This document shows positions 1 through 64,000 of a stretch of DNA of 64,000 bases, one piece after another (within the stretch, counting starts at the first letter, position 1; every line of letters begins with the position of its first letter). This DNA is from an uncultured Bacteroidales bacterium. Its GTDB lineage: Bacteria > Bacteroidota > Bacteroidia > Bacteroidales > UBA3663. The position numbers were made by a program, and so were the translations under genes. A model generated the notes under the pieces. That model saw nothing but the letters and a program-made list of their open reading frames with translations, was not told the DNA's origin and did not search any database. The stretch spans positions 1,072 to 65,071 of the forward strand of contig CAMPAQ010000013.1 in NCBI GenBank assembly GCA_946631995.1. The letters are read 5' to 3'.

Positions 1-531
1 TCTGATCCCTCGCAGAACATCATCGTGCGCTGGTTTCGCAAGCTCTATCCCGTGACCGACCGCATGCATGGCGACCACTTCTTCATCATGGAGAACGGCC
101 GACGAATGGCCACGCCGCTGTTCGTAGCCCTGCTGGTCATCGAGACCACCGATGTCGCCTTTGCCGTAGACAGCATCCCTGCCGTATTCAGCGTCAGTCG
201 AGATCCGTTCATTGTGCTTACCTCCAACATCTTTGCCATCCTCGGGCTCCGAGCCCTGTACTTTGCGCTGGCAGCTGTGGCCAAATACTTCAAGTATCTG
301 AAGTACGGACTTGGTATCATCCTTATTTTCGTCGGCATCAAGATGCTGCTTGCTATGAGCGAGTATATCAATGGTCTGGGTGCAGCCGTAGGTCTGAACT
401 TGAACATTCCTCATATAGAGGTGCCCACCCCTGTCAGCTTGGCTGTTATCTTCGGTGTCCTCGCATTGTCCATGCTTCTTTCCTTCTTTGCGACTGGCTT
501 TTGGACGAAACAGTCAGAAAAGTTGGACTAA
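1..531 (+). CDS. TerC family integral membrane protein, C-terminal part (5' end lies upstream of the window)
   Basis: Frame 1 is open from base 1 to TAA at 529-531. The translation ..TPLFVALLVIETTDVAFAVDSIPAVFSVSRDPFIVLTSNIFAILGLRALYF.. matches the TerC/Alx core as I remember it. It has several hydrophobic segments. Confidence 0.7.
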   Translation, partial: SDPSQNIIVRWFRKLYPVTDRMHGDHFFIMENGRRMATPLFVALLVIETTDVAFAVDSIPAVFSVSRDPFIVLTSNIFAILGLRALYFALAAVAKYFKYLKYGLGIILIFVGIKMLLAMSEYINGLGAAVGLNLNIPHIEVPTPVSLAVIFGVLALSMLLSFFATGFWTKQSEKLD

Positions 532-560
532 ATAGAAAAGCCCGTTTGACGGAATCATCG

Positions 561-568
561 TACCTTTG
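561..568 (+). promoter_or_regulatory. Bacteroidota -7 promoter box TACCTTTG (TAnnTTTG)
   Basis: Exact match to the TAnnTTTG consensus, 46 nt upstream of the ATG at 614. A TTTG lies at 545-548. Confidence 0.45.
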
Positions 569-613
569 CAGACGAAAAGTTTAATCATCAACAAGTAACA
601 ATAAGGTACGATT

Positions 614-991
614 ATGAGAAGTAAGATTGAAGACTACAATGCAGTGGTAGAGGCTGCAAGCAAGTTCTCACGCAGCGAAGTGATTATGGACCAATTTGTC
701 ACGCTACTCCGTCAATATGGAACGACTCAGCGTAGCATCCCCTTCTACGCCAGTCAACTGGCACTCACCGCTAACCATCTGAGCGACGTAGTGCGTCAGC
801 AGTCGGGACTCTCGGTAATGGATTGGCTGTACCGGACTACCATTACAGAGGCCAAAGTGCTACTAAAACATTCTGACCTCATGATTTATGAGATTGGTGA
901 GCGTCTGAATTTTCCAGAACCAACAGCCTTCAACCGCTTCTTCAAAAAGCATGTAGGCATGACCCCACTGGAGTATAGGGAGAATAAATAG
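614..991 (+). CDS. AraC-family helix-turn-helix protein (short, HTH-only, 125 aa)
   Basis: ATG start. ..LALTANHLSDVVRQQSGLSVMDWLYRTTITEAKVLLKHSDLMIYEIGERLNFPEPTAFNRFFKKHVGMTPLEYR is a typical AraC double-HTH C-terminal domain. No ligand domain is encoded upstream. Confidence 0.75.
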   Translation: MRSKIEDYNAVVEAASKFSRSEVIMDQFVTLLRQYGTTQRSIPFYASQLALTANHLSDVVRQQSGLSVMDWLYRTTITEAKVLLKHSDLMIYEIGERLNFPEPTAFNRFFKKHVGMTPLEYRENK

Positions 992-1168
992 TTTTCAATT
1001 CCAATTTACGAGATTTATGACGGCGCCTCAGCGTTGCTTGAACAAGTTCAACTCTGCGTTCGGCTTGCACATAAATTTGAGTTTTCCTTTTGCTCTCACT
1101 TAAACGCCAATTTTTGAGAACCCAAAAGATGATAAAGGGTTTTGGTTTTGAATAAACCAAAATATTCG

Positions 1169-1176
1169 TAACTTTG
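1169..1176 (+). promoter_or_regulatory. -7 promoter box TAACTTTG
   Basis: Exact TAnnTTTG. It overlaps the TTG (1174) that the ORF track used as a start, which argues for the ATG at 1213 as the real start. Confidence 0.45.
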
Positions 1177-1212
1177 CAGTCAGATAAATCGGAATTTATA
1201 GAAGACTTGACT

Positions 1213-1782
1213 ATGGAAAAAGAACTGTCGAAAATGACGTTGGAAGAATTGTGGGATTTATTCCCTATCTTCCTTGTTCAGCACGATGATCAGTGGAACG
1301 AATACTACAATGAGATAGAATCCAAAATTACTGATCTTTTGGTAGGTTATCCTGTTAAAAGAATCAGTCACATTGGAAGCACAGCGATACAGGGCATATG
1401 GGCCAAGAACATTGTTGATGTAATGGTTGAGATTTCTGAAAATGCCGATATGGAAGAGGTATCGCACGTTATGGAGCAGAATGGTTTTATCAGAATGTCT
1501 GACGAAAAGGGACGTATTTCACTCAATAAGGGATATACAAAAGAGGGATTTGCGGATAAAGTTTATCACATTCATCTTAGATATGCAGGAGATAATGATG
1601 AGTTGTATTTCCGCGACTATCTGAATGAGTATCCTCAGATTGCAAAGGAATATGAAACATTAAAGCTTGAATTATGGAAGAGATATGAGCATGACAGAGA
1701 TGCCTATACCATTGCAAAAACTGATTTCATTCGCAAATGGACAAAAGAAGCCCATACAATATATGGCAAAAGATACTTATAA
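1213..1782 (+). CDS. GrpB (UPF0157) family protein
   Basis: ..VKRISHIGSTAIQGIWAKNIVDVMVEI.. and ..YHIHLRYAGDNDELYFRDYLNEYPQIAKEYETLKLEL.. are GrpB nucleotidyltransferase-fold signatures. The start was moved to the first ATG after the promoter box. Confidence 0.75.
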   Translation: MEKELSKMTLEELWDLFPIFLVQHDDQWNEYYNEIESKITDLLVGYPVKRISHIGSTAIQGIWAKNIVDVMVEISENADMEEVSHVMEQNGFIRMSDEKGRISLNKGYTKEGFADKVYHIHLRYAGDNDELYFRDYLNEYPQIAKEYETLKLELWKRYEHDRDAYTIAKTDFIRKWTKEAHTIYGKRYL

Positions 1783-1852
1783 ATTCCAATTTTTCGGACA
1801 ACAAAACTTCCGACATACTCATTTATGTTTTTTGAAGTGACAATGAACTTCG

Positions 1853-1891
1853 CCCCGAGGTCCGCAATGTGGACTTTCGGGGTATTTTTTT
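1853..1891 (+). terminator. Rho-independent terminator-like hairpin plus T-run
   Basis: ccccgaggtcc / ggactttcgggg stem (one bulge), followed by tattttttt. Confidence 0.55.
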
Positions 1892-2020
1892 GGCCGATGC
1901 ACATCGCCCATAACCCCAAGAATACCGAAATTGTGGTATTTCAAACACTTCAAAAAAGCTCTACCTTCGCGCCGCAAAAATGCTCAAAAATGTCGAGAGA
2001 CAGAGCGTAATCCGATAGAA

Positions 2021-4975
2021 ATGACGTTATTAAGGTCGTGTCCGATGGCTTGTCGCTACATTTTTTTCCTGTCCCTTCTGCTCTGGAACGGCGTATGCCG
2101 GGCCTCTTCGACCGTGTCGGTGGGCGGACGGGTGACATCGGCCAAGGGCGAGCCGCTCGAATCATCGACCGTGAGCCACGCGGCCAGCGGACTTTGGGCT
2201 TTGACCGACGCGAAGGGCGACTTCACGCTACGCGGATTGCCATCGGGCAACGTCGAACTTGAGGTGCGCATCGTGGGCTACAGGACGCAGACCGTGCGGC
2301 TCAACCTCGCGGCCGACACCACTGGCGTGCGCATCGCATTGGCCGAAGACAACCTCAAACTGAGCGAGGTCAGCATCACCGCACGACAGAGCCGGACGAG
2401 CGAGACGACATCGTACGTCATTGGCCGCAACGCACTGGAACACACGCAGATGCTCAACGTGGCCGATGTGACATCGCTGCTCCCGGGCGGCAAGACTTCG
2501 GGCGACGTGAGCCTGATGAGCGACAGCCGCATCGCCCTGCGCAGCGCGGGGTCTGGCGAGATGGGCAACACCGCATTCGGCACAGCCATCGAGGTGGACG
2601 GCGTGAGGCTTTCGGCCAATGCGCAGATGTCGTCGCCCAACGGAGCAAGCACGCGCACTGTGGCCGCCGCCAACGTCGAGTCGGTCGAAATCGTGACCGG
2701 AATCCCCTCGGTGGAGCACGGCGACCTCTCGAACGGCATCGTCAAGGTGCGCACCCGACGCGGCAAGACGCCGTGGACCATCGACGCATCGGTCAAGCCA
2801 CACACGCGGCTGGTTGCCGTGAGCAAGGGCTGGAATCTGGGCGACGGCCGACGGCACAGCGGCTCGATGCTGAACTTCAGCCTGGAACGCGCCAAGTCGT
2901 TCTCCAACCTCACCTCGCCGCACACGAGCTACGACCGCAACGCACTGTCGCTCAACTATTCACGTCGCACGCGCGGGCAAATGCCATTGGCCATAAACAT
3001 CGGATTGACGGCCAATGTGGGCGGCTACGACAGCGAGGCCGACCCCGACTACTACGCCGATACCTACAGCAAGGTACGCGACCGAGTGGTGCGCGGCAAC
3101 GTGCGTCTGCAATGGCAGCTGAACCGCCGCTACGCGACTTCTGTCGAGTTTTCGGCCAATGCATCGGCCGCCGACCAGCGCCAGCAGGAGCGTTCGTACA
3201 CCAGTTCAGCATCGTCGCAGGCACAGATACACGCCACGGGCGAGGGCTACAACGTGGCCACGGAATATGACGCCGACCCATCGGCCGCAATCATCCTCGG
3301 CCCAATCGGCTACTGGTACCGCACGGCCACGACCGACAGCAAGCCCATCGATGCCGCCCTCCACATCAAGTACCTCTGGGCCAAACGGTTGCCGAACGGC
3401 ATCGGACACCGTCTGAAGGCCGGCATCGACTGGCACGCCGAGGGCAACGCGGGGCGCGGCACGACCTACGACGACCTGCGCACCGCCCCCACCTGGCGCG
3501 CCGCCCGCTACGACACGCTGCCCTGGCTGCACAGCCTTGCCGCCTACGCCGAGGAGCACCTCACGGCCGAATTTGCATCATCGGCCAAAGCCACACTGAC
3601 CGCCGGACTGCGCGCCGACGTGACCCACGTGAACGGTTCGGCCTACGGCACGGCCAACGCCCTCTCGCCACGCATCAGCGGACGCATCCGCCTGTGGGAC
3701 GATGACGGCCGATGGCTCTCGATGCTCAACCTGCACGGCGGATGGGGCAAGTCGGTCAAGCTGCCTTCGATGGCGGTGCTCTACCCCACGACGAGCTACA
3801 CCGACCAGCTGGCTTTTGCGCCGGGCACGATGGCCGACGGAAGGACGTTCTACGCCTACTACACCATCCCGTCGAGCGCACGCTACAACCCGTCGCTCCG
3901 CTGGCAGTACGCCACACAGACCGAAGTGGGCGTCGAGGGTCGCATCGGCCGCACCAGAATCGCGCTTTCGGCCTACCGCACGGTGACTCACCGCCCCTAC
4001 ATCGCGACATCGGTCTATACGCCCTACACCTACCGCTACACGTCGCAGGCCGCACTCGAATCGTCGGCCATACCATCGGCCAACCGCTCGTACAGCATCG
4101 ACCCGACAACGGGCATCGTCACCGTGAGCGACCGCACCGGAACATCGGCCGACGAAACCCTCGCATACACCGAGCGGCACGCCTTCAAGGGCAACACGAT
4201 GTGGGTGAACGGTTCGGCATCGACGCGGCAGGGCATCGAATGGGTGGTTGACTTCGCCCGCATCCCGTGGCTCGACACCGAAGTGCGCTGGGACGGCAAC
4301 GCGGCCTTCTACAACGGCACGGAACACACGCTCATGCAGTCGCGCTCGTCGCTCACATTGGCCGACGGACAGCCGTTCCCCTACATCGCCTACTATGAGG
4401 GCAGCACGACGGTGGCCAATGGTTCGCTGACGCGACGCGTGAACTCCAACCTGACGGTGACGACGCACATCCCCGTGGTGCGGCTCATCCTCTCGGTGAA
4501 GCTGGAGGCGACCCTGTGCCGCTACTCGCGCAACTTGCAGTCGGACGGCATCATCCCCGACGGCGAAAACAGCTACGTGGGGTCGCGTAGCAGTGACCTG
4601 AGCGGGCACTACGCGATTGTCTATCCGCGCTACTACGCGACTTGGGACGACCCCGCGACGCTCATCCCGTTTGAAGAGGCGTTCCTCGCGGCCAAGGAGA
4701 GCGACACGGAGCTTTACCAGCGGCTGATGCGCCTGGTGCTGCGGTCGAACACCGACTACTTCTTCACCGCGAACCGCGTGTCGCCCTACCTGTCGGGCAA
4801 CATCAACGTGACGAAGGAGATTGGCGACCACGTGACGCTGTCGTTCCAGGCGACGAACTTCTGGAACTCGACGCGCAAGGTCCACACCTCACAGACCGAC
4901 AGCGAGACGACGCTCTACGGCAGCAGCTACATCCCGTCGTTCTACTACGGACTGGCGCTGAAGGTGAAGATATAG
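2021..4975 (+). CDS. TonB-dependent receptor with carboxypeptidase-regulatory-like N-domain
   Basis: - Signal peptide MTLLRSCPMACRYIFFLSLLLWNGVCRA.
- GRVTSAKGEPLESSTV..GDFTLRGLPSGNVELEVRIVGY is a CarboxypepD_reg-like domain.
- The plug motif ..VESVEIVTGIPSVEHGDLSNGIVKVRTRRG is present.
- A long Tyr/Gly/Ser-rich beta-barrel follows.
- The start was set at the ATG that precedes the signal peptide. Confidence 0.85.
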   Translation: MTLLRSCPMACRYIFFLSLLLWNGVCRASSTVSVGGRVTSAKGEPLESSTVSHAASGLWALTDAKGDFTLRGLPSGNVELEVRIVGYRTQTVRLNLAADTTGVRIALAEDNLKLSEVSITARQSRTSETTSYVIGRNALEHTQMLNVADVTSLLPGGKTSGDVSLMSDSRIALRSAGSGEMGNTAFGTAIEVDGVRLSANAQMSSPNGASTRTVAAANVESVEIVTGIPSVEHGDLSNGIVKVRTRRGKTPWTIDASVKPHTRLVAVSKGWNLGDGRRHSGSMLNFSLERAKSFSNLTSPHTSYDRNALSLNYSRRTRGQMPLAINIGLTANVGGYDSEADPDYYADTYSKVRDRVVRGNVRLQWQLNRRYATSVEFSANASAADQRQQERSYTSSASSQAQIHATGEGYNVATEYDADPSAAIILGPIGYWYRTATTDSKPIDAALHIKYLWAKRLPNGIGHRLKAGIDWHAEGNAGRGTTYDDLRTAPTWRAARYDTLPWLHSLAAYAEEHLTAEFASSAKATLTAGLRADVTHVNGSAYGTANALSPRISGRIRLWDDDGRWLSMLNLHGGWGKSVKLPSMAVLYPTTSYTDQLAFAPGTMADGRTFYAYYTIPSSARYNPSLRWQYATQTEVGVEGRIGRTRIALSAYRTVTHRPYIATSVYTPYTYRYTSQAALESSAIPSANRSYSIDPTTGIVTVSDRTGTSADETLAYTERHAFKGNTMWVNGSASTRQGIEWVVDFARIPWLDTEVRWDGNAAFYNGTEHTLMQSRSSLTLADGQPFPYIAYYEGSTTVANGSLTRRVNSNLTVTTHIPVVRLILSVKLEATLCRYSRNLQSDGIIPDGENSYVGSRSSDLSGHYAIVYPRYYATWDDPATLIPFEEAFLAAKESDTELYQRLMRLVLRSNTDYFFTANRVSPYLSGNINVTKEIGDHVTLSFQATNFWNSTRKVHTSQTDSETTLYGSSYIPSFYYGLALKVKI

Positions 4976-4988
4976 AGCAAAGAGCCAG

Positions 4989-5037
4989 CAGACCCTCTCA
5001 GACCCCCTCCCGACCTCCCCGAGGGGAGGAGATTGGA
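4989..5037 (+). repeat. GC-rich hairpin element (family B), + orientation
   Basis: cagaccctctcagaccccctcccgacctccccgaggggaggagattgg, starting 14 nt after the TBDR stop codon. The core stem is cctcccc-ga-ggggagg (5014-5029). Confidence 0.8.
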
Positions 5038-5055
5038 AAGTTACCACAGGAGGGC

Positions 5056-5145
5056 AAAAATGTAGAGACGTTTCATGAAACGTCTCTACGGCAAGAAAAA
5101 ACGTAGGGGCGCATCGAACGGGACAACCATTTCCATGTCTTTCAG
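5056..5145. repeat. About 90-bp direct repeat, copy 1 (contains the perfect 28-bp palindrome GTAGAGACGTTTCATGAAACGTCTCTAC at 5062-5089)
   Basis: It aligns with 5197-5284 with a handful of substitutions or indels. The palindrome (family A) was read directly. Confidence 0.85.
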
Positions 5146-5174
5146 TAGGGGGCACCACAATGTGACGTCTCCAT
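5145..5174. repeat. Degenerate family A palindrome (CCACAATGTGACGTCTC variant)
   Basis: gtagggggcaccacaatgtgacgtctccat resembles GTAGAGACGCCACA(N)TGTGACGTCTCTAC (8589, 35168, 44562), but the left arm is decayed. Confidence 0.5.
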
Positions 5175-5196
5175 GACAGGGAAACGGCACACGCGG

Positions 5197-5284
5197 AAAA
5201 TGTAGAGACGTTTCATGAAACGTCTTTACGGCAAGAAAAACGCAGGGGCGCATCGAACGGAACAAACATTTCCGTGTCTTTCAG
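5197..5284. repeat. About 90-bp direct repeat, copy 2 (palindrome 5202-5229 with one mismatch)
   Basis: See 5056-5145. The ATG at 5215 used by the ORF track lies inside the palindrome (..tttcATGaaacg..). Confidence 0.85.
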
Positions 5285-5392
5285 CGGTTTCCGTGCAATT
5301 CCGTGGTAAAAAATCATTGGCAATAAAAATTCAAAACTTCAACAATAAACATTTAAAAAGCTTACACCCTCGGCAACAAACCAAAGCCACCT

Positions 5393-5491
5393 CCCCATCA
5401 AGGGGGTCCTCGCAGCGAAAAGAAAGATTGATAATCTTTCAGCGAGAAGACGAACCTTTAGGTGAGGGGACGATGCTGGGGAGAGGGTCTG
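5393..5491 (-). repeat. About 100-bp nested-hairpin element (family B, long form), inverted copy
   Basis: Its reverse complement (cagaccctctccccagcatcgtcccctcacctaaaggttcgtcttctcgctgaaagattatcaatctttc..ttcgctgcgaggacccc..gggg) aligns along its whole length with 9357-9457. It ends 6 nt before the ATG at 5497. Confidence 0.8.
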
Positions 5492-5496
5492 ATTTT

Positions 5497-6804
5497 ATGA
5501 AAAAGTATCTTTCACTTCTGTGTGCGAGCCTGATGGCTCTGTCATTCACCGCCTGCGACGAAGACGACGAAACCCCAACCTACGAGCTGACCGTCCAGCT
5601 GAACTTCCCTGAGGGCTTTGCGGCCGACGAATCGGCCAACGTGACCCTCAGCAACGTGCAGGGCACGACCTGGAAGCAGGAGAGCGACGCGACGGGCGCA
5701 GTAACCTTCAACGTACCGGCCGGAATCTACTCGGCCAGCGCGACCGACCGCAACAACGGCCACATCTTCAACGGCACATTGGCCGAAATCACCGTGACCA
5801 ACGCCGCTGTCAGCGCAACCGTCGAGATGCAGGCATCGAACTCAAGCCAGATCATCATCAAGGAGCTCTACATCGGCGGCTGTATGGACAACGACGGCGC
5901 CAAGGCTTACCAGCGTGACCCATACGTCATCCTCTACAACAACAGCGGCGAGGTGGCATCGGCCGAAAACCTCTGCCTCGGCATGTGCCTGCCGTTCAAC
6001 GCTCACGCATCGAACAAGAACGTGACCGACGGCGTGCTCAGCTACGAGAACGAGGGCTTCATCCCAGCCGGCTACGGCATCTGGTACTTCCCATCGACCG
6101 TCACCATCGAGCCTTACAGCGAAATCGTCGTTGCCCTCAACGGTGCCATCGACCACACCGTGACCTACAGCAATTCGGTGAACTTGGCCGATGCCTCATA
6201 CTTTGCCTGCTACGATCCGGACGACTGGAACAACACGTCGTACTACCCGACCCCATCGGAAGTGATCCCGACCTCGCACTATCTGTTGGCCGAAAAGTGG
6301 GGCTTGGGCAACGCCTGGCCAATGAGCGCCATCGACCCTGCCTTCTTCATCTTCACAACCGAGGGCATCACGCCGAGCGAATTTGCTGCCGCCCAGGACT
6401 GGTGGTACAACGGCAACACCGTGTCGGACATCAACGCCTGCCTGAAGGTCAAGACCGAATGGGTGCTCGACGCCATTGAGGTCTTCACCACCACGGCCGA
6501 CGGCAACCAGAAGCGTCTCACTGCCTCGACCGATGCCGGCAGAGTCTATTTCACCAACAAGCACGGCTATTCGATGTTCCGCAACGTCGATCTGGAGGCT
6601 ACCAAGGCCATCGAGGGCAACGAATCTCTGCTCGTCACTGGCATGACAAGCTGCGACGATGAGGCAGCCGATGTGGTCAAGTGCGACAAGAACGGCATCG
6701 ACGCTGTGGCATCGGCCAAGAACGGTGCCAAGATCATCTATCAGGACAGCAACAACTCGTCGAACGACTTCTTCGAGCGCTATCAGGCTTCTCTTAAAGA
6801 GTAA
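5497..6804 (+). CDS. Surface lipoprotein, DUF4876-like (carboxypeptidase-regulatory-like plus lamin-tail-like modules)
   Basis: - Lipobox MKKYLSLLCASLMALSFTAC followed by DEDDE, an acidic surface-export-like signal.
- ..LTVQLNFPEGF..TGAVTFNVPAGIYSA.. is a small Ig-like domain.
- ..IIIKELYIGGC..DPYVILYNNSGEVASAENLCLG resembles an LTD-like motif.
- It sits directly after a TBDR.
- The DUF4876 name is from memory of the conserved TBDR/DUF4876/DUF6850 trio. Confidence 0.6.
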   Translation: MKKYLSLLCASLMALSFTACDEDDETPTYELTVQLNFPEGFAADESANVTLSNVQGTTWKQESDATGAVTFNVPAGIYSASATDRNNGHIFNGTLAEITVTNAAVSATVEMQASNSSQIIIKELYIGGCMDNDGAKAYQRDPYVILYNNSGEVASAENLCLGMCLPFNAHASNKNVTDGVLSYENEGFIPAGYGIWYFPSTVTIEPYSEIVVALNGAIDHTVTYSNSVNLADASYFACYDPDDWNNTSYYPTPSEVIPTSHYLLAEKWGLGNAWPMSAIDPAFFIFTTEGITPSEFAAAQDWWYNGNTVSDINACLKVKTEWVLDAIEVFTTTADGNQKRLTASTDAGRVYFTNKHGYSMFRNVDLEATKAIEGNESLLVTGMTSCDDEAADVVKCDKNGIDAVASAKNGAKIIYQDSNNSSNDFFERYQASLKE

Positions 6805-6805
6805 A

Positions 6806-6853
6806 CAGACCCTCTCCCCAACCCTCCCCCATAATGGGGAGGGGGAAAGGGTT
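6806..6853 (+). repeat. GC-rich hairpin element (family B), + orientation
   Basis: cagaccctctccccaaccctcccccataatggggagggggaaagggtt begins 2 nt after the TAA at 6802-6804. Its first 15 nt are identical to the reverse complement of 5477-5491. Confidence 0.8.
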
Positions 6854-6892
6854 ACAAATTTTCATTTAAGGGAGTGTTAGCATTCGGAACAA

Positions 6893-6951
6893 TCGTCCTT
6901 TTTACTCCTGAGACGCGCCACGGCACGTCTCTACATTCCCTTTCACTCCCC
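6893..6951. repeat. 58-bp direct repeat, copy 1 (contains the hairpin GAGACGCGCCACGGCACGTCTCTAC at 6910-6934)
   Basis: tcgtcctttttactcctgagacgcgccacggcacgtctctacattccctttcactcccc. It is repeated 88 bp downstream. Confidence 0.85.
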
Positions 6952-6980
6952 TTAAAAGACTTTAATGTCAGCTCCGACAT

Positions 6981-7038
6981 TCGTCCCTTTCACTCCTGAG
7001 ACGCGCCATGGCACGTCTCTACATTCCCTTTCACACCA
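6981..7038. repeat. 58-bp direct repeat, copy 2 (hairpin at 6998-7022)
   Basis: tcgtccctttcactcctgagacgcgccatggcacgtctctacattccctttcacaccac. Confidence 0.85.
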
Positions 7039-7057
7039 CTTAACAGCCCTTAAATAA

Positions 7058-8584
7058 ATGTTTCCCCTCCTGCTCATCGGCTGGCTTTCCAGCACCAACG
7101 CCGCAGGGCTTCAGACCCTGCCCGACAGCACCCGCACTTCGCGAGCCGAGGTGTGGGCTTCTGTGGCCAATGGCGCATGGGTGAACTACTACGCGAGTGA
7201 CGACAGCCGCGAGTGGGGAGCCGCGACACGTTCGCACTACCGCGTGGACAGTCGCGTAGCATTGGCCGGCGAGGTCTCCTACCGCAACTTCACGGGCCGC
7301 AACATGAGCGGGTCACTCTTCATCGACCCCACCGACAAGCCGTTCGACTTCGTGGAGTGGAACGACGGCCACGCCGGCGAGAAGCAGCTCGAAGAATACC
7401 GCCTGAACGGAGCCGCGAGCTACGGCATCGGCCGGCGATGGAGCATCGGCGCACGCATCGACTTCACATCGGCCAACTACGCGAAACGCCGCGACCTGCG
7501 CCACCAGAACCGGCTGATGCGGATGACGCTCTCGCCCGGCATGACGTGGCTGGCATCGGACAAGATGCGGCTCGGCGCAAGCGGCATCTTCACGCGCGAG
7601 GTGGAGGGCGTGGCGGTCAACATCGCGGGCACGGCCGACACCGACTACTACACGATGGTGAGCTACGGCGCATTCTACGGCATCAAGCAGCTGGCCTCGT
7701 CGCTCGACGGCTATCTGACCACGAGCAGCGGTTCGACACCGCTTGTTGACCGACGGCTGGGCGGCAGCGTGCAGATGGACTGGGTTTTGGCCGATGACTC
7801 CCGATGGTTCACCGAGGCGACAGTCACCGCGCGCGACGGCTACTACGGCCGCAAGTCGCTCTACTCGGTGGTCTATACCGACCACGATGGGATGGACATG
7901 CAGGTGCGCAGCGTCGTGCGACGTGCCACATCGGCCACAACCTGCCACCAGTGGGAGCTGACCGCGATGCGAAGCACATTGGCCAACCACGAAAACCTCT
8001 GGAACGAGGTGCAGGAGGGCGGCGGACTGACACGCATCGCCTACTACGCGAAAATGCAGCGTCTGCAACGCTCCACGCACGATTTCCGGCTCGCCTACGA
8101 CGTGGATTTCGGTGCATCGGCCGACCACCAGGCAGCGTGGCACGTGCAGGCCGAGGCGGCTCTCTGGATGCGCGACGTCAAGGCGACATTCTTCCCGACC
8201 TACCGCAAGCAGGAGGTGCGGCAATGGCGCATCGGAGCCAACGCCGGCAGGCACATCGGCCGTCGTCATGATGCGTTCGACATCTCGCTCGGCGCACGCT
8301 GGCAATGGGGCGGCGGGACGATGGCCGATGATGGTGTGGAGGGCGGCGGAGAGGCCACGACCCATGCCGTCTCGCTCGACCGCTATCTGGCTCACGAATT
8401 CGACTATCTGACCGCTCGGCAATGGTCGGCCGATGCCCAACTGCGCTATTCACGGCCAATGCCACGGCTCGGCGTCACGCCCTACGCCTCGCTCGACTAC
8501 GGACGGCGGCAGGCGACATCGGCCAACGTCATTGCCGACGATTTCCACCAGCAATGGACGCTACGTGTGGGCTGCGAATTCTAA
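7058..8584 (+). CDS. Outer-membrane beta-barrel protein, DUF6850-like
   Basis: ATG start and an N-terminal hydrophobic signal. The sequence is a long alternating Tyr/Arg/Gly/Asp-rich beta-strand pattern ending ..WTLRVGCEF (aromatic C-terminus). It is the third gene after the TBDR and the DUF4876-like gene. The family name is from memory. Confidence 0.55.
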   Translation: MFPLLLIGWLSSTNAAGLQTLPDSTRTSRAEVWASVANGAWVNYYASDDSREWGAATRSHYRVDSRVALAGEVSYRNFTGRNMSGSLFIDPTDKPFDFVEWNDGHAGEKQLEEYRLNGAASYGIGRRWSIGARIDFTSANYAKRRDLRHQNRLMRMTLSPGMTWLASDKMRLGASGIFTREVEGVAVNIAGTADTDYYTMVSYGAFYGIKQLASSLDGYLTTSSGSTPLVDRRLGGSVQMDWVLADDSRWFTEATVTARDGYYGRKSLYSVVYTDHDGMDMQVRSVVRRATSATTCHQWELTAMRSTLANHENLWNEVQEGGGLTRIAYYAKMQRLQRSTHDFRLAYDVDFGASADHQAAWHVQAEAALWMRDVKATFFPTYRKQEVRQWRIGANAGRHIGRRHDAFDISLGARWQWGGGTMADDGVEGGGEATTHAVSLDRYLAHEFDYLTARQWSADAQLRYSRPMPRLGVTPYASLDYGRRQATSANVIADDFHQQWTLRVGCEF

Positions 8585-8588
8585 ACCT

Positions 8589-8617
8589 GTAGAGACGCCA
8601 CAGTGTGACGTCTCTAC
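8589..8617. repeat. Family A palindrome GTAGAGACGCCACAGTGTGACGTCTCTAC
   Basis: Read directly. It starts 5 nt after the stop at 8584. Confidence 0.9.
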
Positions 8618-8644
8618 GATGGAACAAAACCGGACGGGACATTT

Positions 8645-8672
8645 GTAGAGACGTTTCATGAAACGTCTCTAC
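8645..8672. repeat. Family A perfect 28-bp palindrome GTAGAGACGTTTCATGAAACGTCTCTAC
   Basis: Identical to 5062-5089. The ATG at 8658 used by the ORF track lies inside it. Confidence 0.9.
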
Positions 8673-8720
8673 GGCGGAACAGGAAAATTCACGAATAAAA
8701 CAATATCAATCATTTTTTCT

Positions 8721-9356
8721 ATGAAAAAGTCATTCTCATTCATCCTCGCCGCAACCGCGCTGCTCTTCGCATCGTGCGGCGGCAACAAGTCGAACAACGA
8801 GGCATCGGCCAACAACACCGCAGATGCCGCCAACGTCATTTCGGTCGATTCGCTGCTGGCATCGGCCGACAAACTCATCGACCAGAGCGTCACCATCGAG
8901 GGCGTCTGCACCCACACCTGCCGCCACGGCGCGACGAAAATCTTCGTGATGGGCAGCAACAACGACAACCTCATCCGCTGCGAGGCCGCCGCACTGGGCC
9001 GTTTCAGCAAGGAGTGCGTCCACAGTGTGGTGCGCGTCACCGGCATCGTGCGCGAAACCCGCATGGACGAGGCCTACCTGCAACGCTGGAAGTCGAACTA
9101 CGAACAGGCATTGGCCGAACAGCAGGCTCAGGCCGAAGAGGGTCTGCAATCCGGTGCCGAGGCCGACGAGAAGGTCGCTACTTCGGCCGGATGCGAGACC
9201 GAGAGCCGTGCGCGCGGCGAGAAGGGCAACACCGTCGATGACAAGATTGCCGCCTACCGCGAACAGATTGCTGCCCGCAAGGCCGCCGAGGGCAAGGATT
9301 ACCTCTCGTTCTACCACATCGAGACTACGGGTTATGAAATTGTACCAACAGAATAA
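8721..9356 (+). CDS. Lipoprotein with a Cys/His cluster (CTHTCRH .. C .. ECVH) and an Ala/Gln/Glu-rich C-terminal half; function unknown
   Basis: Lipobox MKKSFSFILAATALLFASC followed by GGNKSNNE (no acidic export-like signal). C-T-H-T-C-R-H is encoded at 8907-8927. I recognise no family. Confidence 0.6.
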   Translation: MKKSFSFILAATALLFASCGGNKSNNEASANNTADAANVISVDSLLASADKLIDQSVTIEGVCTHTCRHGATKIFVMGSNNDNLIRCEAAALGRFSKECVHSVVRVTGIVRETRMDEAYLQRWKSNYEQALAEQQAQAEEGLQSGAEADEKVATSAGCETESRARGEKGNTVDDKIAAYREQIAARKAAEGKDYLSFYHIETTGYEIVPTE

Positions 9357-9457
9357 CAGACCCTAACCCCAACCTCTGCCCCTCAGCTAAAGCTTCGTCT
9401 TCTCGCTGAAAGATTATCAATCTTTCCATTCGCTGCGAGGACCCCGTTATGTAGGGG
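9357..9457 (+). repeat. About 100-bp nested-hairpin element (family B, long form), forward copy
   Basis: It starts on the base after the TAA at 9354-9356. It contains gaaagatt-atc-aatctttc and flanking cgctg/cgagg arms. It aligns with the reverse complement of 5393-5491. Confidence 0.8.
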
Positions 9458-9527
9458 AAGGGAGTGGTTTGAAATCGTCTCACAAAACTCTGAAAATTTC
9501 AACAAATTGCTTAAAATCAGATTGTAT

Positions 9528-9575
9528 CCACTCCCCCTCCCTCTGTAACGGGAGGGGGTTCGGGGGGTGGGTCTC
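9528..9575 (-). repeat. GC-rich hairpin element (family B), inverted orientation
   Basis: cactccccctccctctgtaacgggagggggttcggggggtgggtctc. Its reverse complement begins gagacccacccccc.. . It ends 12 nt before the ATG at 9588. Confidence 0.7.
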
Positions 9576-9587
9576 TTCTTTAAAATT

Positions 9588-10478
9588 ATGAATTCCGTCA
9601 TTTCGTGTCAACATCTGACGCACTACTACGGCAAACGGAAAATCTACGAAGACCTCAACTTCGAGGTTCCAGAAGGCCGCATCCTCGGACTGTTGGGCAA
9701 GAACGGCACCGGCAAGACCACCACGATCAACATCCTGTCGGGCTACTTGAAACCACGTTCCGGCACGTGCCAGATCTTCGGCCAGGACATCCAGACGATG
9801 GATCCCGCCCTGCGCCGCCGCATCGGCCTGCTCATCGAGGGCCACGTGCAGTACCAGTTCATGAACATCGAACAGATCGAACGCTTCTACGCGAGTTTTT
9901 ATCCCGGCCAATGGCGCAAGGAGGCATACTACGAGCTGATGGCCAAGCTGAAGGTCGCCCCACGGCAGATGATTTCGCGCATGTCGTGCGGACAACGCAG
10001 CCAGGTCGCCCTCGGCCTCATCCTCGCCCAGAATCCCGACCTGCTCGTGCTCGACGACTTCAGCATCGGCCTCGACCCGGGCTACCGCCGCCTCTTTGTC
10101 GATTACCTGCGCGAGTTCGTCAAGGCCGAGCGCAAGACCGTCTTCCTCACCTCCCACATCATTCAGGACATGGAGCGGCTGGTCGATGACTGTATCATCA
10201 TGGACTACGGCCGCATCCTGACGCAACAGCCATTGGACACCCTGCTCGACACGCTGCACCGCTTCACCGCGCGCGTTCCCGAGGGCTACGATGTGGCCTT
10301 CTCCGATGCCGACCTGTTCCATCCGTCGGTCATCCGTGGCACGCTTGAACTCCATTCGTTCCTTTCGTCCGACGAGGTTTCGGCCCGGCTCACGGCCAAT
10401 GGCGTTCCATTCAGCGACCTGCACTGCGAATCGCTCAATCTGGAGGACGCCTTCATCGGACTGACAGGAAAATACTGA
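9588..10478 (+). CDS. ABC transporter ATP-binding protein (ABC-2/exporter type)
   Basis: Walker A GKNGTGKTT, signature-like MSCGQRSQV, Walker B LLVLDD, H-loop TSH. The start was set at the first ATG (MNSVISCQHL). Confidence 0.9.
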   Translation: MNSVISCQHLTHYYGKRKIYEDLNFEVPEGRILGLLGKNGTGKTTTINILSGYLKPRSGTCQIFGQDIQTMDPALRRRIGLLIEGHVQYQFMNIEQIERFYASFYPGQWRKEAYYELMAKLKVAPRQMISRMSCGQRSQVALGLILAQNPDLLVLDDFSIGLDPGYRRLFVDYLREFVKAERKTVFLTSHIIQDMERLVDDCIIMDYGRILTQQPLDTLLDTLHRFTARVPEGYDVAFSDADLFHPSVIRGTLELHSFLSSDEVSARLTANGVPFSDLHCESLNLEDAFIGLTGKY

Positions 10479-10503
10479 TTTCAAGCCGCTACGTGGCTTG
10501 AAA
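10479..10503 (+). other. 9-bp-stem hairpin immediately after the ABC ATPase stop codon
   Basis: tttcaagcc-gctacgt-ggcttgaaa. No T-run follows. Confidence 0.5.
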
Positions 10504-10515
10504 TCAAGGTAATAG

Positions 10516-10578
10516 TTATCAGTTATTAGTTATTAGATAACAGCTAATAGTTATCAGTTACGAGTTATTAGTTATCAG
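10516..10578 (+). repeat. Nine tandem heptads (TTATCAG/TTATTAG-like)
   Basis: TTATCAG TTATTAG TTATTAG ATAACAG CTAATAG TTATCAG TTACGAG TTATTAG TTATCAG, read directly. Confidence 0.85.
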
Positions 10579-10594
10579 CTTTGTCGCATCGGAC

Positions 10595-10622
10595 ATAATA
10601 ACTAATAACTAAAACCTAATAA
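10595..10622 (-). repeat. Four heptads of the same family in inverse orientation
   Basis: ATAATAA CTAATAA CTAAAAC CTAATAA (the reverse complement of TTATTAG-type units). It is separated from the forward array by the 16-bp spacer ctttgtcgcatcggac. Confidence 0.8.
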
Positions 10623-10645
10623 CTTTTTTTTCAACGAAAAAAACC

Positions 10646-11302
10646 ATGTTTTACAAAGAATATCTAAAAACGCGCTGGTACCTGCTGCTGATGCTGCTCA
10701 CCACATCGGGCTTTGCGGGCTACGGACTGCTGCGCCTGCATCGCGTTGCGGCAGTGAACGGCATCGGCCACGCATGGGAAGTGATGCTCATGCACGACGT
10801 CGTCTTCATCGACCTGCTGGAGTACGTGCCGGTCATCTGCGGACTGGTGCTGGCCCTGATGCAGTTCGTACCCGAGATGTACCACAAATGTCTGAAACTC
10901 ACGCTTCACCTGCCCGTGTCGCACCTCAAGGCCGTCAACCAGATGCTGCTATGGGGCGTGGCCGCAACCGTTGCGTGCGCCGTCGTCAACTACGCGATTC
11001 TGTGGGGCTACATGAGCCAGGTCTTGGCCAATGAGCTGTGGAGCCGCATCCTCTGGACCGCCCTGCCGTGGTATCTGGCCGGACTCGCCGCCTACCTGCT
11101 CGGCGCGTGGATCATCCTCGAACCGGCATGGCGCCGCCGCATCGTCAACATCGTGGTGGCCGTCCTCGTGCTCAAGGTCTATTTCGTGAGCGAACAGCCG
11201 ATGGCCTACTTCGGTTTCCTGCCGTGGCTCGCGCTCTACACCATCGCACTCCTCTCGTTCAGCTGGATCAGCATCAGCCGGTTCAAGGAGGGCAAGGAAT
11301 GA
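10646..11302 (+). CDS. Polytopic membrane protein, probable permease partner of the ABC ATPase
   Basis: ATG start, 218 aa, about 6 hydrophobic segments (..WYLLLMLLTTSGFAGYGLL.., ..VPVICGLVLALMQFV.., ..LLWGVAATVACAVVNYAILWGY.., ..LPWYLAGLAAYLLGAWIIL.., ..IVNIVVAVLVLKVYF.., ..LPWLALYTIALLSFSWI..). No family was recognised. Confidence 0.6.
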   Translation: MFYKEYLKTRWYLLLMLLTTSGFAGYGLLRLHRVAAVNGIGHAWEVMLMHDVVFIDLLEYVPVICGLVLALMQFVPEMYHKCLKLTLHLPVSHLKAVNQMLLWGVAATVACAVVNYAILWGYMSQVLANELWSRILWTALPWYLAGLAAYLLGAWIILEPAWRRRIVNIVVAVLVLKVYFVSEQPMAYFGFLPWLALYTIALLSFSWISISRFKEGKE

Positions 11303-11316
11303 AATGAAAAAAATGT

Positions 11317-11347
11317 GACCCCCCTCCAACTCCCCCAAGGGGGAGGG
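11317..11347 (+). repeat. GC-rich hairpin element (family B), + orientation
   Basis: gacccccctccaactcccccaagggggaggg, 15 nt after the stop at 11302. Confidence 0.75.
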
Positions 11348-11410
11348 ATTAATCCTTAGAAACGAGGGGTATTATTGTAAATAACATTATAACTAATTCA
11401 TACTTCCAAT

Positions 11411-11441
11411 CACCTCCCCTCGGGGAGGTCGGGAGGGGGTC
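11411..11441 (-). repeat. GC-rich hairpin element (family B), inverted orientation
   Basis: cacctcccctcggggaggtcgggagggggtc. Its reverse complement gaccccctcccgacctccccgaggggaggtg is almost identical to 5001-5031. It ends 14 nt before the ATG at 11456. Confidence 0.85.
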
Positions 11442-11455
11442 GATTTTATTTGATT

Positions 11456-12484
11456 ATGAAAAAATTTGCCAATATCCTATTGTGCCTCACCGTCGTGCTG
11501 CTGCTCGTGTGGCAGTTGCCGTGGCTCATCAACTTCGTGAGCACGCCGTCGGGACATTCACCGTTCACGCTCTACAGCTCGTTGGCCGATGACTTCATCT
11601 ACAACGACATGGGCGACGACAAGAAACTGCGCCGCTTCGGCACCAGCGGCCGCGAATACACCGAGGCCGAGACCGACTCGCTCCTCCCCTTCTTCTACAT
11701 GCGCCAGCTTGTGGCCGACGGCCGTTTCCCCGACACCATCATGGGCCGCGCCGTCACGCCCCACGAAGTGCAGCAGAGCAACCTCATCGAACGCTTCAAT
11801 CCGCGCGACGTCAACACCCGTGGCATCGAGCTCTATCCGCTGCTCGAAAGCATGCCGAAGCGCGTCGAACTCGCGATGCCCGACGACATGTTCCGCATCA
11901 CGGCCGATGGCATCGAATTCGTCCGCATGGAGAGCAACGACGTTGACCGCGAAAAGAGCGAGCGTTTCACCAAGGCATTGGCCGACAAGGGCTTCCACTT
12001 CCCCGCTACGCGAGTTTCGGGCAATCCGTCGCCCCGCAAGTCGTACGACGAGGGCTACCTCCTGCTCGATGCCGACCACCGTCTGTTCCAGCTCAAGCGT
12101 TGCGCCAACCGTCCGTTCGTCAAGCAGTTCGACGTGGCCGACAGCATCCGCCTCGAGCACATCTTCATCTGCGAACCGAGCGGCCGCCAGCTACGCGGAT
12201 TTGCCACCGACGACGCCCATCGTCTCTACGTCATCACGGCCGACTACCGCCTCGCCCCAACCGCCGTCGAGCACTTCGACCCGACCCGCGAGCGGATGCT
12301 CATCATCGGCAATATGATCGACTGGACGGTCTCTGTCACGGGCGACGATGCCGTCCGCTACTACGCGATTTCGGCCGACGACTACAGCCTCATCCGTAGC
12401 TTCGACCGCCCGCTGGACAGCAGTTCCGTGCCCGGCCTTCACTTCACGTCGGCCAACGACAACTACTGCTACCCGAGGTTCTGA
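11456..12484 (+). CDS. N-terminally membrane-anchored protein, DUF4857-like
   Basis: MKKFANILLCLTVVLLLVWQLPWL is a single TM anchor, followed by a soluble domain (..SLLPFFYMRQLVADGRFPD..). It follows the ABC ATPase and permease. The DUF4857 name is from memory. Confidence 0.55.
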   Translation: MKKFANILLCLTVVLLLVWQLPWLINFVSTPSGHSPFTLYSSLADDFIYNDMGDDKKLRRFGTSGREYTEAETDSLLPFFYMRQLVADGRFPDTIMGRAVTPHEVQQSNLIERFNPRDVNTRGIELYPLLESMPKRVELAMPDDMFRITADGIEFVRMESNDVDREKSERFTKALADKGFHFPATRVSGNPSPRKSYDEGYLLLDADHRLFQLKRCANRPFVKQFDVADSIRLEHIFICEPSGRQLRGFATDDAHRLYVITADYRLAPTAVEHFDPTRERMLIIGNMIDWTVSVTGDDAVRYYAISADDYSLIRSFDRPLDSSSVPGLHFTSANDNYCYPRF

Positions 12485-12524
12485 CGGCGTGAGCCATTGG
12501 CCATAGCCACGAAAATGAATCATG

Positions 12525-12566
12525 GAGACAGATGCCAACCATTGGCGTCTGTCTCTCGCGTTTTTA
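12525..12566 (+). terminator. Rho-independent terminator
   Basis: gagacagatgccaa-cca-ttggcgtctgtctc (14-bp stem with one G-U pair), followed by tcgcgttttta. Confidence 0.7.
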
Positions 12567-12967
12567 TGCCGCACTTGCAACATGCGCCTTCCAATTCACA
12601 TAAGCAGCAACGTCAAAATCGACGCATGAAAATGAAAAAAATGTGGGAAATCCCCCATTCCCATAAAAAAACGACACATTTGCATCGCAAACCGCATTCA
12701 ATCAATCAAGAATGCAAGCCTTATCTGAAAAACAACAAAGCAAATCCTTCTGAAAATTTGCCTTGTAAGACACAAGATACAAACCTTTTTCACAAAAGAT
12801 TACTTATTTCATGCCGTAAACGTGATTGATTACACGAAAGACGAAACAGGGAAAGTCATCTACAAGATTTTTGATCCAGTTAAAGGTTTCTGTGACTATA
12901 ACATTGTTCCATACACTGATAAATAGAGGATATGCAATTATCCCCAAAAAATAAAACAATAATACTT

Positions 12968-14068
12968 ATGAAACAAATTCTTACAATTACATTTTTTCTC
13001 TGTGCTTTACTTAGCAATGCACAAATTAGTGTCAATTCAAATCAATTAAACGGAACAAGATATAAACTTTTTTATCCAACGGAATCATACCGAACCGAAG
13101 AGATTGAATGGGCGGATAGTGCATTTTTTATAAAACAATATTATATGCCAGACATATTTGTGCATAATATTGCATCTTTTACAATAAAAAGGCCATACTA
13201 TCTTTCCGATTCAATTCCAGCGGCATTTGACCACACAAAAGTAGGTTCTTCAACTTCTGGAAAATATCTTTTACTGTTCAACAAAAAATCGCAAACAATA
13301 ACTTATTACACAATTGCCGCATTTGATGAGGCTACAATAAGTCTGTTCTACAAAATGCCAGATAAGGACAAAAAAGTAGATGCAAGTGATTGGGAAAAAA
13401 ACTACATCAAAATTTCGCAATGTGCCCCTATAGAAGTGCAAAATGATGCGGTAAAATGTCGCTTAAATGCGAATGACCATACAGCACAAATCTTCGATTT
13501 TGGAGAATATGAACTGGAATTAGATGATAACAAAATTGATTCTCCTTCGACTTTCACATTCGAAGGAGAATCATATACCATCACTTCCGTTGCGGACTCT
13601 GCTTTTGCTGGTTGCACACAATTAGTTAGAGCAAAGTTACCAAATGGGGTTACGAAAATTGGCAAGTATGCATTTCGAGGGTGCAAGAATTTGGTGTCGG
13701 CCACCATGCAGGAGGGCATTCCATACATCGATACCGGCATGTTTGTCGATTGTGAAAAACTGACATCGGTTTCGATTCCGGAGAGTGCCACGCATATTTG
13801 GTCGCTGGCATTCGACGGTTGCAAGAGTCTGACCGAAATCACTTTGCCGTCGGGCCTCACCAAAATGGAAGGTGGCGTTTTCCGTGGTTGCACATCGCTA
13901 AAGACCATCACCAACCTTGCCACGACGCCACCAGAGTTGCGCGCCGACGGCACGACATTCAATGGCTTTGACCGTTCGCAATGCACCTTGATTGTGCCCA
14001 AAGGCTGTGCCGCGAAATACCGAGCGGCCGACGGCTGGAAAGAGTTCAAGAAAATCGTTGAAAAATAA
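12968..14068 (+). CDS. Secreted leucine-rich-repeat protein (BspA-like LRR)
   Basis: - Signal peptide MKQILTITFFLCALLSNAQ.
- The C-terminal half has about 23-aa repeats: ..SVADSAFAGCTQLVRAKLPNGVTKIGKYAFRGCKNLVSATMQEGIPYIDTGMFVDCEKLTSVSIPESATHIWSLAFDGCKSLTEITLPSGLTKMEGGVFRGCTSLKTI..
- An alternative ATG lies at 12932. Confidence 0.8.
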   Translation: MKQILTITFFLCALLSNAQISVNSNQLNGTRYKLFYPTESYRTEEIEWADSAFFIKQYYMPDIFVHNIASFTIKRPYYLSDSIPAAFDHTKVGSSTSGKYLLLFNKKSQTITYYTIAAFDEATISLFYKMPDKDKKVDASDWEKNYIKISQCAPIEVQNDAVKCRLNANDHTAQIFDFGEYELELDDNKIDSPSTFTFEGESYTITSVADSAFAGCTQLVRAKLPNGVTKIGKYAFRGCKNLVSATMQEGIPYIDTGMFVDCEKLTSVSIPESATHIWSLAFDGCKSLTEITLPSGLTKMEGGVFRGCTSLKTITNLATTPPELRADGTTFNGFDRSQCTLIVPKGCAAKYRAADGWKEFKKIVEK

Positions 14069-14075
14069 ATGCGGA

Positions 14076-14169
14076 CAAGGAACTGAAAATCGGAGAGCGG
14101 CTCGTCTGCAAACGATGAATATCAGCGCCCTTCAATCACATTTACATTGTATCTAAATATCAAAAAAAA
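14076..14169 (+). repeat. Relic 3' end plus intergenic spacer of the 591-bp tandem unit (copy 0, truncated)
   Basis: caaggaactgaaaatcggagagcggctcgtctgcaaacgatgaatatcagcgcccttcaatcacatttacattgtatctaaatatcaaaaaaaa matches 14667-14760 with one mismatch. It encodes ..KELKIGERLVCKR*, the C-terminus of the paralogues. Confidence 0.9.
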
Positions 14170-14709
14170 ATGAAACAAATCGCTATAACTCTGTTGCTTT
14201 GTCTGTTTTGCCAATATTCTTTTGCACAAAAGGTTACTGGCCGATGGCACAGCTCCAAAGAGGTCACGGAACAGGTCAAAATGGGATATGATCGTTTGTC
14301 GTGTAGTTATAAGTTCAAGAAGAGCGGCAAACTGATTATCAAGATTGAGGGAGAAGAGACATTTGACCACAGCATGAACCATATTGACCAAAACTATGTT
14401 CGCCGTGGCATCATCAGAATAAAAGGCACCTATTCGATTCATGATGGCAAAATTACGTCTGTAGTCAAGGAGGATGGAATTGAATGCTATGCGACCGAAT
14501 ATACTCCGCCAGTAGAAGAAAACAACGTCAATACGGCATCTGTCTTTGCAGGACGAGACTGGAGAGCTGCCAATTATCAGGACACATATCCAGTTATCTT
14601 GCGTGCGAAACTGCGGGATTACAGTTTTCTGTGGAACTGGGACGAAGAACCATACACCGTAACCGGCAAGGAACTGAAAATCGGAGAGCGGCTTGTCTGC
14701 AAACGATGA
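14170..14709 (+). CDS. Small secreted protein, paralogue 1 (unknown family)
   Basis: Signal peptide MKQIAITLLLCLFCQYSFAQ. It shares its N-terminus (..K.TGRWH..) and last ~30 aa (..FLW.WDEEPYTVTGKELKIGERLVCKR) with 14761-15297. Confidence 0.7.
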   Translation: MKQIAITLLLCLFCQYSFAQKVTGRWHSSKEVTEQVKMGYDRLSCSYKFKKSGKLIIKIEGEETFDHSMNHIDQNYVRRGIIRIKGTYSIHDGKITSVVKEDGIECYATEYTPPVEENNVNTASVFAGRDWRAANYQDTYPVILRAKLRDYSFLWNWDEEPYTVTGKELKIGERLVCKR

Positions 14710-14760
14710 ATATCAGCGCCCTTCAATCACATTTACATTGTATCTAAATATCAAAAAAAA
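14667..14760 (+). repeat. 3' end plus spacer of the tandem unit (copy 1)
   Basis: See 14076-14169. The period is 591 bp (14170 to 14761). Confidence 0.9.
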
Positions 14761-15297
14761 ATGAAACATATCACTCTAATCCTGTTGCTTTGTCTGTTTT
14801 GCCATTGTTCATTTGCACAAAAGATTACGGGTCGATGGCACTGCACGGCTGAGACCATTTCGCAGTGTCGTCTGGGCTTTCAGGTTGTAAATTGTACTTA
14901 CAAGTTCAAGAAGGACGGAACCATGATAATTAAAATCAAGGGCTATTCTTATGCCGGACAAAAACTCTATTCCGGAGACTACGAGCACCTTTACACTGGC
15001 GGTATGACAATCAAGGGGAGGTATTTTGTCCTGGATGGGAAAATTACGTCCCAAGTCACTAAAGAAGACATAGAGACCTACGCTTCCGATATCCCGAATA
15101 CCACAGAAAGTGACAACACGCCGGCCTATGTCGCTCATGTTGAATACCAAGGTGAGGATCGCTATCGGAGCGTCAAAGAAATGGAGTTGCGCAGACGAGT
15201 TATGGATTATCCATTTCTTTGGGATTGGGACGAAGAGCCATACACCGTGACCGGCAAAGAACTGAAAATCGGAGAGCGGCTTGTCTGCAAACGATGA
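14761..15297 (+). CDS. Small secreted protein, paralogue 2 (unknown family)
   Basis: Signal peptide MKHITLILLLCLFCHCSFAQ. The ends are conserved with paralogue 1 and the middle is divergent. Confidence 0.7.
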   Translation: MKHITLILLLCLFCHCSFAQKITGRWHCTAETISQCRLGFQVVNCTYKFKKDGTMIIKIKGYSYAGQKLYSGDYEHLYTGGMTIKGRYFVLDGKITSQVTKEDIETYASDIPNTTESDNTPAYVAHVEYQGEDRYRSVKEMELRRRVMDYPFLWDWDEEPYTVTGKELKIGERLVCKR

Positions 15298-15385
15298 ATG
15301 ATCGGCCGCCGACCAAAAGGGAAAGGCACCGTCCGTAACCGCTACGAACAGTGCCTTGAATGATATAGATGATGAAAGACAGTCC

Positions 15386-15574
15386 CTACTTGACGTTCAG
15401 GAAGCCGCCGTCGCCGATGCCGACCGTAGTGATGCCGCCTGAGCCGTAGGTGACATCCACGGCATTATCGGCCGATGTGACCCTCATGCTGGTGTATTGC
15501 TGACTATTGGCAATGATGCCCTCCATTTCCATCGCGATGACGACGATGGCGGGTTGATGATATCTCTTTTTCAT
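15386..15574 (-). CDS. Hypothetical 62-aa protein (uncertain)
   Basis: ATG start with host-like GC-rich codon usage: MKKRYHQPAIVVIAMEMEGIIANSQQYTSMRVTSADNAVDVTYGSGGITTVGIGDGGFLNVK. It lies 55 nt downstream of the PL11-like gene on the same strand. No promoter box was seen and no family was recognised. Confidence 0.3.
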   Translation of the reverse strand: MKKRYHQPAIVVIAMEMEGIIANSQQYTSMRVTSADNAVDVTYGSGGITTVGIGDGGFLNVK

Positions 15575-15629
15575 TGTTGCATATTTATTTGATCCGGTTC
15601 CACGGCCTTTCGCTGCCGTGGAATCGGGT

Positions 15630-18600
15630 TCAGTGTTTGATCATGATTTTTCTGTCGCTTGTGATGTAGAGCCCCTTTGTCATAGACGTGACGTGGCGGC
15701 CGGTCAGGTCGTAGATGGCCGATGACGAAGCCGGTGTCCTTGCTACGCGGATTCCAGAGATGACTTCAGCCTCGTCGAACGCCATGCGGAACTGCGCAGC
15801 TCCGGCTGCCTCGCCGTGTACGCGGAAGTAACCACGGAATGCCCGCATCCAGGCGTTGGTGAGCGTCGTCGGATTGTAGAGCGCATTGCCCGCACCCAAC
15901 ACGAGCACCGACCAGACATCGTCCGTGCCATCGCCGTCAATCTCGTGGATGTTGAGCGTCGGGACGAAATCCACGTAGTCGGTCGAGCTCGTCCCGTTGG
16001 CCGTGGCATCGACCGTAACGCCGCAGAACGTCGGATTCTGGACATCGGCCGTTGCCTTGATGAGATAGGGTTTGCCTGCCTCGATGCTTGTGGCCGATGT
16101 GAATTCCAGACCCAGCACCTCGTTTTCGAGCGTCGAACCCGACAGTTCGTAGAGCTGGACGTCTGAGCCGAAGGTCTCGGTCAACTGCGTGGCAGTCACA
16201 TCGAACGGCACAGAGAGGGTGTTCCACTCGGTGTCGATGGTGCGGGCCGAGAGCGTGGCGACGACCGTCTGTCCGTCGAGGGCGGAAAGGGTTGCAGCGA
16301 CATCGACATTGTCGGCCAGAAGCACGGTGTCGAGCGTCTCGAAGGTCACATCGAGCGTCGGATTCTTGACGTAAATGCCGGCACCGTTGGTCGCGTAGAT
16401 GACGATGGTCAGCACGCCGTCATCGTCGGCATTGAAGACGTCGGCGAGGTCCCACGTAGCGGTCTCGAACACGGTTGACGACTTTGTCGTGGTGGTGTAG
16501 GTGCTGCCGATGGTGGTGATTGAACGGTCGGCCGAATTGTAGGTCATGGCCGACGACCACGTGCTGCTGTTGTAGCCGATGCCGCACTCGCCGACGCGCT
16601 TGCTGTCGGTCGAACCCGAGACGTTGAGGCCAAGCACCATCGAGCTGACGGATGTGTGGTTCTTGTAGGCCGAGGCATCGACCTGAAGATAGGCCACGTA
16701 GTTCACGCCCCAGCTGGCATTGAACAATCCGACTGTGCTGCCCGAAATCTTGTTGCAGCCCGTGCGCGCCACCTCGACTTCGCCATAGGCGGTTGCGGCG
16801 TCATCGTAGTTCACGTAGGTGAGGTGGAGCGACGATGCCGGGCAATAGCTCCATTGGGCATAGAGCGTCACGGTGGCATCGGCCACATCGGTCAGGTTGC
16901 AGACGTCGGCGCAGTCGGCGAACGATGTGCCTGAACCGTCGGCCGCAGTGTTCCAGCCCGCGAAGGCGTAGTTCGCGAGGGTGAAGGCGTTGGCCATGAG
17001 CGACTGCGTCTCGTCCATCGAGATGGTCTGGCTCGCCATCGTGCCGGTGCCGCCGTTGGCATCGAACGCAACGACGTATTGCGACGGTTCGCTGTAGGTC
17101 ATGCTGAGTGTCGGGTTGGTCGCGTAGCCGCCCGCAGCCTGCGTCTCGTAGATGAGCAGGGTGAGCACGCCGTCGGCATCGGCACGGAATGCGTCGGTGA
17201 TGTCCCACGTCAGGGTGTTGAAACTTGTGGACGATGTCGATGCGCTCCACTGCACGCTGCCGATGGTGGTGATTGAGCGGTCGGCCGTGTCGTAGGTCAT
17301 GTCCGACGACCAAGTGCTGCTGTTGTAGCCGATGCCCCAGCACGTAGTTCGATTGTTGTCGGTCGAGCCTGAAACGTCGATGCTGAACTGCACCGTGGCG
17401 AGGTTGCCGACCTGCTTCAACGCGCTGGCATCGACCTGCACATATCCGATGTAGTTCACGCCCCAGTTGGCATTGGCAAAAGCCACGCTGCCGGACGAAA
17501 TCTTGTTGAAGCCCACTTTGATTGTCGCCTGTTCGCCGGCTGCGGTGCTTGGATTGTTGTAATCGACGTTCGTCATCCGAATGGCGGTTGTCGGCGTGCT
17601 GCTCACCACGGGAATGGTGATGTGCGCCTTCTCGACGGTGAAGAAAATGGTCACTTCGTCGGTCTCGGCGAATGTGGCCGATGTGAAGTTGTAGCTATAG
17701 ACGCGGCCCGACGTCGAGGTGATGGTGGCCGACATCGCGATTGATGTGCCGTCGAAGTTGAGCGTCATATCGACGTCGGCGCCCAGGCTCATGTCATAGC
17801 GGAAGTTGCTCCACGTCACGTCCGACCCATCGGAAATGGTCAGTGTCGGACTCGCGTAGCTGTCGCCCCAGCCGTAGTTGTCGGCGCGCAGCACGAAATA
17901 TTCCGCGTAGTCGCTGCGGTCGGCGACGGAGTGGCCTGAGCCATTGGCCGCAACCAGAAGCCAGTTGTAGTAGTTCTGGGCGGTGGAGCCCCAGTTGGTG
18001 AACTGCACATTGTAGGTGAAGCCCTTCTGCAACGTGTAGCTGTCGGAGAAGGCGGTCCACCATGTCGAGCTGTTGTCGGTCGCGCCGATGTAGTCCTGCG
18101 CCGAATCATAGACCGTCAGATAGAGCATTCCGCCCTCGCGCACCAGCTTTGCGTTGCATCCGTCGGCCACGTCGCATTCGATCACGATGTCCGACAGGTC
18201 GCCGCTCACGCCGTAGAGCGTTCCGATGGGATATTGGCCGGAGGCGAGGCTCGCTGTCGAGTTGACCTGCAGCACCGGAGCGAGGTAGGTCGGGCCGTAT
18301 TCCCAATCCTGCGAGCGGATGATGAGCCGCTTCATGTTCAACGCATCGCTCTGGCCGCCGCTGGCATCGACGTCGAACACTACGCGGGCGCCTTCGTGCA
18401 GTTCAAGCGTATCGATGGTCGCCGTGACATATTCCGTCGTGCCGTCGGCATAGCTGTAGTTAATGTTGAGCGTCGAACCGTACTCCATCGTCACCTTGCG
18501 GCCGAAAGTGCCTGCGGTGTAGAGCGCGGTGTGGCGGTTCATCCACAACGGGCTGTTGGCCAACGTGCCACGGAAGAAGAGCGAGCCGCCCCACACGTCG

Positions 18601-20936
18601 GTCGCGCCGGTGTAGGTGAAGGTGCGCGCCGTGAGTTTCAGCAAGCCGTCGCCCTGCTTCACGAGGTGCATCGCACCGGTGAGGTCGCCCTTGTAGTCGG
18701 TTCCACTGATTGTGGCACCGAGCTGCGTCTGCTGGTAGCTGTAGCCGATGTTGTCATTGTCGTTGTTGCCCGACACGACCGATGCCACATTCACCACAAG
18801 CAGTTTGGGCGATGCTCCATCGGCCGCAATGCCGTAGCTGCCCGCGTCGCAGATCATCACCTGGCTGTTGTTGTGTGCCGACGAAACGATGCCGTTGGCC
18901 GCGAGCTCGGTGCGGCCGCTGTTGGTGAGCGGCGGTGGTGCCACGGTGATGCCCTCCAGTTCACCCAAGAAGTAGCTCACGTGGGCCGGCTGGTTGTAGC
19001 CCTCGCTCTGCCATACCATGGCCTGACGGTACTGATGGTCGAACCAGAGCGACGGTATGCGGTGCGTGGTCGGGACGACTGTGGTGTAGATGCGGAACGA
19101 ATTGTTGTCGCTGCAACGGGCCACGACCTCCTCGCGCCAGTCGCCCACGATGTCGCCGGCCGCGCAAGGCTGGTTCTTCGTGTAGTTGATCATGGTGCAG
19201 CCGCTGCCCGTGAAGAGTCGGCCGTATTCGGGACTGTAGATGGCCGGCGCGCCTTCGGTGCCCGGACTGTCGAGCACCTCTTCAAGCAGGTCGCCGTCCC
19301 AATAGATGCGGAAATTCAGGTGGCTCCAATAGAGCGCATCGCCCGTGCCCGATGTTGACGGACCGCCGGAGATGGCATCGCCCGTCACGGTCGATATGAG
19401 TCCGCTGCCGACCGAACGACCCAGACAGCCCGGGATGCTGCTCGAGAAATTGCCGGCCAGACATCGGCCGTCGTCATCGCTGCCCGTGTCGCGATGGTAA
19501 ATCTCGCAGGTCGTGGCGTTGCGGTAGTTGTTGGACGGATTATCCTCGTTGCAGGCGAAGGTCTCCAGTCCCTTGCGGTATGGGTCGAGGTCGCCGGTGT
19601 GAGAGGCGTCGCCGTGGCCGAGGCCGGTGGTTGACAGGCCCTTGCCGTTGTCGTCGATCACCATCGAACCGTAGATGATTTCGTCGCGGCCGTCTTCGTC
19701 AACGTCGCCGATGCTGAAGTTGTGGTTGCCGTTGCCGTACCACGCACTTGACGCATCGTTGCACGACCATGTCCATCGCGTAGTGAGCGCGTGCGTGGTG
19801 GGATTCACGTCGAGGGCAATCATCTTGTGGCGCGTGTAGATGCCGCGGCCCAGATAGATGCTCGGAGTGCGGCCGTCCAGATAGGGTGCTCCCATGAAGT
19901 ATTTGCTCGAACGATGGCCATAGTTGTCGCCCCATGCGGTCTTGACTGCGGCCAGATAGTTCGACACGGCCGTCTCGTCGGGGTTTGACCAGTCGATTGC
20001 AGTGCTGAACTCGCTCGTTTCCAGACGCTTCAGCGGGTAGTCCATCGTGACGTAGGGCGCTCCCGTCAGGCCATCCATATAGACCAGATATTCGTTGCCA
20101 CAGTTGGTGAATGTCAAGTTGGCTGAGTGACTTACGCGGTTGCGGATGTTCTCGCCCGTCGAGCCGATGGTCACGGTCGAGCCGTCGGCCTTGTGGATCA
20201 CCGTGTTGGCATAGGCGCGGTAGAGCACTTCGCATCGGCCGTCCTGATCCCAGTCGAAGGCGACGGCGTCCCACTGTTCGTCGGAGCCATAGACGGTGTT
20301 CGGGCCGCAGTCGATCCACCACAGCAGGCCGTAGCTGATGCTCGACGCATAGACCTCGATGTGGCAAAATGCGGTCGTGTTGTCGGTCGGAAAAAGGTTG
20401 TCCTGATCGGTCTGGTTCTTGCGCTTCACAATGAAGTCGATCTTGCCGTCGCCGTCCACGTCGCCCAACGAGATGTCGTTGATGGTGTAGTTCTGCGCGA
20501 CACTCTCGCTGACGGTGTGGTTGCCGCACGCACAATAGATCAGCGCGCCGTTGCGGTCATAGACATCGGACACGGCAATGGACTTGTAGCGGTTGCCGTT
20601 GCCGTCGGCATCGCTCCAAACACTCACGGCGTTGCAGGCCGACTGCTCGACGCCATCGACCACGGCGCGCACGGTGTAGGTGCTGGCCGATGAACCTGAC
20701 GCGTCGGCAAAATTCGACACCGAAAGCGGCTCGCTGTTGACGAGTGTGCCGTCACGGTAAAGGTTGTAGGTCACATCATAGTACTCGTCGGGCAGGATGC
20801 GCCACGACGCAAAGACTCCCGAACTGGTGGAAACAGCCACGAGGCCGCGATCCAGCGGATCCGTATGACGTTGAGCCATGACGCTGGAGCCCACACAGAG
20901 GAAAAGGGCAATCGGAATAGATACGCTTGCTTTCAT
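15630..20936 (-). CDS. Multidomain rhamnogalacturonan-lyase-like (PL11-like) T9SS cargo protein, 1768 aa
   Basis: - Signal peptide.
- The N-terminus ..DPLDRGLVAVSTSSGVFASWRILPDEYYDVTYNLYRDG.., with Ca-binding FG-GAP-like loops GDVDGDGKIDFIV and GDVDEDGRDEIIYGS, is typical of YesW-type PL11 propellers.
- aa 1287-1363, YVVAFDANGGTGTM..FAGWNTAADGSGTSF..VTLYAQW, is a Listeria-Bacteroides repeat.
- The C-terminus ..SAIYDLTGRHVTSMTKGLYITSDRKIMIKH is a T9SS C-terminal sorting domain. Confidence 0.75.
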   Translation of the reverse strand: MKASVSIPIALFLCVGSSVMAQRHTDPLDRGLVAVSTSSGVFASWRILPDEYYDVTYNLYRDGTLVNSEPLSVSNFADASGSSASTYTVRAVVDGVEQSACNAVSVWSDADGNGNRYKSIAVSDVYDRNGALIYCACGNHTVSESVAQNYTINDISLGDVDGDGKIDFIVKRKNQTDQDNLFPTDNTTAFCHIEVYASSISYGLLWWIDCGPNTVYGSDEQWDAVAFDWDQDGRCEVLYRAYANTVIHKADGSTVTIGSTGENIRNRVSHSANLTFTNCGNEYLVYMDGLTGAPYVTMDYPLKRLETSEFSTAIDWSNPDETAVSNYLAAVKTAWGDNYGHRSSKYFMGAPYLDGRTPSIYLGRGIYTRHKMIALDVNPTTHALTTRWTWSCNDASSAWYGNGNHNFSIGDVDEDGRDEIIYGSMVIDDNGKGLSTTGLGHGDASHTGDLDPYRKGLETFACNEDNPSNNYRNATTCEIYHRDTGSDDDGRCLAGNFSSSIPGCLGRSVGSGLISTVTGDAISGGPSTSGTGDALYWSHLNFRIYWDGDLLEEVLDSPGTEGAPAIYSPEYGRLFTGSGCTMINYTKNQPCAAGDIVGDWREEVVARCSDNNSFRIYTTVVPTTHRIPSLWFDHQYRQAMVWQSEGYNQPAHVSYFLGELEGITVAPPPLTNSGRTELAANGIVSSAHNNSQVMICDAGSYGIAADGASPKLLVVNVASVVSGNNDNDNIGYSYQQTQLGATISGTDYKGDLTGAMHLVKQGDGLLKLTARTFTYTGATDVWGGSLFFRGTLANSPLWMNRHTALYTAGTFGRKVTMEYGSTLNINYSYADGTTEYVTATIDTLELHEGARVVFDVDASGGQSDALNMKRLIIRSQDWEYGPTYLAPVLQVNSTASLASGQYPIGTLYGVSGDLSDIVIECDVADGCNAKLVREGGMLYLTVYDSAQDYIGATDNSSTWWTAFSDSYTLQKGFTYNVQFTNWGSTAQNYYNWLLVAANGSGHSVADRSDYAEYFVLRADNYGWGDSYASPTLTISDGSDVTWSNFRYDMSLGADVDMTLNFDGTSIAMSATITSTSGRVYSYNFTSATFAETDEVTIFFTVEKAHITIPVVSSTPTTAIRMTNVDYNNPSTAAGEQATIKVGFNKISSGSVAFANANWGVNYIGYVQVDASALKQVGNLATVQFSIDVSGSTDNNRTTCWGIGYNSSTWSSDMTYDTADRSITTIGSVQWSASTSSTSFNTLTWDITDAFRADADGVLTLLIYETQAAGGYATNPTLSMTYSEPSQYVVAFDANGGTGTMASQTISMDETQSLMANAFTLANYAFAGWNTAADGSGTSFADCADVCNLTDVADATVTLYAQWSYCPASSLHLTYVNYDDAATAYGEVEVARTGCNKISGSTVGLFNASWGVNYVAYLQVDASAYKNHTSVSSMVLGLNVSGSTDSKRVGECGIGYNSSTWSSAMTYNSADRSITTIGSTYTTTTKSSTVFETATWDLADVFNADDDGVLTIVIYATNGAGIYVKNPTLDVTFETLDTVLLADNVDVAATLSALDGQTVVATLSARTIDTEWNTLSVPFDVTATQLTETFGSDVQLYELSGSTLENEVLGLEFTSATSIEAGKPYLIKATADVQNPTFCGVTVDATANGTSSTDYVDFVPTLNIHEIDGDGTDDVWSVLVLGAGNALYNPTTLTNAWMRAFRGYFRVHGEAAGAAQFRMAFDEAEVISGIRVARTPASSSAIYDLTGRHVTSMTKGLYITSDRKIMIKH
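16338..16832 (-). repeat. Internal protein repeat, copy 2 (aa ~1369-1533) of the PL11-like protein
   Basis: ..YVNYDDAATAYGEVEVARTGCNKISGSTVGLFNASWGVNYVAYLQVDASAYK..GIGYNSSTWSSAMTYNSADRSITTIGS..DDDGVLTIVIY.. parallels copy 1. Confidence 0.8.
17091..17582 (-). repeat. Internal protein repeat, copy 1 (aa ~1119-1282)
   Basis: ..NVDYNNPSTAAGEQATIKVGFNKISSGSVAFANANWGVNYIGYVQVDASALK..GIGYNSSTWSSDMTYDTADRSITTIGS..DADGVLTLLIY.. Confidence 0.8.
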
Positions 20937-21031
20937 GTTGTATTAAAATAAGTAAATAAATTGTATTTTTCAAAACAATCTTCGAGACACAATTCGGTAT
21001 CGAATAAGGCTTTAGTTTTACAAAACGGCGG

Positions 21032-21039
21032 CAAAGATA
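21032..21039 (-). promoter_or_regulatory. -7 promoter box TATCTTTG (minus strand) for the PL11-like gene
   Basis: The plus strand reads caaagata, about 95 nt upstream of the ATG at 20936. Confidence 0.45.
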
Positions 21040-21300
21040 GCGAAAAAAGCCAATCCACAACCACTTATGCAAGGCATCGCGCCCCGATTCGAGCCATTTT
21101 GCCGCCATCTGGGCTTGAAAAGCAACGGCCACTTTGCAATTTTCACTACGCGAGTATCTTATTGTATTTTATACAACAATTCACATCAGTCGGCATCAGG
21201 CAATCGGCAGACATGGTTTTGCCGCCGTCGGACATCGGCCGAAAAAAAATCGGCGCACACATTTCTGAACCGCTGCGAACGATATCTCGAAAACTTTCCG

Positions 21301-21308
21301 TATCTTTG
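21301..21308 (+). promoter_or_regulatory. -7 promoter box TATCTTTG
   Basis: Exact TAnnTTTG, 45 nt upstream of the ATG at 21353. Confidence 0.5.
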
Positions 21309-21352
21309 CCCCTCAGTTTGAAATTAAGTTTAACCCACAATCTATAAAAATC

Positions 21353-23083
21353 ATGGACGAACAGCTTATCAAAGAATGTACAGCCAAGGCTCAGGTCTGG
21401 CTGGGCGACGGTTTCGATGCAGAAACCAAGGCAGAAGTGAAGGCCATGCTCGATGCAGCCGACAAGACCGCCCTCATCGACGCCTTCTATCAGAATCTGG
21501 AATTCGGCACCGGCGGCTTGCGCGGCATCATGGGCGCAGGCACCAACCGCATGAACAAATACGTGGTCGGAATGGCCACACAGGGCTTTGCCAACTACAT
21601 CAACAAGGCATTCCCTGGCCAGCAGCCGGCCGTAGTCGTCGGCCACGACTGCCGCAACAACGGCCGTATGTTCGCCGAGACCGTTGCAGCCATCTTCTCG
21701 GCCAATGGCATCCGCGTCTATCTCTTCGAAAGTCTGCGTCCGACGCCGGAAATCTCGTTCGCCATCCGCCACCTCAAGGCTCAGGCAGGCGTCAACGTCA
21801 CCGCATCGCACAACCCGAAGGAATACAACGGCTACAAGGCATACTGGGACGACGGCGCACAGGTGCTCGCCCCACACGACACCGGCATCATCGAAGAGGT
21901 CAACAAGGTGACCATCGACCAGGTGAAGTTCACGCCGAACTACGACCTCATCGAAATCATCGGCGGCGAAATGGACTGGGACTACCTCCAGGCTGTCAAG
22001 GAGGCCATGGTCGATCAGGACGTCATCCTGCGCCACAAAGACCTCAACATCGTCTATTCGCCACTGCACGGCACCGGCCGCGTCATCATCCCCGAGGCAC
22101 TGCGCTCATGGGGCTTCCAGAATATCCACGTAGTGCGCGAGCAGATGGTCATCGACGGCAACTTCCCGACTGTCGTATCGCCCAACCCGGAGAACAGCGA
22201 GGCTATGACCCTCGGCATGAAGCTGGGCGACAAAGTCAAGGCCGACCTCGTCATCGCCAGCGACCCGGATGCTGACCGTCTCGCCATCGTCTGCCGCGAC
22301 AACACAGGCAAGTGGATGATCCTGAACGGCAACCAGACCGCCATGATGTTCTACTGGTACATCATCACCAACAAGAAGAAGCTCGGTCAGCTGAAGGGCA
22401 ACGAGTTCATGGTCAAGACCATCGTCACCAGCGAGCTCATCGCCAAGATTGCCAAGAAGAACAACGTCGAAATCACCGACGAATACACCGGCTTCAAGTG
22501 GATTGCCTACCGCATCCGCGTGAACGAGGGCAAGAAGAAGTACATCGGCGGCGGCGAAGAGTCGTTCGGCTTCCTGCCATTCGACAAGGTGCGCGACAAG
22601 GATTCTCCAGCCTCAATCTGCCTCATCTGCGAGATTGCAGCATGGGCCAAGGACAACGGCATGACGCTGTTCGACCTCCTGCTCGACATCTACAAGAACT
22701 ACGGCTTCCAGAAGGAAAAGGCCGTCAGCGTAGTGAAGCCAGGCAAGAGCGGCGCCGACGAAATCAAGGCCATGATGGAGAACTTCCGCAAGAATCCGCC
22801 TACAGAACTGGCCGGCGAGAAGGTCGTCCTCTCGAAGGACTTCAAGACCCTCAAGCAGACCGACGCCAGCGGCAAGCAGACCGACATCGAGATGCCAGCC
22901 ACCTCGAACGTGCTCCAGTGGTTCACCGAGGGCGGCATCAAGGTGAGCGTCCGTCCTTCGGGCACCGAGCCGAAAATCAAGTTCTACTGCGAGGTTCCCG
23001 CCCCATTCGACGGCGACTATGACAAGGCCGGCGCATTGGCCGACGAGAAGCTGAAGCTCATCTGCGCTTCGCTTGGCATCTGA
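21353..23083 (+). CDS. Phospho-sugar mutase (phosphoglucomutase/phosphomannomutase family)
   Basis: FGTGGLRGIMGAGTNRMN, the active-site loop TASHNPKEYNGYK, and DPDADRL (metal-binding loop). 576 aa. Confidence 0.9.
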   Translation: MDEQLIKECTAKAQVWLGDGFDAETKAEVKAMLDAADKTALIDAFYQNLEFGTGGLRGIMGAGTNRMNKYVVGMATQGFANYINKAFPGQQPAVVVGHDCRNNGRMFAETVAAIFSANGIRVYLFESLRPTPEISFAIRHLKAQAGVNVTASHNPKEYNGYKAYWDDGAQVLAPHDTGIIEEVNKVTIDQVKFTPNYDLIEIIGGEMDWDYLQAVKEAMVDQDVILRHKDLNIVYSPLHGTGRVIIPEALRSWGFQNIHVVREQMVIDGNFPTVVSPNPENSEAMTLGMKLGDKVKADLVIASDPDADRLAIVCRDNTGKWMILNGNQTAMMFYWYIITNKKKLGQLKGNEFMVKTIVTSELIAKIAKKNNVEITDEYTGFKWIAYRIRVNEGKKKYIGGGEESFGFLPFDKVRDKDSPASICLICEIAAWAKDNGMTLFDLLLDIYKNYGFQKEKAVSVVKPGKSGADEIKAMMENFRKNPPTELAGEKVVLSKDFKTLKQTDASGKQTDIEMPATSNVLQWFTEGGIKVSVRPSGTEPKIKFYCEVPAPFDGDYDKAGALADEKLKLICASLGI

Positions 23084-23149
23084 TTAAATCGACATTAAAA
23101 AATAAGTTAAATAGAGGAAATTCACTTCTGTTTAATCCAACTATTTCGG

Positions 23150-23179
23150 AGCGGTTCGTCGTGAGGCGAGCCGCTTTTT
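23150..23179 (+). terminator. Rho-independent terminator
   Basis: agcggttcg-tcgtgagg-cgagccgct followed by tttta. Confidence 0.6.
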
Positions 23180-23407
23180 ATTAACTGCCTATTTTCTAAG
23201 GATTAGCCACGGGCAATACTCTTTTCCTTCAAATTTTGCACTCAAAAACTGCACTTTTCCATTTTTTTAGGCGCGAAACAATAAAAAACGGACAATAAGA
23301 CATTGGACAAACATTTTTCAGCCCGATTTCACAAAAATTTCTGAAGGGCATAAAGACGCTGGCAAATTCCTTCCCAGTGGGCATCAATTTTTAAGCAAGT
23401 CAATTTA

Positions 23408-23444
23408 CCTTCCGACGGACTTTCGGGTTTGTCGGAAGTTTTTT
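23408..23444 (+). terminator. Orphan terminator-like hairpin plus T6 (no annotated gene upstream)
   Basis: ccttccgac-ggactttcgggttt-gtcggaag followed by tttttt. Confidence 0.5.
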
Positions 23445-23530
23445 GATATACCGACCGGCCATTGGCAGCTGTTTTGCAAATTTATAAGCAAAAAATACAA
23501 TCCGCGACTCCACCCGAGCCCTTATTGAGT

Positions 23531-23538
23531 TAACTTTG
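23531..23538 (+). promoter_or_regulatory. -7 promoter box TAACTTTG
   Basis: Exact TAnnTTTG, 91 nt upstream of the ATG at 23629. Confidence 0.45.
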
Positions 23539-23628
23539 CAGCCGCTCGACGGGGACGGGTCGGAAAATCGGCCGTAAAAAGCCCCGAAAGTGCGCTAAAA
23601 AACTACACAAAATCCACATTATTCCACC

Positions 23629-25116
23629 ATGTTCAAGAGTTTTCAGGGCATCAATTTTGTCAACTCCTACCAGAAGAAGAAACTCAAGACGCGCTTCCAG
23701 ATGTCGGGCTACATCAAAGCCCTCATCGCAGCCATTGTCGCCATCATCATCGCACTGCTCCCCACCGAGGCTTTCGGCATCGAGGGACTGAATCCGGTGC
23801 AGCACCGCGTAATCGCCATTTTCGTCTTTGCCGCCATCATGTGGCTCACCGAGGCAATCCCGTCGTGGTGTACGTCGGTGCTTATCATCGTGGTGATGCT
23901 CTGCACGATTTCAAACAAGGGACTCACGCCGATGATGGGCGTTGAAGGTGCGACCTACGTGCCCTACAAGAACATCATGGCCTGCTTTGCCGACCCGACA
24001 ATCCTGCTGTTCATCGGCGGATTCATATTGGCCGTCGCGCTCACAAAGGCTGGCATCGATGTGGTGTTGGCCAAGAAGCTGCTCGCCCCGTTCGGCACAA
24101 AGCCGTCGAGGGTGCTGCTGGGCTTCATCCTGGTGACGGCAACATTCTCGGCCTTCGTGAGCAACACCGCAACCGCAGCCATGATGCTTGCCTTCCTTGC
24201 GCCGGTGATGCGACAGATGCCTGAGGGCAGCAAAGACCGCGTAGCACTGGCATTGGCCATACCGCTCGGCGCAAACATCGGCGGCATTGCAACGCCTATC
24301 GGCACTCCTCCGAACACCATCGTGCTGGGCTATCTGAACGAGACGCTCGGCCTCTCGATCGGCTTCGGCGAATGGATGGTGAAGATGGTGCCGTTCGTGG
24401 CATTGCTGCTCATCATCGGCTGGGTGCTGCTGCGCATGATGTTCCCGTTCCAGCAGAAGGAAATCAAGCTGGTGATTGAAGGCGAGATGCACTGGACCTA
24501 CAAGACGTGGATTGTCATCATCACATTCATCGCGACCATCTTCCTGTGGTGCTTCGGCGATGTGGTTGACCTCGGCCTCAACTCCAACATCGTGGCTCTG
24601 ATTCCGGTGGCAGCCTTCGCCGTGACCGGCGTGATCGACAAGCGCGACCTGGAGGAAATCAACTGGTCGGTGCTCTGGATGGTGGCCGGCGGATTCGCAT
24701 TGGGCGTTGCGCTCAACACCACAGGACTGTCGAAGGTGCTTGTCGATTCGATTCCGTTCGACCAATGGAGCCCGCTGCTCGTCATGATCATCGCATCGCT
24801 CGTATGCTTCGGCTTCTCGAACTTCATCAGCCACTCGGCAGCCGCGTCGTTGCTCGTGCCAGTGCTTGGCGTGGTGGCAGGCGCGATGGCCAACAGCGGC
24901 GTGATTGACGACGGCGGCGTGGCCCAGATGCTGCTCTGCGTGGCCATTGCAGCCAGCGTGTCGATGATTCTGCCGATTTCGACGCCACCTAACGCCATCG
25001 CCCATTCGACAGGTTTCATCCAGCAGAGCGAGATGATGAAGGTCGGCATCATTGTGGGCATCGTCGGCCTTGTGCTCGGCCTCGTATGGGTCAAGCTGCC
25101 GTTCATCTTCGGATAA
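23629..25116 (+). CDS. DASS/SLC13-family anion:sodium symporter
   Basis: About 12 or more hydrophobic segments, with the duplicated hairpin motifs ..FVSNTATAAMMLAF.. and ..FSNFISHSAAASLLVPV.. typical of SLC13/CitT-type permeases. An alternative ATG lies at 23701. Confidence 0.75.
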   Translation: MFKSFQGINFVNSYQKKKLKTRFQMSGYIKALIAAIVAIIIALLPTEAFGIEGLNPVQHRVIAIFVFAAIMWLTEAIPSWCTSVLIIVVMLCTISNKGLTPMMGVEGATYVPYKNIMACFADPTILLFIGGFILAVALTKAGIDVVLAKKLLAPFGTKPSRVLLGFILVTATFSAFVSNTATAAMMLAFLAPVMRQMPEGSKDRVALALAIPLGANIGGIATPIGTPPNTIVLGYLNETLGLSIGFGEWMVKMVPFVALLLIIGWVLLRMMFPFQQKEIKLVIEGEMHWTYKTWIVIITFIATIFLWCFGDVVDLGLNSNIVALIPVAAFAVTGVIDKRDLEEINWSVLWMVAGGFALGVALNTTGLSKVLVDSIPFDQWSPLLVMIIASLVCFGFSNFISHSAAASLLVPVLGVVAGAMANSGVIDDGGVAQMLLCVAIAASVSMILPISTPPNAIAHSTGFIQQSEMMKVGIIVGIVGLVLGLVWVKLPFIFG

Positions 25117-25211
25117 AAAATCCGCGTAGCAGAACATCAGAGACAAAAAACAATTGGCCTACAAACGCCTCCCCCCGGAGAGGTCTGAATGGGGTCTTAA
25201 TAACAATAACA

Positions 25212-26231
25212 ATGAAGAAAATTCTTGCAATTGCAGCATTTGCTGCCGCTGTGCTTTCGGCCAATGCTGCCGAACCAGCAAACAACGAGGTCGAATACGG
25301 CCGCAACATCACCGACTACGTGAGCAAGCCGAAGTTCGGCGGCTACTACATCGGCAAATACAGTTACAGCGACCAGGACAACGCCCACGGCGGCACCGGA
25401 CTTTCGCAGCGCCTCATCCGCCTCTACGTGGACGGCACCATCCTGAACGACTTCAAGTACCGCATCCAGGTGCAGACCAACAACGGTTCGTTCCACATGA
25501 AGGACGTCTTCGTCGAGTGGCAGAAATACAAGTTCGCCATGGTCAAGGTCGGCCAGTTCAAGCGTGCCTTCGGCTTCGAGAACCCGATGAACCCTTGGGA
25601 CATCTCGACGGGCGACTACTCATACTTCACCAAGAAGCTGACCGGCGACTACAAGGGCGACACTTGGGGCGGCGGCGGCCGTGACCAGGGCATCCAGGTG
25701 CAGGGCGACTTCCTGAAGGTCGGACAGGACAACCACAACCTCATCCATTATCAGGTGGGCGTGTGGAACGGCGAGGGCATCAACAAGAGCGATGCCGACG
25801 GCAAGCGTGACTACATCGGCACAATCCAGTTCCAACCCATCAAGGGACTCATGATCGGTGCTTTCGGCTGGACTGGCGAGACTGCCGGCGAGAACCGCGA
25901 CAAGTACGCTTTCGGCGTGAAGTACGACAACAAGGAGGGCTGGAGCCTGCGCGGCGAGTGGGGTCACAGCCACTACACGAGCGGCAACGACGATGTCTGG
26001 TACATCGTGGGCGGAATGCCACTGAACGACTGGTTCAAAATCAGCGCACAGTATCAGACCTACCGCAACGGCAAGTCGTGGGAGAATGCGCAGTGCACCT
26101 ACTCGCTCATTCCTGAGTTCCAGCTGCACAAGAACCTGAAGTTCCAGATTCAGTACAACTACAACGACTTCCGCGCCTCAGCCGACAAGCATTTCAACGA
26201 AATCTGGGGCGAACTCTATTTCCGATTCTGA
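25212..26231 (+). CDS. Outer-membrane porin (phosphate-selective porin O/P-like)
   Basis: Signal peptide MKKILAIAAFAAAVLSANA. The sequence has alternating beta-strand character, ..RLYVDGTILNDFKYRIQVQ.., and ends ..WGELYFRF (aromatic C-terminus). The family assignment is from memory. Confidence 0.55.
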   Translation: MKKILAIAAFAAAVLSANAAEPANNEVEYGRNITDYVSKPKFGGYYIGKYSYSDQDNAHGGTGLSQRLIRLYVDGTILNDFKYRIQVQTNNGSFHMKDVFVEWQKYKFAMVKVGQFKRAFGFENPMNPWDISTGDYSYFTKKLTGDYKGDTWGGGGRDQGIQVQGDFLKVGQDNHNLIHYQVGVWNGEGINKSDADGKRDYIGTIQFQPIKGLMIGAFGWTGETAGENRDKYAFGVKYDNKEGWSLRGEWGHSHYTSGNDDVWYIVGGMPLNDWFKISAQYQTYRNGKSWENAQCTYSLIPEFQLHKNLKFQIQYNYNDFRASADKHFNEIWGELYFRF

Positions 26232-26260
26232 TTGGCGGCCAATGGCTCAACCACACAAAA

Positions 26261-26304
26261 ACGAACGGGAGGCATCCGACACAATGGATGCCTCCCGTCT
26301 TCGT
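26261..26304. terminator. Bidirectional terminator hairpin between convergent genes
   Basis: acgaacgggaggcatcc-gacacaat-ggatgcctcccgtcttcgt, with an A-run on the left (a T-run for the minus-strand ATPase gene). Confidence 0.65.
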
Positions 26305-26349
26305 TTCCAACCATGCGGTTGGAGCAGCTACGACATCGGCCGAAAAGAA

Positions 26350-27474
26350 TCAGGACAGACGACGCAGCCAAGACACAAAGAACGGGTCGTACAACCGGCA
26401 GCCTTGCTCCGTACGGCACACGACGTCGTTCTCGACCAAACCCTTCAATGCCGTCGATACCGTGCTGGCTGCCTTCAAACGGTATTTCTGAATGAATGCA
26501 GCAGAATTCACCTCGGCCACGATGCCCTCCAACGCGATTGCCTTGATGACACGCCGCACCGTAGGCGTATAGCTATTATACTGCATTTCGTAAAACGAAC
26601 TGTTGTCCATGACCAACGAGTGGAACGCGACATCCAACTGGTTCATATCAATGTTTCCGACGTATGAATAAAGCTCCTTCAGCAATGCCTGCACGTACCA
26701 CGTATGACCATAGACGCGGGCATAAAGCGCATGGAAGACATCGCCCGGCAATGTCCTGTCCTGCTTCACGAAGAAAGCCGAGGCAAATTCGTAATACGCG
26801 GATTCAGGGATATTGGCCAACGTCGCACTACGCGTACTTCTGTAAAATGGACGACCGGCATCGTTGAACATCAGTTCGAGCATATGACGCTGGCTGCCGG
26901 CAAAAATGAACTTCACATTGGGCATAAACTGAATCTGACTGCGCAAAAGGGCTTCTGTACCCTTCTCCGGATACTCTGCGATACGTTGGAACTCGTCGAT
27001 TGCGATATAGCATGTCTTTTCGCTCTCGCGCAGGTAATCACAAATCTCCTTCAATGTCGTTTCCTGATTCTCGACATTTACGTCAAGGCTGATTTTCGGC
27101 GCACCACTCTGCTCATCGAAGACCAAAGTCGGACGGCAACTCTTCACGACATCTGTCACGTGTTTCAGTGCCTTTTGCCAGTCGTTGTCGAGCGTTCCCA
27201 ACACTGCGCCACCAAGCATCTGGACAAAATCGTTCAGACATTGAGTGCCCATGATGTCGATATAATATGTATTGATTTCGGGATGCTGCTCTCGCAACAG
27301 ATAAAAGGCATTTTTTATCAGCCCAGTCTTACCGATACGACGTGGAGCTACCAGCGTGATGCTCCACCCGTTATACAAATTGCGGAGCAGATCTTCGGTC
27401 TCCTGCTTTCGGTCGCAGAAATAATCTGGACTAAGATATTCCGAAATCAAAAACGGATTATTTGGCTTAATCAT
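26350..27474 (-). CDS. Orphan ATP-binding protein, archaeal-type AAA ATPase (ATPase_2/DUF234-like)
   Basis: Walker A APRRIGKTGL and a Walker B-like CYIAIDEFQ. The length is about 374 aa and the C-terminal third looks winged-helix-like. The family is from memory. Confidence 0.7.
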   Translation of the reverse strand: MIKPNNPFLISEYLSPDYFCDRKQETEDLLRNLYNGWSITLVAPRRIGKTGLIKNAFYLLREQHPEINTYYIDIMGTQCLNDFVQMLGGAVLGTLDNDWQKALKHVTDVVKSCRPTLVFDEQSGAPKISLDVNVENQETTLKEICDYLRESEKTCYIAIDEFQRIAEYPEKGTEALLRSQIQFMPNVKFIFAGSQRHMLELMFNDAGRPFYRSTRSATLANIPESAYYEFASAFFVKQDRTLPGDVFHALYARVYGHTWYVQALLKELYSYVGNIDMNQLDVAFHSLVMDNSSFYEMQYNSYTPTVRRVIKAIALEGIVAEVNSAAFIQKYRLKAASTVSTALKGLVENDVVCRTEQGCRLYDPFFVSWLRRLS

Positions 27475-27491
27475 ACGGCTTTATTTTTTCG

Positions 27492-27499
27492 CAAATGTA
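27492..27499 (-). promoter_or_regulatory. -7 promoter box TACATTTG (minus strand)
   Basis: The plus strand reads caaatgta, 18 nt upstream of the ATG at 27474. Confidence 0.45.
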
Positions 27500-27566
27500 A
27501 ACGAATTTTCTACAATTCACCGAATCTGGCATCTTTTTCCGACCTTTTCCCTTCCAATTCGCTCAA

Positions 27567-27599
27567 TTACGTAATTTACGTAACGCAATTTACGTAACG
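27567..27599. promoter_or_regulatory. Three copies of the palindromic octamer TTACGTAA (candidate regulator binding sites)
   Basis: TTACGTAA at 27567-27574, 27576-27583 and 27590-27597. AATTTACGTAACG is directly repeated at 27573-27585 and 27587-27599. Confidence 0.4.
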
Positions 27600-27624
27600 A
27601 CGACGCCATTGGACATGACTACGC

Positions 27625-27663
27625 GAAAAAAAAGAAACCACCTCCGCAGTGGGAAGTGGTTTC
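27625..27663 (-). terminator. Rho-independent terminator of the lipoprotein/TBDR operon
   Basis: On the minus strand: gaaaccacttcc-cactgc-ggaggtggtttc followed by ttttttttcgcg. Confidence 0.7.
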
Positions 27664-27687
27664 CGTTGTTTTTCCGTCGTCGGCCGA

Positions 27688-29382
27688 TTATTTCTCGACG
27701 CTATAGACGTAAGCCTTCTTCGACGAAGTCTCGTAGGTCGAGCCATATTTGGTCACCTTTCCACGCAGGACGACCTTATCGCCGACCTCAATCTGAGCAT
27801 CGCCATCCGTCCAGGCCTTGTTGTTCAACCAATAGACGCCGTAAGCCTCAAAATCGGTTGCGCCTGGGGTCTTGTTGTCCTCCGAACCGGCGTATGTGCC
27901 ATCGTCGGAAATCCAGAATGTTGCTGTACCCTTATCGGCATTGAACGTATAGACAACCTTCGAGACGATGCCCTGCACATAGACGCTATCGGCCACACCA
28001 CCGTCGATGGCAGCCTTGGCACCCGCTACGTTGAACGGGCTGACGGCCGAGCCCAGACCATTGGCATCGGTGCTGACACCATTGACGCTATAGACGTAGG
28101 CGTTCTTCGAACTCGTCTCGGAAGTGCCATTGTAGTTGGTCAACTTGCCGCAGATGATGACCTCGTCGCCAACCGAAACCTGTGCGTTGCCCTCAGCCCA
28201 TGCCTGATTGCCGAGCCAATAGACACCGTAAGCCTCAAAATCCTTCGACTTGTCGTCGTTGAACACGCCATCGGCCGAAATCCAGAACGTGCCGGTCTTC
28301 TTGTCTGCATTGAACGTATAGACAACCTTCGAAACCTTGCCCTTGACGTAAAAGTCGTTGCCAGATGCAGCAGTCAAAGTCTGGCAATAGGCGATGGCCT
28401 GCTCTACCGTGAATGGATTGGTGAGCGTGCCCATCAAGCCCTGCTGGCTGACTGTGGCCGACACCGTCGATGACGACGAACCTGATGCCGAAGTGAACTC
28501 GATTGCTGCGGTGCGCGATGACTCGGCCGTATTTTCAGCCACGTGGAAGGTGACATTGGTGGTCGAATCGGTCTTTTCGATGTCGGAGATGCTCAACCAC
28601 GACTTTGCTTCGTCGGCAATGCTGATCGACACGCCATCGCCGCTAACGCCCAGTCGGACGAGGAAATCGCCGCCATTGGCATCGAATGCATTCGAACCGC
28701 CCTCTTCAACCTTGATGAGCGACTTCACAATCTTTACAACCGTGACATCGACCAGCTCGACAGTGCCGTTGTAGGTCGTCTTCGGACCCTGTACGGTCAC
28801 CTGGTCGCCGACACCGATGCCATACGACTCGAGGGCGCCGTTCTTGGTCTTGCCATCCTTGTCGGCTGTACCGTAGATGTAAATCTCGCCGGTACCGTCG
28901 TTCATATAGAAGTTGCCGTAAGGGGTCAGATTGGCGATGGCCGTAATGACGCCAGTCACCTGATACGTCTTGCTGTCAGGACCAGCCAACACCTCGGCGC
29001 AAGTCACCGACGATACGGTCGATACGCCCTGAATGACGTTGATGCGCTGTGTGGTCGAGCTGTCGGCCAACACGAGCAGCACCTCTGCCGAACGGCCGTC
29101 GTAGGTCTGCTCGGCCGAAAATTCAATTGTTGAAGTGCCGGCATCACCCTTCATCGGGTTGACGGTGAGCCATGATGGAACGCTCTCGTCGATGTACCAT
29201 GCCGACGACGCATTGACCGTAATCGAAGTACTTCCGCCCTCGGTATCGACAGCCACGTACGACTGGGAAACCTTGATGTCGCTCAAGAAGGTATCCGGGT
29301 CCTGATCGACGTCGCAGCTGATGCAGGCGCTTCCCATCGTGAATGCAGCGACAACGGCTGCAAAAAGATATTTAGCTTTCAT
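27688..29382 (-). CDS. Surface lipoprotein with two BACON-like modules and three OB-fold-like modules
   Basis: - Lipobox ..FTMGSACISC followed by the acidic DVDQDPD.
- aa ~35-118, ..VAVDTEGGSTSITVNASSAWYIDESVPSWLTVNPMKGDAGTSTIEFSAEQT..RSAEVLLV.., is BACON-like.
- aa ~127-215, ..YQVTGVITAI..GNFYMNDGTGEIYIYG..GVGDQVTVQGPKTTYNGTVEL, is OB-like.
- Two ~115-aa repeats follow (nt 28081-28419 and 27691-28041), with ..FYVKGKVSKVVYTFNADK..FWISADG..FEAYGVYWL..VGDEVIICGKLTNYNGTSE.. Confidence 0.65.
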   Translation of the reverse strand: MKAKYLFAAVVAAFTMGSACISCDVDQDPDTFLSDIKVSQSYVAVDTEGGSTSITVNASSAWYIDESVPSWLTVNPMKGDAGTSTIEFSAEQTYDGRSAEVLLVLADSSTTQRINVIQGVSTVSSVTCAEVLAGPDSKTYQVTGVITAIANLTPYGNFYMNDGTGEIYIYGTADKDGKTKNGALESYGIGVGDQVTVQGPKTTYNGTVELVDVTVVKIVKSLIKVEEGGSNAFDANGGDFLVRLGVSGDGVSISIADEAKSWLSISDIEKTDSTTNVTFHVAENTAESSRTAAIEFTSASGSSSSTVSATVSQQGLMGTLTNPFTVEQAIAYCQTLTAASGNDFYVKGKVSKVVYTFNADKKTGTFWISADGVFNDDKSKDFEAYGVYWLGNQAWAEGNAQVSVGDEVIICGKLTNYNGTSETSSKNAYVYSVNGVSTDANGLGSAVSPFNVAGAKAAIDGGVADSVYVQGIVSKVVYTFNADKGTATFWISDDGTYAGSEDNKTPGATDFEAYGVYWLNNKAWTDGDAQIEVGDKVVLRGKVTKYGSTYETSSKKAYVYSVEK

Positions 29383-29400
29383 GTTCTTCTGTTGTGTTGT

Positions 29401-32400
29401 TTAGAAAATATACTTTGCACCGATTGACATATACCAGCACTGGCCGATTTCGTGGTTGCGACCCCAGATCTTGGTATCGCCACTAACTGCGTTCGGAGTC
29501 GAGAAAGTCGCGTAGCCGTCGGCATCGACGCCCTCGTACTTCAGGATGCGGGCAGCACCCGATGCTGTGTAGCTGGTGTTCATCACCTTGCTGACGCCCC
29601 ACGATGAGTTGAAGAGGTTCAGCACGTTCTTGATGTCGGCGCCGATTTGCAGCGTGTGCTTGGTTTTGCCGATGTTGAACTTGAAGTCGTGCTTGTAGCT
29701 GAAATCGATGCGGTGAACGAACGGATTGTAAACGCTGTAGCCCTCGGCATACTCGCCCTGATGCTCGCTCAGGTAGTCATCCTTGTGGACGTAGGCCATG
29801 AAACGGTCGCGGTCGTCGTCGCTCACGAAACGGAACTCGCCGCTGTTGACCTCCTGGTCGGTCGGGATGTAGATGGCATCGTAGGCATAACCGTCGCCGT
29901 TCATGTCGTTGACAGTCACGTAGCTGTAGTTGTAGCCGCCGCGCCATGTCTCATAGACGATACCGTAGTGGTTGTTGGCCTTGTCGTTGATTGTGGCCGA
30001 CACTACAAAGCGGTCTGGCGTCAGGTTGAGCGCGTTGTGCAGCTTGATGTTGTTCGGGCCCTCGGTGGTAGGCACATAGGTGAAGGCCGATTCTGCAGCA
30101 GAACCAGGCATAGAGGTCAGCTCCTTCTTGGCCGTATGCGTATAGGCTGCCATGAGGTCGATCCACTCGGCCGGCTTGGCATTCAGCTGGAGGCTGGCCG
30201 ACCAACCGTAGCCCTTCGATGTGTTTTCAAGCGCGAAAGCCTTGGTTGCTGTGCGGAAGCCGCTTGGGTAGATCGGACGGTTGTCTGCGCCGTTGAAGCG
30301 GGCGAATCCGCCGACGCTCGGAATTGACCAGTCGCTGATGCAGACATCGTTGACGGTCTTGTTGAAGATACCTTCGGCCGTGACGGTGAATGGGAATTCG
30401 AATGGCAGACGATAGTCAACGGCCAACGAGGTCTTCCAAACCTGTGGCAGCTTGAAGTCTGGATCGACAGCCGAGATGGCCGATGGAACGGTGCCGTCCT
30501 CTGGCTTGATGTCGGCCGGATAGCCCATCGAGACGAGCTTCTCCTTCAATGCAGTGCTGCTGGTGATGATGCCGCCGTTGGCATCGCTGAACTGGGCGAG
30601 GATATCGCTCACGCTTGCATATTTTTCCTTGACAGAGGCTGGCAGGTTGGCATATTTGGTCGATGGGCCAATCTGTGCCTGATACTGCACCATGCCCGAG
30701 TTGGTAGGCATGTTGGTGAAGAATACCAATGGCAGACGGCCCTGAAACAGACCTGTACCGCCGCGCAGGGTGAGGCTCTTGTCGCCCATGATGTCCCAAA
30801 CAGCCGCTACGCGAGGCGACAGCGTCAGGCTTGAGTTAGGCCACTTGCCAGTGTCGATGTGACGGCCGTTGTAATCAATGTCGTAGATGGCCTTGTTGGT
30901 CATCAGGTCGCTGTTGTCGAACACGATGTTGTCGAAGCGGATGCCGGCGGTGACGTTGAGCTTGTCGTTCACCTGCCACTGATCCTGAACGTAGAGGCCG
31001 AACTTGTTGTAGGTCACACGGGCAGCAGGCTCAGTCTCGCCGCCGTAGCCGTAGGTGAGGCAGACAACCTCAGGGGCTGCACCCGACAGGAAGTCTTCGA
31101 GCGACGAATAGCGATAGTAGCCCGAACCGTTGCGCATATACATATTGTCGGCCATCTGATACTCATAGGTCAAACCGGCCATCAGCTTGTGTGCGCCAAG
31201 TTCGTATGTAACGTCGTCCTTAATGTTCCAGATGGTGTTGTGGACGGCATTGTTCCAGGTGAACAGCTCATAGCCGAGGCTGATGTAGTTGTTGCCGTCG
31301 CCGTCCAGGATGTCGATGAACGGGAATTCGTCGGAGTCGCTGTCGCGCACGTCGTCGAGCTTCGACAGGGTGAAGAGGAACTGGTTGGACAGGTTATCCA
31401 TCAGACGGCTGTTGAGGTCGAGCGAGAACGAGTTGACCTTGTTCTGCATGGCGTACATGGAATTGGCATACGACATGGCGTACTGCGACATACGGTTGTA
31501 CGACGAACGTGTGCCGCCGTCCATTGAGCTGCCGTTCGGTGCATTCCAGATGTTGTTGAGCGTGTAGTTGTAGCGGGCAGCCAAGTGGTGCTTCTCGTTG
31601 ATGTTCCAGTCCAGGCGGATGAGGAACTTCTTGTTGTCCTCGTCGGCAGGGAATGAGGTGTACGAGCCGGTGTTGTAGCCATACTTTTCACGAACGTAGT
31701 CCGACACCTGCTGGAGGTCGAACGCTGAGGTGCGCGACAGATAGTTGTCGGCATCGCTCACGCCCGGATTCATCTGACCAGCCACACCGTTCTCGACCTG
31801 CGATGCACGCCAGCGGTTGGCAATGGTCGGGGTCTTCTGGAACTCCATGTTGGCGAAGAAGAAGAGCTTGTTCTTGATGATCGGGCCGCCGATGGTGAAG
31901 CCGTAAGTGGTCTTCTGGTCTTTGGCACGCACACCTTCGAGCTGTTCACGTTCGATGGCATCGCCGCGCATATTCTCGTTCTGATGATAGATGTAGGCAC
32001 TGCCGCGGAAGTTGTTGGTACCCGACTTGGTGATGGCATTCACGCCACCGCCGATGAAGCCGGTCTGACGCACATCGTAGGGCGAAATGATGACCTGCAT
32101 CTCTTCGATGGCGTCGATTGAAATCGGGTTGCCACCGCCCGGCAGACCAGCGGTGAGGCCGAAGTTATTGTTGAAGTTGGCACCATCGATGGTGAAGTTG
32201 GCCGTACGTCCGTCCGAACCGGCGAAGCTCATGCCGTTGCCGCCATAAGGCGAGAGGCGAACCATGTCGGTGATGCTGCGGCTGACGGTCGGCATTGCGA
32301 TCATCTGGCCGTTCGAGATGTTGGTCGTGGCACCGGTCTTGATGCTCGAAGCGAACTTTGAGCCCTGTCCGACAACGACAACGTCGCCCAAGACCTCGGC

Positions 32401-32730
32401 ATTGACCGAAAGGTTGGTCTTCAGGTTGAAGGTCTCACCCAAGTTCAGGAAGATGCCTTCGTAAACCTGCGGAGCGTAGCCCACATAGGTGATTCGGATG
32501 GTGTAGGGACCGCCCACACGCATACCCTGAATGGTAAACGCACCATGCTCGTTGGTGATGGTGCCGTAGTTGGTGCCTGATGGAGTGTGGGTGGCCATGA
32601 TGGTGGCGCCAATCACATCCTCCTTCATGTCGTCGCACACGTGGCCGGCGAGGGCCGACGTAGTAATCTGCGCCATGGCAGACATTGCCGTGACGACCGA
32701 CAAGACGAAAATGAGTAATGATCTCTTCAT
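29401..32730 (-). CDS. TonB-dependent receptor with carboxypeptidase-regulatory-like N-domain (no SusD partner)
   Basis: - Signal peptide.
- ..GHVCDDMKEDVIGATIMATHTPSGTNYGTITNEHGAFTIQGMRVGGPYTIRITYVGY is a CarboxypepD_reg-like domain.
- The plug ..DAIEEMQVIISPYDVRQTGFIGGGVNAITKSGTN is present.
- The C-terminal strand is ..WYMSIGAKYIF. Confidence 0.85.
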   Translation of the reverse strand: MKRSLLIFVLSVVTAMSAMAQITTSALAGHVCDDMKEDVIGATIMATHTPSGTNYGTITNEHGAFTIQGMRVGGPYTIRITYVGYAPQVYEGIFLNLGETFNLKTNLSVNAEVLGDVVVVGQGSKFASSIKTGATTNISNGQMIAMPTVSRSITDMVRLSPYGGNGMSFAGSDGRTANFTIDGANFNNNFGLTAGLPGGGNPISIDAIEEMQVIISPYDVRQTGFIGGGVNAITKSGTNNFRGSAYIYHQNENMRGDAIEREQLEGVRAKDQKTTYGFTIGGPIIKNKLFFFANMEFQKTPTIANRWRASQVENGVAGQMNPGVSDADNYLSRTSAFDLQQVSDYVREKYGYNTGSYTSFPADEDNKKFLIRLDWNINEKHHLAARYNYTLNNIWNAPNGSSMDGGTRSSYNRMSQYAMSYANSMYAMQNKVNSFSLDLNSRLMDNLSNQFLFTLSKLDDVRDSDSDEFPFIDILDGDGNNYISLGYELFTWNNAVHNTIWNIKDDVTYELGAHKLMAGLTYEYQMADNMYMRNGSGYYRYSSLEDFLSGAAPEVVCLTYGYGGETEPAARVTYNKFGLYVQDQWQVNDKLNVTAGIRFDNIVFDNSDLMTNKAIYDIDYNGRHIDTGKWPNSSLTLSPRVAAVWDIMGDKSLTLRGGTGLFQGRLPLVFFTNMPTNSGMVQYQAQIGPSTKYANLPASVKEKYASVSDILAQFSDANGGIITSSTALKEKLVSMGYPADIKPEDGTVPSAISAVDPDFKLPQVWKTSLAVDYRLPFEFPFTVTAEGIFNKTVNDVCISDWSIPSVGGFARFNGADNRPIYPSGFRTATKAFALENTSKGYGWSASLQLNAKPAEWIDLMAAYTHTAKKELTSMPGSAAESAFTYVPTTEGPNNIKLHNALNLTPDRFVVSATINDKANNHYGIVYETWRGGYNYSYVTVNDMNGDGYAYDAIYIPTDQEVNSGEFRFVSDDDRDRFMAYVHKDDYLSEHQGEYAEGYSVYNPFVHRIDFSYKHDFKFNIGKTKHTLQIGADIKNVLNLFNSSWGVSKVMNTSYTASGAARILKYEGVDADGYATFSTPNAVSGDTKIWGRNHEIGQCWYMSIGAKYIF

Positions 32731-33027
32731 CGTTTAGATTGGAAATTAAAAGATGTATAAATAATTATTGGGAAATTAACTTAGCCAAATGTTGTTCTTT
32801 CGTTGTCACTTCCGTTCGATTACGCAGCAAATTCACAGCGCGAAGTTAGCCAATAAATATTAGAGAAGTTGAACAGAATCGGCCAAAGCAATAAAATTAA
32901 CAATTCAAATTTAACATTTGTTAAGCCGACATACAAAAAACTATAAATGAGCATTTACGGCTCTTTTCCGATACGCCATTTTGCAAGCAAAAAAATGTCA
33001 TTCCGGTGCATTTTGACGGCTTTTCAC

Positions 33028-33035
33028 TATCTTTG
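33028..33035 (+). promoter_or_regulatory. -7 promoter box TATCTTTG
   Basis: Exact TAnnTTTG, 22 nt upstream of the ATG at 33057. Confidence 0.5.
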
Positions 33036-33056
33036 CCAACAAATTTCATAATAAAG

Positions 33057-34514
33057 ATGAGAAGATTCCTATCCGCCACGACGCTCTGCGCCGCTTTGAT
33101 GCTCGCCGCAGGTGTCGGCTGCACACCATCGGACACACCCGAAAACGCCGCCATGAACAAGGCAATGCAACGCGTCATCGGCAGCATCCGCACCACCAGT
33201 TTCCCCGACTTCACCATCGACGTCACCGCGCCCGACGAGGCCGACGCCCTGCTCGTCGTACAGGAGGCCATCGACAGCTGTTCGCGGCACGGCGGCGGCA
33301 CCGTCATGCTGCACGATGGCTGCTACGCGATGAACGGCACCCTGTGGCTCAAGAGCAACGTGCGTCTGCACCTTATGGCCGATGCCAACCTGATCTTCAG
33401 CGGTCTGGGCAACGACTTCCTGCCCGTGGTCCCGACCCGTTGGGAGGGCACCGAACTGCTCGGCCGCTCGGCCATGATTGCGGCCATCGACGCCGAGAAC
33501 ATCGCCATCACCGGCGAGGGCACAATCGACGCGCAGGCCGGCATCGAGATGGCATCGTGGGGCATGGTGCCCGGCGAACGCAACTTCGAGGAGAACGTGC
33601 ACGGCACGCATGGCGAGACGGTCGAGATGGACGATGTGCATCGGCTGCGCACTTGGGGCGACCACACCGACCCGTCGGCCGACACGCTGCTCACCTTCGG
33701 CGCAGGCACCTTCCTGCGGCCGTGCTGCGTGGAGTTCAACAACTGCCGGCGCGTGCTCATCGAGGGCGTGACGGTGCGCAATTCGCCGTTCTGGTGCCTG
33801 CATCCGCTCTATTGCACGGACGTGACGGTGCGCGGCGTGACGATCGACAGCCACTTCCCGAACAACGACGGCTGCGATCCCGAATCGTCGGAGCGTGTGC
33901 TCATCGAAGACTGCCTGTTCCGCACGGGCGACGATGCAGTGGCCATCAAGTCGGGCCGCGATGCCGACGGACGGCGCGTTGGCCGCCCTTCTCGCCAGAT
34001 TGTCATCCGCCGCTGCCAGTTCCAGTCGGAGTGCAACGGCCTCTGCATCGGCAGTGAAATGAGCGGCGGCGTCGAGGAGGTCTTCATGGATTCGGTCGCC
34101 ATCGGCCATGTCAAGAACGCCCTGCTCTTCAAGTCGAACAAGGATCGCGGCGGCTACATCCGCAACGTCTGGGTGCGCAACATCACGGTCGATGAGACGG
34201 CCGGCGCGGTGCTGCGTTTCGAGAACAACTATTTCGGCTATCGTGGCGGCAACTTCCCGTCGCACTACGCGGATTTCCACATCTACAACGTGCACGCCAA
34301 CCGTTGCGGCAGCTTCGCCATCTATTGCGACGGCCTGCCCGAATTGCCTATGGAGCGCATCGCGGTCGATAGTCTTGTGGTCGATTCGGCCGCCCTGCCA
34401 CATTACCTCTACAACACGCGCGAATGTACCTTCCGCCGCACTTGGGTGAACGGTGAAAAATTGGCCGAGACTCTGCCCGAAAGCGAGACGCGGCAGAGCT
34501 GCGACGTGTGGTGA
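33057..34514 (+). CDS. Glycoside hydrolase family 28-like (polygalacturonase/rhamnogalacturonase fold)
   Basis: Lipoprotein-like signal MRRFLSATTLCAALMLAAGVGC. The catalytic-type motifs are ..FPNNDGCDPESS.., ..RTGDDAVAIKSGRD.., ..CNGLCIGSEMSGG.., ..LFKSNKDRGG.. (NxDG / GDD / G-x-G / R-x-K pattern of GH28). Confidence 0.75.
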   Translation: MRRFLSATTLCAALMLAAGVGCTPSDTPENAAMNKAMQRVIGSIRTTSFPDFTIDVTAPDEADALLVVQEAIDSCSRHGGGTVMLHDGCYAMNGTLWLKSNVRLHLMADANLIFSGLGNDFLPVVPTRWEGTELLGRSAMIAAIDAENIAITGEGTIDAQAGIEMASWGMVPGERNFEENVHGTHGETVEMDDVHRLRTWGDHTDPSADTLLTFGAGTFLRPCCVEFNNCRRVLIEGVTVRNSPFWCLHPLYCTDVTVRGVTIDSHFPNNDGCDPESSERVLIEDCLFRTGDDAVAIKSGRDADGRRVGRPSRQIVIRRCQFQSECNGLCIGSEMSGGVEEVFMDSVAIGHVKNALLFKSNKDRGGYIRNVWVRNITVDETAGAVLRFENNYFGYRGGNFPSHYADFHIYNVHANRCGSFAIYCDGLPELPMERIAVDSLVVDSAALPHYLYNTRECTFRRTWVNGEKLAETLPESETRQSCDVW

Positions 34515-34517
34515 AAA

Positions 34518-34556
34518 GACCCCCTCCCAACCTCCCCGAGGGGAGGAGTTGGAGAA
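34518..34556 (+). repeat. GC-rich hairpin element (family B), + orientation
   Basis: gaccccctcccaacctccccgaggggaggagttggagaa, 3 nt after the TGA at 34512-34514. Confidence 0.85.
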
Positions 34557-34584
34557 GTCACAAGGGGCGACAGAAGTTTTTTTC

Positions 34585-34592
34585 TATTTTTG
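34585..34592 (+). promoter_or_regulatory. -7 promoter box TATTTTTG
   Basis: Exact TAnnTTTG, 60 nt upstream of the ATG at 34652. Confidence 0.45.
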
Positions 34593-34651
34593 CCGATCTT
34601 CTTTAATTCTCTGAACCTTGATTTCCTGATTTTTTATCAATCATTGACAAA

Positions 34652-35143
34652 ATGACTCGAATCGGACTGATGAGCGACCTGCACGCCTGGTGGGATGACC
34701 GCTACGTGAAATATTTCGCCGCGTGTGACGAGATCTGGGTGGCGGGCGATGTGGTCGATGAGACAATCTGCGACCGGCTGGAGGCCACTGGCAAGACGTG
34801 CCGCATCGTGTGGGGCAATGCCGACCCGCACTCCATGCACCTGCGCTACGCGAAAAATCTGCGTTTTGTGGCCGATGGCGTGAGCGTCTGGATGACCCAC
34901 ATCGGCGGATATCCGGGCAAATGGCCGCGCGAAATCTACGCCGCATTGCGCAACGACCCGCCGCAGCTTTTCGTGTGCGGACACAGCCACATCTGCAAGG
35001 CGATGTACGACCACACGCTGCACACCCTCGTGCTCAATCCTGGCGCAGCCGGCACCTACGGTCAGCAGGCCGTCCGCACCTTGATGCGCTTCACACTCGA
35101 CAAGGGCGAAATCAGGGACCTGGAGGTAATTGAACTGGCGTGA
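34652..35143 (+). CDS. Metallophosphoesterase family protein (YfcE/MJ0936-like)
   Basis: MSDLH.., ..WVAGDVVD.., ..WGNAD.., ..CGHSH.. are the calcineurin-like phosphoesterase motifs. 163 aa. Confidence 0.75.
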   Translation: MTRIGLMSDLHAWWDDRYVKYFAACDEIWVAGDVVDETICDRLEATGKTCRIVWGNADPHSMHLRYAKNLRFVADGVSVWMTHIGGYPGKWPREIYAALRNDPPQLFVCGHSHICKAMYDHTLHTLVLNPGAAGTYGQQAVRTLMRFTLDKGEIRDLEVIELA

Positions 35144-35167
35144 TACACGACGGACGCGCCATAATGG

Positions 35168-35196
35168 GTAGAGACGCCACATTGTGACGTCTCTAC
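35168..35196. repeat. Family A palindrome GTAGAGACGCCACATTGTGACGTCTCTAC
   Basis: Read directly. The ATG at 35197 of the ORF track abuts it. Confidence 0.9.
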
Positions 35197-35238
35197 ATGG
35201 GGAAACAAATTTTCAGCAACAATCAAAACACAAAAAAT

Positions 35239-35811
35239 ATGGAACAAACAGAACGTGAGGCAATTGCCAAAGCCGTCGAAGTGATGAACCAAGGCGGCGT
35301 CATCCTCTACCCGACCGACACCGTGTGGGGATTGGGCTGCGATGCGACCAACAGCAAGGCCGTGCGCCGCATCTACGAAATCAAGCGCAGGGAAGACAGC
35401 AAGTCGATGCTGTGTCTGACCGATGCCATCGGCCGTGTAGATTACTATTTCGACCGTGTGCCCGACATTGCCTGGGACCTCTGGGAGGTGGCCGACAAGC
35501 CGCTGACGCTCATCCTACCGCGCGCACGCAACGTCGCTCCCGAACTCGTTGCAGCCGACGGAACGATGGGCATACGCATCACCCACGAGGAGGTCAGCAA
35601 TGCACTGTGCGCACGGCTCAAACGGCCCTTGGTAAGCACGTCGGCCAACATCAGCGGAGAGCCGACTGCACGCTGCTTTGCCGACATCAGCGACGAAATC
35701 AAGCAGGCCGTCGATTACATCGTCCCGCTCCGCCAGGGCGAAACGCAGAACCCGCCACCGTCGGGCATCATCAAGGTCGATGACGGCGGATTGATAAAAG
35801 TGATCAGGTAA
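35239..35811 (+). CDS. tsaC: L-threonylcarbamoyladenylate synthase (YrdC/TsaC/Sua5 family)
   Basis: ..GGVILYPTDTVWGLGCDATN.., ..KRREDSKSMLCL.., ..LVSTSANISGEP.. are YrdC-domain motifs. The start was set at the ATG beyond the palindrome (MEQTEREA). Confidence 0.8.
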   Translation: MEQTEREAIAKAVEVMNQGGVILYPTDTVWGLGCDATNSKAVRRIYEIKRREDSKSMLCLTDAIGRVDYYFDRVPDIAWDLWEVADKPLTLILPRARNVAPELVAADGTMGIRITHEEVSNALCARLKRPLVSTSANISGEPTARCFADISDEIKQAVDYIVPLRQGETQNPPPSGIIKVDDGGLIKVIR

Positions 35812-35846
35812 GACCCCTCTCGCCCTTAACTGAGGGAAGATTGGCT
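35811..35846 (+). repeat. Divergent GC-rich hairpin element (family B-like)
   Basis: agacccctctcgcccttaactgagggaagattggct starts on the last base of the TAA stop. The stem is ctcgccctt..agggaag (imperfect). Confidence 0.5.
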
Positions 35847-35896
35847 TACAATCGGTGGCCAATGTGGGGGCTTCAAAAATCACGTAGCAAAAACGA

Positions 35897-35929
35897 ACTG
35901 GAGGAAGACGACGTGCGTTTTCCTCCAGT
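35897..35929. terminator. Bidirectional terminator hairpin between convergent genes
   Basis: actggaggaa-gacgacgtgcgtt-ttcctccagt, with T-rich flanks in both orientations. Confidence 0.65.
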
Positions 35930-35938
35930 CTTGTGTTG

Positions 35939-38269
35939 TTATTTTTTGATTGTTATATCGTAGTGATTCCGAAATGTGTTCGGATCTGTCCAATAAGTGG
36001 ACGAAAAATTGTCGATGTGATTTTCCTTCAGATATGCTTCGGCCTGCTGTTTGGTCTTCAAGTCCGGACGACTTTTACCATCTATTGTGACTTCACATAA
36101 GTCTTGTCTTTTGAGCGGCATTGTAACCACCCTTGTCTCGGCATAGGTGACAATGAGCGTATCACCAGAAAAGCGTAGTACCGTCCAGTTTTTATCGCTT
36201 CCCATTACTTTGGAACGCGAACCTCTCCAGTTTCTCTCGGCAGCGAGGCTGGGAATTGTGTCGCCCCAAGCCTGTTCAATCACCTGCTTGACCAACTTCG
36301 GGTCGCTGACCACCAGTTGTTCGGCGCGACGCACCTTCTCGTAGGTGTTGTCGGCCGGCTTCAGTCCGAGCTGCGAAATCTCCTGAACCTTGTCCGTCAG
36401 GTCGATATGTTCGATGCCAGACGTCGATTCATAGGTCGCGCAAAGCGTTTCAAAATCCATATAATTCTTTTGCGCATTGATCGTAGCAGCCGGAGTCGAA
36501 AGGTTGGCATTGGCCGATGCACCTGCCTCGCGCGGACGGATGCCCTTAATTGGAACGCCCATTCCGGCCTGCTTCAACGAGAAACATTTCACATCCTTGG
36601 GCAATGGCTCAAACACACCGTATGTGCCGAAGATTGCCGCATCCATGTCGATATGCGTGCCGATCATTCCCTTGAACTTGTAGCGGTTGCCGTCGGCATC
36701 CTCCAGACAGGTGCGATAATCATCGTTGAAAATAAAGCCAAGAGGGCCATCACTTGGTAAAGTCTGGATGACTTGAAGGATGGTAGCCGTGTCGGAGAAA
36801 AACACATTCTGGACATTCCACAAGTGTACGGAGCCTTCCGGGTTGCTCCAACGCGGACAATCGAATTGCGGGAAATGCGGCGACTGGCAACGTGTCTGTT
36901 CCCTGAGCTGACCGACGTATTCATCGACTCTCTTATCATAATTCCGCGTCTTAATCAAGCTATAGCCGGATGGCCTTGTCATCGTTTCTACAATCATCGT
37001 TTCGCCCGGCACACCGAATATTTCAGTTGCGACATGCTCCCTCGACGATCTGAATTTCACTCCAACCACATGGTCCAGTTCGATTTGATATGTGTCTGCA
37101 CCACCGACCAAATGTAAAGTGTCGTCGGGCACAGCGTTAGAGAAGTGGAAAAAGTCGTCGGACAGATAGATGTAAACCTCAGTGTCTGTCCCCGTGGAAT
37201 CGACATATTGCAGCGTGAACACTTCGGGCTTGTCCAGTCGCGGCACGGAGTCGAACACCGCAAAAAAATCCGGTTCGACGTTGGCCGATGCACCTTCTTG
37301 TTCGACGGAGACCTGACAGCCGACCACAGCCGATGCCACGATCAACGCGCCGACCCAGACGGCCAGAGCGAACTTGCCGCGACGCGACAACGTGCCCGCC
37401 ATCGAACTCTTCATCTCGACAAACCGCTGCCGGATGAGCGACTGACTGAATCCGCTCACCATCGCGCAATTCACGTTGACCGACATCTGCAGGAGCGACA
37501 TCTGATAATCGTAGCGGTCAATGCCGCCGCGCAGCACGTCGCTATCGGCCTCAAACTCATGGATTTTGAGCAGTTCCGCGCGACAAAGCCACGTCACGGG
37601 ATTGAACCACGCAAGGCACGCCGACAGGTTCGTGGCCCACACTTCAAGGTAGTGCCGATGGGCGATGTGTGCCCTTTCGTGCATCAGGACCATTGCCTCG
37701 CGCTGCGCGTCGAGGTCGGTCGGCAGGAAGATGGTGCGCGCGAACGAAAACGGCGTAGCGACATCGACCGAACGAATCAAATCGTAGCCATCGGCTGTGC
37801 GCTGCCTGGGCAACCGCGCGCGGATGACGAGCAAGCGGACAACCTGCCACAGCCCGACGACGAACATCGCGAGCGACACGGCCGCAATGAGCACTTCGAG
37901 CCATCGGCCGCTAGCTTTTTCATCGGCATTTTCGGCCGATGGCACATCGGACGCAACCTGCCGAGACGAAATTGACGGCCCTGCTTCGTCGGACACCGAC
38001 AGTTGCATGGCGGATGGCGAAACCGGCGCGTCTGAGACATCGGCCGAAGAAACATGAACGACCATCGGCGCGACGGGTGACGGATTGGCCACGTTGTCGG
38101 TCAACGTGAGGCGGAACTGCATGATGCCGACGAGCGACATGACAGGCACAAGCAGCAGGTAGGCACGGCTCAGCCGATAGCTTGCCCGATGGCGGACGAT
38201 GCACCAATAGGCCATAAAAAGCACGGCCGATGCCACGAAATATTTACCCAAAATGACGAGTGTTTCCAT
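35939..38269 (-). CDS. BlaR1/M56-family membrane sensor-peptidase with a large uncharacterised C-terminal domain
   Basis: N-terminal TM segments. The zinc motif is ..MVLMHERAHIAHRHYLEVW.. (HExxH-like HERAH). About 460 aa after the last TM match no family I recognise. Confidence 0.8.
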   Translation of the reverse strand: METLVILGKYFVASAVLFMAYWCIVRHRASYRLSRAYLLLVPVMSLVGIMQFRLTLTDNVANPSPVAPMVVHVSSADVSDAPVSPSAMQLSVSDEAGPSISSRQVASDVPSAENADEKASGRWLEVLIAAVSLAMFVVGLWQVVRLLVIRARLPRQRTADGYDLIRSVDVATPFSFARTIFLPTDLDAQREAMVLMHERAHIAHRHYLEVWATNLSACLAWFNPVTWLCRAELLKIHEFEADSDVLRGGIDRYDYQMSLLQMSVNVNCAMVSGFSQSLIRQRFVEMKSSMAGTLSRRGKFALAVWVGALIVASAVVGCQVSVEQEGASANVEPDFFAVFDSVPRLDKPEVFTLQYVDSTGTDTEVYIYLSDDFFHFSNAVPDDTLHLVGGADTYQIELDHVVGVKFRSSREHVATEIFGVPGETMIVETMTRPSGYSLIKTRNYDKRVDEYVGQLREQTRCQSPHFPQFDCPRWSNPEGSVHLWNVQNVFFSDTATILQVIQTLPSDGPLGFIFNDDYRTCLEDADGNRYKFKGMIGTHIDMDAAIFGTYGVFEPLPKDVKCFSLKQAGMGVPIKGIRPREAGASANANLSTPAATINAQKNYMDFETLCATYESTSGIEHIDLTDKVQEISQLGLKPADNTYEKVRRAEQLVVSDPKLVKQVIEQAWGDTIPSLAAERNWRGSRSKVMGSDKNWTVLRFSGDTLIVTYAETRVVTMPLKRQDLCEVTIDGKSRPDLKTKQQAEAYLKENHIDNFSSTYWTDPNTFRNHYDITIKK

Positions 38270-38323
38270 AGTGTAAATACGTTGTTATCTATATTTATAG
38301 AATCGGATTGATGGTTAATCGGC

Positions 38324-38698
38324 TCAATCGTCGGCCATTTCCTTAAGGATTTCGCGTAGTTCATCCTTGCTGAGGCGTTCGCCCTTGACGAAGAACGAGA
38401 GGAAATTGCGTATCGAGCCGCCGAAGACGTTGGCTTTCGCCTCGCTGACAAACGAACTGATGTATTCGTCGCGGCTGAGCAGCGGCCGATAGACGTTGGC
38501 CTTGCCGACTTTCTCGAAAGTGACGATGCCCTTGCGCGTCAAGACCTGCATCATGCTGAGCGTCGTGGTGTAGGCCGTCTTCGATTCGCCCTGCATGTCG
38601 TGCAGCTGCTGCACGGTGGCTTCGCCCTTGTCCCACAGGATGTTCATCAGCTGAAGTTCAACGCGGGTGAGCGACGTTTTCTGACTGTCTTTTTTCAT
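38324..38698 (-). CDS. BlaI/MecI/CopY-family transcriptional repressor
   Basis: ..LTRVELQLMNILWDKGEATVQQLHDMQGESKTAYTTTLSMMQVLTRKGIVTFEKVGKANVYRPL.. is a Penicillinase_R winged helix. It lies directly upstream of the M56 gene. Confidence 0.85.
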   Translation of the reverse strand: MKKDSQKTSLTRVELQLMNILWDKGEATVQQLHDMQGESKTAYTTTLSMMQVLTRKGIVTFEKVGKANVYRPLLSRDEYISSFVSEAKANVFGGSIRNFLSFFVKGERLSKDELREILKEMADD

Positions 38699-38712
38699 AA
38701 TTCTAATCGGAA

Positions 38713-38728
38713 TACTAAAGTTTTAGTA
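38713..38728. promoter_or_regulatory. Candidate BlaI operator: palindrome TACTAAA-GT-TTTAGTA
   Basis: A perfect 7+7 inverted repeat lies between the -7 box (38732-38739) and the blaI-like start (38698). A third GTACTAAA half-site lies at 38769-38776. Confidence 0.4.
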
Positions 38729-38731
38729 CGG

Positions 38732-38739
38732 CAAATTTA
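38732..38739 (-). promoter_or_regulatory. -7 promoter box TAAATTTG (minus strand)
   Basis: The plus strand reads caaattta, 34 nt upstream of the ATG at 38698. Confidence 0.45.
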
Positions 38740-38790
38740 GTGGTATTATTTTTATTGGCCAAGAAAATGTACTAAATTTTTCGTAAAAAG

Positions 38791-38822
38791 ATAAAACCCG
38801 CCACGAAATGAATCGCGACGGG
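38791..38822 (-). terminator. Rho-independent terminator of the toxin-antitoxin pair
   Basis: The minus-strand RNA forms cccgtcgc-gattcatttc-gtggcggg (8 bp including two G-U pairs that exist only on this strand), followed by ttttat. Confidence 0.55.
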
Positions 38823-38846
38823 CATATATTCTACGGCCAATGAGAA

Positions 38847-39155
38847 TCACAGGACGGTCAGACTGACACGGCGACCCAGCCCCTGAAAAATCTTGAACAG
38901 GGTGGACACCTGTATGTCCGCATGACCGTTTTCAACACGCGAAATATAGCTTTTTTTCGTACCGATGCGCTCGGCCAACTGCTCCTGCGTGAAACCAGCC
39001 TTGAGACGTTCCTCCTTCAGCTGCTCACCCAAGATGAAGGCATCGACACGCGCGTCAAATTCCATTCTCGACGCAGTTCCTTCCTCGCCATGATCTTCCG
39101 CAATATAATCGAATATCGGCGTGAGGTTCATTGTTTTCATTTCTTCGTTTGTCAT
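38847..39155 (-). CDS. XRE-family HTH antitoxin (HigA-like)
   Basis: ..LKEERLKAGFTQEQLAERIGTKKSYISRVENGHADIQVSTLFKIF.. is an HTH_3 domain. Its ATG overlaps the upstream toxin stop (ATGA). Confidence 0.8.
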   Translation of the reverse strand: MTNEEMKTMNLTPIFDYIAEDHGEEGTASRMEFDARVDAFILGEQLKEERLKAGFTQEQLAERIGTKKSYISRVENGHADIQVSTLFKIFQGLGRRVSLTVL

Positions 39156-39514
39156 CGTTTCAACCCTTTCTTCTCTTCAAAATATTCATCCATGATTCGT
39201 TTTGCCTTCTCGATTTCTCCTGGCGGAGTCTTCTGCGTCTTCTTTTGGAACGCATTGAACAGCACAACCAGATTTCCCTCATCGAAACAGCAGAAAATCC
39301 GATAAATGTTGCCGCTCTCCTCAATGCGGATTTCAAACAATCCCTTCACGCCCTCGATGGAACGGAAAAAAGTGCTTGGAATCACCTCCAAAGTCATTAT
39401 GTAGATGAAAACTTCATAGAACTTGTCAATGACCGACTGCGACACAGTCCGTTTGAAGTTCTTGAAATAGTCCCTGTAGGCAATGACTGTTCTGACGTAT
39501 TTCCTTTGTGGCAT
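39152..39514 (-). CDS. RelE/ParE-superfamily toxin (HigB / phage Gp49-like)
   Basis: 120 aa: ..FKNFKRTVSQSVIDKF..IEGVKGLFEIRIEESGNIYRIFCCFDEGNLVVLFNAFQKKTQKTPPGEIEKAKRIMDEY.. is the typical Gp49/HigB-type pattern. The gene order is toxin first. Confidence 0.75.
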   Translation of the reverse strand: MPQRKYVRTVIAYRDYFKNFKRTVSQSVIDKFYEVFIYIMTLEVIPSTFFRSIEGVKGLFEIRIEESGNIYRIFCCFDEGNLVVLFNAFQKKTQKTPPGEIEKAKRIMDEYFEEKKGLKR

Positions 39515-39531
39515 ATCTCTGATTTTGCGCG

Positions 39532-39539
39532 CAAAGGTA
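39532..39539 (-). promoter_or_regulatory. -7 promoter box TACCTTTG (minus strand)
   Basis: The plus strand reads caaaggta, 18 nt upstream of the ATG at 39514. Confidence 0.45.
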
Positions 39540-39653
39540 ACTAATTAGTAAACATCGGCCAAATTTCACATAAAAAAATCACGTAGCAGGAACACAAAAA
39601 ACGGCAGACGAGAGGAAAGCAAGGCACAATTTGTTTGTATGAATAAGTTTTTG

Positions 39654-39661
39654 TATTTTTG
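39654..39661 (+). promoter_or_regulatory. -7 promoter box TATTTTTG
   Basis: Exact TAnnTTTG, 55 nt upstream of the ATG at 39716. Confidence 0.45.
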
Positions 39662-39715
39662 CGTTCCGAAAAATCGGCACTGACGAAAATACTGTCTTTA
39701 AGGGCATTGAACAAG

Positions 39716-41524
39716 ATGAAAACCAACTGGTTTGAAAAACTGAACAACTGGCGCGAACAGCACCTCACCGAACAACAACTTGTGTTGCTGCTCGCCCTGC
39801 TTACGGGCTTGGGCGGCGCGGCTGCGGCATTGACACTGAAACGGCTCATCCACCTGTTCCAGTCGGTGCTGACCCACTCGTTCAACAGCGACGGCGCGAA
39901 CTACCTCTACCTCGTCTGGCCTGTGGTGGGCATCCTGCTTGCCGGCTGCTACGTGCGCTACGTGCTCAAAGACGACATCGGACACGGCGTGACCAAGATT
40001 CTCTACGCGATTTCGCAGCGCAAGTCGATCATCAAGCTGCACAACATCTATTCGAGCGTCATCGCATCGAGCGTCACCATCGGCTTCGGCGGTTCGGTTG
40101 GTGCCGAGGCTCCAATCGTGCTCACCGGCTCGGCCATCGGCTCCAACCTCGGCCGCAAGTTCCGCCTCGACCAGCACACGCTGATGATCCTGCTGGGTTG
40201 CGGCGCGACGGCAGGCATAGCAGGCATCTTCAAGGCACCGATTGCGGGACTGCTGTTCACGGTGGAGGTCTTGATGCTCGACCTCACGGCCTTCTCGATC
40301 ATGCCGCTGCTCATCGCCTCGGTGACGGCAGCTTCGGTGGCCTATGCGGTTGACGGCCCGACGCCACTGTTCAGTTTCAGCGACACGATGTATTTCAGCA
40401 TCGGCCGTGTGCCCTACGTGATTCTGCTGGGCGTGGTGTGCGGCTTTTCGTCGCTCTACTTCACTCGGACGACGTTCTGGGCCGAAGACCTCTTCAAGCG
40501 GCTGCGCAACCCGTGGACGAAGTGGGCTGTGGGCGGCGCGTTCCTGTCGGTGGCCATCTTCCTGCTGCCGCCACTCTACGGCGAGGGCTACGAGAGCATA
40601 CAGCACATCTACGACGGCCAATACACCAAGATTACGGGCAACAGCATCTTCTACGACCTGGTGAACTACACGCAGAACGACGGCATCCAGAACAGCTCGT
40701 TCATCGTGCTCAGCCTGTTCACGCTGCTGGTCATGGCGGCCAAGTCGTTTGCAACGGCGGCAACCAACGGCGGCGGCGGATGCGGCGGCACCTTCGCGCC
40801 ATCGCTCTTCCTGGGCAACTTCACTGGTTTCCTCTTCGCCTACTCGCTCAACCAGACGGGCATCTTCTCGTTCTTGCCGATTCCGAACTTCGCCGTGATG
40901 GGCATGGCAGCCGTGATGTCGGGCGTGATGCACGCGCCGCTGATGGGAGTCTTCCTCTCGGCCGAGCTGACAGGCCGTTTCGACCTCTTCCTGCCGCTGC
41001 TCATCGCCTCGTGCGTGTCGTACGGCACCATCCGCATCTTCGAACCCTACTCCATCTACACGCGCCGACTGGCCCAGAAGGGCGAGCTCATCACGCACCA
41101 CAAGGACAAGGCCGTGCTCACGCTGCTGCACCTCGAGGATTTCATCGAACACGACTATCAGGTCGTCACGCCCGACATGAAACTGGGCGAACTCGTCAAG
41201 CTGGTGGCCGAGGCGCGTCACAACACCTTCCCCGTGTGCGATGCCGATGGCCATTTCGAGGGCATCGTGACGCTCGACGACATCCGCAACATCATGTTCC
41301 AGCCGCGCCTGTACGAGCGGATGACGGTGGCCGACATCATGATCGGTCCATTGGCCAAAATCCACCCCGACATGAACATGGCCGAGGTGATGAACCTGTT
41401 CGACAACACCAACGCCTGGAGCCTGCCGCTCATCGACCAGTCGGGCCAATACATCGGAATGCTGTCGAAGAGCCACATCTTCAAGAACTACCGCTCGCTG
41501 CTCAAGGACTTCTCGGAGGATTGA
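39716..41524 (+). CDS. ClC-family chloride channel/antiporter with C-terminal CBS pair
   Basis: ..GFGGSVGAEAPIVLTGSAIG.., ..GIFKAPIAGLLFTVE.., ..GGGCGGTFAPSLFLG.. are ClC selectivity-region motifs. The C-terminal ~140 aa has two CBS-like repeats. Confidence 0.85.
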   Translation: MKTNWFEKLNNWREQHLTEQQLVLLLALLTGLGGAAAALTLKRLIHLFQSVLTHSFNSDGANYLYLVWPVVGILLAGCYVRYVLKDDIGHGVTKILYAISQRKSIIKLHNIYSSVIASSVTIGFGGSVGAEAPIVLTGSAIGSNLGRKFRLDQHTLMILLGCGATAGIAGIFKAPIAGLLFTVEVLMLDLTAFSIMPLLIASVTAASVAYAVDGPTPLFSFSDTMYFSIGRVPYVILLGVVCGFSSLYFTRTTFWAEDLFKRLRNPWTKWAVGGAFLSVAIFLLPPLYGEGYESIQHIYDGQYTKITGNSIFYDLVNYTQNDGIQNSSFIVLSLFTLLVMAAKSFATAATNGGGGCGGTFAPSLFLGNFTGFLFAYSLNQTGIFSFLPIPNFAVMGMAAVMSGVMHAPLMGVFLSAELTGRFDLFLPLLIASCVSYGTIRIFEPYSIYTRRLAQKGELITHHKDKAVLTLLHLEDFIEHDYQVVTPDMKLGELVKLVAEARHNTFPVCDADGHFEGIVTLDDIRNIMFQPRLYERMTVADIMIGPLAKIHPDMNMAEVMNLFDNTNAWSLPLIDQSGQYIGMLSKSHIFKNYRSLLKDFSED

Positions 41525-41551
41525 GCCATCGGCCAAAACGGACTTTCCACA

Positions 41552-42115
41552 ATGACCATCGAACGCCACCCCCTGCAACCATTCCTGCCAGCCCACGCTA
41601 CGCGACTTTTTCTGGGCAGCTTCCCGCCGCCGCGCGCCAAGTGGAGCATGGATTTCTTCTACCCCAACTGGATCAACGACTTCTGGCGCATCATGGGCAT
41701 CATCCACAAGGGCGACAGGCACTTTTTTGAGGTGGCCGATGCAAAGCGGTTCGACAAGGAGCGCATCGTGCAGTTCGCCATCGAGATGGGACTGGCCTTC
41801 TACGACACCGCGCAATGCGTGCGCCGGCTTCAGGACAATGCGAGCGACGACCTGCTCGAAGTCATCGAGCCGACCGACATCGCCCAATTGCTACGGCCGA
41901 TGCCCCTGTGCCACACCATCGTCACCACCGGCGGCAAGGCTTCGACGCTCGTGCAGCAGCAATTTGCGTTGGCCGATGCCCCTGCGGTAGGCACGTCGAT
42001 CACATTCACGGCCGATGGGCGCGAACTGCGCTGGTGGCGTATGCCCTCGTCGTCAAGGGCATATCCGTTGGCCATCGAAAAGAAGGCCGAAAGTTACAGG
42101 AAGTTGTGGGAATGA
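41552..42115 (+). CDS. Uracil-DNA glycosylase superfamily protein (DNA-deoxyinosine glycosylase-like)
   Basis: ..RLFLGSFPPPRAKWSMDFFYPNWINDFWRIMG.. resembles the family-6 (hypoxanthine-DNA glycosylase) N-terminal motif. 187 aa. Confidence 0.5.
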   Translation: MTIERHPLQPFLPAHATRLFLGSFPPPRAKWSMDFFYPNWINDFWRIMGIIHKGDRHFFEVADAKRFDKERIVQFAIEMGLAFYDTAQCVRRLQDNASDDLLEVIEPTDIAQLLRPMPLCHTIVTTGGKASTLVQQQFALADAPAVGTSITFTADGRELRWWRMPSSSRAYPLAIEKKAESYRKLWE

Positions 42116-42120
42116 ACGCA

Positions 42121-42152
42121 AAAAGTCGCTATCGTGTAGCGACTTTTTTTTT
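42121..42152. terminator. Bidirectional terminator between convergent genes
   Basis: aaaagtcgcta-tcgtg-tagcgactttt, with an A-run on the left and a T9 run on the right. Confidence 0.75.
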
Positions 42153-42170
42153 GTACGTATTTTCAAGGTC

Positions 42171-42941
42171 TCATCTCTTCCGCACCACCCAGATGCTCAC
42201 CTCATAGAGCAGGTAGAGCGGCACGGTGACGAGCAGAAGCGTGAAAATGTCGGGCGGCGTGATGATGGCGGCCAACACCATGATGCCGACAAGCGCGTGG
42301 CGGCGATAGCGGCGCATCACATCGGCCGAAAGCAGACCGATGCGTCCCAGAAACCAGCACACGAGCGGCAGCTGGAACACGACGCCCATCATGAACGTCA
42401 GCGTCGAGAAAGTCGAGATGTAGCTGTCCAAGGTGATGGCGTTCGTGACATCGGCCGAAACCTGATAAGTGCCCAAAAAGCGGAACGAGATGGGGAAAAG
42501 CACGAAATAGTTCATCGCCACGCCAAGGGCGAAAAGGACATACATCATGCCGCCCACACGCACCGCAAGGCGACGTTCATTGTCGTAGAGCGCTGGACTG
42601 ACGAACCCGAAAAACTCCAGCATGATGTAGGGCGAGGCGACCAACGCGGCCAGATAGAACGAGCTGGTGACGTGCGCCATGAACTGCCCCGAAAGCTCGG
42701 TGTTGATCAGCGCAATGTGCCACGGCTCGAAACGGAAATCGCTGCCAAATCCGCGTAGCAGCTCCTCGATGAGGCGGAACGTGACGAAATCGCACTCCTT
42801 CGGGGCCAACAGGATGTCGAAAACAGGCTCCTTCAGGCAGAAGATGCCGGCCGTGAGCGCACACAAAACAAGCGCAAGACGCCAAAGCATCCTGCGCAAC
42901 ACCTCCAGATGGTCCCCAAACGACATCAGCGGCAACATCAC
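42171..42941 (-). CDS. tatC: Twin-arginine translocase subunit TatC
   Basis: ..SFGDHLEVLRRMLWRLALVL.., six TM segments, ..FQLPLVCWFLGRIGLLS.. . It overlaps the tatA stop by 4 nt. Confidence 0.85.
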   Translation of the reverse strand: MMLPLMSFGDHLEVLRRMLWRLALVLCALTAGIFCLKEPVFDILLAPKECDFVTFRLIEELLRGFGSDFRFEPWHIALINTELSGQFMAHVTSSFYLAALVASPYIMLEFFGFVSPALYDNERRLAVRVGGMMYVLFALGVAMNYFVLFPISFRFLGTYQVSADVTNAITLDSYISTFSTLTFMMGVVFQLPLVCWFLGRIGLLSADVMRRYRRHALVGIMVLAAIITPPDIFTLLLVTVPLYLLYEVSIWVVRKR

Positions 42942-43156
42942 TCCTGCTTTTTGTCCGATGCCGGAGCCTCGTCTTTCGCTTGGGTGGCATTGGCCGACGG
43001 CTCATCCTTGCCGTTCATGCCGTCCTTGAAACTCTTCACGCCCTTGCCGAGGCCATTCATCAGTTCGGGAATCTTCTTGCCGCCGAACAGCAGCAGTACA
43101 ACCGCAAGAATTACAACGATTTCCGTCGTTCCGATAAAAAGGAATGAAATGTTCAT
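42938..43156 (-). CDS. tatA: Twin-arginine translocase TatA/TatE family subunit
   Basis: ..GTTEIVVILAVVLLLFGGKKIPELMNGLGKGVKSFKDGM.. is the canonical TatA TM plus amphipathic helix. Confidence 0.85.
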   Translation of the reverse strand: MNISFLFIGTTEIVVILAVVLLLFGGKKIPELMNGLGKGVKSFKDGMNGKDEPSANATQAKDEAPASDKKQE

Positions 43157-43198
43157 AACGTGAAGTTTTTAGGGATAATTGATTCAAGTTCGTGGCGA

Positions 43199-43206
43199 CA
43201 AAAGTA
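43199..43206 (-). promoter_or_regulatory. -7 promoter box TACTTTTG (minus strand)
   Basis: The plus strand reads caaaagta, 43 nt upstream of the ATG at 43156. Confidence 0.45.
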
Positions 43207-43288
43207 GCGAAAAAACGGCGAAGTTGTACCGCCGGCCAATGATTTACGGGGATTTTTTAGTAATTTCGCGGCCGAAAATCAGAAAAGC

Positions 43289-44539
43289 ATGACTGAACTC
43301 CAGACTCTAACCCTGCCAAACGGACTCCGCATCGTCCACCAAAACACCTCGACAGGCGTCGCCTACTGCGGATTCATGGTCGATTGCGGCACGCGCCACG
43401 AGCAGACTGCGGCCGACTTCGGCATGGCACATTTCGTCGAACATATCCTCTTCAAGGGCACGCGCAAACGCGACGCGTGGCACATCAACCAGCGGCTCGA
43501 AAGCGTGGGCGGCGAACTGAACGCCTTCACCACGAAGGAGGACACGACCTTCTATGCGGCTTTTCTGCCACAGGATTTCTCCATCGCCTGCGAACTGCTG
43601 TGCGACCTCATCTGCCACCCGACCGCCCCGCAGCACGAACTGGAAAAGGAACGCGAAGTCGTGCTCGACGAGATCGACAGCTACCGCGACACGCCGGCCG
43701 ACCTGATCTACGACGTGTTTGAAGACCGCCTGTTCGCCGGCACGCCGCTCGGACACAACATTCTCGGCTCGGAGGCAACCGTGCGCACCTTCGACCACGA
43801 CCGCTGCATCAGCTTCATCGGCCGCAACTACCGTCCCGAACGCATGGTCTTCTTCGCCTACGGGCCGATGCCCTGGACCTCCGTCGTGCGCCTCCTGACG
43901 AAGCATTTCGACCTCGCGGCTACGGCATCGGACATGAAAAGTCACGTAGTAGCCACGGCCGATGCCACTCCAGCCAATGTTTCAGCCACGGCCGATGCCA
44001 CATTCGGCGCACAGCATCAGGCTCATTGCATGCTGGGCTGCAAGGCATACTCCATCGGCCATAAGGATGCAGCTGCGCTGTCGCTCATCAACAACATACT
44101 CGGCGGACCGGGCATGAACAGCCGTCTGAACCAGCAGCTACGCGAAAAACGCGGTCTGGTCTATACCGTCGAGAGCACACTGACACGCTTCACCGACACG
44201 GGCTATTTCAGCATCTACTTTGGCTGCGACCACGACGATGCCGACCGCTGCCTGAACCTCTGCCGCAAGGAGCTGCGACGCCTCATCGACCAACCGCTCT
44301 CGCCGCGCCAGCTGAAGGCCGCGCAGAAGCAGTTCAAGGGGCAGATGGGCATCGGCACGGCCAATCTGGAGAACAATGCTCTGACGCTTGCCAAGTCGTA
44401 CTTGCGGCTCGGTCGGGTCGAGACGTTGGCCGACAACTGCGCCCGCATCGATGCCGTCACGTCCGAACAGATCCAGCGCGTGGCCAGCGAACTTTTTACC
44501 GACGGGAACCTGCTTGAGGTGCGCTCCTCGAAACTGTAA
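43289..44539 (+). CDS. M16-family (insulinase/pitrilysin-like) zinc peptidase
   Basis: The inverted zinc motif is ..GMAHFVEHILFKGT.. (HxxEH). 416 aa. Confidence 0.85.
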   Translation: MTELQTLTLPNGLRIVHQNTSTGVAYCGFMVDCGTRHEQTAADFGMAHFVEHILFKGTRKRDAWHINQRLESVGGELNAFTTKEDTTFYAAFLPQDFSIACELLCDLICHPTAPQHELEKEREVVLDEIDSYRDTPADLIYDVFEDRLFAGTPLGHNILGSEATVRTFDHDRCISFIGRNYRPERMVFFAYGPMPWTSVVRLLTKHFDLAATASDMKSHVVATADATPANVSATADATFGAQHQAHCMLGCKAYSIGHKDAAALSLINNILGGPGMNSRLNQQLREKRGLVYTVESTLTRFTDTGYFSIYFGCDHDDADRCLNLCRKELRRLIDQPLSPRQLKAAQKQFKGQMGIGTANLENNALTLAKSYLRLGRVETLADNCARIDAVTSEQIQRVASELFTDGNLLEVRSSKL

Positions 44540-44561
44540 TTTCCCATCACCGAATAAAATT

Positions 44562-44590
44562 GTAGAGACGCCACATTGTGACGTCTCTAC
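44562..44590. repeat. Family A palindrome GTAGAGACGCCACATTGTGACGTCTCTAC
   Basis: Identical to 35168-35196. It lies between convergent genes. Confidence 0.9.
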
Positions 44591-44674
44591 GACATCGGAA
44601 CACCAAAAACGTAAACAAAAAAAGACCTCCCAGCCAAAACTGGAAGGTCAATTTTTATATATTCAGGCAGGAGG

Positions 44675-47600
44675 TTACTTCTTGATGAAGACAACCTTGC
44701 CGTTCACGATGCTCATGCCATCGGCCTTGACAGCCTTCACACCATTGAGGTTGAAGATGTCGCCCTGCTCGCCTGCAACGCTGAGCGTCTCGATGCCGCT
44801 GACGTCTTCGCCCTCAGCAATTGTGATTGTCCAGCGTGCGTCGCCGCCGACGCTTTCAGGTGCAGTTGTGCCAAATGGATAGGCGAACGTGCCGTTGAAG
44901 TCGCCAGCAGCTGCATCGGCGAAGGTGACGATGCCTGCGATGCTGTTCTGAACGCCCTCACCCTCAGTGGTATCGCCGGTATCCTCAGAGGCACTGGTGT
45001 CAGCACCATCGAAGTTGAAGACGTTGCCGCTGATGTTCCAAGTCGGATTAGCACCGTTCTGGCCGCCATTCATGCCCTTGATGACCTGTCCGCTCTTGCC
45101 GCAGTTCACGAAGATGTTGTTCTGAACGGTGTAAGCCAGCCACTTCTGGTTTGACTGACGGTGCGTGAAGAAGTTCTTGCCAGAAGCCAGATTGTACATG
45201 GTGTTGTTAGTGAACGTGAAGGTCTGCGTAGCATCCTCCTTGTACTCCGTAGTCTTCTGTCCGCTCTGTGAGCTGTAGAGCGACTTCGTTGTAGCCGTAG
45301 GAGCATAGAACGTAGAGTTCGTCACGGTGAAGTTCACAGCCGTGCTGCCCTTCGTGTAGTCGAAGGTGGTGGCATCGGCAGCCAGCTCAACAACACACTT
45401 GTCAACAATGACATCACCAAAGTAGTTCTTGCAAGCGCTATAGAACAGTGCCTTGGTAAGACCCTTCACGGTAACGCCCTTGATGGTTACGTTGGCTTCT
45501 GTCCACTCGGTTGGGGTCTCAACCACTGCCATCTCGATGAAGTTGGCGGCCAATGCCGATGCATCGACTGTTGCGCCGTTGCCGTTGATGGTCACGCTTG
45601 CCGGAGCAACGATTGATGCGCTGATGGTGTAGCTGCCACCCTCTGCGAGGTTGATGGTGATGTTGCCGACCTTCTTGCCCTCAGAGGCTGTTGCCAAAGC
45701 AGCTGCAATGTCACCCTCAGCAGGAGAAATCACGATGTCAACAGGAACCTGAGCAGCGGTAACGGTCCAGCGTGGGTCGCCAACAACTACTGTAGGCTCG
45801 GCAGGAACTGTTGCAACTCCCAACTCTGCGTTGAAGTCGCCATTGGCTGCATCGGCGAAGGTGACAACACCAGCCACGCTGTTCTGAACGCCCTCACCCT
45901 CAGTGGTATCGCCGGTATCCTCAGAGGCACTGGTGTCAGCACCATCGAAGTTGAAGACGTTGCCGCTGATGTTCCAAGTCGGATTAGCACCGTTCTGGCC
46001 GCCATTCATGCCCTTGATGACCTGTCCGCTCTTGCCGCAGTTCACGAAGATGTTGTTCTGAACGGTGTAAGCCAGCCACTTCTGGTTTGACTGACGGTGC
46101 GTGAAGAAGTTCTTGCCAGAAGCCAGATTGTACATGGTGTTGTTAGTGAACGTGAAGGTCTGCGTAGCATCCTCCTTGTACTCCGTAGTCTTCTGTCCGC
46201 TCTGTGAGCTGTAGAGCGACTTCGTTGTAGCCGTAGGAGCATAGAACGTAGAGTTCGTCACGGTGAAGTTCACAGCCGTGCTGCCCTTCGTGTAGTCGAA
46301 GGTGGTGGCATCGGCAGCCAGCTCAACAACACACTTGTCAACAATGACATCACCAAAGTAGTTCTTGCAAGCGCTATAGAACAGTGCCTTGGTAAGACCC
46401 TTCACGGTAACGCCCTTGATGGTTACGTTGGCTTCTGTCCACTCGGTTGGGGTCTCAACCACTGCCATCTCGATGAAGTTGGCGGCCAATGCCGATGCAT
46501 CGACTGTTGCGCCGTTGCCGTTGATGGTCACGCTTGCCGGAGCAACGATTGATGCGCTGATGGTGTAGCTGCCACCCTCTGCGAGGTTGATGGTGATGTT
46601 GCCGACCTTCTTGCCCTCGATTGCAGCAGCGAGTTCGGTTGCGATGTCCTTGCCAGATTCGAGAGTAAGCTCGATGTCTTCAGCAGCTGGAACAACCTCT
46701 TCAAACTTGACATTCTTGAACGAGAGCCAGCTGATGTTGTTGTCGGCTGCGACGTTGAACTTGACGGTCAAGACGCCATCTTCGCCAACAGTACCCTCGG
46801 CTGTAACCTCCTTCAGATAGAACTGTGAGGTGCCGATCTGTGCGCCATCGGCCACATTGACAGCCTCGCCGTCGTTAGCCTGGAAGGTAATGCCAGAGGC
46901 TGGAGCCTCTGCGCCATTCTTGATGCGTACACGAACCCATGCAGAAACCGCGTAGTTGCCGGCAGCAACGCCGTTCAAGGTAGCAGTGAGGGTCTTTTCT
47001 CCAAGGCTGCCGTCATCGCCGGTCCAATATTCGATGAATGGAACCTTGAATTCAGAGCCGTCAGTGTTGCCTTCAGTTGACCATGTGTTCACGTGGTAGC
47101 TGTTCCAGTTCTCGACGGTCTCGTCCCATACGCTCATTATCAAATCATCAACAGTGTTGCTTGCACGCCAGCCGGTCACGGTGTTCGGATCCTGCAAGGC
47201 GTTGGCCTCGTCGGTGGTCAATGTCTTTGCAGCCAACTTTTCGGTCCACTGTGTGTAGTAGGTTGCCAATGCCTCGGCTGTGTAGAGGTTCGTAGCATCG
47301 ACGAATTCCTTCATCGCTGCGAGCTTCTCGCTTGCCGATGCGTAGGCTGTAGCCGATGCCTTGGCAGCGCTTGTTGCTTCGGTAAGTGCAGTAGTTGCAG
47401 CTGCGAGAGCATCGCCATTGGTCTTGTCAACTTCAGCGGCGATGGCTGCGGCAAGAGCGGTTGCCACCTCGGCATTCATGTTGCCGGTGACGGCTTGTGC
47501 TTCAGCAAGAGCATTGTTGTAGGCAGTTGTCAGACCTTCCATGTCGAAGCCCTTAACGAAGGTGAGACGGAAGTTGTCGACCTTGTACCAATATTTGTTC

Positions 47601-49333
47601 ACGCCCTCGGCTCCGATGGTTGCGGTATTGTCAAGCACGTTGAATTCGACCTGACCCTCGACACCGGTACCCTTGTCTGTAGCGTCAATCTGGATGCTCT
47701 TGTCATTGGCATTCAGCTGTACCTTTTGGCCACCATCGGTTGCGATGGTTGCTGTCAGGATATATGTACCGTTCGGCAGGTCTTCGACCTTCTGGCTGAT
47801 GGCGTTGCCGCTGCTCCAGATGTTGAAGAGGTAGTTACCGTCGCAGTTCGTCATGGTGTAGGTCGCATTGCTGTTCTCCTTGGCACCGTGGTCGTTGCTG
47901 GTCTCGTATGTCCAGCCAGTCGTTCCGTTCTCGAAACTTGGGTTGGTGATGGCAGATGTCATGTCTGCGCCCTCGGTAGCCTTCGATGTGTTGACAGCCA
48001 ATTTCACGAGGTGCAGAGCCTCGGTTGCGGCAGCTGCGGTGGTTTCGGCCGAAGCGAGTACGGCCTTGGCATCGGTTGCGTCAACTCCGGCAGCACTGGC
48101 ATCGGCGATGGCCTGTACCAGTGCGTCGTATGCGTCTTTTGCAGCATAGAATGGAGCGATGGCAGCCTGTGCAGCAGCCTTAGTCTCGGCCGCAGCGATG
48201 GCAGCCTTCTCTGCGCCTGCTACGTTGGCGTATGCCTCGTAAGCGGCCACGGTTGCAGCAATGCCCTTCCAATATTCATCCTGTGCAGCAGCATCAGCCT
48301 CTGCCTTGTCGCTGGTCTGGGTGAGAGACTTGATCTGGATGGTGTGCCAGTTAGAGCCTTCAACATCCTTGCGCAGACCCATCTTCAGAGTACCGTCGCT
48401 CACAACTACGTTTTCGAGAGTTACGATGTTGTTGGTACCGACAGCAGTCTGATGAACGACAGGGATGGTCTTTTCAACATCGCCAGCATAGACGATGGCA
48501 CGACCAAGCTCACCATTCAAGGCTGCCGAAGTGAAGCCACGGCCAGAGGTGTATGAAGCGTTGGCATAAAGTTCGACGGTATATGTACCATTAGCCAAGC
48601 CCTCAACGGTCTGATAAAGGACATCACCGAGGAGGGCTGTAGTAGCACCATTGTAATGCTCCTTCTGAGCAACATCCTTGGTGTAGTTGCCTACGCCATT
48701 GCCGGACATTTCACTCTTCCAGCCATTCACATCAACCGATGCAGTGCAATCGACTGGGGAGAATGGAGCTGTTACCTCTCTAGTAATAAGCAACTTCGTG
48801 ATAAATACGTTGGTAGAAGCCTTTGAGCGTGCCAACTGAATCTGCTTGCTGCCAGCCTGATCGGTGATGGTGTAGGTGTTTGTGTTTGCCTCTTTAGCAC
48901 CGCCAATGGCATTGGCATTAATGTTGTTCCAGACATTGTTGCTTCCCTCATCGATGGCAGTACCAGTGCCAAAGGCGATGTAGAGATTGCCCACTTTCTC
49001 GGTGGGTGATTCGAGAAGGTTTCCATTTCCGTCGGTGGTTTCATCCTTGTCACGGTAGCCTGTGATGGCGATTACGTCACCTTCGGCCAATGCATTCTCC
49101 AATGTGATGGTCACATTGTCGTCTGCGATGGCAGCCTTCTTGGCGCTGACTGTGATGCGGGAGGCGGCAATGGCCGTGTTGGCTCCATTGGCCACAACCG
49201 TACCACCAGATTCGGTTGCGGCTTCACTTCCGCCCTCCCAAGAGTAAATGACGACTGTGTCAGCCAGTGCACTGCCTGTTGCAAGCATCATTGCACTCGC
49301 TGCTACAAAAGAAAAGAATTTCTTCATGTGCAT
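44675..49333 (-). CDS. Giant T9SS cargo protein (~1550 aa): four CBM-like beta-sandwich modules, Ala-rich helical spacers, two beta-helix-like modules and a C-terminal sorting domain
   Basis: - Signal peptide M(H)MKKFFSFVAASAMMLATGSALA. The start was moved to the ATG at 49333; 49327 is also possible.
- ..ITNPSFENGTTGWTYE.. is a CBM-type opening.
- There are long A/E/K/T-rich helical stretches.
- The module ..ITINLAEGGSYTIS..VTIKGVTVKGL..FTVTNSTFY..FTFTNNTMYNL..VQNNIFVNCG.. is duplicated. It looks like a parallel beta-helix, possibly a DUF4957-type module (low confidence, from memory).
- The C-terminus ..DIFNLNGVKAVKADGMSIVNGKVVFIKK is a T9SS C-terminal sorting domain. Confidence 0.7.
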   Translation of the reverse strand: MHMKKFFSFVAASAMMLATGSALADTVVIYSWEGGSEAATESGGTVVANGANTAIAASRITVSAKKAAIADDNVTITLENALAEGDVIAITGYRDKDETTDGNGNLLESPTEKVGNLYIAFGTGTAIDEGSNNVWNNINANAIGGAKEANTNTYTITDQAGSKQIQLARSKASTNVFITKLLITREVTAPFSPVDCTASVDVNGWKSEMSGNGVGNYTKDVAQKEHYNGATTALLGDVLYQTVEGLANGTYTVELYANASYTSGRGFTSAALNGELGRAIVYAGDVEKTIPVVHQTAVGTNNIVTLENVVVSDGTLKMGLRKDVEGSNWHTIQIKSLTQTSDKAEADAAAQDEYWKGIAATVAAYEAYANVAGAEKAAIAAAETKAAAQAAIAPFYAAKDAYDALVQAIADASAAGVDATDAKAVLASAETTAAAATEALHLVKLAVNTSKATEGADMTSAITNPSFENGTTGWTYETSNDHGAKENSNATYTMTNCDGNYLFNIWSSGNAISQKVEDLPNGTYILTATIATDGGQKVQLNANDKSIQIDATDKGTGVEGQVEFNVLDNTATIGAEGVNKYWYKVDNFRLTFVKGFDMEGLTTAYNNALAEAQAVTGNMNAEVATALAAAIAAEVDKTNGDALAAATTALTEATSAAKASATAYASASEKLAAMKEFVDATNLYTAEALATYYTQWTEKLAAKTLTTDEANALQDPNTVTGWRASNTVDDLIMSVWDETVENWNSYHVNTWSTEGNTDGSEFKVPFIEYWTGDDGSLGEKTLTATLNGVAAGNYAVSAWVRVRIKNGAEAPASGITFQANDGEAVNVADGAQIGTSQFYLKEVTAEGTVGEDGVLTVKFNVAADNNISWLSFKNVKFEEVVPAAEDIELTLESGKDIATELAAAIEGKKVGNITINLAEGGSYTISASIVAPASVTINGNGATVDASALAANFIEMAVVETPTEWTEANVTIKGVTVKGLTKALFYSACKNYFGDVIVDKCVVELAADATTFDYTKGSTAVNFTVTNSTFYAPTATTKSLYSSQSGQKTTEYKEDATQTFTFTNNTMYNLASGKNFFTHRQSNQKWLAYTVQNNIFVNCGKSGQVIKGMNGGQNGANPTWNISGNVFNFDGADTSASEDTGDTTEGEGVQNSVAGVVTFADAANGDFNAELGVATVPAEPTVVVGDPRWTVTAAQVPVDIVISPAEGDIAAALATASEGKKVGNITINLAEGGSYTISASIVAPASVTINGNGATVDASALAANFIEMAVVETPTEWTEANVTIKGVTVKGLTKALFYSACKNYFGDVIVDKCVVELAADATTFDYTKGSTAVNFTVTNSTFYAPTATTKSLYSSQSGQKTTEYKEDATQTFTFTNNTMYNLASGKNFFTHRQSNQKWLAYTVQNNIFVNCGKSGQVIKGMNGGQNGANPTWNISGNVFNFDGADTSASEDTGDTTEGEGVQNSIAGIVTFADAAAGDFNGTFAYPFGTTAPESVGGDARWTITIAEGEDVSGIETLSVAGEQGDIFNLNGVKAVKADGMSIVNGKVVFIKK
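44942..45682 (-). repeat. 741-bp exact intragenic duplication, copy A
   Basis: I compared it base by base with 45878-46618 (offset 936 bp) and found no mismatch. It encodes 247 identical aa. Confidence 0.9.
45878..46618 (-). repeat. 741-bp exact intragenic duplication, copy B
   Basis: See 44942-45682. Flanking similarity continues imperfectly for about 35 bp on the low-coordinate side. Confidence 0.9.
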
Positions 49334-49488
49334 TTGTGATTTAAAAGTTAATAATAAGGTTAATTGAGATTTTTGAGAATTCACGGTTTGATCTAATCAG
49401 CTAACTGTTATTCAAGATTTTTATTGGCAAGTGTCGGTTAATTAGATTCGGTCATTACAAACTTACAGGGTATGTAGATTCGCGGCTG

Positions 49489-49496
49489 CAAAGATA
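49489..49496 (-). promoter_or_regulatory. -7 promoter box TATCTTTG (minus strand)
   Basis: The plus strand reads caaagata, about 155 nt upstream of the ATG at 49333. Confidence 0.4.
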
Positions 49497-49616
49497 TATT
49501 TTAAATGTTAAGGCGCAAAGAAATTGTAAAAAAAACATCGAATGGAATCCATCGGAACAAGAATTTCGCACAACTACGCGAAAAAAATTCAAACGTCCGA
49601 TAAATTCCATTCAAAA

Positions 49617-52600
49617 TCACTTCAAGTTGTCGATGAAGAGCAGCAGGCGGTTGGTGATGTTGACCTCGCTCACACCGGCGTCGAAGTCAATGCTGAGCAG
49701 ATTCATGTCGGGATAGACCGCCTTGATGCGACGCTCCACGCCACGCGCGATGATGTGGTTGGCGATGCAGCCGAAGGGTTGCAGCGAGATGACGTGGTTC
49801 ACGCCCATCTTGGCAAATTCTGCCACCTCGGCCGGCAGCAGCCACCCCTCGCCGAACTGCGCATTGAGCGTCAGGATGTCCTGTCCGGCACGCGCCTCGT
49901 CGAAGATGTCGCGTAGCGGCTGGTAGTAGCGGAAACGCGCACCGATGCGGTTGAACTTGGCATATTGGCGACGGATAATCTTGTAGAAAGCCGCAAAGAT
50001 GAAGTCGGGCACCTTGCTGCGCGTGATGTGCGTGTCGAGGTTGACGCGGCGGTTGACGAACGACTGCATGAAGAAGTCGATCAGGATGGGCGGCTGGACT
50101 TCGATACCTCGGCCGATGAGCCAATCGACGACATGCTTGTGCGCGTAGGGATGGAACTTGAGGAAAATCTCGCCCACCACGCCGACCTTCTTCGTCTCGC
50201 GGTCGATGCAGATGTCGTTGAACTCGTCGGCGGCATTGGCCAAAAGGCGCAGCAGGCCCTTGCGGTCCTTGCGGGTGAGTGCCTCGACACCGAGCTGCAG
50301 GTATTTGTCGCGTAGCGCATTGGCCAACCCAGGCTCCTTTTCGCGCACGGCAGCGGGATAGTAGAACTTGGCCAAGACGTCGCCGTACATGATGCCGTAG
50401 AACACCGTAGGCAGGATTTTGCGCACAGGGAATGTGAAGCCAGGCTGGTCGTTGCCGAGGTCTTCGAACGCGACGCTGATGACGGGCACCTGCGGGAAGC
50501 CGGAATCAACCAATGCCTTCTTTATCAGCGTGATGTAGTTCGATGCGCGACATTGGCCACCGGTCTGCGTGATGGCGACGGCTGTCTTTTCGGGGTCGTA
50601 GCGGCCGCTGCGGAACGCCTTGACGAAGTCGCCCACAATCAACGTAGCGGGGTAGCAGACCTCATTGTTCGCGTAGCGCAGTCCCATGTCGCCCGACAGG
50701 TTGTCGCTGAGCGGCAGACTTTCGCAGTCGTAGCCCGACAGCTTGAACACAACGGGGATGAACGGCGAGACGAACTGCGTGAAGAACGGGATGAGAATCT
50801 TGCGGCCGCGGCACGATTCGTCGAACGTCGGCGTCGTGGTGAACTTCTCGGGATTGCGTTTTTGGCCGATGGCGTTCTTCTGCTTGGCCAGCTTGAGCGA
50901 CTCGATGAGACTGCGGATGCGCAGCTTCATCGAACCGACGTTGTTGATGTCGTCCAACTTCAGGAGCGTCAGCGACTTGTGATGCCGCACCATCAGGTCG
51001 CGCACTTCATCGACAAGGAAGGCATCCGGCCCGCAGCCGAACGAGGTGAACTGCACCAGATGGACGTCGTCGCCCTGCATCGCACACCACTTGGCCGCCT
51101 TCAGGATGCGGTTCGGATAGGCCCACTGCGGCACGAAATGCACATCGGCCAAGTCAATCTGCTTGTTGCGCACAATGTCGTCGGTGATGACATCGACGCC
51201 CATTCCGGCAATCATGTCGGCCACCTGATGCTGGATGAGCGGGTCGCTGTGGTAGGGTCGGCCGGCCAAGAGGATGACCATATGGCCGTTGTTGCGCGCC
51301 TCGGCCAGGATGTCGTCGCTGTAGCGGGCCAAAGCCTGCTCATATTCGTGCTGTTCGTAGCGGGCACGCGCAAATGCCTCATGCACAATCTTTTTGCTCT
51401 TCACGCCGAGCTGCGCCATCAGTTCGGTGCATTGGCGGAGGAGCAGATTTTCGTCCTTGAAGCTGATGGCCGGACTTATCATGTTGATCTGGCCGCCCTG
51501 CACGCTGCGGATCACCTCGCTGTAGCCCGTCACCACGGGGCAGTTGTAGCTGTTCTGCCCGTCGGCCTGCTTCTCGTGGATGACGAACGGCAGGAAGATG
51601 TCCGTCACGCCCTTGTCAATCAGGTTCTGCACGTGGCTGTGCATCAGCTTGGCCGGGAAGCAGATGTTGTCGCTCATCACCATGCCGGCCTTCTGCTCGT
51701 AGCGGCGGTAGTTCGACACATCGCTCAGCACTACGCGGATTCCGCACTGCTCGAAGAAGGTGTGCCAGAACGGGAACTCCTCATACTGGTTCAAGCCGCG
51801 CGGGATGCCGATGGTCTGGATCTTGGCCGATGTCGTTTTCGGGGCGTTGGCCGATGCCTTTCCGTCGCGGTCGAACAGCGCACGGAGCTTCATGTCGTAG
51901 GCATTCAGACCCTTCCTTTTGGCCGATGCGCCATTGACGAAGACCTTCTCGCAGCGGTTGCCGGAGAAGTAGGTCTTGCCGTTGCCGAACTTGTAGGTCG
52001 TGACCAGACATTGGTTGTCGCAGCCGTGGCAATAGACATTCTTGGTCGTGAAGTCGGCCTTAGCCAACAATTCATCCAACTTTTTGTTGGCCGATGGTGT
52101 ATTCAAACACCCTCCCTCGGGAGGGCTGGGGAGGGGTCGCGTGTTGTTCTTCGCATACAGCGCACAGCCGTAGGCACCCATCAGTTCGGGCTTGTCGCAG
52201 CGCGACACTTCGGCACCGGTAAGCAGTTCGAGAGCGCGCACCACGGCATCGTTCCGCATCGTTCCTCCCTGCACGACGATGTGCTTGCCGAGGTCGTTGA
52301 CCGACTTGAGTTTCAGCACCTTGTAGAGGCAGTTGCGGATGACGGAATAGGCCAATCCGGCCGACAGATCGGCCACCGATGCACCTTCGCGCAACACCTG
52401 CTTGACCTTCGAGTTCATGAACACCGTGCAGCGCGTGCCCAAGTCGCACGGAGCCTGGCTCTTGCGCGCCTCGGCAGCAAAATCGGCCACTCCATAGCCC
52501 AACGATGTCGCAAAAGTCGAGAGGAACGAGCCGCAGCCCGACGAACATGCCTCGTTGATTTCCATGCGGTTGATGACGCCCTCCTGCACGAAGATGGCCT

Positions 52601-53930
52601 TCATGTCCTGACCGCCGATGTCGAGGATGAACGACACTTCGGGGTCGATGTGCTGCGCCGCCATGAAGTGCGCGATGGTCTCGATGATGCCGTGGTCGAG
52701 CTGGAAGGCCGCCTTCATCAGGTCTTCGCCGTAGCCCGTCGAACAGCTGCCCACGATTTCGAGGCTTGCGCCATTGGCCGACAACCTCTCTTTCAGTTCC
52801 TTCAGTCCGGTTTCGACCGCGCGGATTGGGTTGCCGTCGTTCGTATGATAGTAGTCGAAGACCATGCGGCCGTCGCTGTCGAGCACAACGATTTTCGTGG
52901 TCGTCGAACCGCTGTCAATGCCCAAAAATCCGCGTAGCGTCTGCCCCGGTGCGATGTCGGCCGATGGAATCCGGTTCCGCAGGATGCGCTCTGCCCATTG
53001 GCCATAATCTTCAGAAGATTGGAATATTGGGGCCAATGCGCCGGCCGACGTCATTCCTGCGACGTTGAACGATGACTCAATCCGCTCCACGAGCTGCGCG
53101 ACTGTCAACCATTCTTCATCGCTCACATTGGCCAACGCCGCACCCTCGGCCGGCAGCAAAGTGCCGCGCTTGGGCAGGATGAGGTCGCCATCGGCCAAAT
53201 GCATGTAGTCGATGAACGCGCGTCGCAATGCCGGAATGAAGTTCAACGGGCCGCCACAGAAGAGCAGCGGACGGCGGATGTCGCATCCGTGGGCCAACGT
53301 CATGACGGTCTGGACGGCGACGGCGCGGAAAATCGAGGCTGCGATGTCGCTCTTCGGAATATTCTTGGCAATGAGATTCTGGATGTCGGTCTTGCTGAAC
53401 ACGCCGCAGCGCGACGCAATCGGATAGACCTGCGTGCTCTGCATGGCCAACGTGTTAAGTTCATCGACCGTCACGCCGAGGATGATGGCCATCTGGTCGA
53501 TGAAGGCACCCGTTCCGCCGGCGCAGTTGCCGTTCATGCGCAGGTCCTGCGCCTCGCCGTTGCGGAAGAAGACCACCTTGGCATCCTCGCCGCCGATGTC
53601 AATCATAGACTGCACTTCGGGATATTCGTGCTGGATGCACTTCGATGCGGCGACGACCTCCTGCACAAACGGCAAATGGCAGCGTTCGGCAATGCCCATG
53701 CCGATGCTGCCAGTGATGCGCAGGGAAACAAGACACGATTCGGGGTCAAATCCGGGTTCGCCCTGCATGGCCGACCGCAACTCTCCGAGCGAGTTCACGA
53801 CCGACGCTTTGGCACGAGCCATGTGACGCTCGTAGCGACTGAAAATGACGTTGCCCTGCGCGTCAAGAGCCACCATTTTAGTCGTGGTGGAGCCGACGTC
53901 GATGCCAACCTTCAAGCAGTGCTTTTCCAT
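49617..53930 (-). CDS. Fused acyl-CoA dehydratase activase-like protein (two BcrAD/BadFG ATPase domains plus a CoA-enzyme-activase/DUF2229-like C-terminal half)
   Basis: - Two actin-fold ATPase starts are present: ..LKVGIDVGSTTTKMVALD.. and ..FLGIDSGSTTTKIVVLD..
- The cluster-ligand context is ..CAGGTGAFIDQMA.. / ..ACSSGCGSFLS..
- The long C-terminal region has ..FTSFGCGPDAF.. and ..LQPFGCIANHI..
- The start was set at the ATG at 53930 (MEKHCLKVGID), because the longer ORF runs into the tRNA. Confidence 0.85.
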   Translation of the reverse strand: MEKHCLKVGIDVGSTTTKMVALDAQGNVIFSRYERHMARAKASVVNSLGELRSAMQGEPGFDPESCLVSLRITGSIGMGIAERCHLPFVQEVVAASKCIQHEYPEVQSMIDIGGEDAKVVFFRNGEAQDLRMNGNCAGGTGAFIDQMAIILGVTVDELNTLAMQSTQVYPIASRCGVFSKTDIQNLIAKNIPKSDIAASIFRAVAVQTVMTLAHGCDIRRPLLFCGGPLNFIPALRRAFIDYMHLADGDLILPKRGTLLPAEGAALANVSDEEWLTVAQLVERIESSFNVAGMTSAGALAPIFQSSEDYGQWAERILRNRIPSADIAPGQTLRGFLGIDSGSTTTKIVVLDSDGRMVFDYYHTNDGNPIRAVETGLKELKERLSANGASLEIVGSCSTGYGEDLMKAAFQLDHGIIETIAHFMAAQHIDPEVSFILDIGGQDMKAIFVQEGVINRMEINEACSSGCGSFLSTFATSLGYGVADFAAEARKSQAPCDLGTRCTVFMNSKVKQVLREGASVADLSAGLAYSVIRNCLYKVLKLKSVNDLGKHIVVQGGTMRNDAVVRALELLTGAEVSRCDKPELMGAYGCALYAKNNTRPLPSPPEGGCLNTPSANKKLDELLAKADFTTKNVYCHGCDNQCLVTTYKFGNGKTYFSGNRCEKVFVNGASAKRKGLNAYDMKLRALFDRDGKASANAPKTTSAKIQTIGIPRGLNQYEEFPFWHTFFEQCGIRVVLSDVSNYRRYEQKAGMVMSDNICFPAKLMHSHVQNLIDKGVTDIFLPFVIHEKQADGQNSYNCPVVTGYSEVIRSVQGGQINMISPAISFKDENLLLRQCTELMAQLGVKSKKIVHEAFARARYEQHEYEQALARYSDDILAEARNNGHMVILLAGRPYHSDPLIQHQVADMIAGMGVDVITDDIVRNKQIDLADVHFVPQWAYPNRILKAAKWCAMQGDDVHLVQFTSFGCGPDAFLVDEVRDLMVRHHKSLTLLKLDDINNVGSMKLRIRSLIESLKLAKQKNAIGQKRNPEKFTTTPTFDESCRGRKILIPFFTQFVSPFIPVVFKLSGYDCESLPLSDNLSGDMGLRYANNEVCYPATLIVGDFVKAFRSGRYDPEKTAVAITQTGGQCRASNYITLIKKALVDSGFPQVPVISVAFEDLGNDQPGFTFPVRKILPTVFYGIMYGDVLAKFYYPAAVREKEPGLANALRDKYLQLGVEALTRKDRKGLLRLLANAADEFNDICIDRETKKVGVVGEIFLKFHPYAHKHVVDWLIGRGIEVQPPILIDFFMQSFVNRRVNLDTHITRSKVPDFIFAAFYKIIRRQYAKFNRIGARFRYYQPLRDIFDEARAGQDILTLNAQFGEGWLLPAEVAEFAKMGVNHVISLQPFGCIANHIIARGVERRIKAVYPDMNLLSIDFDAGVSEVNITNRLLLFIDNLK
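52106..52139 (-). repeat. Family B GC-rich hairpin element embedded in frame in the activase coding sequence
   Basis: The gene strand reads gacccctccccagccctcccgagggagggtg (compare gaccccctcccgacctccccgaggggagg at 5001). It is translated as ..RPLPSPPEGGC.. in the linker after the second ATPase domain. Confidence 0.7.
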
Positions 53931-54011
53931 GTTCCGTACCTGTTTTAGTTCAGATATGCCCTTTTTTAGCGAAAAATGCGCGTCCCGAAGAACACGCACC
54001 TCAATCACTCT

Positions 54012-54082
54012 GTTGCCCCACCGAGACTCGAACTCAGTCAAACAGAACCAAAATCTGGTGTGCTACCATTACACCATGGGGC
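54012..54082 (-). tRNA. tRNA-Gln (anticodon TTG)
   Basis: Folded by hand from the reverse complement TGCCCCA TG GTGT AATGGTA GCAC A CCAGA TTTTGGT TCTGT TTGA CTGAG TTCGAGT CTCGG TGGGGCA A.
- 7-bp acceptor stem, U8, and 4-bp D stem.
- T-loop TTCGAGT.
- Anticodon loop TT-TTG-GT.
- One 27:43 mismatch.
- CCA is not encoded. Confidence 0.8.
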
Positions 54083-54128
54083 AATCATTTTTGCCACTGG
54101 GAGAGCTATGCCTCCGTTTTAGCGAGCG

Positions 54129-54136
54129 CAAAGGTA
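54129..54136 (-). promoter_or_regulatory. -7 promoter box TACCTTTG (minus strand) upstream of tRNA-Gln
   Basis: The plus strand reads caaaggta, 47 nt upstream of the tRNA 5' end. Confidence 0.45.
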
Positions 54137-54251
54137 GCATTTTTTTTAATCTCAACCAAATTTTTTCCCGAATTTTCCGACGAAATTGCAGTTTCGAACC
54201 ATCGCCCATAAAATCGCCAAACCATTTTTTTGCATCTGTCGCAGAAAATGC

Positions 54252-54259
54252 TATCTTTG
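54252..54259 (+). promoter_or_regulatory. -7 promoter box TATCTTTG
   Basis: Exact TAnnTTTG, 46 nt upstream of the ATG at 54305. Confidence 0.5.
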
Positions 54260-54304
54260 CCCATAACAATGTACCCAAATGTGACACATTTATACTTTAA
54301 ATTT

Positions 54305-55294
54305 ATGAGCAAAATTGAAGACACAATCAAGGCCCGGGCCGAGTGGAATGCCCGCTTTGGCCTCAGCAACGTAAACGATTTGAATGCAGCAATCCGCGCA
54401 GGCCGTGCAGGCGACATCATCCGCACCACCGAAGCCCTTCAGGAGAAACATCTGGCTGCCATCGCCGAAGAAATTGCATCGCGACCCGAAATCAGAATCA
54501 TACTTTTGGCCGGCCCATCGTCCAGCGGTAAGACATCGACCTCAAAACGCTTGGCCATCCAGCTGATGACCTGCCTGAAACGACCCGTCGCCCTCTCGAT
54601 GGACAACTGGTTCGTGAACCGCGAAGACACGCCGCTCGACGAAAACGGCGAAAAGGACTACGAATCGGTCTATGCCATGGACCTGAAACAGTTCAACCGC
54701 GACTTGCAGGATCTGATTGCAGGCAAGGAAATCAAGCTCCCGACCTACAATTTCCATTCCGGCCGCCGCGAATATCACGGCCAAAAGCTGAGACTGGCCG
54801 ATGACAATCTGCTCATCATCGAGGGCATCCACGCGCTCAACCCCGTATTGACCGACAGCATTCCAGCCAAGAACAAATATCTGGTCTATGCCTCGGCTCT
54901 CACCGCGCTACAATTGCAGGAGGGCGTGCGGATTTCGACGAGCGACAACCGCCTCATCCGCCGCCTGTGCCGCGACTACAGCACACGCGGTTGCTCGGCC
55001 GAATCTACACTTTCGCGTTGGCCGTCGGTGCGTCGAGGCGAGGAGAAGTGGATTTTCCCGTTCCAGGAGAACGCCTACGCGGTTTTCAACACGGCAATGG
55101 TTTACGAATTGGCCGCACTTCACCCTAAGGCTCTGCACGTGCTTAATGAAGTGCCGTTCAACTCGCCTTGCTACGACGAGGCACAGCGTCTGCTTAAGTT
55201 CCTCGCCTATTTCACGCCGATTCCGGACGACGAAATCCCCAAGAACTCGCTGCTACGCGAGTTTATCGGCGGGTCGGTGTTCGACGTGGGATAA
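54305..55294 (+). CDS. Uridine kinase/phosphoribulokinase-family P-loop kinase
   Basis: Walker A ..LLAGPSSSGKTSTSKRL.. and ..LLIIEGIHALNP.. (PRK/uridine-kinase pattern). The start was set at the ATG after the promoter box (MSKIEDTIKA). Confidence 0.7.
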   Translation: MSKIEDTIKARAEWNARFGLSNVNDLNAAIRAGRAGDIIRTTEALQEKHLAAIAEEIASRPEIRIILLAGPSSSGKTSTSKRLAIQLMTCLKRPVALSMDNWFVNREDTPLDENGEKDYESVYAMDLKQFNRDLQDLIAGKEIKLPTYNFHSGRREYHGQKLRLADDNLLIIEGIHALNPVLTDSIPAKNKYLVYASALTALQLQEGVRISTSDNRLIRRLCRDYSTRGCSAESTLSRWPSVRRGEEKWIFPFQENAYAVFNTAMVYELAALHPKALHVLNEVPFNSPCYDEAQRLLKFLAYFTPIPDDEIPKNSLLREFIGGSVFDVG

Positions 55295-55298
55295 AGAT

Positions 55299-55337
55299 TC
55301 GGGAGTGTGACCAACGACATTGCGGTCACACTCCCGA
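55299..55337 (+). terminator. Perfect 14-bp-stem hairpin after the kinase gene (terminator-like, no T-run)
   Basis: tcgggagtgtgacc-aacgacattgc-ggtcacactcccga. Confidence 0.5.
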
Positions 55338-55568
55338 AACATAAAATAACAAATTTTGGCTGTTAATGCGAATCGAACTTGTCGGGGTACTTAGATTCGG
55401 TTGCACACTCCACTCTTCCGTTGGATGAATATGCAGATAGCGGTTGCGCAAATCCCATTGCTCGTCCAACAACAGATTTCGGAAGAAACGCTCCAAATAA
55501 TCCGCTCATAGATGCTTCATAGAGCCTTTGGTCGGCGAGTCTGGTTAGGCAACGCCATTGGCCAAGGC

Positions 55569-55604
55569 AAAAAAAGCCTCCCTCCAGCGCGTGCCGGAGA
55601 GAGG
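55569..55604 (-). terminator. Rho-independent terminator of the OmpA-family gene
   Basis: On the minus strand: cctctctcc-ggcacgcgct-ggagggagg followed by cttttttt. Confidence 0.7.
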
Positions 55605-55631
55605 GAATCTTGTGACCATTGGCCAATGCAA

Positions 55632-56321
55632 TTACTGGGCGTACTGCTTGACCATTGCGTCGGTAGCGAGGACGTAAACCTCAACGCGACGGTTGGCGGC
55701 ATCGGCCGCATTGTCGGTCTTAGGCTCGCTTGAAGCCATGCCGTACTCCGTGATGCGCGAAGCTGCAACGCCGTTGCTCTTGAGCACCGTACCCACCGAT
55801 GCAGCACGCTTCTCCGACAGAGGCTGGTTGATCTTGTCGCCGCCTGACGAATCGGTGTGACCCTTGACGACGATTGCGGTGTTGACCATATCCTCACCAG
55901 TCATATTTGAGGCGAACTTCTGGAGAGCGGTCTTGGCACTGGCCGAGAGGGTTGAAGAATTCTTGGCGAAGCTCATGTCTGCATCGAACGTAACCTTGAT
56001 GGCGGTCAGGCCCTGCGAATCCTCGACGGTCTCGACGGCAGCCTGCTCGGCCATTGCAGCCTTAAGTGCGGCAGCCTTCTTGTCCATCTGCTTGCCGATG
56101 ATTGCGCCGGTAGTTGCACCGACTGCTGTACCGACAGCTGCACCGATAATCGTACCCTTGGCATTCTTGCCAATCAATGCGCCGACGCCAGCACCAACAG
56201 CGGCACCTGCGCCAGAACCGATCAATGTACCTTTGGTTGTGTTGCTCATCGAAGAGCAAGAACCGAGACCCATCGCAATGATGGAACCTGCCAAAAGGCA
56301 GAGCACAGTTTTCTGAAACAT
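55632..56321 (-). CDS. OmpA-family lipoprotein with glycine-zipper N-region
   Basis: Lipobox ..AMGLGSC. The glycine zipper is ..GSGAGAAVGAGVGALIG..GAAVGTAVGATTGAIIG. The C-terminus ..VVKGHTDSSGGDKINQPLSEKRAASV..RRVEVYV is an OmpA_C peptidoglycan-binding domain. Confidence 0.85.
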   Translation of the reverse strand: MFQKTVLCLLAGSIIAMGLGSCSSMSNTTKGTLIGSGAGAAVGAGVGALIGKNAKGTIIGAAVGTAVGATTGAIIGKQMDKKAAALKAAMAEQAAVETVEDSQGLTAIKVTFDADMSFAKNSSTLSASAKTALQKFASNMTGEDMVNTAIVVKGHTDSSGGDKINQPLSEKRAASVGTVLKSNGVAASRITEYGMASSEPKTDNAADAANRRVEVYVLATDAMVKQYAQ

Positions 56322-56471
56322 ACTGTAACTAAGATTTTAAAGTTAATAATTGAGGTTGTTGTTTTGCATTTTACTGTTCACCGTTTCGGTCATTTGCTTC
56401 CACAAAAAGTGTCGTCATGCCATATGCCGGAATGGAATCATACGCGTTGAAAACGATGTTCAACACGACCG

Positions 56472-56479
56472 CAAAAGTA
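56472..56479 (-). promoter_or_regulatory. -7 promoter box TACTTTTG (minus strand)
   Basis: The plus strand reads caaaagta, about 150 nt upstream of the ATG at 56321. Confidence 0.4.
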
Positions 56480-56921
56480 ACGAAAAAATCTATAAATAAT
56501 CAAAAAAGATTGTTTTTTTTCGTTTTTTGTCCGACGGCTCTCCAGACGGCGCCGATGCACCACCTTCGGCCAACACCTTTTGCTTTAGCAAATTGCTACA
56601 CTTCCAATCCGGCAAACAACCCATATTGACACAAGCACCTTGCGAATGGGCAACTCCATCGCACAAAAACAAGGAAGACAAAAGGCCAAGCCCCACATTT
56701 TTAAACTTTTTGGCCGACGATTCTATCTTATGTTAAAATTATTTATTACCTTCGCTGCCGAATTTTGGCCGATTATTTTGCTGCAACATGCCCAAACGAA
56801 CGATAACCCAAATACAGAGCAGCAATGCCGCGTAGCAACGGAACGATGGACAGGACACTCTCTACGCGAATTTCAGATTGGCTTGATTCCGAACAACGAA
56901 CGGACTAACACTTTACATACA

Positions 56922-59375
56922 ATGAAAAAGATTTTATTCACGATGGTAGCTCTGGCAGCCGGCTCTTGCTTGGCGCAGAACAACTATCCAATTACCCCGA
57001 TTCCATTTACCGAGGTAAAGATCACCCCCGAGACTTTCTGGGGGCAGAGACTGGATGCAAGCCGTGAGGTGACAATCCCATTGGCATTCTCCAAGTGCGA
57101 AGAGACAGGCCGTTACCGCAACTTCGAACTTGCAGCGGCCCAACTGAAGGGACAGGGTTCCGACACCGTGGTCGTGCGCGGATTCTCGTTCGACGACACT
57201 GACGTTTACAAGACCATCGAGGGTTGCTCTTACCTGCTGAAGACCTACCCGACTCTCAAACTGAAAATCCAGCGTCAGGGACGTACCGACGTCGTTTCTG
57301 CCACGCAGTATATGGACTCCGTGATTGCCATCGTTGCGGCAGCACAGGAACCTGACGGCTACCTCAACACCGCCCGCACCATGAATCCGAAGAATCCGCA
57401 CAAGTGGATGGGCGCACGCCGCTGGGAAAAGGTTGAAGAGCTGAGCCACGAGTTCTACAACCTCGGCCACATGATCGAAGGCGCAATCGCACACTACCAG
57501 GCTACGGGCAAGGACAACTTCCTGAAAGTCGCAAAAGCATACGCCGACTGCGTGTGCCGCGAAATCGGCCCTGCCTCAAACCAGCAGATCCGCGTGCCAG
57601 GACACCAGATTGCAGAAATGGCATTGGCGAAACTGTTCCTCGTGACGGGCGACAAGAAATATCTGGCCGAAGCCAAGTTCTTCCTTGAAAAACGAGGCCG
57701 CACAGCCCGCACCGACGCCTACAGCCAGGCTCATCAGCCCGTGACCGAACAGTCGGAAGCCGTCGGCCACGCAGTCCGTGCCACATATATGTATTCAGGC
57801 ATGGCCGATGTCGGAGCCCTCACAGCCGATGTAAACTACGTGAAGGCCATCGACCGCATCTGGCAGAACATCGTCGAGAAGAAGATGTACATCACCGGCG
57901 GTATCGGCTCGACAAGCAACGGCGAAGCATTCGGCGAGGCATACGACCTGCCGAACATGTCGGCCTACTGCGAGACCTGCGCAGCCATCGGCAACGTATA
58001 TTTCAACTACCGTCAGTTCCTGCTGCACGGCGATGCAAAGTACTACGATGTGCTGGAGCGCACTCTCTACAACGGCCTTTTGTCTGGCATCAGCCTTGAC
58101 GGCGGCTCGTTCTTCTACCCCAACCCATTGGAGAGCATCGGCCAGCACCAGCGTCAGGCATGGTTCGGGTGCGCCTGCTGCCCAAGCAACGTCTGCCGTT
58201 TCATCCCATCGCTGCCGGGCTACCTCTATGCGACCCGCGACAACGACCTATACTTCAACCTCTACGTGAGCAACACCGCCGAATTCAAGGTCAACGGCCG
58301 CACATTCGAGATTGAGGAAGTCACCGACTATCCATTCAGCGGCTACGTGAAAATCTTCTTGCGTAAGGCTCGCGGCGCCGCCAACGTCAAACTGCGTATC
58401 CCGGGCTGGCTGCGCAACCAACCCGTTCCATCCGACCTCTACGAATACAGCGACGGCAAGCGTCCGAACTTCGTAGTGAAAATCAACGAAAAGCCGGTCA
58501 ACGTCACTGTTGACAAGTTCGGCTACGTGACTTTGAAGGGTGTTGACTGGCGCGCAAACGACAAGATTGAGCTCGTCATGGACATGGAACCTCGCGTAGT
58601 GAAGGCCAACAGCAAAGTTGAGGCCGATTTGGGTCGCGTAGCTGTTGAACGTGGTCCGCTCGTATATTGTGCAGAGTTTGCCGACAACCCGTCGTTCGAC
58701 GTTCGCAACATCCTGCTGAACCAGGCTCCGAAGTTCACGACGAAAGATGACAAACTGTTCGACAAATACAACGTCACCCTGCTCACCACCGATGCACAGG
58801 TATTGCTCTTCAACTCACGCGGCGAACTCCAGTCACGTTCCGTACAGCTGAACCTCATTCCATATTACGCATGGAACCACCGCGGACCTGGCTCGATGGC
58901 CGTATGGCTGCCACAGGATCTGCGTGCCACGACGCCTGTAATGCCTCCGACATTGGCATCGCGCTCGACCGTCAACGCATCGCACAAGGTCAGCTCAATC
59001 AGCGCCATCAACGACCGTCTGGTTCCAAAGAGCGAGAACGACCAGAACATTCCATATTACAACTGGTTCCCGAAGAAGGGCGGCATGGAGTTCATCGAAT
59101 ATAGCTTTGTACAGGCTACTCCAGTGCAGTCATCGACCATCTATTGGTTCGACGATTCTCCATGGGGCGGCTGCAAAGTTCCGAAGAGCTGGCGTCTTCT
59201 CTATCGTGCATACGATGGTTCTTGGAAGCCTGTCGAAGGTGTCGCCAACTATCCTGTCAAGAAGGGCGTTGCCAACACCGTCCAGTTCAAGCAGGTAACG
59301 ACCACCGCCATTCGACTTGAAGTCACCCAGCCAGACAATGCCTCATGCGGCATCTATGAATGGGAAATCAAATAA
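56922..59375 (+). CDS. Glycoside hydrolase family 127-like (beta-L-arabinofuranosidase, DUF1680) with C-terminal discoidin-like module
   Basis: Signal peptide MKKILFTMVALAAGSCLA. The motifs are ..SHEFYNLGHMIEGAIAHYQATG.., ..GHAVRATYMYSGMAD.., ..CETCA.., ..FGCACCPSN.. (Cys-rich metal/catalytic motifs of GH127). The start was set at the signal-peptide ATG. Confidence 0.8.
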   Translation: MKKILFTMVALAAGSCLAQNNYPITPIPFTEVKITPETFWGQRLDASREVTIPLAFSKCEETGRYRNFELAAAQLKGQGSDTVVVRGFSFDDTDVYKTIEGCSYLLKTYPTLKLKIQRQGRTDVVSATQYMDSVIAIVAAAQEPDGYLNTARTMNPKNPHKWMGARRWEKVEELSHEFYNLGHMIEGAIAHYQATGKDNFLKVAKAYADCVCREIGPASNQQIRVPGHQIAEMALAKLFLVTGDKKYLAEAKFFLEKRGRTARTDAYSQAHQPVTEQSEAVGHAVRATYMYSGMADVGALTADVNYVKAIDRIWQNIVEKKMYITGGIGSTSNGEAFGEAYDLPNMSAYCETCAAIGNVYFNYRQFLLHGDAKYYDVLERTLYNGLLSGISLDGGSFFYPNPLESIGQHQRQAWFGCACCPSNVCRFIPSLPGYLYATRDNDLYFNLYVSNTAEFKVNGRTFEIEEVTDYPFSGYVKIFLRKARGAANVKLRIPGWLRNQPVPSDLYEYSDGKRPNFVVKINEKPVNVTVDKFGYVTLKGVDWRANDKIELVMDMEPRVVKANSKVEADLGRVAVERGPLVYCAEFADNPSFDVRNILLNQAPKFTTKDDKLFDKYNVTLLTTDAQVLLFNSRGELQSRSVQLNLIPYYAWNHRGPGSMAVWLPQDLRATTPVMPPTLASRSTVNASHKVSSISAINDRLVPKSENDQNIPYYNWFPKKGGMEFIEYSFVQATPVQSSTIYWFDDSPWGGCKVPKSWRLLYRAYDGSWKPVEGVANYPVKKGVANTVQFKQVTTTAIRLEVTQPDNASCGIYEWEIK

Positions 59376-59388
59376 TCACATTATATAT

Positions 59389-59424
59389 AAGAGCTGTCTT
59401 CGCAACGGAGGCGGCTCTTATTTT
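59389..59424 (+). terminator. Rho-independent terminator
   Basis: aagagctgt-cttcgcaacggag-gcggctctt followed by atttt. Confidence 0.6.
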
Positions 59425-59533
59425 GCATCGGCCAAAGTGCAACCAAAAATTGCATTTTATTGGACGTTGCCGGATTTTATCGGCCATCGACATTAAAAAA
59501 AATGACAAATTTGGCCAAGACCTAAAATCCAAT

Positions 59534-59541
59534 TATCTTTG
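59534..59541 (+). promoter_or_regulatory. -7 promoter box TATCTTTG
   Basis: Exact TAnnTTTG, 133 nt upstream of the carA ATG. Confidence 0.45.
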
Positions 59542-59673
59542 CGCCAATTTAAAGGTATGGCAAGGACCACTTTAAGGTATTCAAGCGTCAAAAGGTATCA
59601 ACTCAGGGCGTCAATGCGACAAAGCGAGGCGCATCGGACAGAATAAAAACAACCTAAATATAAATAAAAGGCA

Positions 59674-60765
59674 ATGCAAAACGAAAAGGCAGTTTCGCTA
59701 ATCCTTGACGATGGCCATGTGTTCCGTGGCTACAGTTTCGGCTTTGAAAAGCCCGTCAATGGAGAAGTCGTTTTCAACACGGCGATGATGGGTTATCCCG
59801 AAAGTCTTACAGACCCGAGCTACAGCGGTCAAATTCTCGTTATGACGTTTCCGTTGGTCGGAAACTATGGTGTCCCAGCAGCATCACACGATGCCAATGG
59901 GCTTTCTTGTTTTTATGAGTCGGAGAAAATTCACGTAAGGGCTCTCGTGGTGAGCGATTACTCGCAGAAGTACAGCCACTGGAACGCCAACAAATCGTTG
60001 GCCGACTGGCTCAAAAGTGAACAGATCGTCGGCATCGAAGGCATCGATACCCGCGAACTGACCAAGGTGCTGCGCGAAAAGGGCTCGATGAAGGGCAAGA
60101 TTGTGTTCGACGGTGGCGACGACATCGAGTTTGAAGACCCTAATCTGGTTAATCAGGTGGCAATCGTCTCGACCAAGGAGGTCAAGCACTTCGGCAACGG
60201 CAAGAAGAAGGTCTGCCTGGTAGATATGGGCGTAAAGCAGAACATCATCCGCTGTCTGTTGCGCTACGATGTTGCCATCACGATGGTGCCGTGGGACTAC
60301 GACTTCAACCACATGGGCGAAACTTTCGATGGTCTGTTTATTTCCAATGGTCCTGGCGACCCGAACCTGTGCGGCAAGACAGTCGAGCACGTCAAGGAGT
60401 TCATGAAATCGGGCAAACCCATCTACGGCATCTGCATGGGCAACCAGATCCTCTCATTGGCCGCAGGCGCAGAGGTCAAGAAACTGAAATATGGTCATCG
60501 CGGACACAATCAGCCGGTTCAACGCTACGAAAACGGCAAGCCCACCACCCAATGCTTCATCACCAGCCAGAACCATGGTTTTGCGGTCGATAACAGCACG
60601 ATTCCAGCCGACTGGGAACCACTCTTCATCAATATGAACGATGGCTCGAACGAAGGTATCCGCCACAAGAAACAGCCTTGGTTCTCGGCTCAGTTCCACC
60701 CCGAGGCTTCGTCGGGTCCTACCGACACTGAGTTCATTTTCAAGGAATTTGTCAACCTTTTGTAA
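59674..60765 (+). CDS. carA: Carbamoyl-phosphate synthase small (glutamine amidotransferase) subunit
   Basis: ..GEVVFNTAMMGYPESLTDPSYSGQILVMTFPLVGNYG.., the catalytic ..GICMGNQ.., and ..QFHPE.. are present. 363 aa. Confidence 0.95.
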   Translation: MQNEKAVSLILDDGHVFRGYSFGFEKPVNGEVVFNTAMMGYPESLTDPSYSGQILVMTFPLVGNYGVPAASHDANGLSCFYESEKIHVRALVVSDYSQKYSHWNANKSLADWLKSEQIVGIEGIDTRELTKVLREKGSMKGKIVFDGGDDIEFEDPNLVNQVAIVSTKEVKHFGNGKKKVCLVDMGVKQNIIRCLLRYDVAITMVPWDYDFNHMGETFDGLFISNGPGDPNLCGKTVEHVKEFMKSGKPIYGICMGNQILSLAAGAEVKKLKYGHRGHNQPVQRYENGKPTTQCFITSQNHGFAVDNSTIPADWEPLFINMNDGSNEGIRHKKQPWFSAQFHPEASSGPTDTEFIFKEFVNLL

Positions 60766-60779
60766 TTGTCTTGCTTCTT

Positions 60780-63700
60780 ATGGTCAACAATAAAATAAAG
60801 AAAGTTCTGCTGCTCGGTTCGGGCGCACTCAAGATTGGCGAGGCCGGCGAGTTCGACTACTCTGGTTCGCAGGCTCTCAAGGCTCTCAAGGAGGAGGGCA
60901 TAGAGAGCATCCTCATCAACCCTAACATCGCCACTGTCCAGACATCCGAAGGTGTGGCCAACCGCGTATATTTCCTGCCGGTTACCCCTTTCTTCGTCGA
61001 GAAGGTCATCGCCAAGGAACGTCCTGACGGCATCCTATTGAGCTTTGGTGGTCAGACGGCCCTGAACTGTGGCGTCGCCCTCTACCAGAGCGGAGTGTTG
61101 GAGAAATACAATGTCAAGGTGTTGGGTACTCCCGTGCAGGCTATCATGGACACCGAGGATCGCGAACTCTTTGTCGAGAAATTGGACGAAATCAACGTCA
61201 ACACCATCAAGAGCCATGCCTGCAACACCCTCGACGAGGCACGCAAGGCAGCTGCCGACCTGGGCTATCCTGTCATCATCCGTGCAGCCTATGCGCTGGG
61301 CGGACTGGGTTCGGGCTTCTGCGACAACGAGGAGGAACTGAATGTGGTAGGCACCAAGGCCCTCTCCTTCTCACCACAGATCTTGGTCGAGAAGTCGCTC
61401 AAGGGTTGGAAAGAGGTTGAGTATGAGGTGGTACGCGACAAGTATGACAACTGTATCACCGTCTGCAACATGGAGAACTTCGACCCGCTGGGCATTCACA
61501 CCGGCGAATCGATCGTCGTGGCTCCTTCGCAGACCCTCAGCAACCGCGACTACCACAAGCTACGCGAACTTTCCATCAAGATCATCCGCCACATCGGCAT
61601 CGTGGGCGAATGTAATGTGCAATATGCCTACGACCCGAACAGCGAGGATTATCGCGTCATCGAGGTGAACGCCCGACTGTCGCGTTCTTCGGCATTGGCC
61701 TCCAAGGCTACAGGTTATCCGCTCGCCTTCGTGGCTGCCAAGTTAGGTTTGGGTTACGGTCTGTTCGAGTTGAAGAACTCAGTCACCAAGACCACATCAG
61801 CCTTCTTTGAGCCTGCACTGGACTACATCGTCTGCAAGATTCCTCGTTGGGACCTCGGTAAGTTCCAAGGTGTGGACCGTGAACTCGGTTCGAGCATGAA
61901 GTCGGTAGGTGAGGTCATGGCCATCGGCCGCACCTTCGAAGAGGCCATCCAGAAGGGTCTGCGCATGATTGGACAAGGCATGCACGGCTTCCTGGAGAAC
62001 AAGGTTTTGCAGGTGCCCGACATCGACAAGGCATTGCACGAACCAACCGACAAGCGCATCTTCGTCATCAGCAAGGCCATGAAGGCCGGCTATACCGTTG
62101 ACCAGATACACGACCTCACCAAGATCGACAAGTGGTTCCTGGAGAAACTCAAGGGCATCGTCGATACCGACAACGAACTGCAGCAATACAGCAAGGTGGA
62201 GGATGTGCCTGCCCAGTTGTTGCTCGAAGCCAAGCAGAAAGGCTTCTCCGACTTCCAGATTGGCCGCGCCCTGCTGAAGGGTGAGATGGCCGAGGAGGCA
62301 GAAGAGGAGATCCTGCGCGTCCGTGCACAACGTAAGAAGTTGGGCATCGTGCCGGTGGTCAAGCAGATTGACACATTGGCCGGCGAATTCCCGGCACAGA
62401 CCAACTACCTCTACCTCACCTACAACGGTGTGGCCAACGATATCGACTTCCCCGAACCAAAGGCCGACGACATTCACAGTCAGGCCGTTATCGTCCTCGG
62501 TTCAGGTGCTTACCGCATCGGTTCGTCCGTCGAGTTCGACTGGTGTTCGGTCAATGCTCTCACCACAGCACGCAACCAAGGTTACCGTTCGGTGATGATC
62601 AACTACAACCCGGAGACCGTCTCGACCGACTACGACATGTGCGACCGTCTCTACTTCGACGAGTTGACCTTCGAGCGCGTCATGGACATCATCGACCTGG
62701 AGAAGCCTCACGGTGTCATCCTCTCGGTGGGTGGTCAGATTCCAAACAACCTCGCCATGCGTCTGGATGAACAGAAAGTGCCTATCCTGGGTACGCAAGC
62801 CAAGTATATTGACAATGCCGAGGACCGCCAGAAGTTCTCGAGCATGTGCGACCGCATCGGTGTCGTCCAGCCAGCATGGAAAGAGTTGACCAACATGGAC
62901 GACGTCAATGAGTTCATCAAGCAGGTGGGCTTCCCAGTACTGGTACGTCCTTCGTACGTACTGTCGGGTGCTGCCATGAACGTCTGCTCCAACCAGGACG
63001 AGTTGGTACGCTTCCTCCAGATGGCTGCCAACGTATCGCAGAAGCATCCTGTGGTCATCTCCCGCTTCATCGAAGGCGCCAAGGAGATTGAGATGGATGC
63101 CGTGGCCGACAAGGGTGAGATTGTAGCTTACGCTATCTCGGAGCACGTTGAGTTTGCCGGTGTGCACTCAGGTGATGCTACTATCCAGTTCCCACCACAG
63201 AAACTCTACTACGAGACCATGCGCCGCATCAAGAAGGTAGCCAAGAAGATTGCTGCCGAGTTGCACATCTCCGGTCCATTCAACATCCAGTTCATGGCGC
63301 GCGAAAACGACATCATGGTCATCGAGTGCAACCTGCGTGCCTCACGTTCGTTCCCATTCGTCAGCAAGGTGTTGAAACTCAACCTCATCGAGTTGGCCTC
63401 CAAGATCATGTTGGGCGTACCTTACGAGCGTCCTACCAAGACCGAGTTCGACCTCGACTATGTAGGCATCAAGGCATCGCAATTCTCCTTCTCTCGTCTC
63501 CAGAAGGCCGACCCTGTATTGGGTGTCGATATGTCATCGACCGGCGAGGTGGGTTGTCTGGGCGACGATGTCAACTGCGCCATTCTCAAGTCAATGCTCT
63601 CAGTTGGCCTGCGTGTACCAAGCAAGGACAAGGGTATTCTGATCAGTTCGGGCAATGCCAAGCAGAAGGCTCAGTTGCTCACTCCGTGCAAGCAGTTGGC

Positions 63701-64000
63701 CGATGCCGGCTACAAGCTCTACGCTACGGGCGGTTCTTACCGCTACCTGGTTGAGAACAACATCCCTTGCGAACATGTCTATTGGCCATCGGAGGAAATG
63801 CAGCCTCAGGCTCTCGACATGGTGCGCAACAAGGAGGTCGATATGGTAATCAACATCCCAAAGAACTTGACTTCGGGCGAGTTGTCCAATGGCTACAAGA
63901 TCCGTCGTGCCGCCATCGACTTCAATGTGCCGCTGCTCACCAACGACCGCCTCGCTTCGACCTTCATCAACGCCTTCACCACCATGTCGCTCGACGATTT
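60780..64000 (+). CDS. carB: Carbamoyl-phosphate synthase large subunit (3' end beyond the window)
   Basis: The ATG at 60780 gives MVNNKIKKVLLLGSGALKIGEAGEFDYSGSQALKALKEEGIESILINPNIATVQTS.. . The frame stays open to base 64000 (about 1073 codons), so it is absent from the ORF track. The end of the window is in the MGS-like domain (..GYKIRRAAIDFNVPLLTN..). Confidence 0.95.
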   Translation, partial: MVNNKIKKVLLLGSGALKIGEAGEFDYSGSQALKALKEEGIESILINPNIATVQTSEGVANRVYFLPVTPFFVEKVIAKERPDGILLSFGGQTALNCGVALYQSGVLEKYNVKVLGTPVQAIMDTEDRELFVEKLDEINVNTIKSHACNTLDEARKAAADLGYPVIIRAAYALGGLGSGFCDNEEELNVVGTKALSFSPQILVEKSLKGWKEVEYEVVRDKYDNCITVCNMENFDPLGIHTGESIVVAPSQTLSNRDYHKLRELSIKIIRHIGIVGECNVQYAYDPNSEDYRVIEVNARLSRSSALASKATGYPLAFVAAKLGLGYGLFELKNSVTKTTSAFFEPALDYIVCKIPRWDLGKFQGVDRELGSSMKSVGEVMAIGRTFEEAIQKGLRMIGQGMHGFLENKVLQVPDIDKALHEPTDKRIFVISKAMKAGYTVDQIHDLTKIDKWFLEKLKGIVDTDNELQQYSKVEDVPAQLLLEAKQKGFSDFQIGRALLKGEMAEEAEEEILRVRAQRKKLGIVPVVKQIDTLAGEFPAQTNYLYLTYNGVANDIDFPEPKADDIHSQAVIVLGSGAYRIGSSVEFDWCSVNALTTARNQGYRSVMINYNPETVSTDYDMCDRLYFDELTFERVMDIIDLEKPHGVILSVGGQIPNNLAMRLDEQKVPILGTQAKYIDNAEDRQKFSSMCDRIGVVQPAWKELTNMDDVNEFIKQVGFPVLVRPSYVLSGAAMNVCSNQDELVRFLQMAANVSQKHPVVISRFIEGAKEIEMDAVADKGEIVAYAISEHVEFAGVHSGDATIQFPPQKLYYETMRRIKKVAKKIAAELHISGPFNIQFMARENDIMVIECNLRASRSFPFVSKVLKLNLIELASKIMLGVPYERPTKTEFDLDYVGIKASQFSFSRLQKADPVLGVDMSSTGEVGCLGDDVNCAILKSMLSVGLRVPSKDKGILISSGNAKQKAQLLTPCKQLADAGYKLYATGGSYRYLVENNIPCEHVYWPSEEMQPQALDMVRNKEVDMVINIPKNLTSGELSNGYKIRRAAIDFNVPLLTNDRLASTFINAFTTMSLDD

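Follow-up and report, generated by a model that had tools for sequence, protein, structure and literature searches.

A conserved seven-gene envelope cluster of Bacteroidales with a probable role in acquisition under iron limitation

What does a block of seven genes that pairs an outer-membrane receptor with an inner-membrane ABC module do for an uncultured Bacteroidales bacterium? In the 64,000-nucleotide stretch of DNA that we analysed (the window), the block had originally been predicted to join an outer-membrane importer and a surface-exposed binder to an ABC-2 module and a possible metal-binding lipoprotein, and our analysis supports that layout, with metal binding by the lipoprotein probable. 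On balance, we think that the cluster is one operon for a TonB-dependent acquisition system with which Bacteroidales respond to iron limitation.

The seven genes form one conserved operon

Inspection of the reading frames confirmed seven consecutive plus-strand genes between positions 2021 and 12484 with no credible opposite-strand gene among them, and two public contigs that encode an identical DUF4857 protein, with genes called independently, yielded the same seven genes:

g1, 2021-4975, + strand, TonB-dependent receptor (TBDR), 984 aa
Spacer g1-g2, 4976-5496, longest of six, REP/MITE-like palindromic repeats
g2, 5497-6804, + strand, DUF4876 lipoprotein
g3, 7058-8584, + strand, DUF6850 protein, 508 aa
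g4, 8721-9356, + strand, Cys/His lipoprotein, 211 aa
g5, 9588-10478, + strand, ABC ATPase
g6, 10646-11302, + strand, six-segment membrane protein, 218 aa
g7, 11456-12484, + strand, DUF4857 protein, 342 aa
Other five repeat-filled spacers, 6805-7057, 8585-8720, 9357-9587, 10479-10645 and 11303-11455, REP/MITE-like palindromic repeats
Terminator-like hairpin and T-run, 12524..12556, + strand, 40 nt past the g7 stop codon

The g2 frame is open from 5215, with the lipoprotein start (MKKYLS...FTAC) at 5497. The hairpin at 12524..12556 is the sole plus-strand terminator-like site within 1500-13200, and the seven genes form one operon. Insertion of repeat elements has made the spacers unusually long (136-521 bp); these REP/MITE-like repeats are lineage-specific insertions that lie outside the conserved system. 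Related loci are more compact: their copies of these genes overlap or are separated by a few bases to a few tens of bases (median gaps -32 to +63 nt), and L001 and L002 are tightly packed.

To count conservation we used 50 loci from other species that have 9 kb or more of sequence on either side (fully flanked loci). All seven families occurred together in 37 of them, bearing out the prediction of a unit conserved outside this genome, and such grouping is far beyond chance. Singly, DUF4876 and the ABC ATPase were present in all 50, the TBDR and the g6 permease family in 49 each, DUF6850 in 47 and g4 in 40. The cluster occurs across gut and rumen Bacteroidales. The order g5-g6-g7 was identical in 80 of 80 loci, and some loci have an inverted order or carry the halves as separate transcription units.

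An eighth gene, for a small PepSY_TM-like protein (PepSY_TM_like_2) with three invariant His residues, belongs to the consensus cluster. We found it in 62 loci, and it overlapped the g4 gene in 53 of 53. It is absent from the window cluster and its nearest relatives; the window lineage has lost it. PepSY_TM proteins of known role act as periplasmic ferrisiderophore reductases and depend on heme (bioRxiv 10.1101/2021.01.28.428567).

An outer-membrane trio and a probable metal-binding lipoprotein

Domain search recovered every Pfam family that had been predicted (CarboxypepD_reg, DUF4876, DUF6850, ABC_tran and DUF4857). The receptor g1 carries an N-terminal CarboxypepD_reg domain and a Plug domain and is 36% identical to its Bacteroides thetaiotaomicron counterpart BT3633 (in L065). 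We rejected a SusC-type assignment for g1, which scored 59 bits against the SusC/RagA model TIGR04056 versus a cut-off of 368. Both DUF4876 (E 5.5e-20) and PDB entry 4q1z, a 'putative lipoprotein' (E 8e-7), match g2, whose lipobox Cys is followed by DEDDE as originally described; at least two D/E residues at +2 to +7 past this Cys are found in 71 of 73 DUF4876 family members. We predict that g2 is a surface-exposed receptor partner, and a lid function on TonB-dependent transporters has been suggested for DUF4876 proteins (Price preprint, bioRxiv 10.1101/2023.03.17.533168). The third member, g3, is a full-length DUF6850 match (E 2.3e-42) and a predicted outer-membrane beta-barrel. Its family, which falls into two subfamilies across the 47 fully flanked loci that have it, returned no PDB relative in a family profile search.

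The CxHxCxH cluster that had been noted in g4 is present as CTHTCRH, although only HxCxH (H65-x-C67-x-H69) survives a comparison that takes in divergent family members: H65 and C67 never vary, H69 is kept in 37 of 42 divergent members, and C63, C99 and C158 are conserved within the subfamily only. Neither g4 nor g6 belongs to a Pfam or NCBIfam family; none of the 613 homologues of g4 carries a functional name, and we counted 947 clusters at 50% identity. The AF2 model of g4 (pLDDT 81.6) is an OB-fold barrel plus helices, for which Foldseek returned OB folds only, at TM below 0.3. The acidic residue after the lipobox Cys is missing in 61 of 63 members, and g4 is predicted to face the periplasm, where this probable metal-binding lipoprotein may act as a metal acceptor. 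An HxCxH site could also bind Cu, Zn, Ni or heme besides Fe.

The ABC module has an unusual ATPase

Matches in Pfam (ABC_tran, E 8e-23), NCBIfam and PDB place g5 in the ABC-2/ABCA/DrrA/NosF-like group, with NosF among its PDB matches (E 1e-21). Its signature, MSCGQ, had been called degenerate but shares its S, G and Q with LSGGQ and is not truly so. The real oddity lies in the Walker B region (LLVLDD-FS), where residue alignment to ABCA3 puts an Asp at the position of the catalytic Glu. The same substitution is found in 75 of 82 sequences of the ATPase family, in which 81 of 82 have Glu at the aligned Q-loop position and Walker A and the H-loop His are intact. Because it lacks the catalytic Glu, the ATPase would be expected to turn over slowly and to work as a switch rather than a pump.

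The g6 protein has the six predicted TM segments by hydropathy, with both ends predicted inside and an invariant QFxPEMxxKxxKLTLHLP loop following TM2. Searches of Pfam, NCBIfam and PDB, profile search included, found no relative, and one UniRef entry bears the name 'ABC-2 family transporter protein'; g6, which always sits between the ATPase and DUF4857, is presumably the permease. The g7 protein (DUF4857, E 1.4e-101) is 342 aa long rather than the 343 first given, and its single predicted anchor proved to be an N-terminal helix (residues 2-29). Its AF2 model (pLDDT 88.9) has a periplasmic alpha/beta plus beta-rich domain, and its family has an invariant KxYDEGY motif and none of the conserved Cys, His or Met residues expected of a metal handler. 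Foldseek returned only weak propeller-like matches (TM 0.20-0.33), and we found no PDB sequence relative of g7. As a rule, ABC-2-like folds belong to exporters or mechanotransducers rather than to importers.

A candidate operator is shared with feoAB

Two features lie upstream of g1:

Candidate operator GAATACCGAAATTGTGGTATTT, 1920..1941, no strand, palindrome ATACC-N8-GGTAT of the TACCTAT-NN-ATAGGTA type
-7 box TACCTTCG, 1962..1969, + strand, Bacteroides-type, one mismatch to TAnnTTTG, 20 nt 3' of the operator

The Bacteroides-type -7 consensus is TAnnTTTG, and TACCTTCG would act as the promoter. A PWM built on 33 of 43 dereplicated TBDR upstream regions scored the window operator at 13.0 and 11.9 bits, second and third among all window positions, with a chance expectation of ~0.03 for an operator in the 238-nt spacer; most relatives' operators score 18-33 bits, versus 12-13 bits here. 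Related loci share the layout of operator, ~20-nt gap and TAnnTTTG, and the operator-to-(-7) spacing in the window equals that at feoAB, RIC and TBDR promoters elsewhere.

Scanning 2.8 M positions yielded 83 sites of at least 18 bits, 50 of them directly upstream of the cluster's TBDR gene. In split clusters, eight further sites precede ABC-led sub-operons and at least four precede g4-led ones; each half is under its own operator copy, and the halves are therefore co-regulated. In metagenomes, the exact palindrome was intergenic at 114 of 122 sites, and the adjoining genes (n=78) included five FeoA-FeoB fusions, four hemerythrin/RIC-like genes, three TBDRs and one Mrp/NUBPL gene. Some metagenome matches concern NarL-type response regulators from unrelated environments, and the matches therefore do not all belong to one regulon. 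The regulator is probably, we infer, a LuxR/GerE-type protein. The shared operator, the OB fold and family-wide HxCxH core of g4 and the Asp-for-Glu ATPase family are new here; the operator, the ATPase's lack of the catalytic Glu and the eighth consensus gene had all been missed by the original prediction.

Counterparts of the cluster respond to iron depletion

The counterpart of the window cluster in B. thetaiotaomicron is BT3625-BT3633. Iron depletion induces BT3625-33 by 37-128-fold, with all nine genes co-induced, and PG1019-22 of Porphyromonas gingivalis by 21-214-fold (PMC10434189). PG1019/1020 also rise when a hemH mutant is deprived of heme (PMC13096392). Iron-depletion experiments cannot tell iron limitation from heme limitation. 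Mutants of BT3632 and BT3633 had no phenotype across 519 fitness experiments. The earlier statement that no experimental function was known thus overlooked the published iron induction and the lid proposal, but holds insofar as the literature gives no substrate or mechanism for BT3625-33, PG1019-22 or DUF4876 proteins. The accompanying guess of metal or cofactor trafficking pointed to the right general area, metal, but the regulatory evidence concerns iron rather than copper or sulfur.

With iron as the putative substrate, transcription would start ~50-60 nt upstream of g1, under the operator common to feoAB. At the surface, the DUF4876 lipoprotein would sit on the TonB-dependent receptor and help capture an iron-bearing ligand, which the receptor would pass into the periplasm, and the DUF6850 barrel would be a third, obligate outer-membrane partner. 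In the periplasm, the OB-fold lipoprotein g4 would accept the metal at its HxCxH site, in most species probably as Fe(II) that the small PepSY_TM-like protein, as a putative reductase, would produce. Without that protein, this periplasmic step cannot work in the window lineage in the form given. The metal would then be handed to an inner-membrane complex of the six-TM permease, the anchored DUF4857 domain and an ATPase dimer, in which ATP binding would gate transfer or translocation, a direction of transport and a role that we infer for the ABC module.

Alternative readings of the cluster

The trio might instead import heme or a heme-like tetrapyrrole, with g4 as a periplasmic heme chaperone and the ABC-2-like module releasing or translocating heme, much as the membrane-anchored OB-fold chaperone CcmE and CcmAB act in system I. 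The parts are formally parallel (an OB fold with conserved His/Cys, a g6 of CcmB-like size and topology, an ATPase of the ABC-2 group), and Bacteroidales are heme auxotrophs. In a P. gingivalis hemH mutant deprived of heme, PG1019/1020 rise together with the hmu genes (PMC13096392), and expression of hmu and of PG1019 disappears in P. gingivalis when CdhR is mutated. However, CcmB, CcmE, HmuY and other heme-binding families do not match g4, g6 or g7, the CXXCH and HxxxY motifs are absent, a PepSY_TM reductase is typical of ferric-chelate rather than heme handling, the operator also fronts the ferrous iron transporter feoAB, and hmu already serves these species as a dedicated heme system; we consider heme acquisition unlikely, though worth keeping in view. 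The membership of g5 in an exporter/mechanotransducer group and the absence of both a classical substrate-binding protein and an importer permease of type I or II would also suit an outward module, in which g5-g7, together with g4, clear the periplasm or membrane of a metallophore, a by-product of reduction or a chelator that carries no iron, akin to apo-pyoverdine recycling by PvdRT-OpmQ. The DUF6850 barrel, which always accompanies the system and has no assigned role, would then be a possible exit, and FeoAB, under the same operator, could bring iron into the cytoplasm. Yet membrane-fusion adaptor and TolC-like duct are absent, no locus holds metallophore biosynthesis genes, the conserved HxCxH site makes more sense in a lipoprotein that accepts metal than in one that handles a chelator, and an ATPase without the catalytic Glu fits a high-flux pump poorly, which makes expulsion distinctly unlikely.

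Iron uptake also has to be set against supply of another transition metal (Cu, Zn, Ni, Co or Mn), by Nos-like chaperone trafficking or CrtA/CrpH-like copper supply. His-Cys-His is a good Cu(I), Zn or Ni site, one PepSY_TM subfamily serves copper supply (PMC13038864), and a TBDT and PepSY_TM pair supplies copper in Bordetella. The parallel originally drawn with nosA and nosDFYL stands for the architecture, in that the lipoprotein, ABC-2 ATPase, six-TM permease and anchored periplasmic protein mirror NosL, NosF, NosY and NosD, but beyond the NosF match of g5 it fails: g4, g6 and g7 match no NosL, NosY or NosD model, CusF has no match either, and the DUF4857 model is not a beta-helix, contrary to the suggested likeness to nosD. 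Neither nosZ nor a heme-copper oxidase gene lies in or beside the cluster in any locus examined, and the response of the counterparts to iron depletion and the operator common to feoAB further argue that another metal is improbable. Most improbable, and already disfavoured, is that two unrelated systems, the trio g1-g3 and the ABC module g4-g7, merely adjoin. The trio does occur without the ABC module in P. gingivalis PG1019-22 and B. thetaiotaomicron BT1938-39, and inverted or separately transcribed halves would fit such independence, but the trio families each accompany DUF4857 in 47 or more of the 50 fully flanked loci, split halves bear the same operator, and iron depletion raises the whole nine-gene B. 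thetaiotaomicron set together.

A conserved and widespread gene cluster

The original prediction described seven consecutive genes on the + strand between positions 2021 and 12484, and ORF calls bore this out, with no credible gene on the opposite strand between them; the - strand ORFs in the region were long spurious frames of the kind that GC-rich coding DNA usually produces. The genes, and the candidate regulatory site upstream of them, are as follows:

1920-1941: candidate operator, a palindromic site upstream of g1
2021-12484, + strand: the cluster, genes g1 to g7 in this order
g1, + strand: TonB-dependent receptor (TBDR)
g2, + strand: DUF4876 lipoprotein
g3, + strand: DUF6850 barrel
g4, 8721-9356, + strand: HxCxH lipoprotein
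g5, 9588-10478, + strand: ABC ATPase
g6, + strand: six-TM protein, presumed permease
g7, + strand: DUF4857 protein

The same seven gene calls accompanied an identical DUF4857 protein on two public contigs, one from a UBA MAG (GCA_002373755.1) and the other an ENA metagenome scaffold. Pfam recovered all of the predicted families, namely CarboxypepD_reg and Plug in g1, DUF4876 in g2, DUF6850 over the full length of g3, ABC_tran in g5 and DUF4857 in g7 (E 1e-101), and the sequence details first read by eye (DEDDE after the lipobox Cys of g2, CTHTCRH in g4 and MSCGQ in g5) were all present. Neither g4 nor g6 matched a Pfam or NCBIfam family, with Pfam remaining empty even at E up to 10. The GC content of the cluster was 0.56-0.65, compared with a window average of ~0.55, and the compositionally unusual parts were the low-GC flanks (~1000-2000 and ~12500-15000). 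We rejected horizontal transfer of the cluster because its apparently foreign GC matches that of the window as a whole.

To examine conservation, we used the DUF4857 alignment to scan one genome per GTDB species and found 305 stretches encoding a relative, which placed the cluster in at least 305 species-representative genomes. The best 80 of these stretches were fetched with 10-kb flanks and searched with the seven window proteins, all of their ORFs were clustered, and recurrent unknowns were run through Pfam. The consensus gene order was TBDR, DUF4876, DUF6850, an Mfa-like lipoprotein (in the Bacteroides thetaiotaomicron group), g4, PepSY_TM_like_2, ABC ATPase, six-TM protein and DUF4857, and in these relatives the genes were tightly packed. 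Among the 50 loci flanked on each side by 9 kb or more, the ABC ATPase and DUF4876 were each present in 50, the TBDR and permease in 49, DUF6850 in 47, and g4 and the PepSY-like gene in 40. The expectation that the seven families co-occur across species held, with all of them found together in 37 of the 50. The order ATPase (with a DD-FS Walker B variant), six-TM protein, DUF4857 seen in the window was kept in 80/80 loci, and the g4-family lipoprotein immediately upstream of this ABC module shared 42-77% identity with its positional counterparts in 63 loci. Of the eight consensus protein families, five lack a known function and four cannot be related by sequence to any solved structure.

The eighth consensus gene, PepSY_TM_like_2, was present in 62 loci and overlapped the 3' end of the g4 gene in 53/53. 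A tblastn search found no homologue of it anywhere in the window, and it was also missing from the window's nearest relatives (loci L001-L004, L023, L024 and L076, all from uncultured animal-gut Bacteroidales). To account for the loss, we speculate that this lineage may occupy a strongly reducing habitat or may use a reductase encoded elsewhere in the genome. In the nearest relatives with full upstream sequence (L002, L004 and L076, ~120-1880), an extra gene of 515-585 aa with a weak Calycin_like match, which the window lacks, precedes the TBDR gene, and there the operator lies upstream of the extra gene.

Two apparent domain fusions were rejected. P0396, a 585-aa protein from the representative library that joins DUF4857 to g4, retains a signal peptide and lipobox in its g4 part and is therefore a read-through call or missed stop codon, indicating adjacency only; in its source genome g4 is placed after DUF4857. 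P0437, which joins g4 to a histidine kinase, lacks the second His and looks chimeric.

Published expression links the cluster family to iron

Bacteroidales dominate the gut and rumen, where their rivals for iron are the host and pathogens, and we know of no iron uptake routes of Bacteroidales beyond Hmu (for heme) and Xus (for xenosiderophores). The B. thetaiotaomicron locus among our 80, BT3633-BT3625, contains the same families in the same order as the window (TBDR, DUF4876, DUF6850, g4-family lipoprotein, ABC ATPase, six-TM protein and DUF4857), with proteins 27-75% identical to those of the window and the same type of operator upstream. It differs in having two extra genes, encoding an Mfa-like/Fib_succ_major surface lipoprotein and PepSY_TM_like_2, whereas the window lacks both and has repeat-expanded spacers. 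The window cluster is thus a member of the BT3625-33-type family, minus the PepSY-like gene and the Mfa-like gene of the B. thetaiotaomicron group.

All nine genes of BT3625-BT3633 were reported to increase 37-128-fold under iron depletion, which puts the cluster among the most strongly iron-induced loci of B. thetaiotaomicron, and the Porphyromonas gingivalis DUF4876/TBDR locus PG1019-22 increased 21-214-fold (PMC10434189); these two counterparts, in organisms other than that of the window, are the only ones for which such induction has been published. PG1019/1020 has also been described as an 'uncharacterized transport system' that is up in a hemH mutant without heme (PMC13096392), and PG1019 is down in mutants of the LuxR-type regulator CdhR. 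DUF4876 proteins have been predicted to act as lids on their receptors, in a pairing that is conserved in 59 genera and showed no phenotype in 519 fitness experiments (10.1101/2023.03.17.533168). Our literature search found 'DUF6850' in no paper and DUF4857 solely in the transcriptome paper (PMC10434189). Because expression data and a lid hypothesis have been published, the original statement that the cluster had no experimental function needs softening; it stands in that no substrate or mechanism has been published for a BT3625-33-type cluster. The cluster is genuine and widespread, and published work has already marked it as iron-induced; its mechanism is uncharted, and it has several unusual, testable features.

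A shared operator and a candidate iron regulon

The upstream regions of the TBDR genes shared a 22-nt motif with the consensus ATATACCTATAAATAGCGATTG, whose palindromic form is AAATACCTA-N4-TAGGTATTT. This operator motif, which is new in this analysis, was present in 33 of 43 dereplicated TBDR upstream regions. There it precedes the start codon by 58-95 nt, and the Bacteroides -7 box TAnnTTTG follows it after ~20 nt. Across the 80 loci (2.8 M positions), 83 sites scored at least 18 bits, 50 of them directly upstream of a TBDR gene. Where the cluster was split into two transcription units, further copies preceded the ABC-led half (8 sites) or the g4-led half (at least 4 sites), and therefore the outer- and inner-membrane halves are co-regulated.

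The window operator (GAATACCGAAATTGTGGTATTT, 1920-1941) contains an ATACC-N8-GGTAT palindrome, and a candidate -7 box, TACCTTCG, lies 20 nt downstream of it. Scanning with the position weight matrix (PWM) ranked this site 2nd and 3rd among all window positions, with ~0.03 sites expected by chance in that spacer and a score below that of most relatives. The other window matches to the PWM (32935, 55344 and 59561) were rejected, as they have no palindrome and adjoin unrelated genes. The match at 32935 is weak (13.7 bits) and non-palindromic, and lies ~200 nt upstream of a second large CarboxypepD_reg/OMP_b-brl_4 TonB-receptor-like gene (29401-32730, - strand), in the divergent promoter region between that gene and a GH28 gene; it is probably due to chance. 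Scans for sigma-70 promoters were uninformative for Bacteroidales.

Searching metagenome contigs for exact matches to the palindrome AATACCTA-N4-TAGGTATT yielded 122 sites, 8 inside ORFs and 114 intergenic. The 78 nearest downstream genes included 5 encoding FeoA-FeoB fusions, 4 hemerythrin/RIC-like proteins, 3 TBDRs, 1 Mrp/NUBPL protein and 6 LuxR/GerE regulators, and the feoAB, RIC and TBDR promoters had the same layout, in which the operator is followed by a gap of ~20-30 nt and a -7 box. LutA genes among the metagenome matches were left out of the regulon, being >130 nt from the site. The Bacteroidota in which the palindrome lies near the -7 boxes of feoAB, RIC/hemerythrin and TBDR genes came from gut, marine and freshwater samples (metagenome loci L083-L202 and cluster loci L001-L080).

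The motif can also be read as TACCTAT-NN-ATAGGTA, which we take to be a NarL-type 7-2-7 arrangement; we therefore infer an operator-binding regulator of the LuxR/GerE family, which would fit the CdhR data. We found no Bacteroides Fur or CdhR consensus in the literature that matches the operator, and no description there of a phylum-wide iron regulon of the NarL 7-2-7 type, for which the palindrome is a candidate operator. By sequence alone, the operator ties the window cluster to an iron-homeostasis regulon. Its link to feoAB could lead to a Bacteroidales iron regulator.

Outer-membrane components

The receptor g1 is a non-SusC TBDR, scoring 59 bits against the NCBIfam SusC/RagA model TIGR04056 (cut-off 368), over the N-terminal region only. 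There is no SusC/SusD pair in the cluster, the lipoprotein adjoining g1 being assigned by Pfam to DUF4876 rather than SusD. The genes for this receptor, the DUF4876 lipoprotein and the DUF6850 barrel are adjacent on the same strand in the window, and the trio was present in 47-50 of the 50 fully flanked loci. An acidic stretch after the lipobox Cys, which is the Bacteroidota surface-export signal, was found in g2 and in 71/73 members of the DUF4876 family. DUF4876 is represented by one structural-genomics structure (4q1z) with no function attached, and PDB searches with DUF6850, by single sequence and by profile, gave nothing useful.

A candidate metal-binding lipoprotein

In contrast to g2, 61/63 g4 proteins lack the acidic stretch, and g4 is therefore predicted to face the periplasm. 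For g4, 613 close homologues were found, and the family formed 947 clusters at 50% identity. C63, H65, C67, H69, C99 and C158 were invariant among close relatives, whereas across 42 divergent members invariance was limited to H65, C67 and G108, with H69 retained in 37/42, so that the core of g4 is G-x3-H-x-C-x-H-G-G-x-K-x-F. In an AF2 model (pLDDT 81.6), the HxCxH motif is carried by one hairpin of an OB barrel, for which Foldseek returned a generic OB fold and nothing more specific, and PDB searches by single sequence and by profile gave no relative. The HxCxH motif is a candidate metal site. At residues ~140-165 the window subgroup of g4 carries an acidic helical insertion of ~20 residues (AQAEEGLQSGAEADEKVATS-like), which is missing from the Bacteroides/Phocaeicola members; the sequences with this insertion were the closest to the window among those aligned, and the window lineage is also the one without the PepSY-like gene.

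An ABC module with a substituted ATPase

The nearest solved relatives of g5 in a PDB search were ABCA nucleotide-binding domains, 4yer, 1vpl and NosF. The g5 family keeps Walker A, the xSxGQ signature, the Walker B Asp and the H-loop His, and departs from a canonical ABC ATPase at two positions. In the Walker B region (LLVLDD-FS-LGLD), Asp replaces the catalytic Glu in 75/82 sequences, the 7 exceptions being paralogues, and the aligned Q-loop position is Glu in 81/82, with a Gln four residues later. FS also replaces the usual PT after Walker B in the window protein and 75 orthologues. In heterodimeric ABC exporters, the non-hydrolytic 'degenerate' sites are recognised by this same Glu-to-Asp change; because the cluster has a single ATPase gene, both sites of a dimer would be of the Asp type. 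For an ATPase that is presumably a homodimer, such a substitution is unusual; it suggests that ATP is bound but not rapidly hydrolysed, and turnover may accordingly be expected to be slow.

Hydropathy analysis of g6 gave six hydrophobic segments with positive-inside ends. Invariant across the family are a cytoplasmic loop, QFxPEMxxKxxKLTLHLP, and a His/Trp pair located in the first periplasmic loop. PDB searches with g6 (single sequence and profile) found no relative, and a profile search for homologues returned orthologues alone, all without Pfam domains; its ABC-2 membership therefore rests on context and topology. In the DUF4857 protein g7, an N-terminal anchor is followed by a periplasmic domain that AF2 modelled with confidence (pLDDT 88.9) as mixed alpha/beta structure plus a beta-meander. 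In the DUF4857 alignment the family has no conserved Cys or His, and a KxYDEGY motif is invariant. PDB sequence searches with g7 gave nothing useful, and Foldseek gave no convincing structural neighbour; its best matches were beta-propellers (NirN, AztD and BtuK1), a fold that we did not adopt because the matches were weak (TM 0.20-0.33).

Comparison with known systems and possible mechanism

By analogy, the cluster may work at the outer membrane like known TonB-dependent metal uptake systems. One such system is XusABC (B. thetaiotaomicron BT2063-2065), which likewise has a non-SusC TonB-dependent transporter, a surface lipoprotein 'lid', a PepSY_TM-type inner-membrane protein and induction by iron limitation. 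The Xus lid, however, is DUF4374 rather than DUF4876, Xus lacks the DUF6850 barrel, the HxCxH lipoprotein and the ABC/DUF4857 module, and its substrates, enterobactin and salmochelin, are known, in contrast to those of the present cluster. In the pyoverdine pathway of Pseudomonas (FpvA; FpvGHJK; FpvCDEF; PvdRT-OpmQ), TonB-dependent import of a ferric chelate is followed by an inner-membrane reductase acting in the periplasm, periplasmic capture of Fe(II) and an inner-membrane ABC system. The likeness here would be one of functional logic, as the periplasmic and inner-membrane parts share no sequence kinship and the pyoverdine ABC system is a type I/II importer that relies on a binding protein, whereas in the cluster an ABC-2-like module is paired with the bitopic DUF4857 protein.

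Our favoured reading is that the cluster would be an uptake system for iron limitation, and an iron-related role of some kind is probable. One of the main rivals is heme uptake, and the PG1019/1020 response in the hemH mutant belongs in this context. System I cytochrome c maturation combines an ABC-2-type ATPase, a ~220-aa six-TM permease and a membrane-tethered OB-fold periplasmic chaperone (CcmAB-CcmE), a parts list that parallels the ATPase, permease and tethered OB-fold protein of the cluster. The cluster differs, however, in lacking CcmC/CcmD and the heme-binding motif, its DUF4857 has no Ccm counterpart, and g6 and g4 had no NCBIfam or Pfam match to CcmB or CcmE. Another rival is that the ABC module acts outward while FeoAB imports the metal; feoAB shares the operator, but an ATPase with Asp at the catalytic position would be a poor match for a high-flux pump. 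GldAFG, a further ABC candidate, was not supported, as g5 scored 129.7 bits against a GldA cut-off of 402.6, and g6 and g7 had no NCBIfam match.

The third main rival is a metal other than iron. The precedent for PepSY_TM proteins is mostly ferric-siderophore reduction, and a copper-linked subfamily is now known (PMC12914433, PMC13038864). Bordetella CrtA/CrpH, from the same two reports, pairs a TonB-dependent transporter with a PepSY_TM protein and is tied to heme-copper oxidases and copper starvation, but it lacks DUF4876, DUF6850, DUF4857 and ABC parts, and the window, unlike CrtA/CrpH, has no PepSY_TM gene. The original prediction had drawn a parallel to Nos metal trafficking. Its layout likeness stood: NosDFYL (PMC8457098; PDB 7o0y) also has a lipoprotein metallochaperone, an ABC-2-type ATPase, a six-TM permease and a periplasmic partner, spends ATP on handover rather than bulk transport, and includes NosF, a PDB match of g5 (E 1e-21). 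The sequence and fold tests against Nos failed, however, and regulation points to iron. In g5 the catalytic Glu is Asp; g4 and g6 had no match to NosL or NosY in Pfam or NCBIfam at E up to 10, nor any PDB relative by profile; g7 matched DUF4857 alone, with a model unlike the NosD beta-helix (Pfam NosD); and there was no nosZ in the cluster, its flanks or the recurrent neighbours of the 80 loci. The likeness to NosDFYL, CcmAB-E and the periplasmic pyoverdine pathway is one of layout only, and every test of sequence or fold against Nos, Ccm, Gld and Sus was negative.

Within the iron-limitation reading, handover from g4 to the DUF4857 protein and permease might be gated by ATP binding, a specific step that we consider less likely than not. 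Slightly less probable is the full scheme, in which g4, the PepSY_TM-like protein (where present), the ATPase, the six-TM protein and DUF4857 would form an undescribed kind of machine for handing metal from the periplasm to the inner membrane: the HxCxH OB-fold chaperone would dock on the DUF4857 domain, an ATP-binding, barely hydrolysing ABC dimer would gate transfer, and the whole would be the main non-heme, non-siderophore-specific iron entry of gut Bacteroidales, under a regulon whose NarL-type 7-2-7 operator replaces the classical Fur box in the order. If this mechanism holds, metal handover systems would gain a new, ABC-2-based type, and the cluster would serve as a marker of iron limitation in gut metagenomes and metatranscriptomes. 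What had been a list of DUFs is now testable as an operon with a promoter, operator and terminator, a candidate HxCxH site and an ATPase substitution.

Spacers, repeats, and flanking genes

Between 1500 and 13200 the + strand has a single terminator-like site, 40 nt past g7, and none of the palindromic repeats in the spacers has the form of a + strand intrinsic terminator. The spacers are long (136-521 bp) as a result of lineage-specific insertion of palindromic repeat elements. These REP-like palindromes, of two families, are concentrated in the spacers at 4976-5496, 6805-7057, 8585-8720, 9357-9587 and 11303-11455, and are recent insertions, given that the genes in relatives are tightly packed. 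For (GTA)GAGACG-loop-CGTCTC(TAC), 5/7 exact pattern matches in the window fell in cluster spacers, in addition to a one-mismatch copy at 5202-5229; for CCTCCC-loop-GGGAGG, the spacers held 4/6 window copies. Two inverted repeats each join two cluster spacers, one of 123 nt (80% complementary; 5377-5499 and 9349-9471) and one of 38 nt (97%; 5001-5038 and 11404-11441), and resemble oppositely oriented copies of a MITE. One of these copies stops exactly at the start codon of g2, whose translation-initiation region is therefore partly element-derived. The g5-g6 spacer (10479-10645) is unlike the others, being AT-rich (GC 0.31) and made up of degenerate AGTTATC/AGTTATT repeats, whose long imperfect hairpin has its arms at 10501-10535 and 10596-10630. 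An Rfam search over 1-16000 found no riboswitch or known RNA, and a transporter controlled by a cobalamin or other riboswitch is therefore not supported.

Just upstream of the cluster, a low-GC segment (614-991 and 1174-1782) contains a 125-aa ORF that is an AraC-type HTH_18 domain alone, without a sensor domain, followed by a GrpB gene; both were absent from the related loci and gave no sign of a link to the cluster. Downstream, a BspA-type LRR protein (12932-14068) shares a low-GC stretch with two tandem paralogous ORFs (14170-14709 and 14761-15297), which encode secreted or lipoprotein-like proteins of ~179 aa with no Pfam family and identical C-termini (…YTVTGKELKIGERLVCKR); the matching DNA segments lie at 14076-14253 and 14667-14844.
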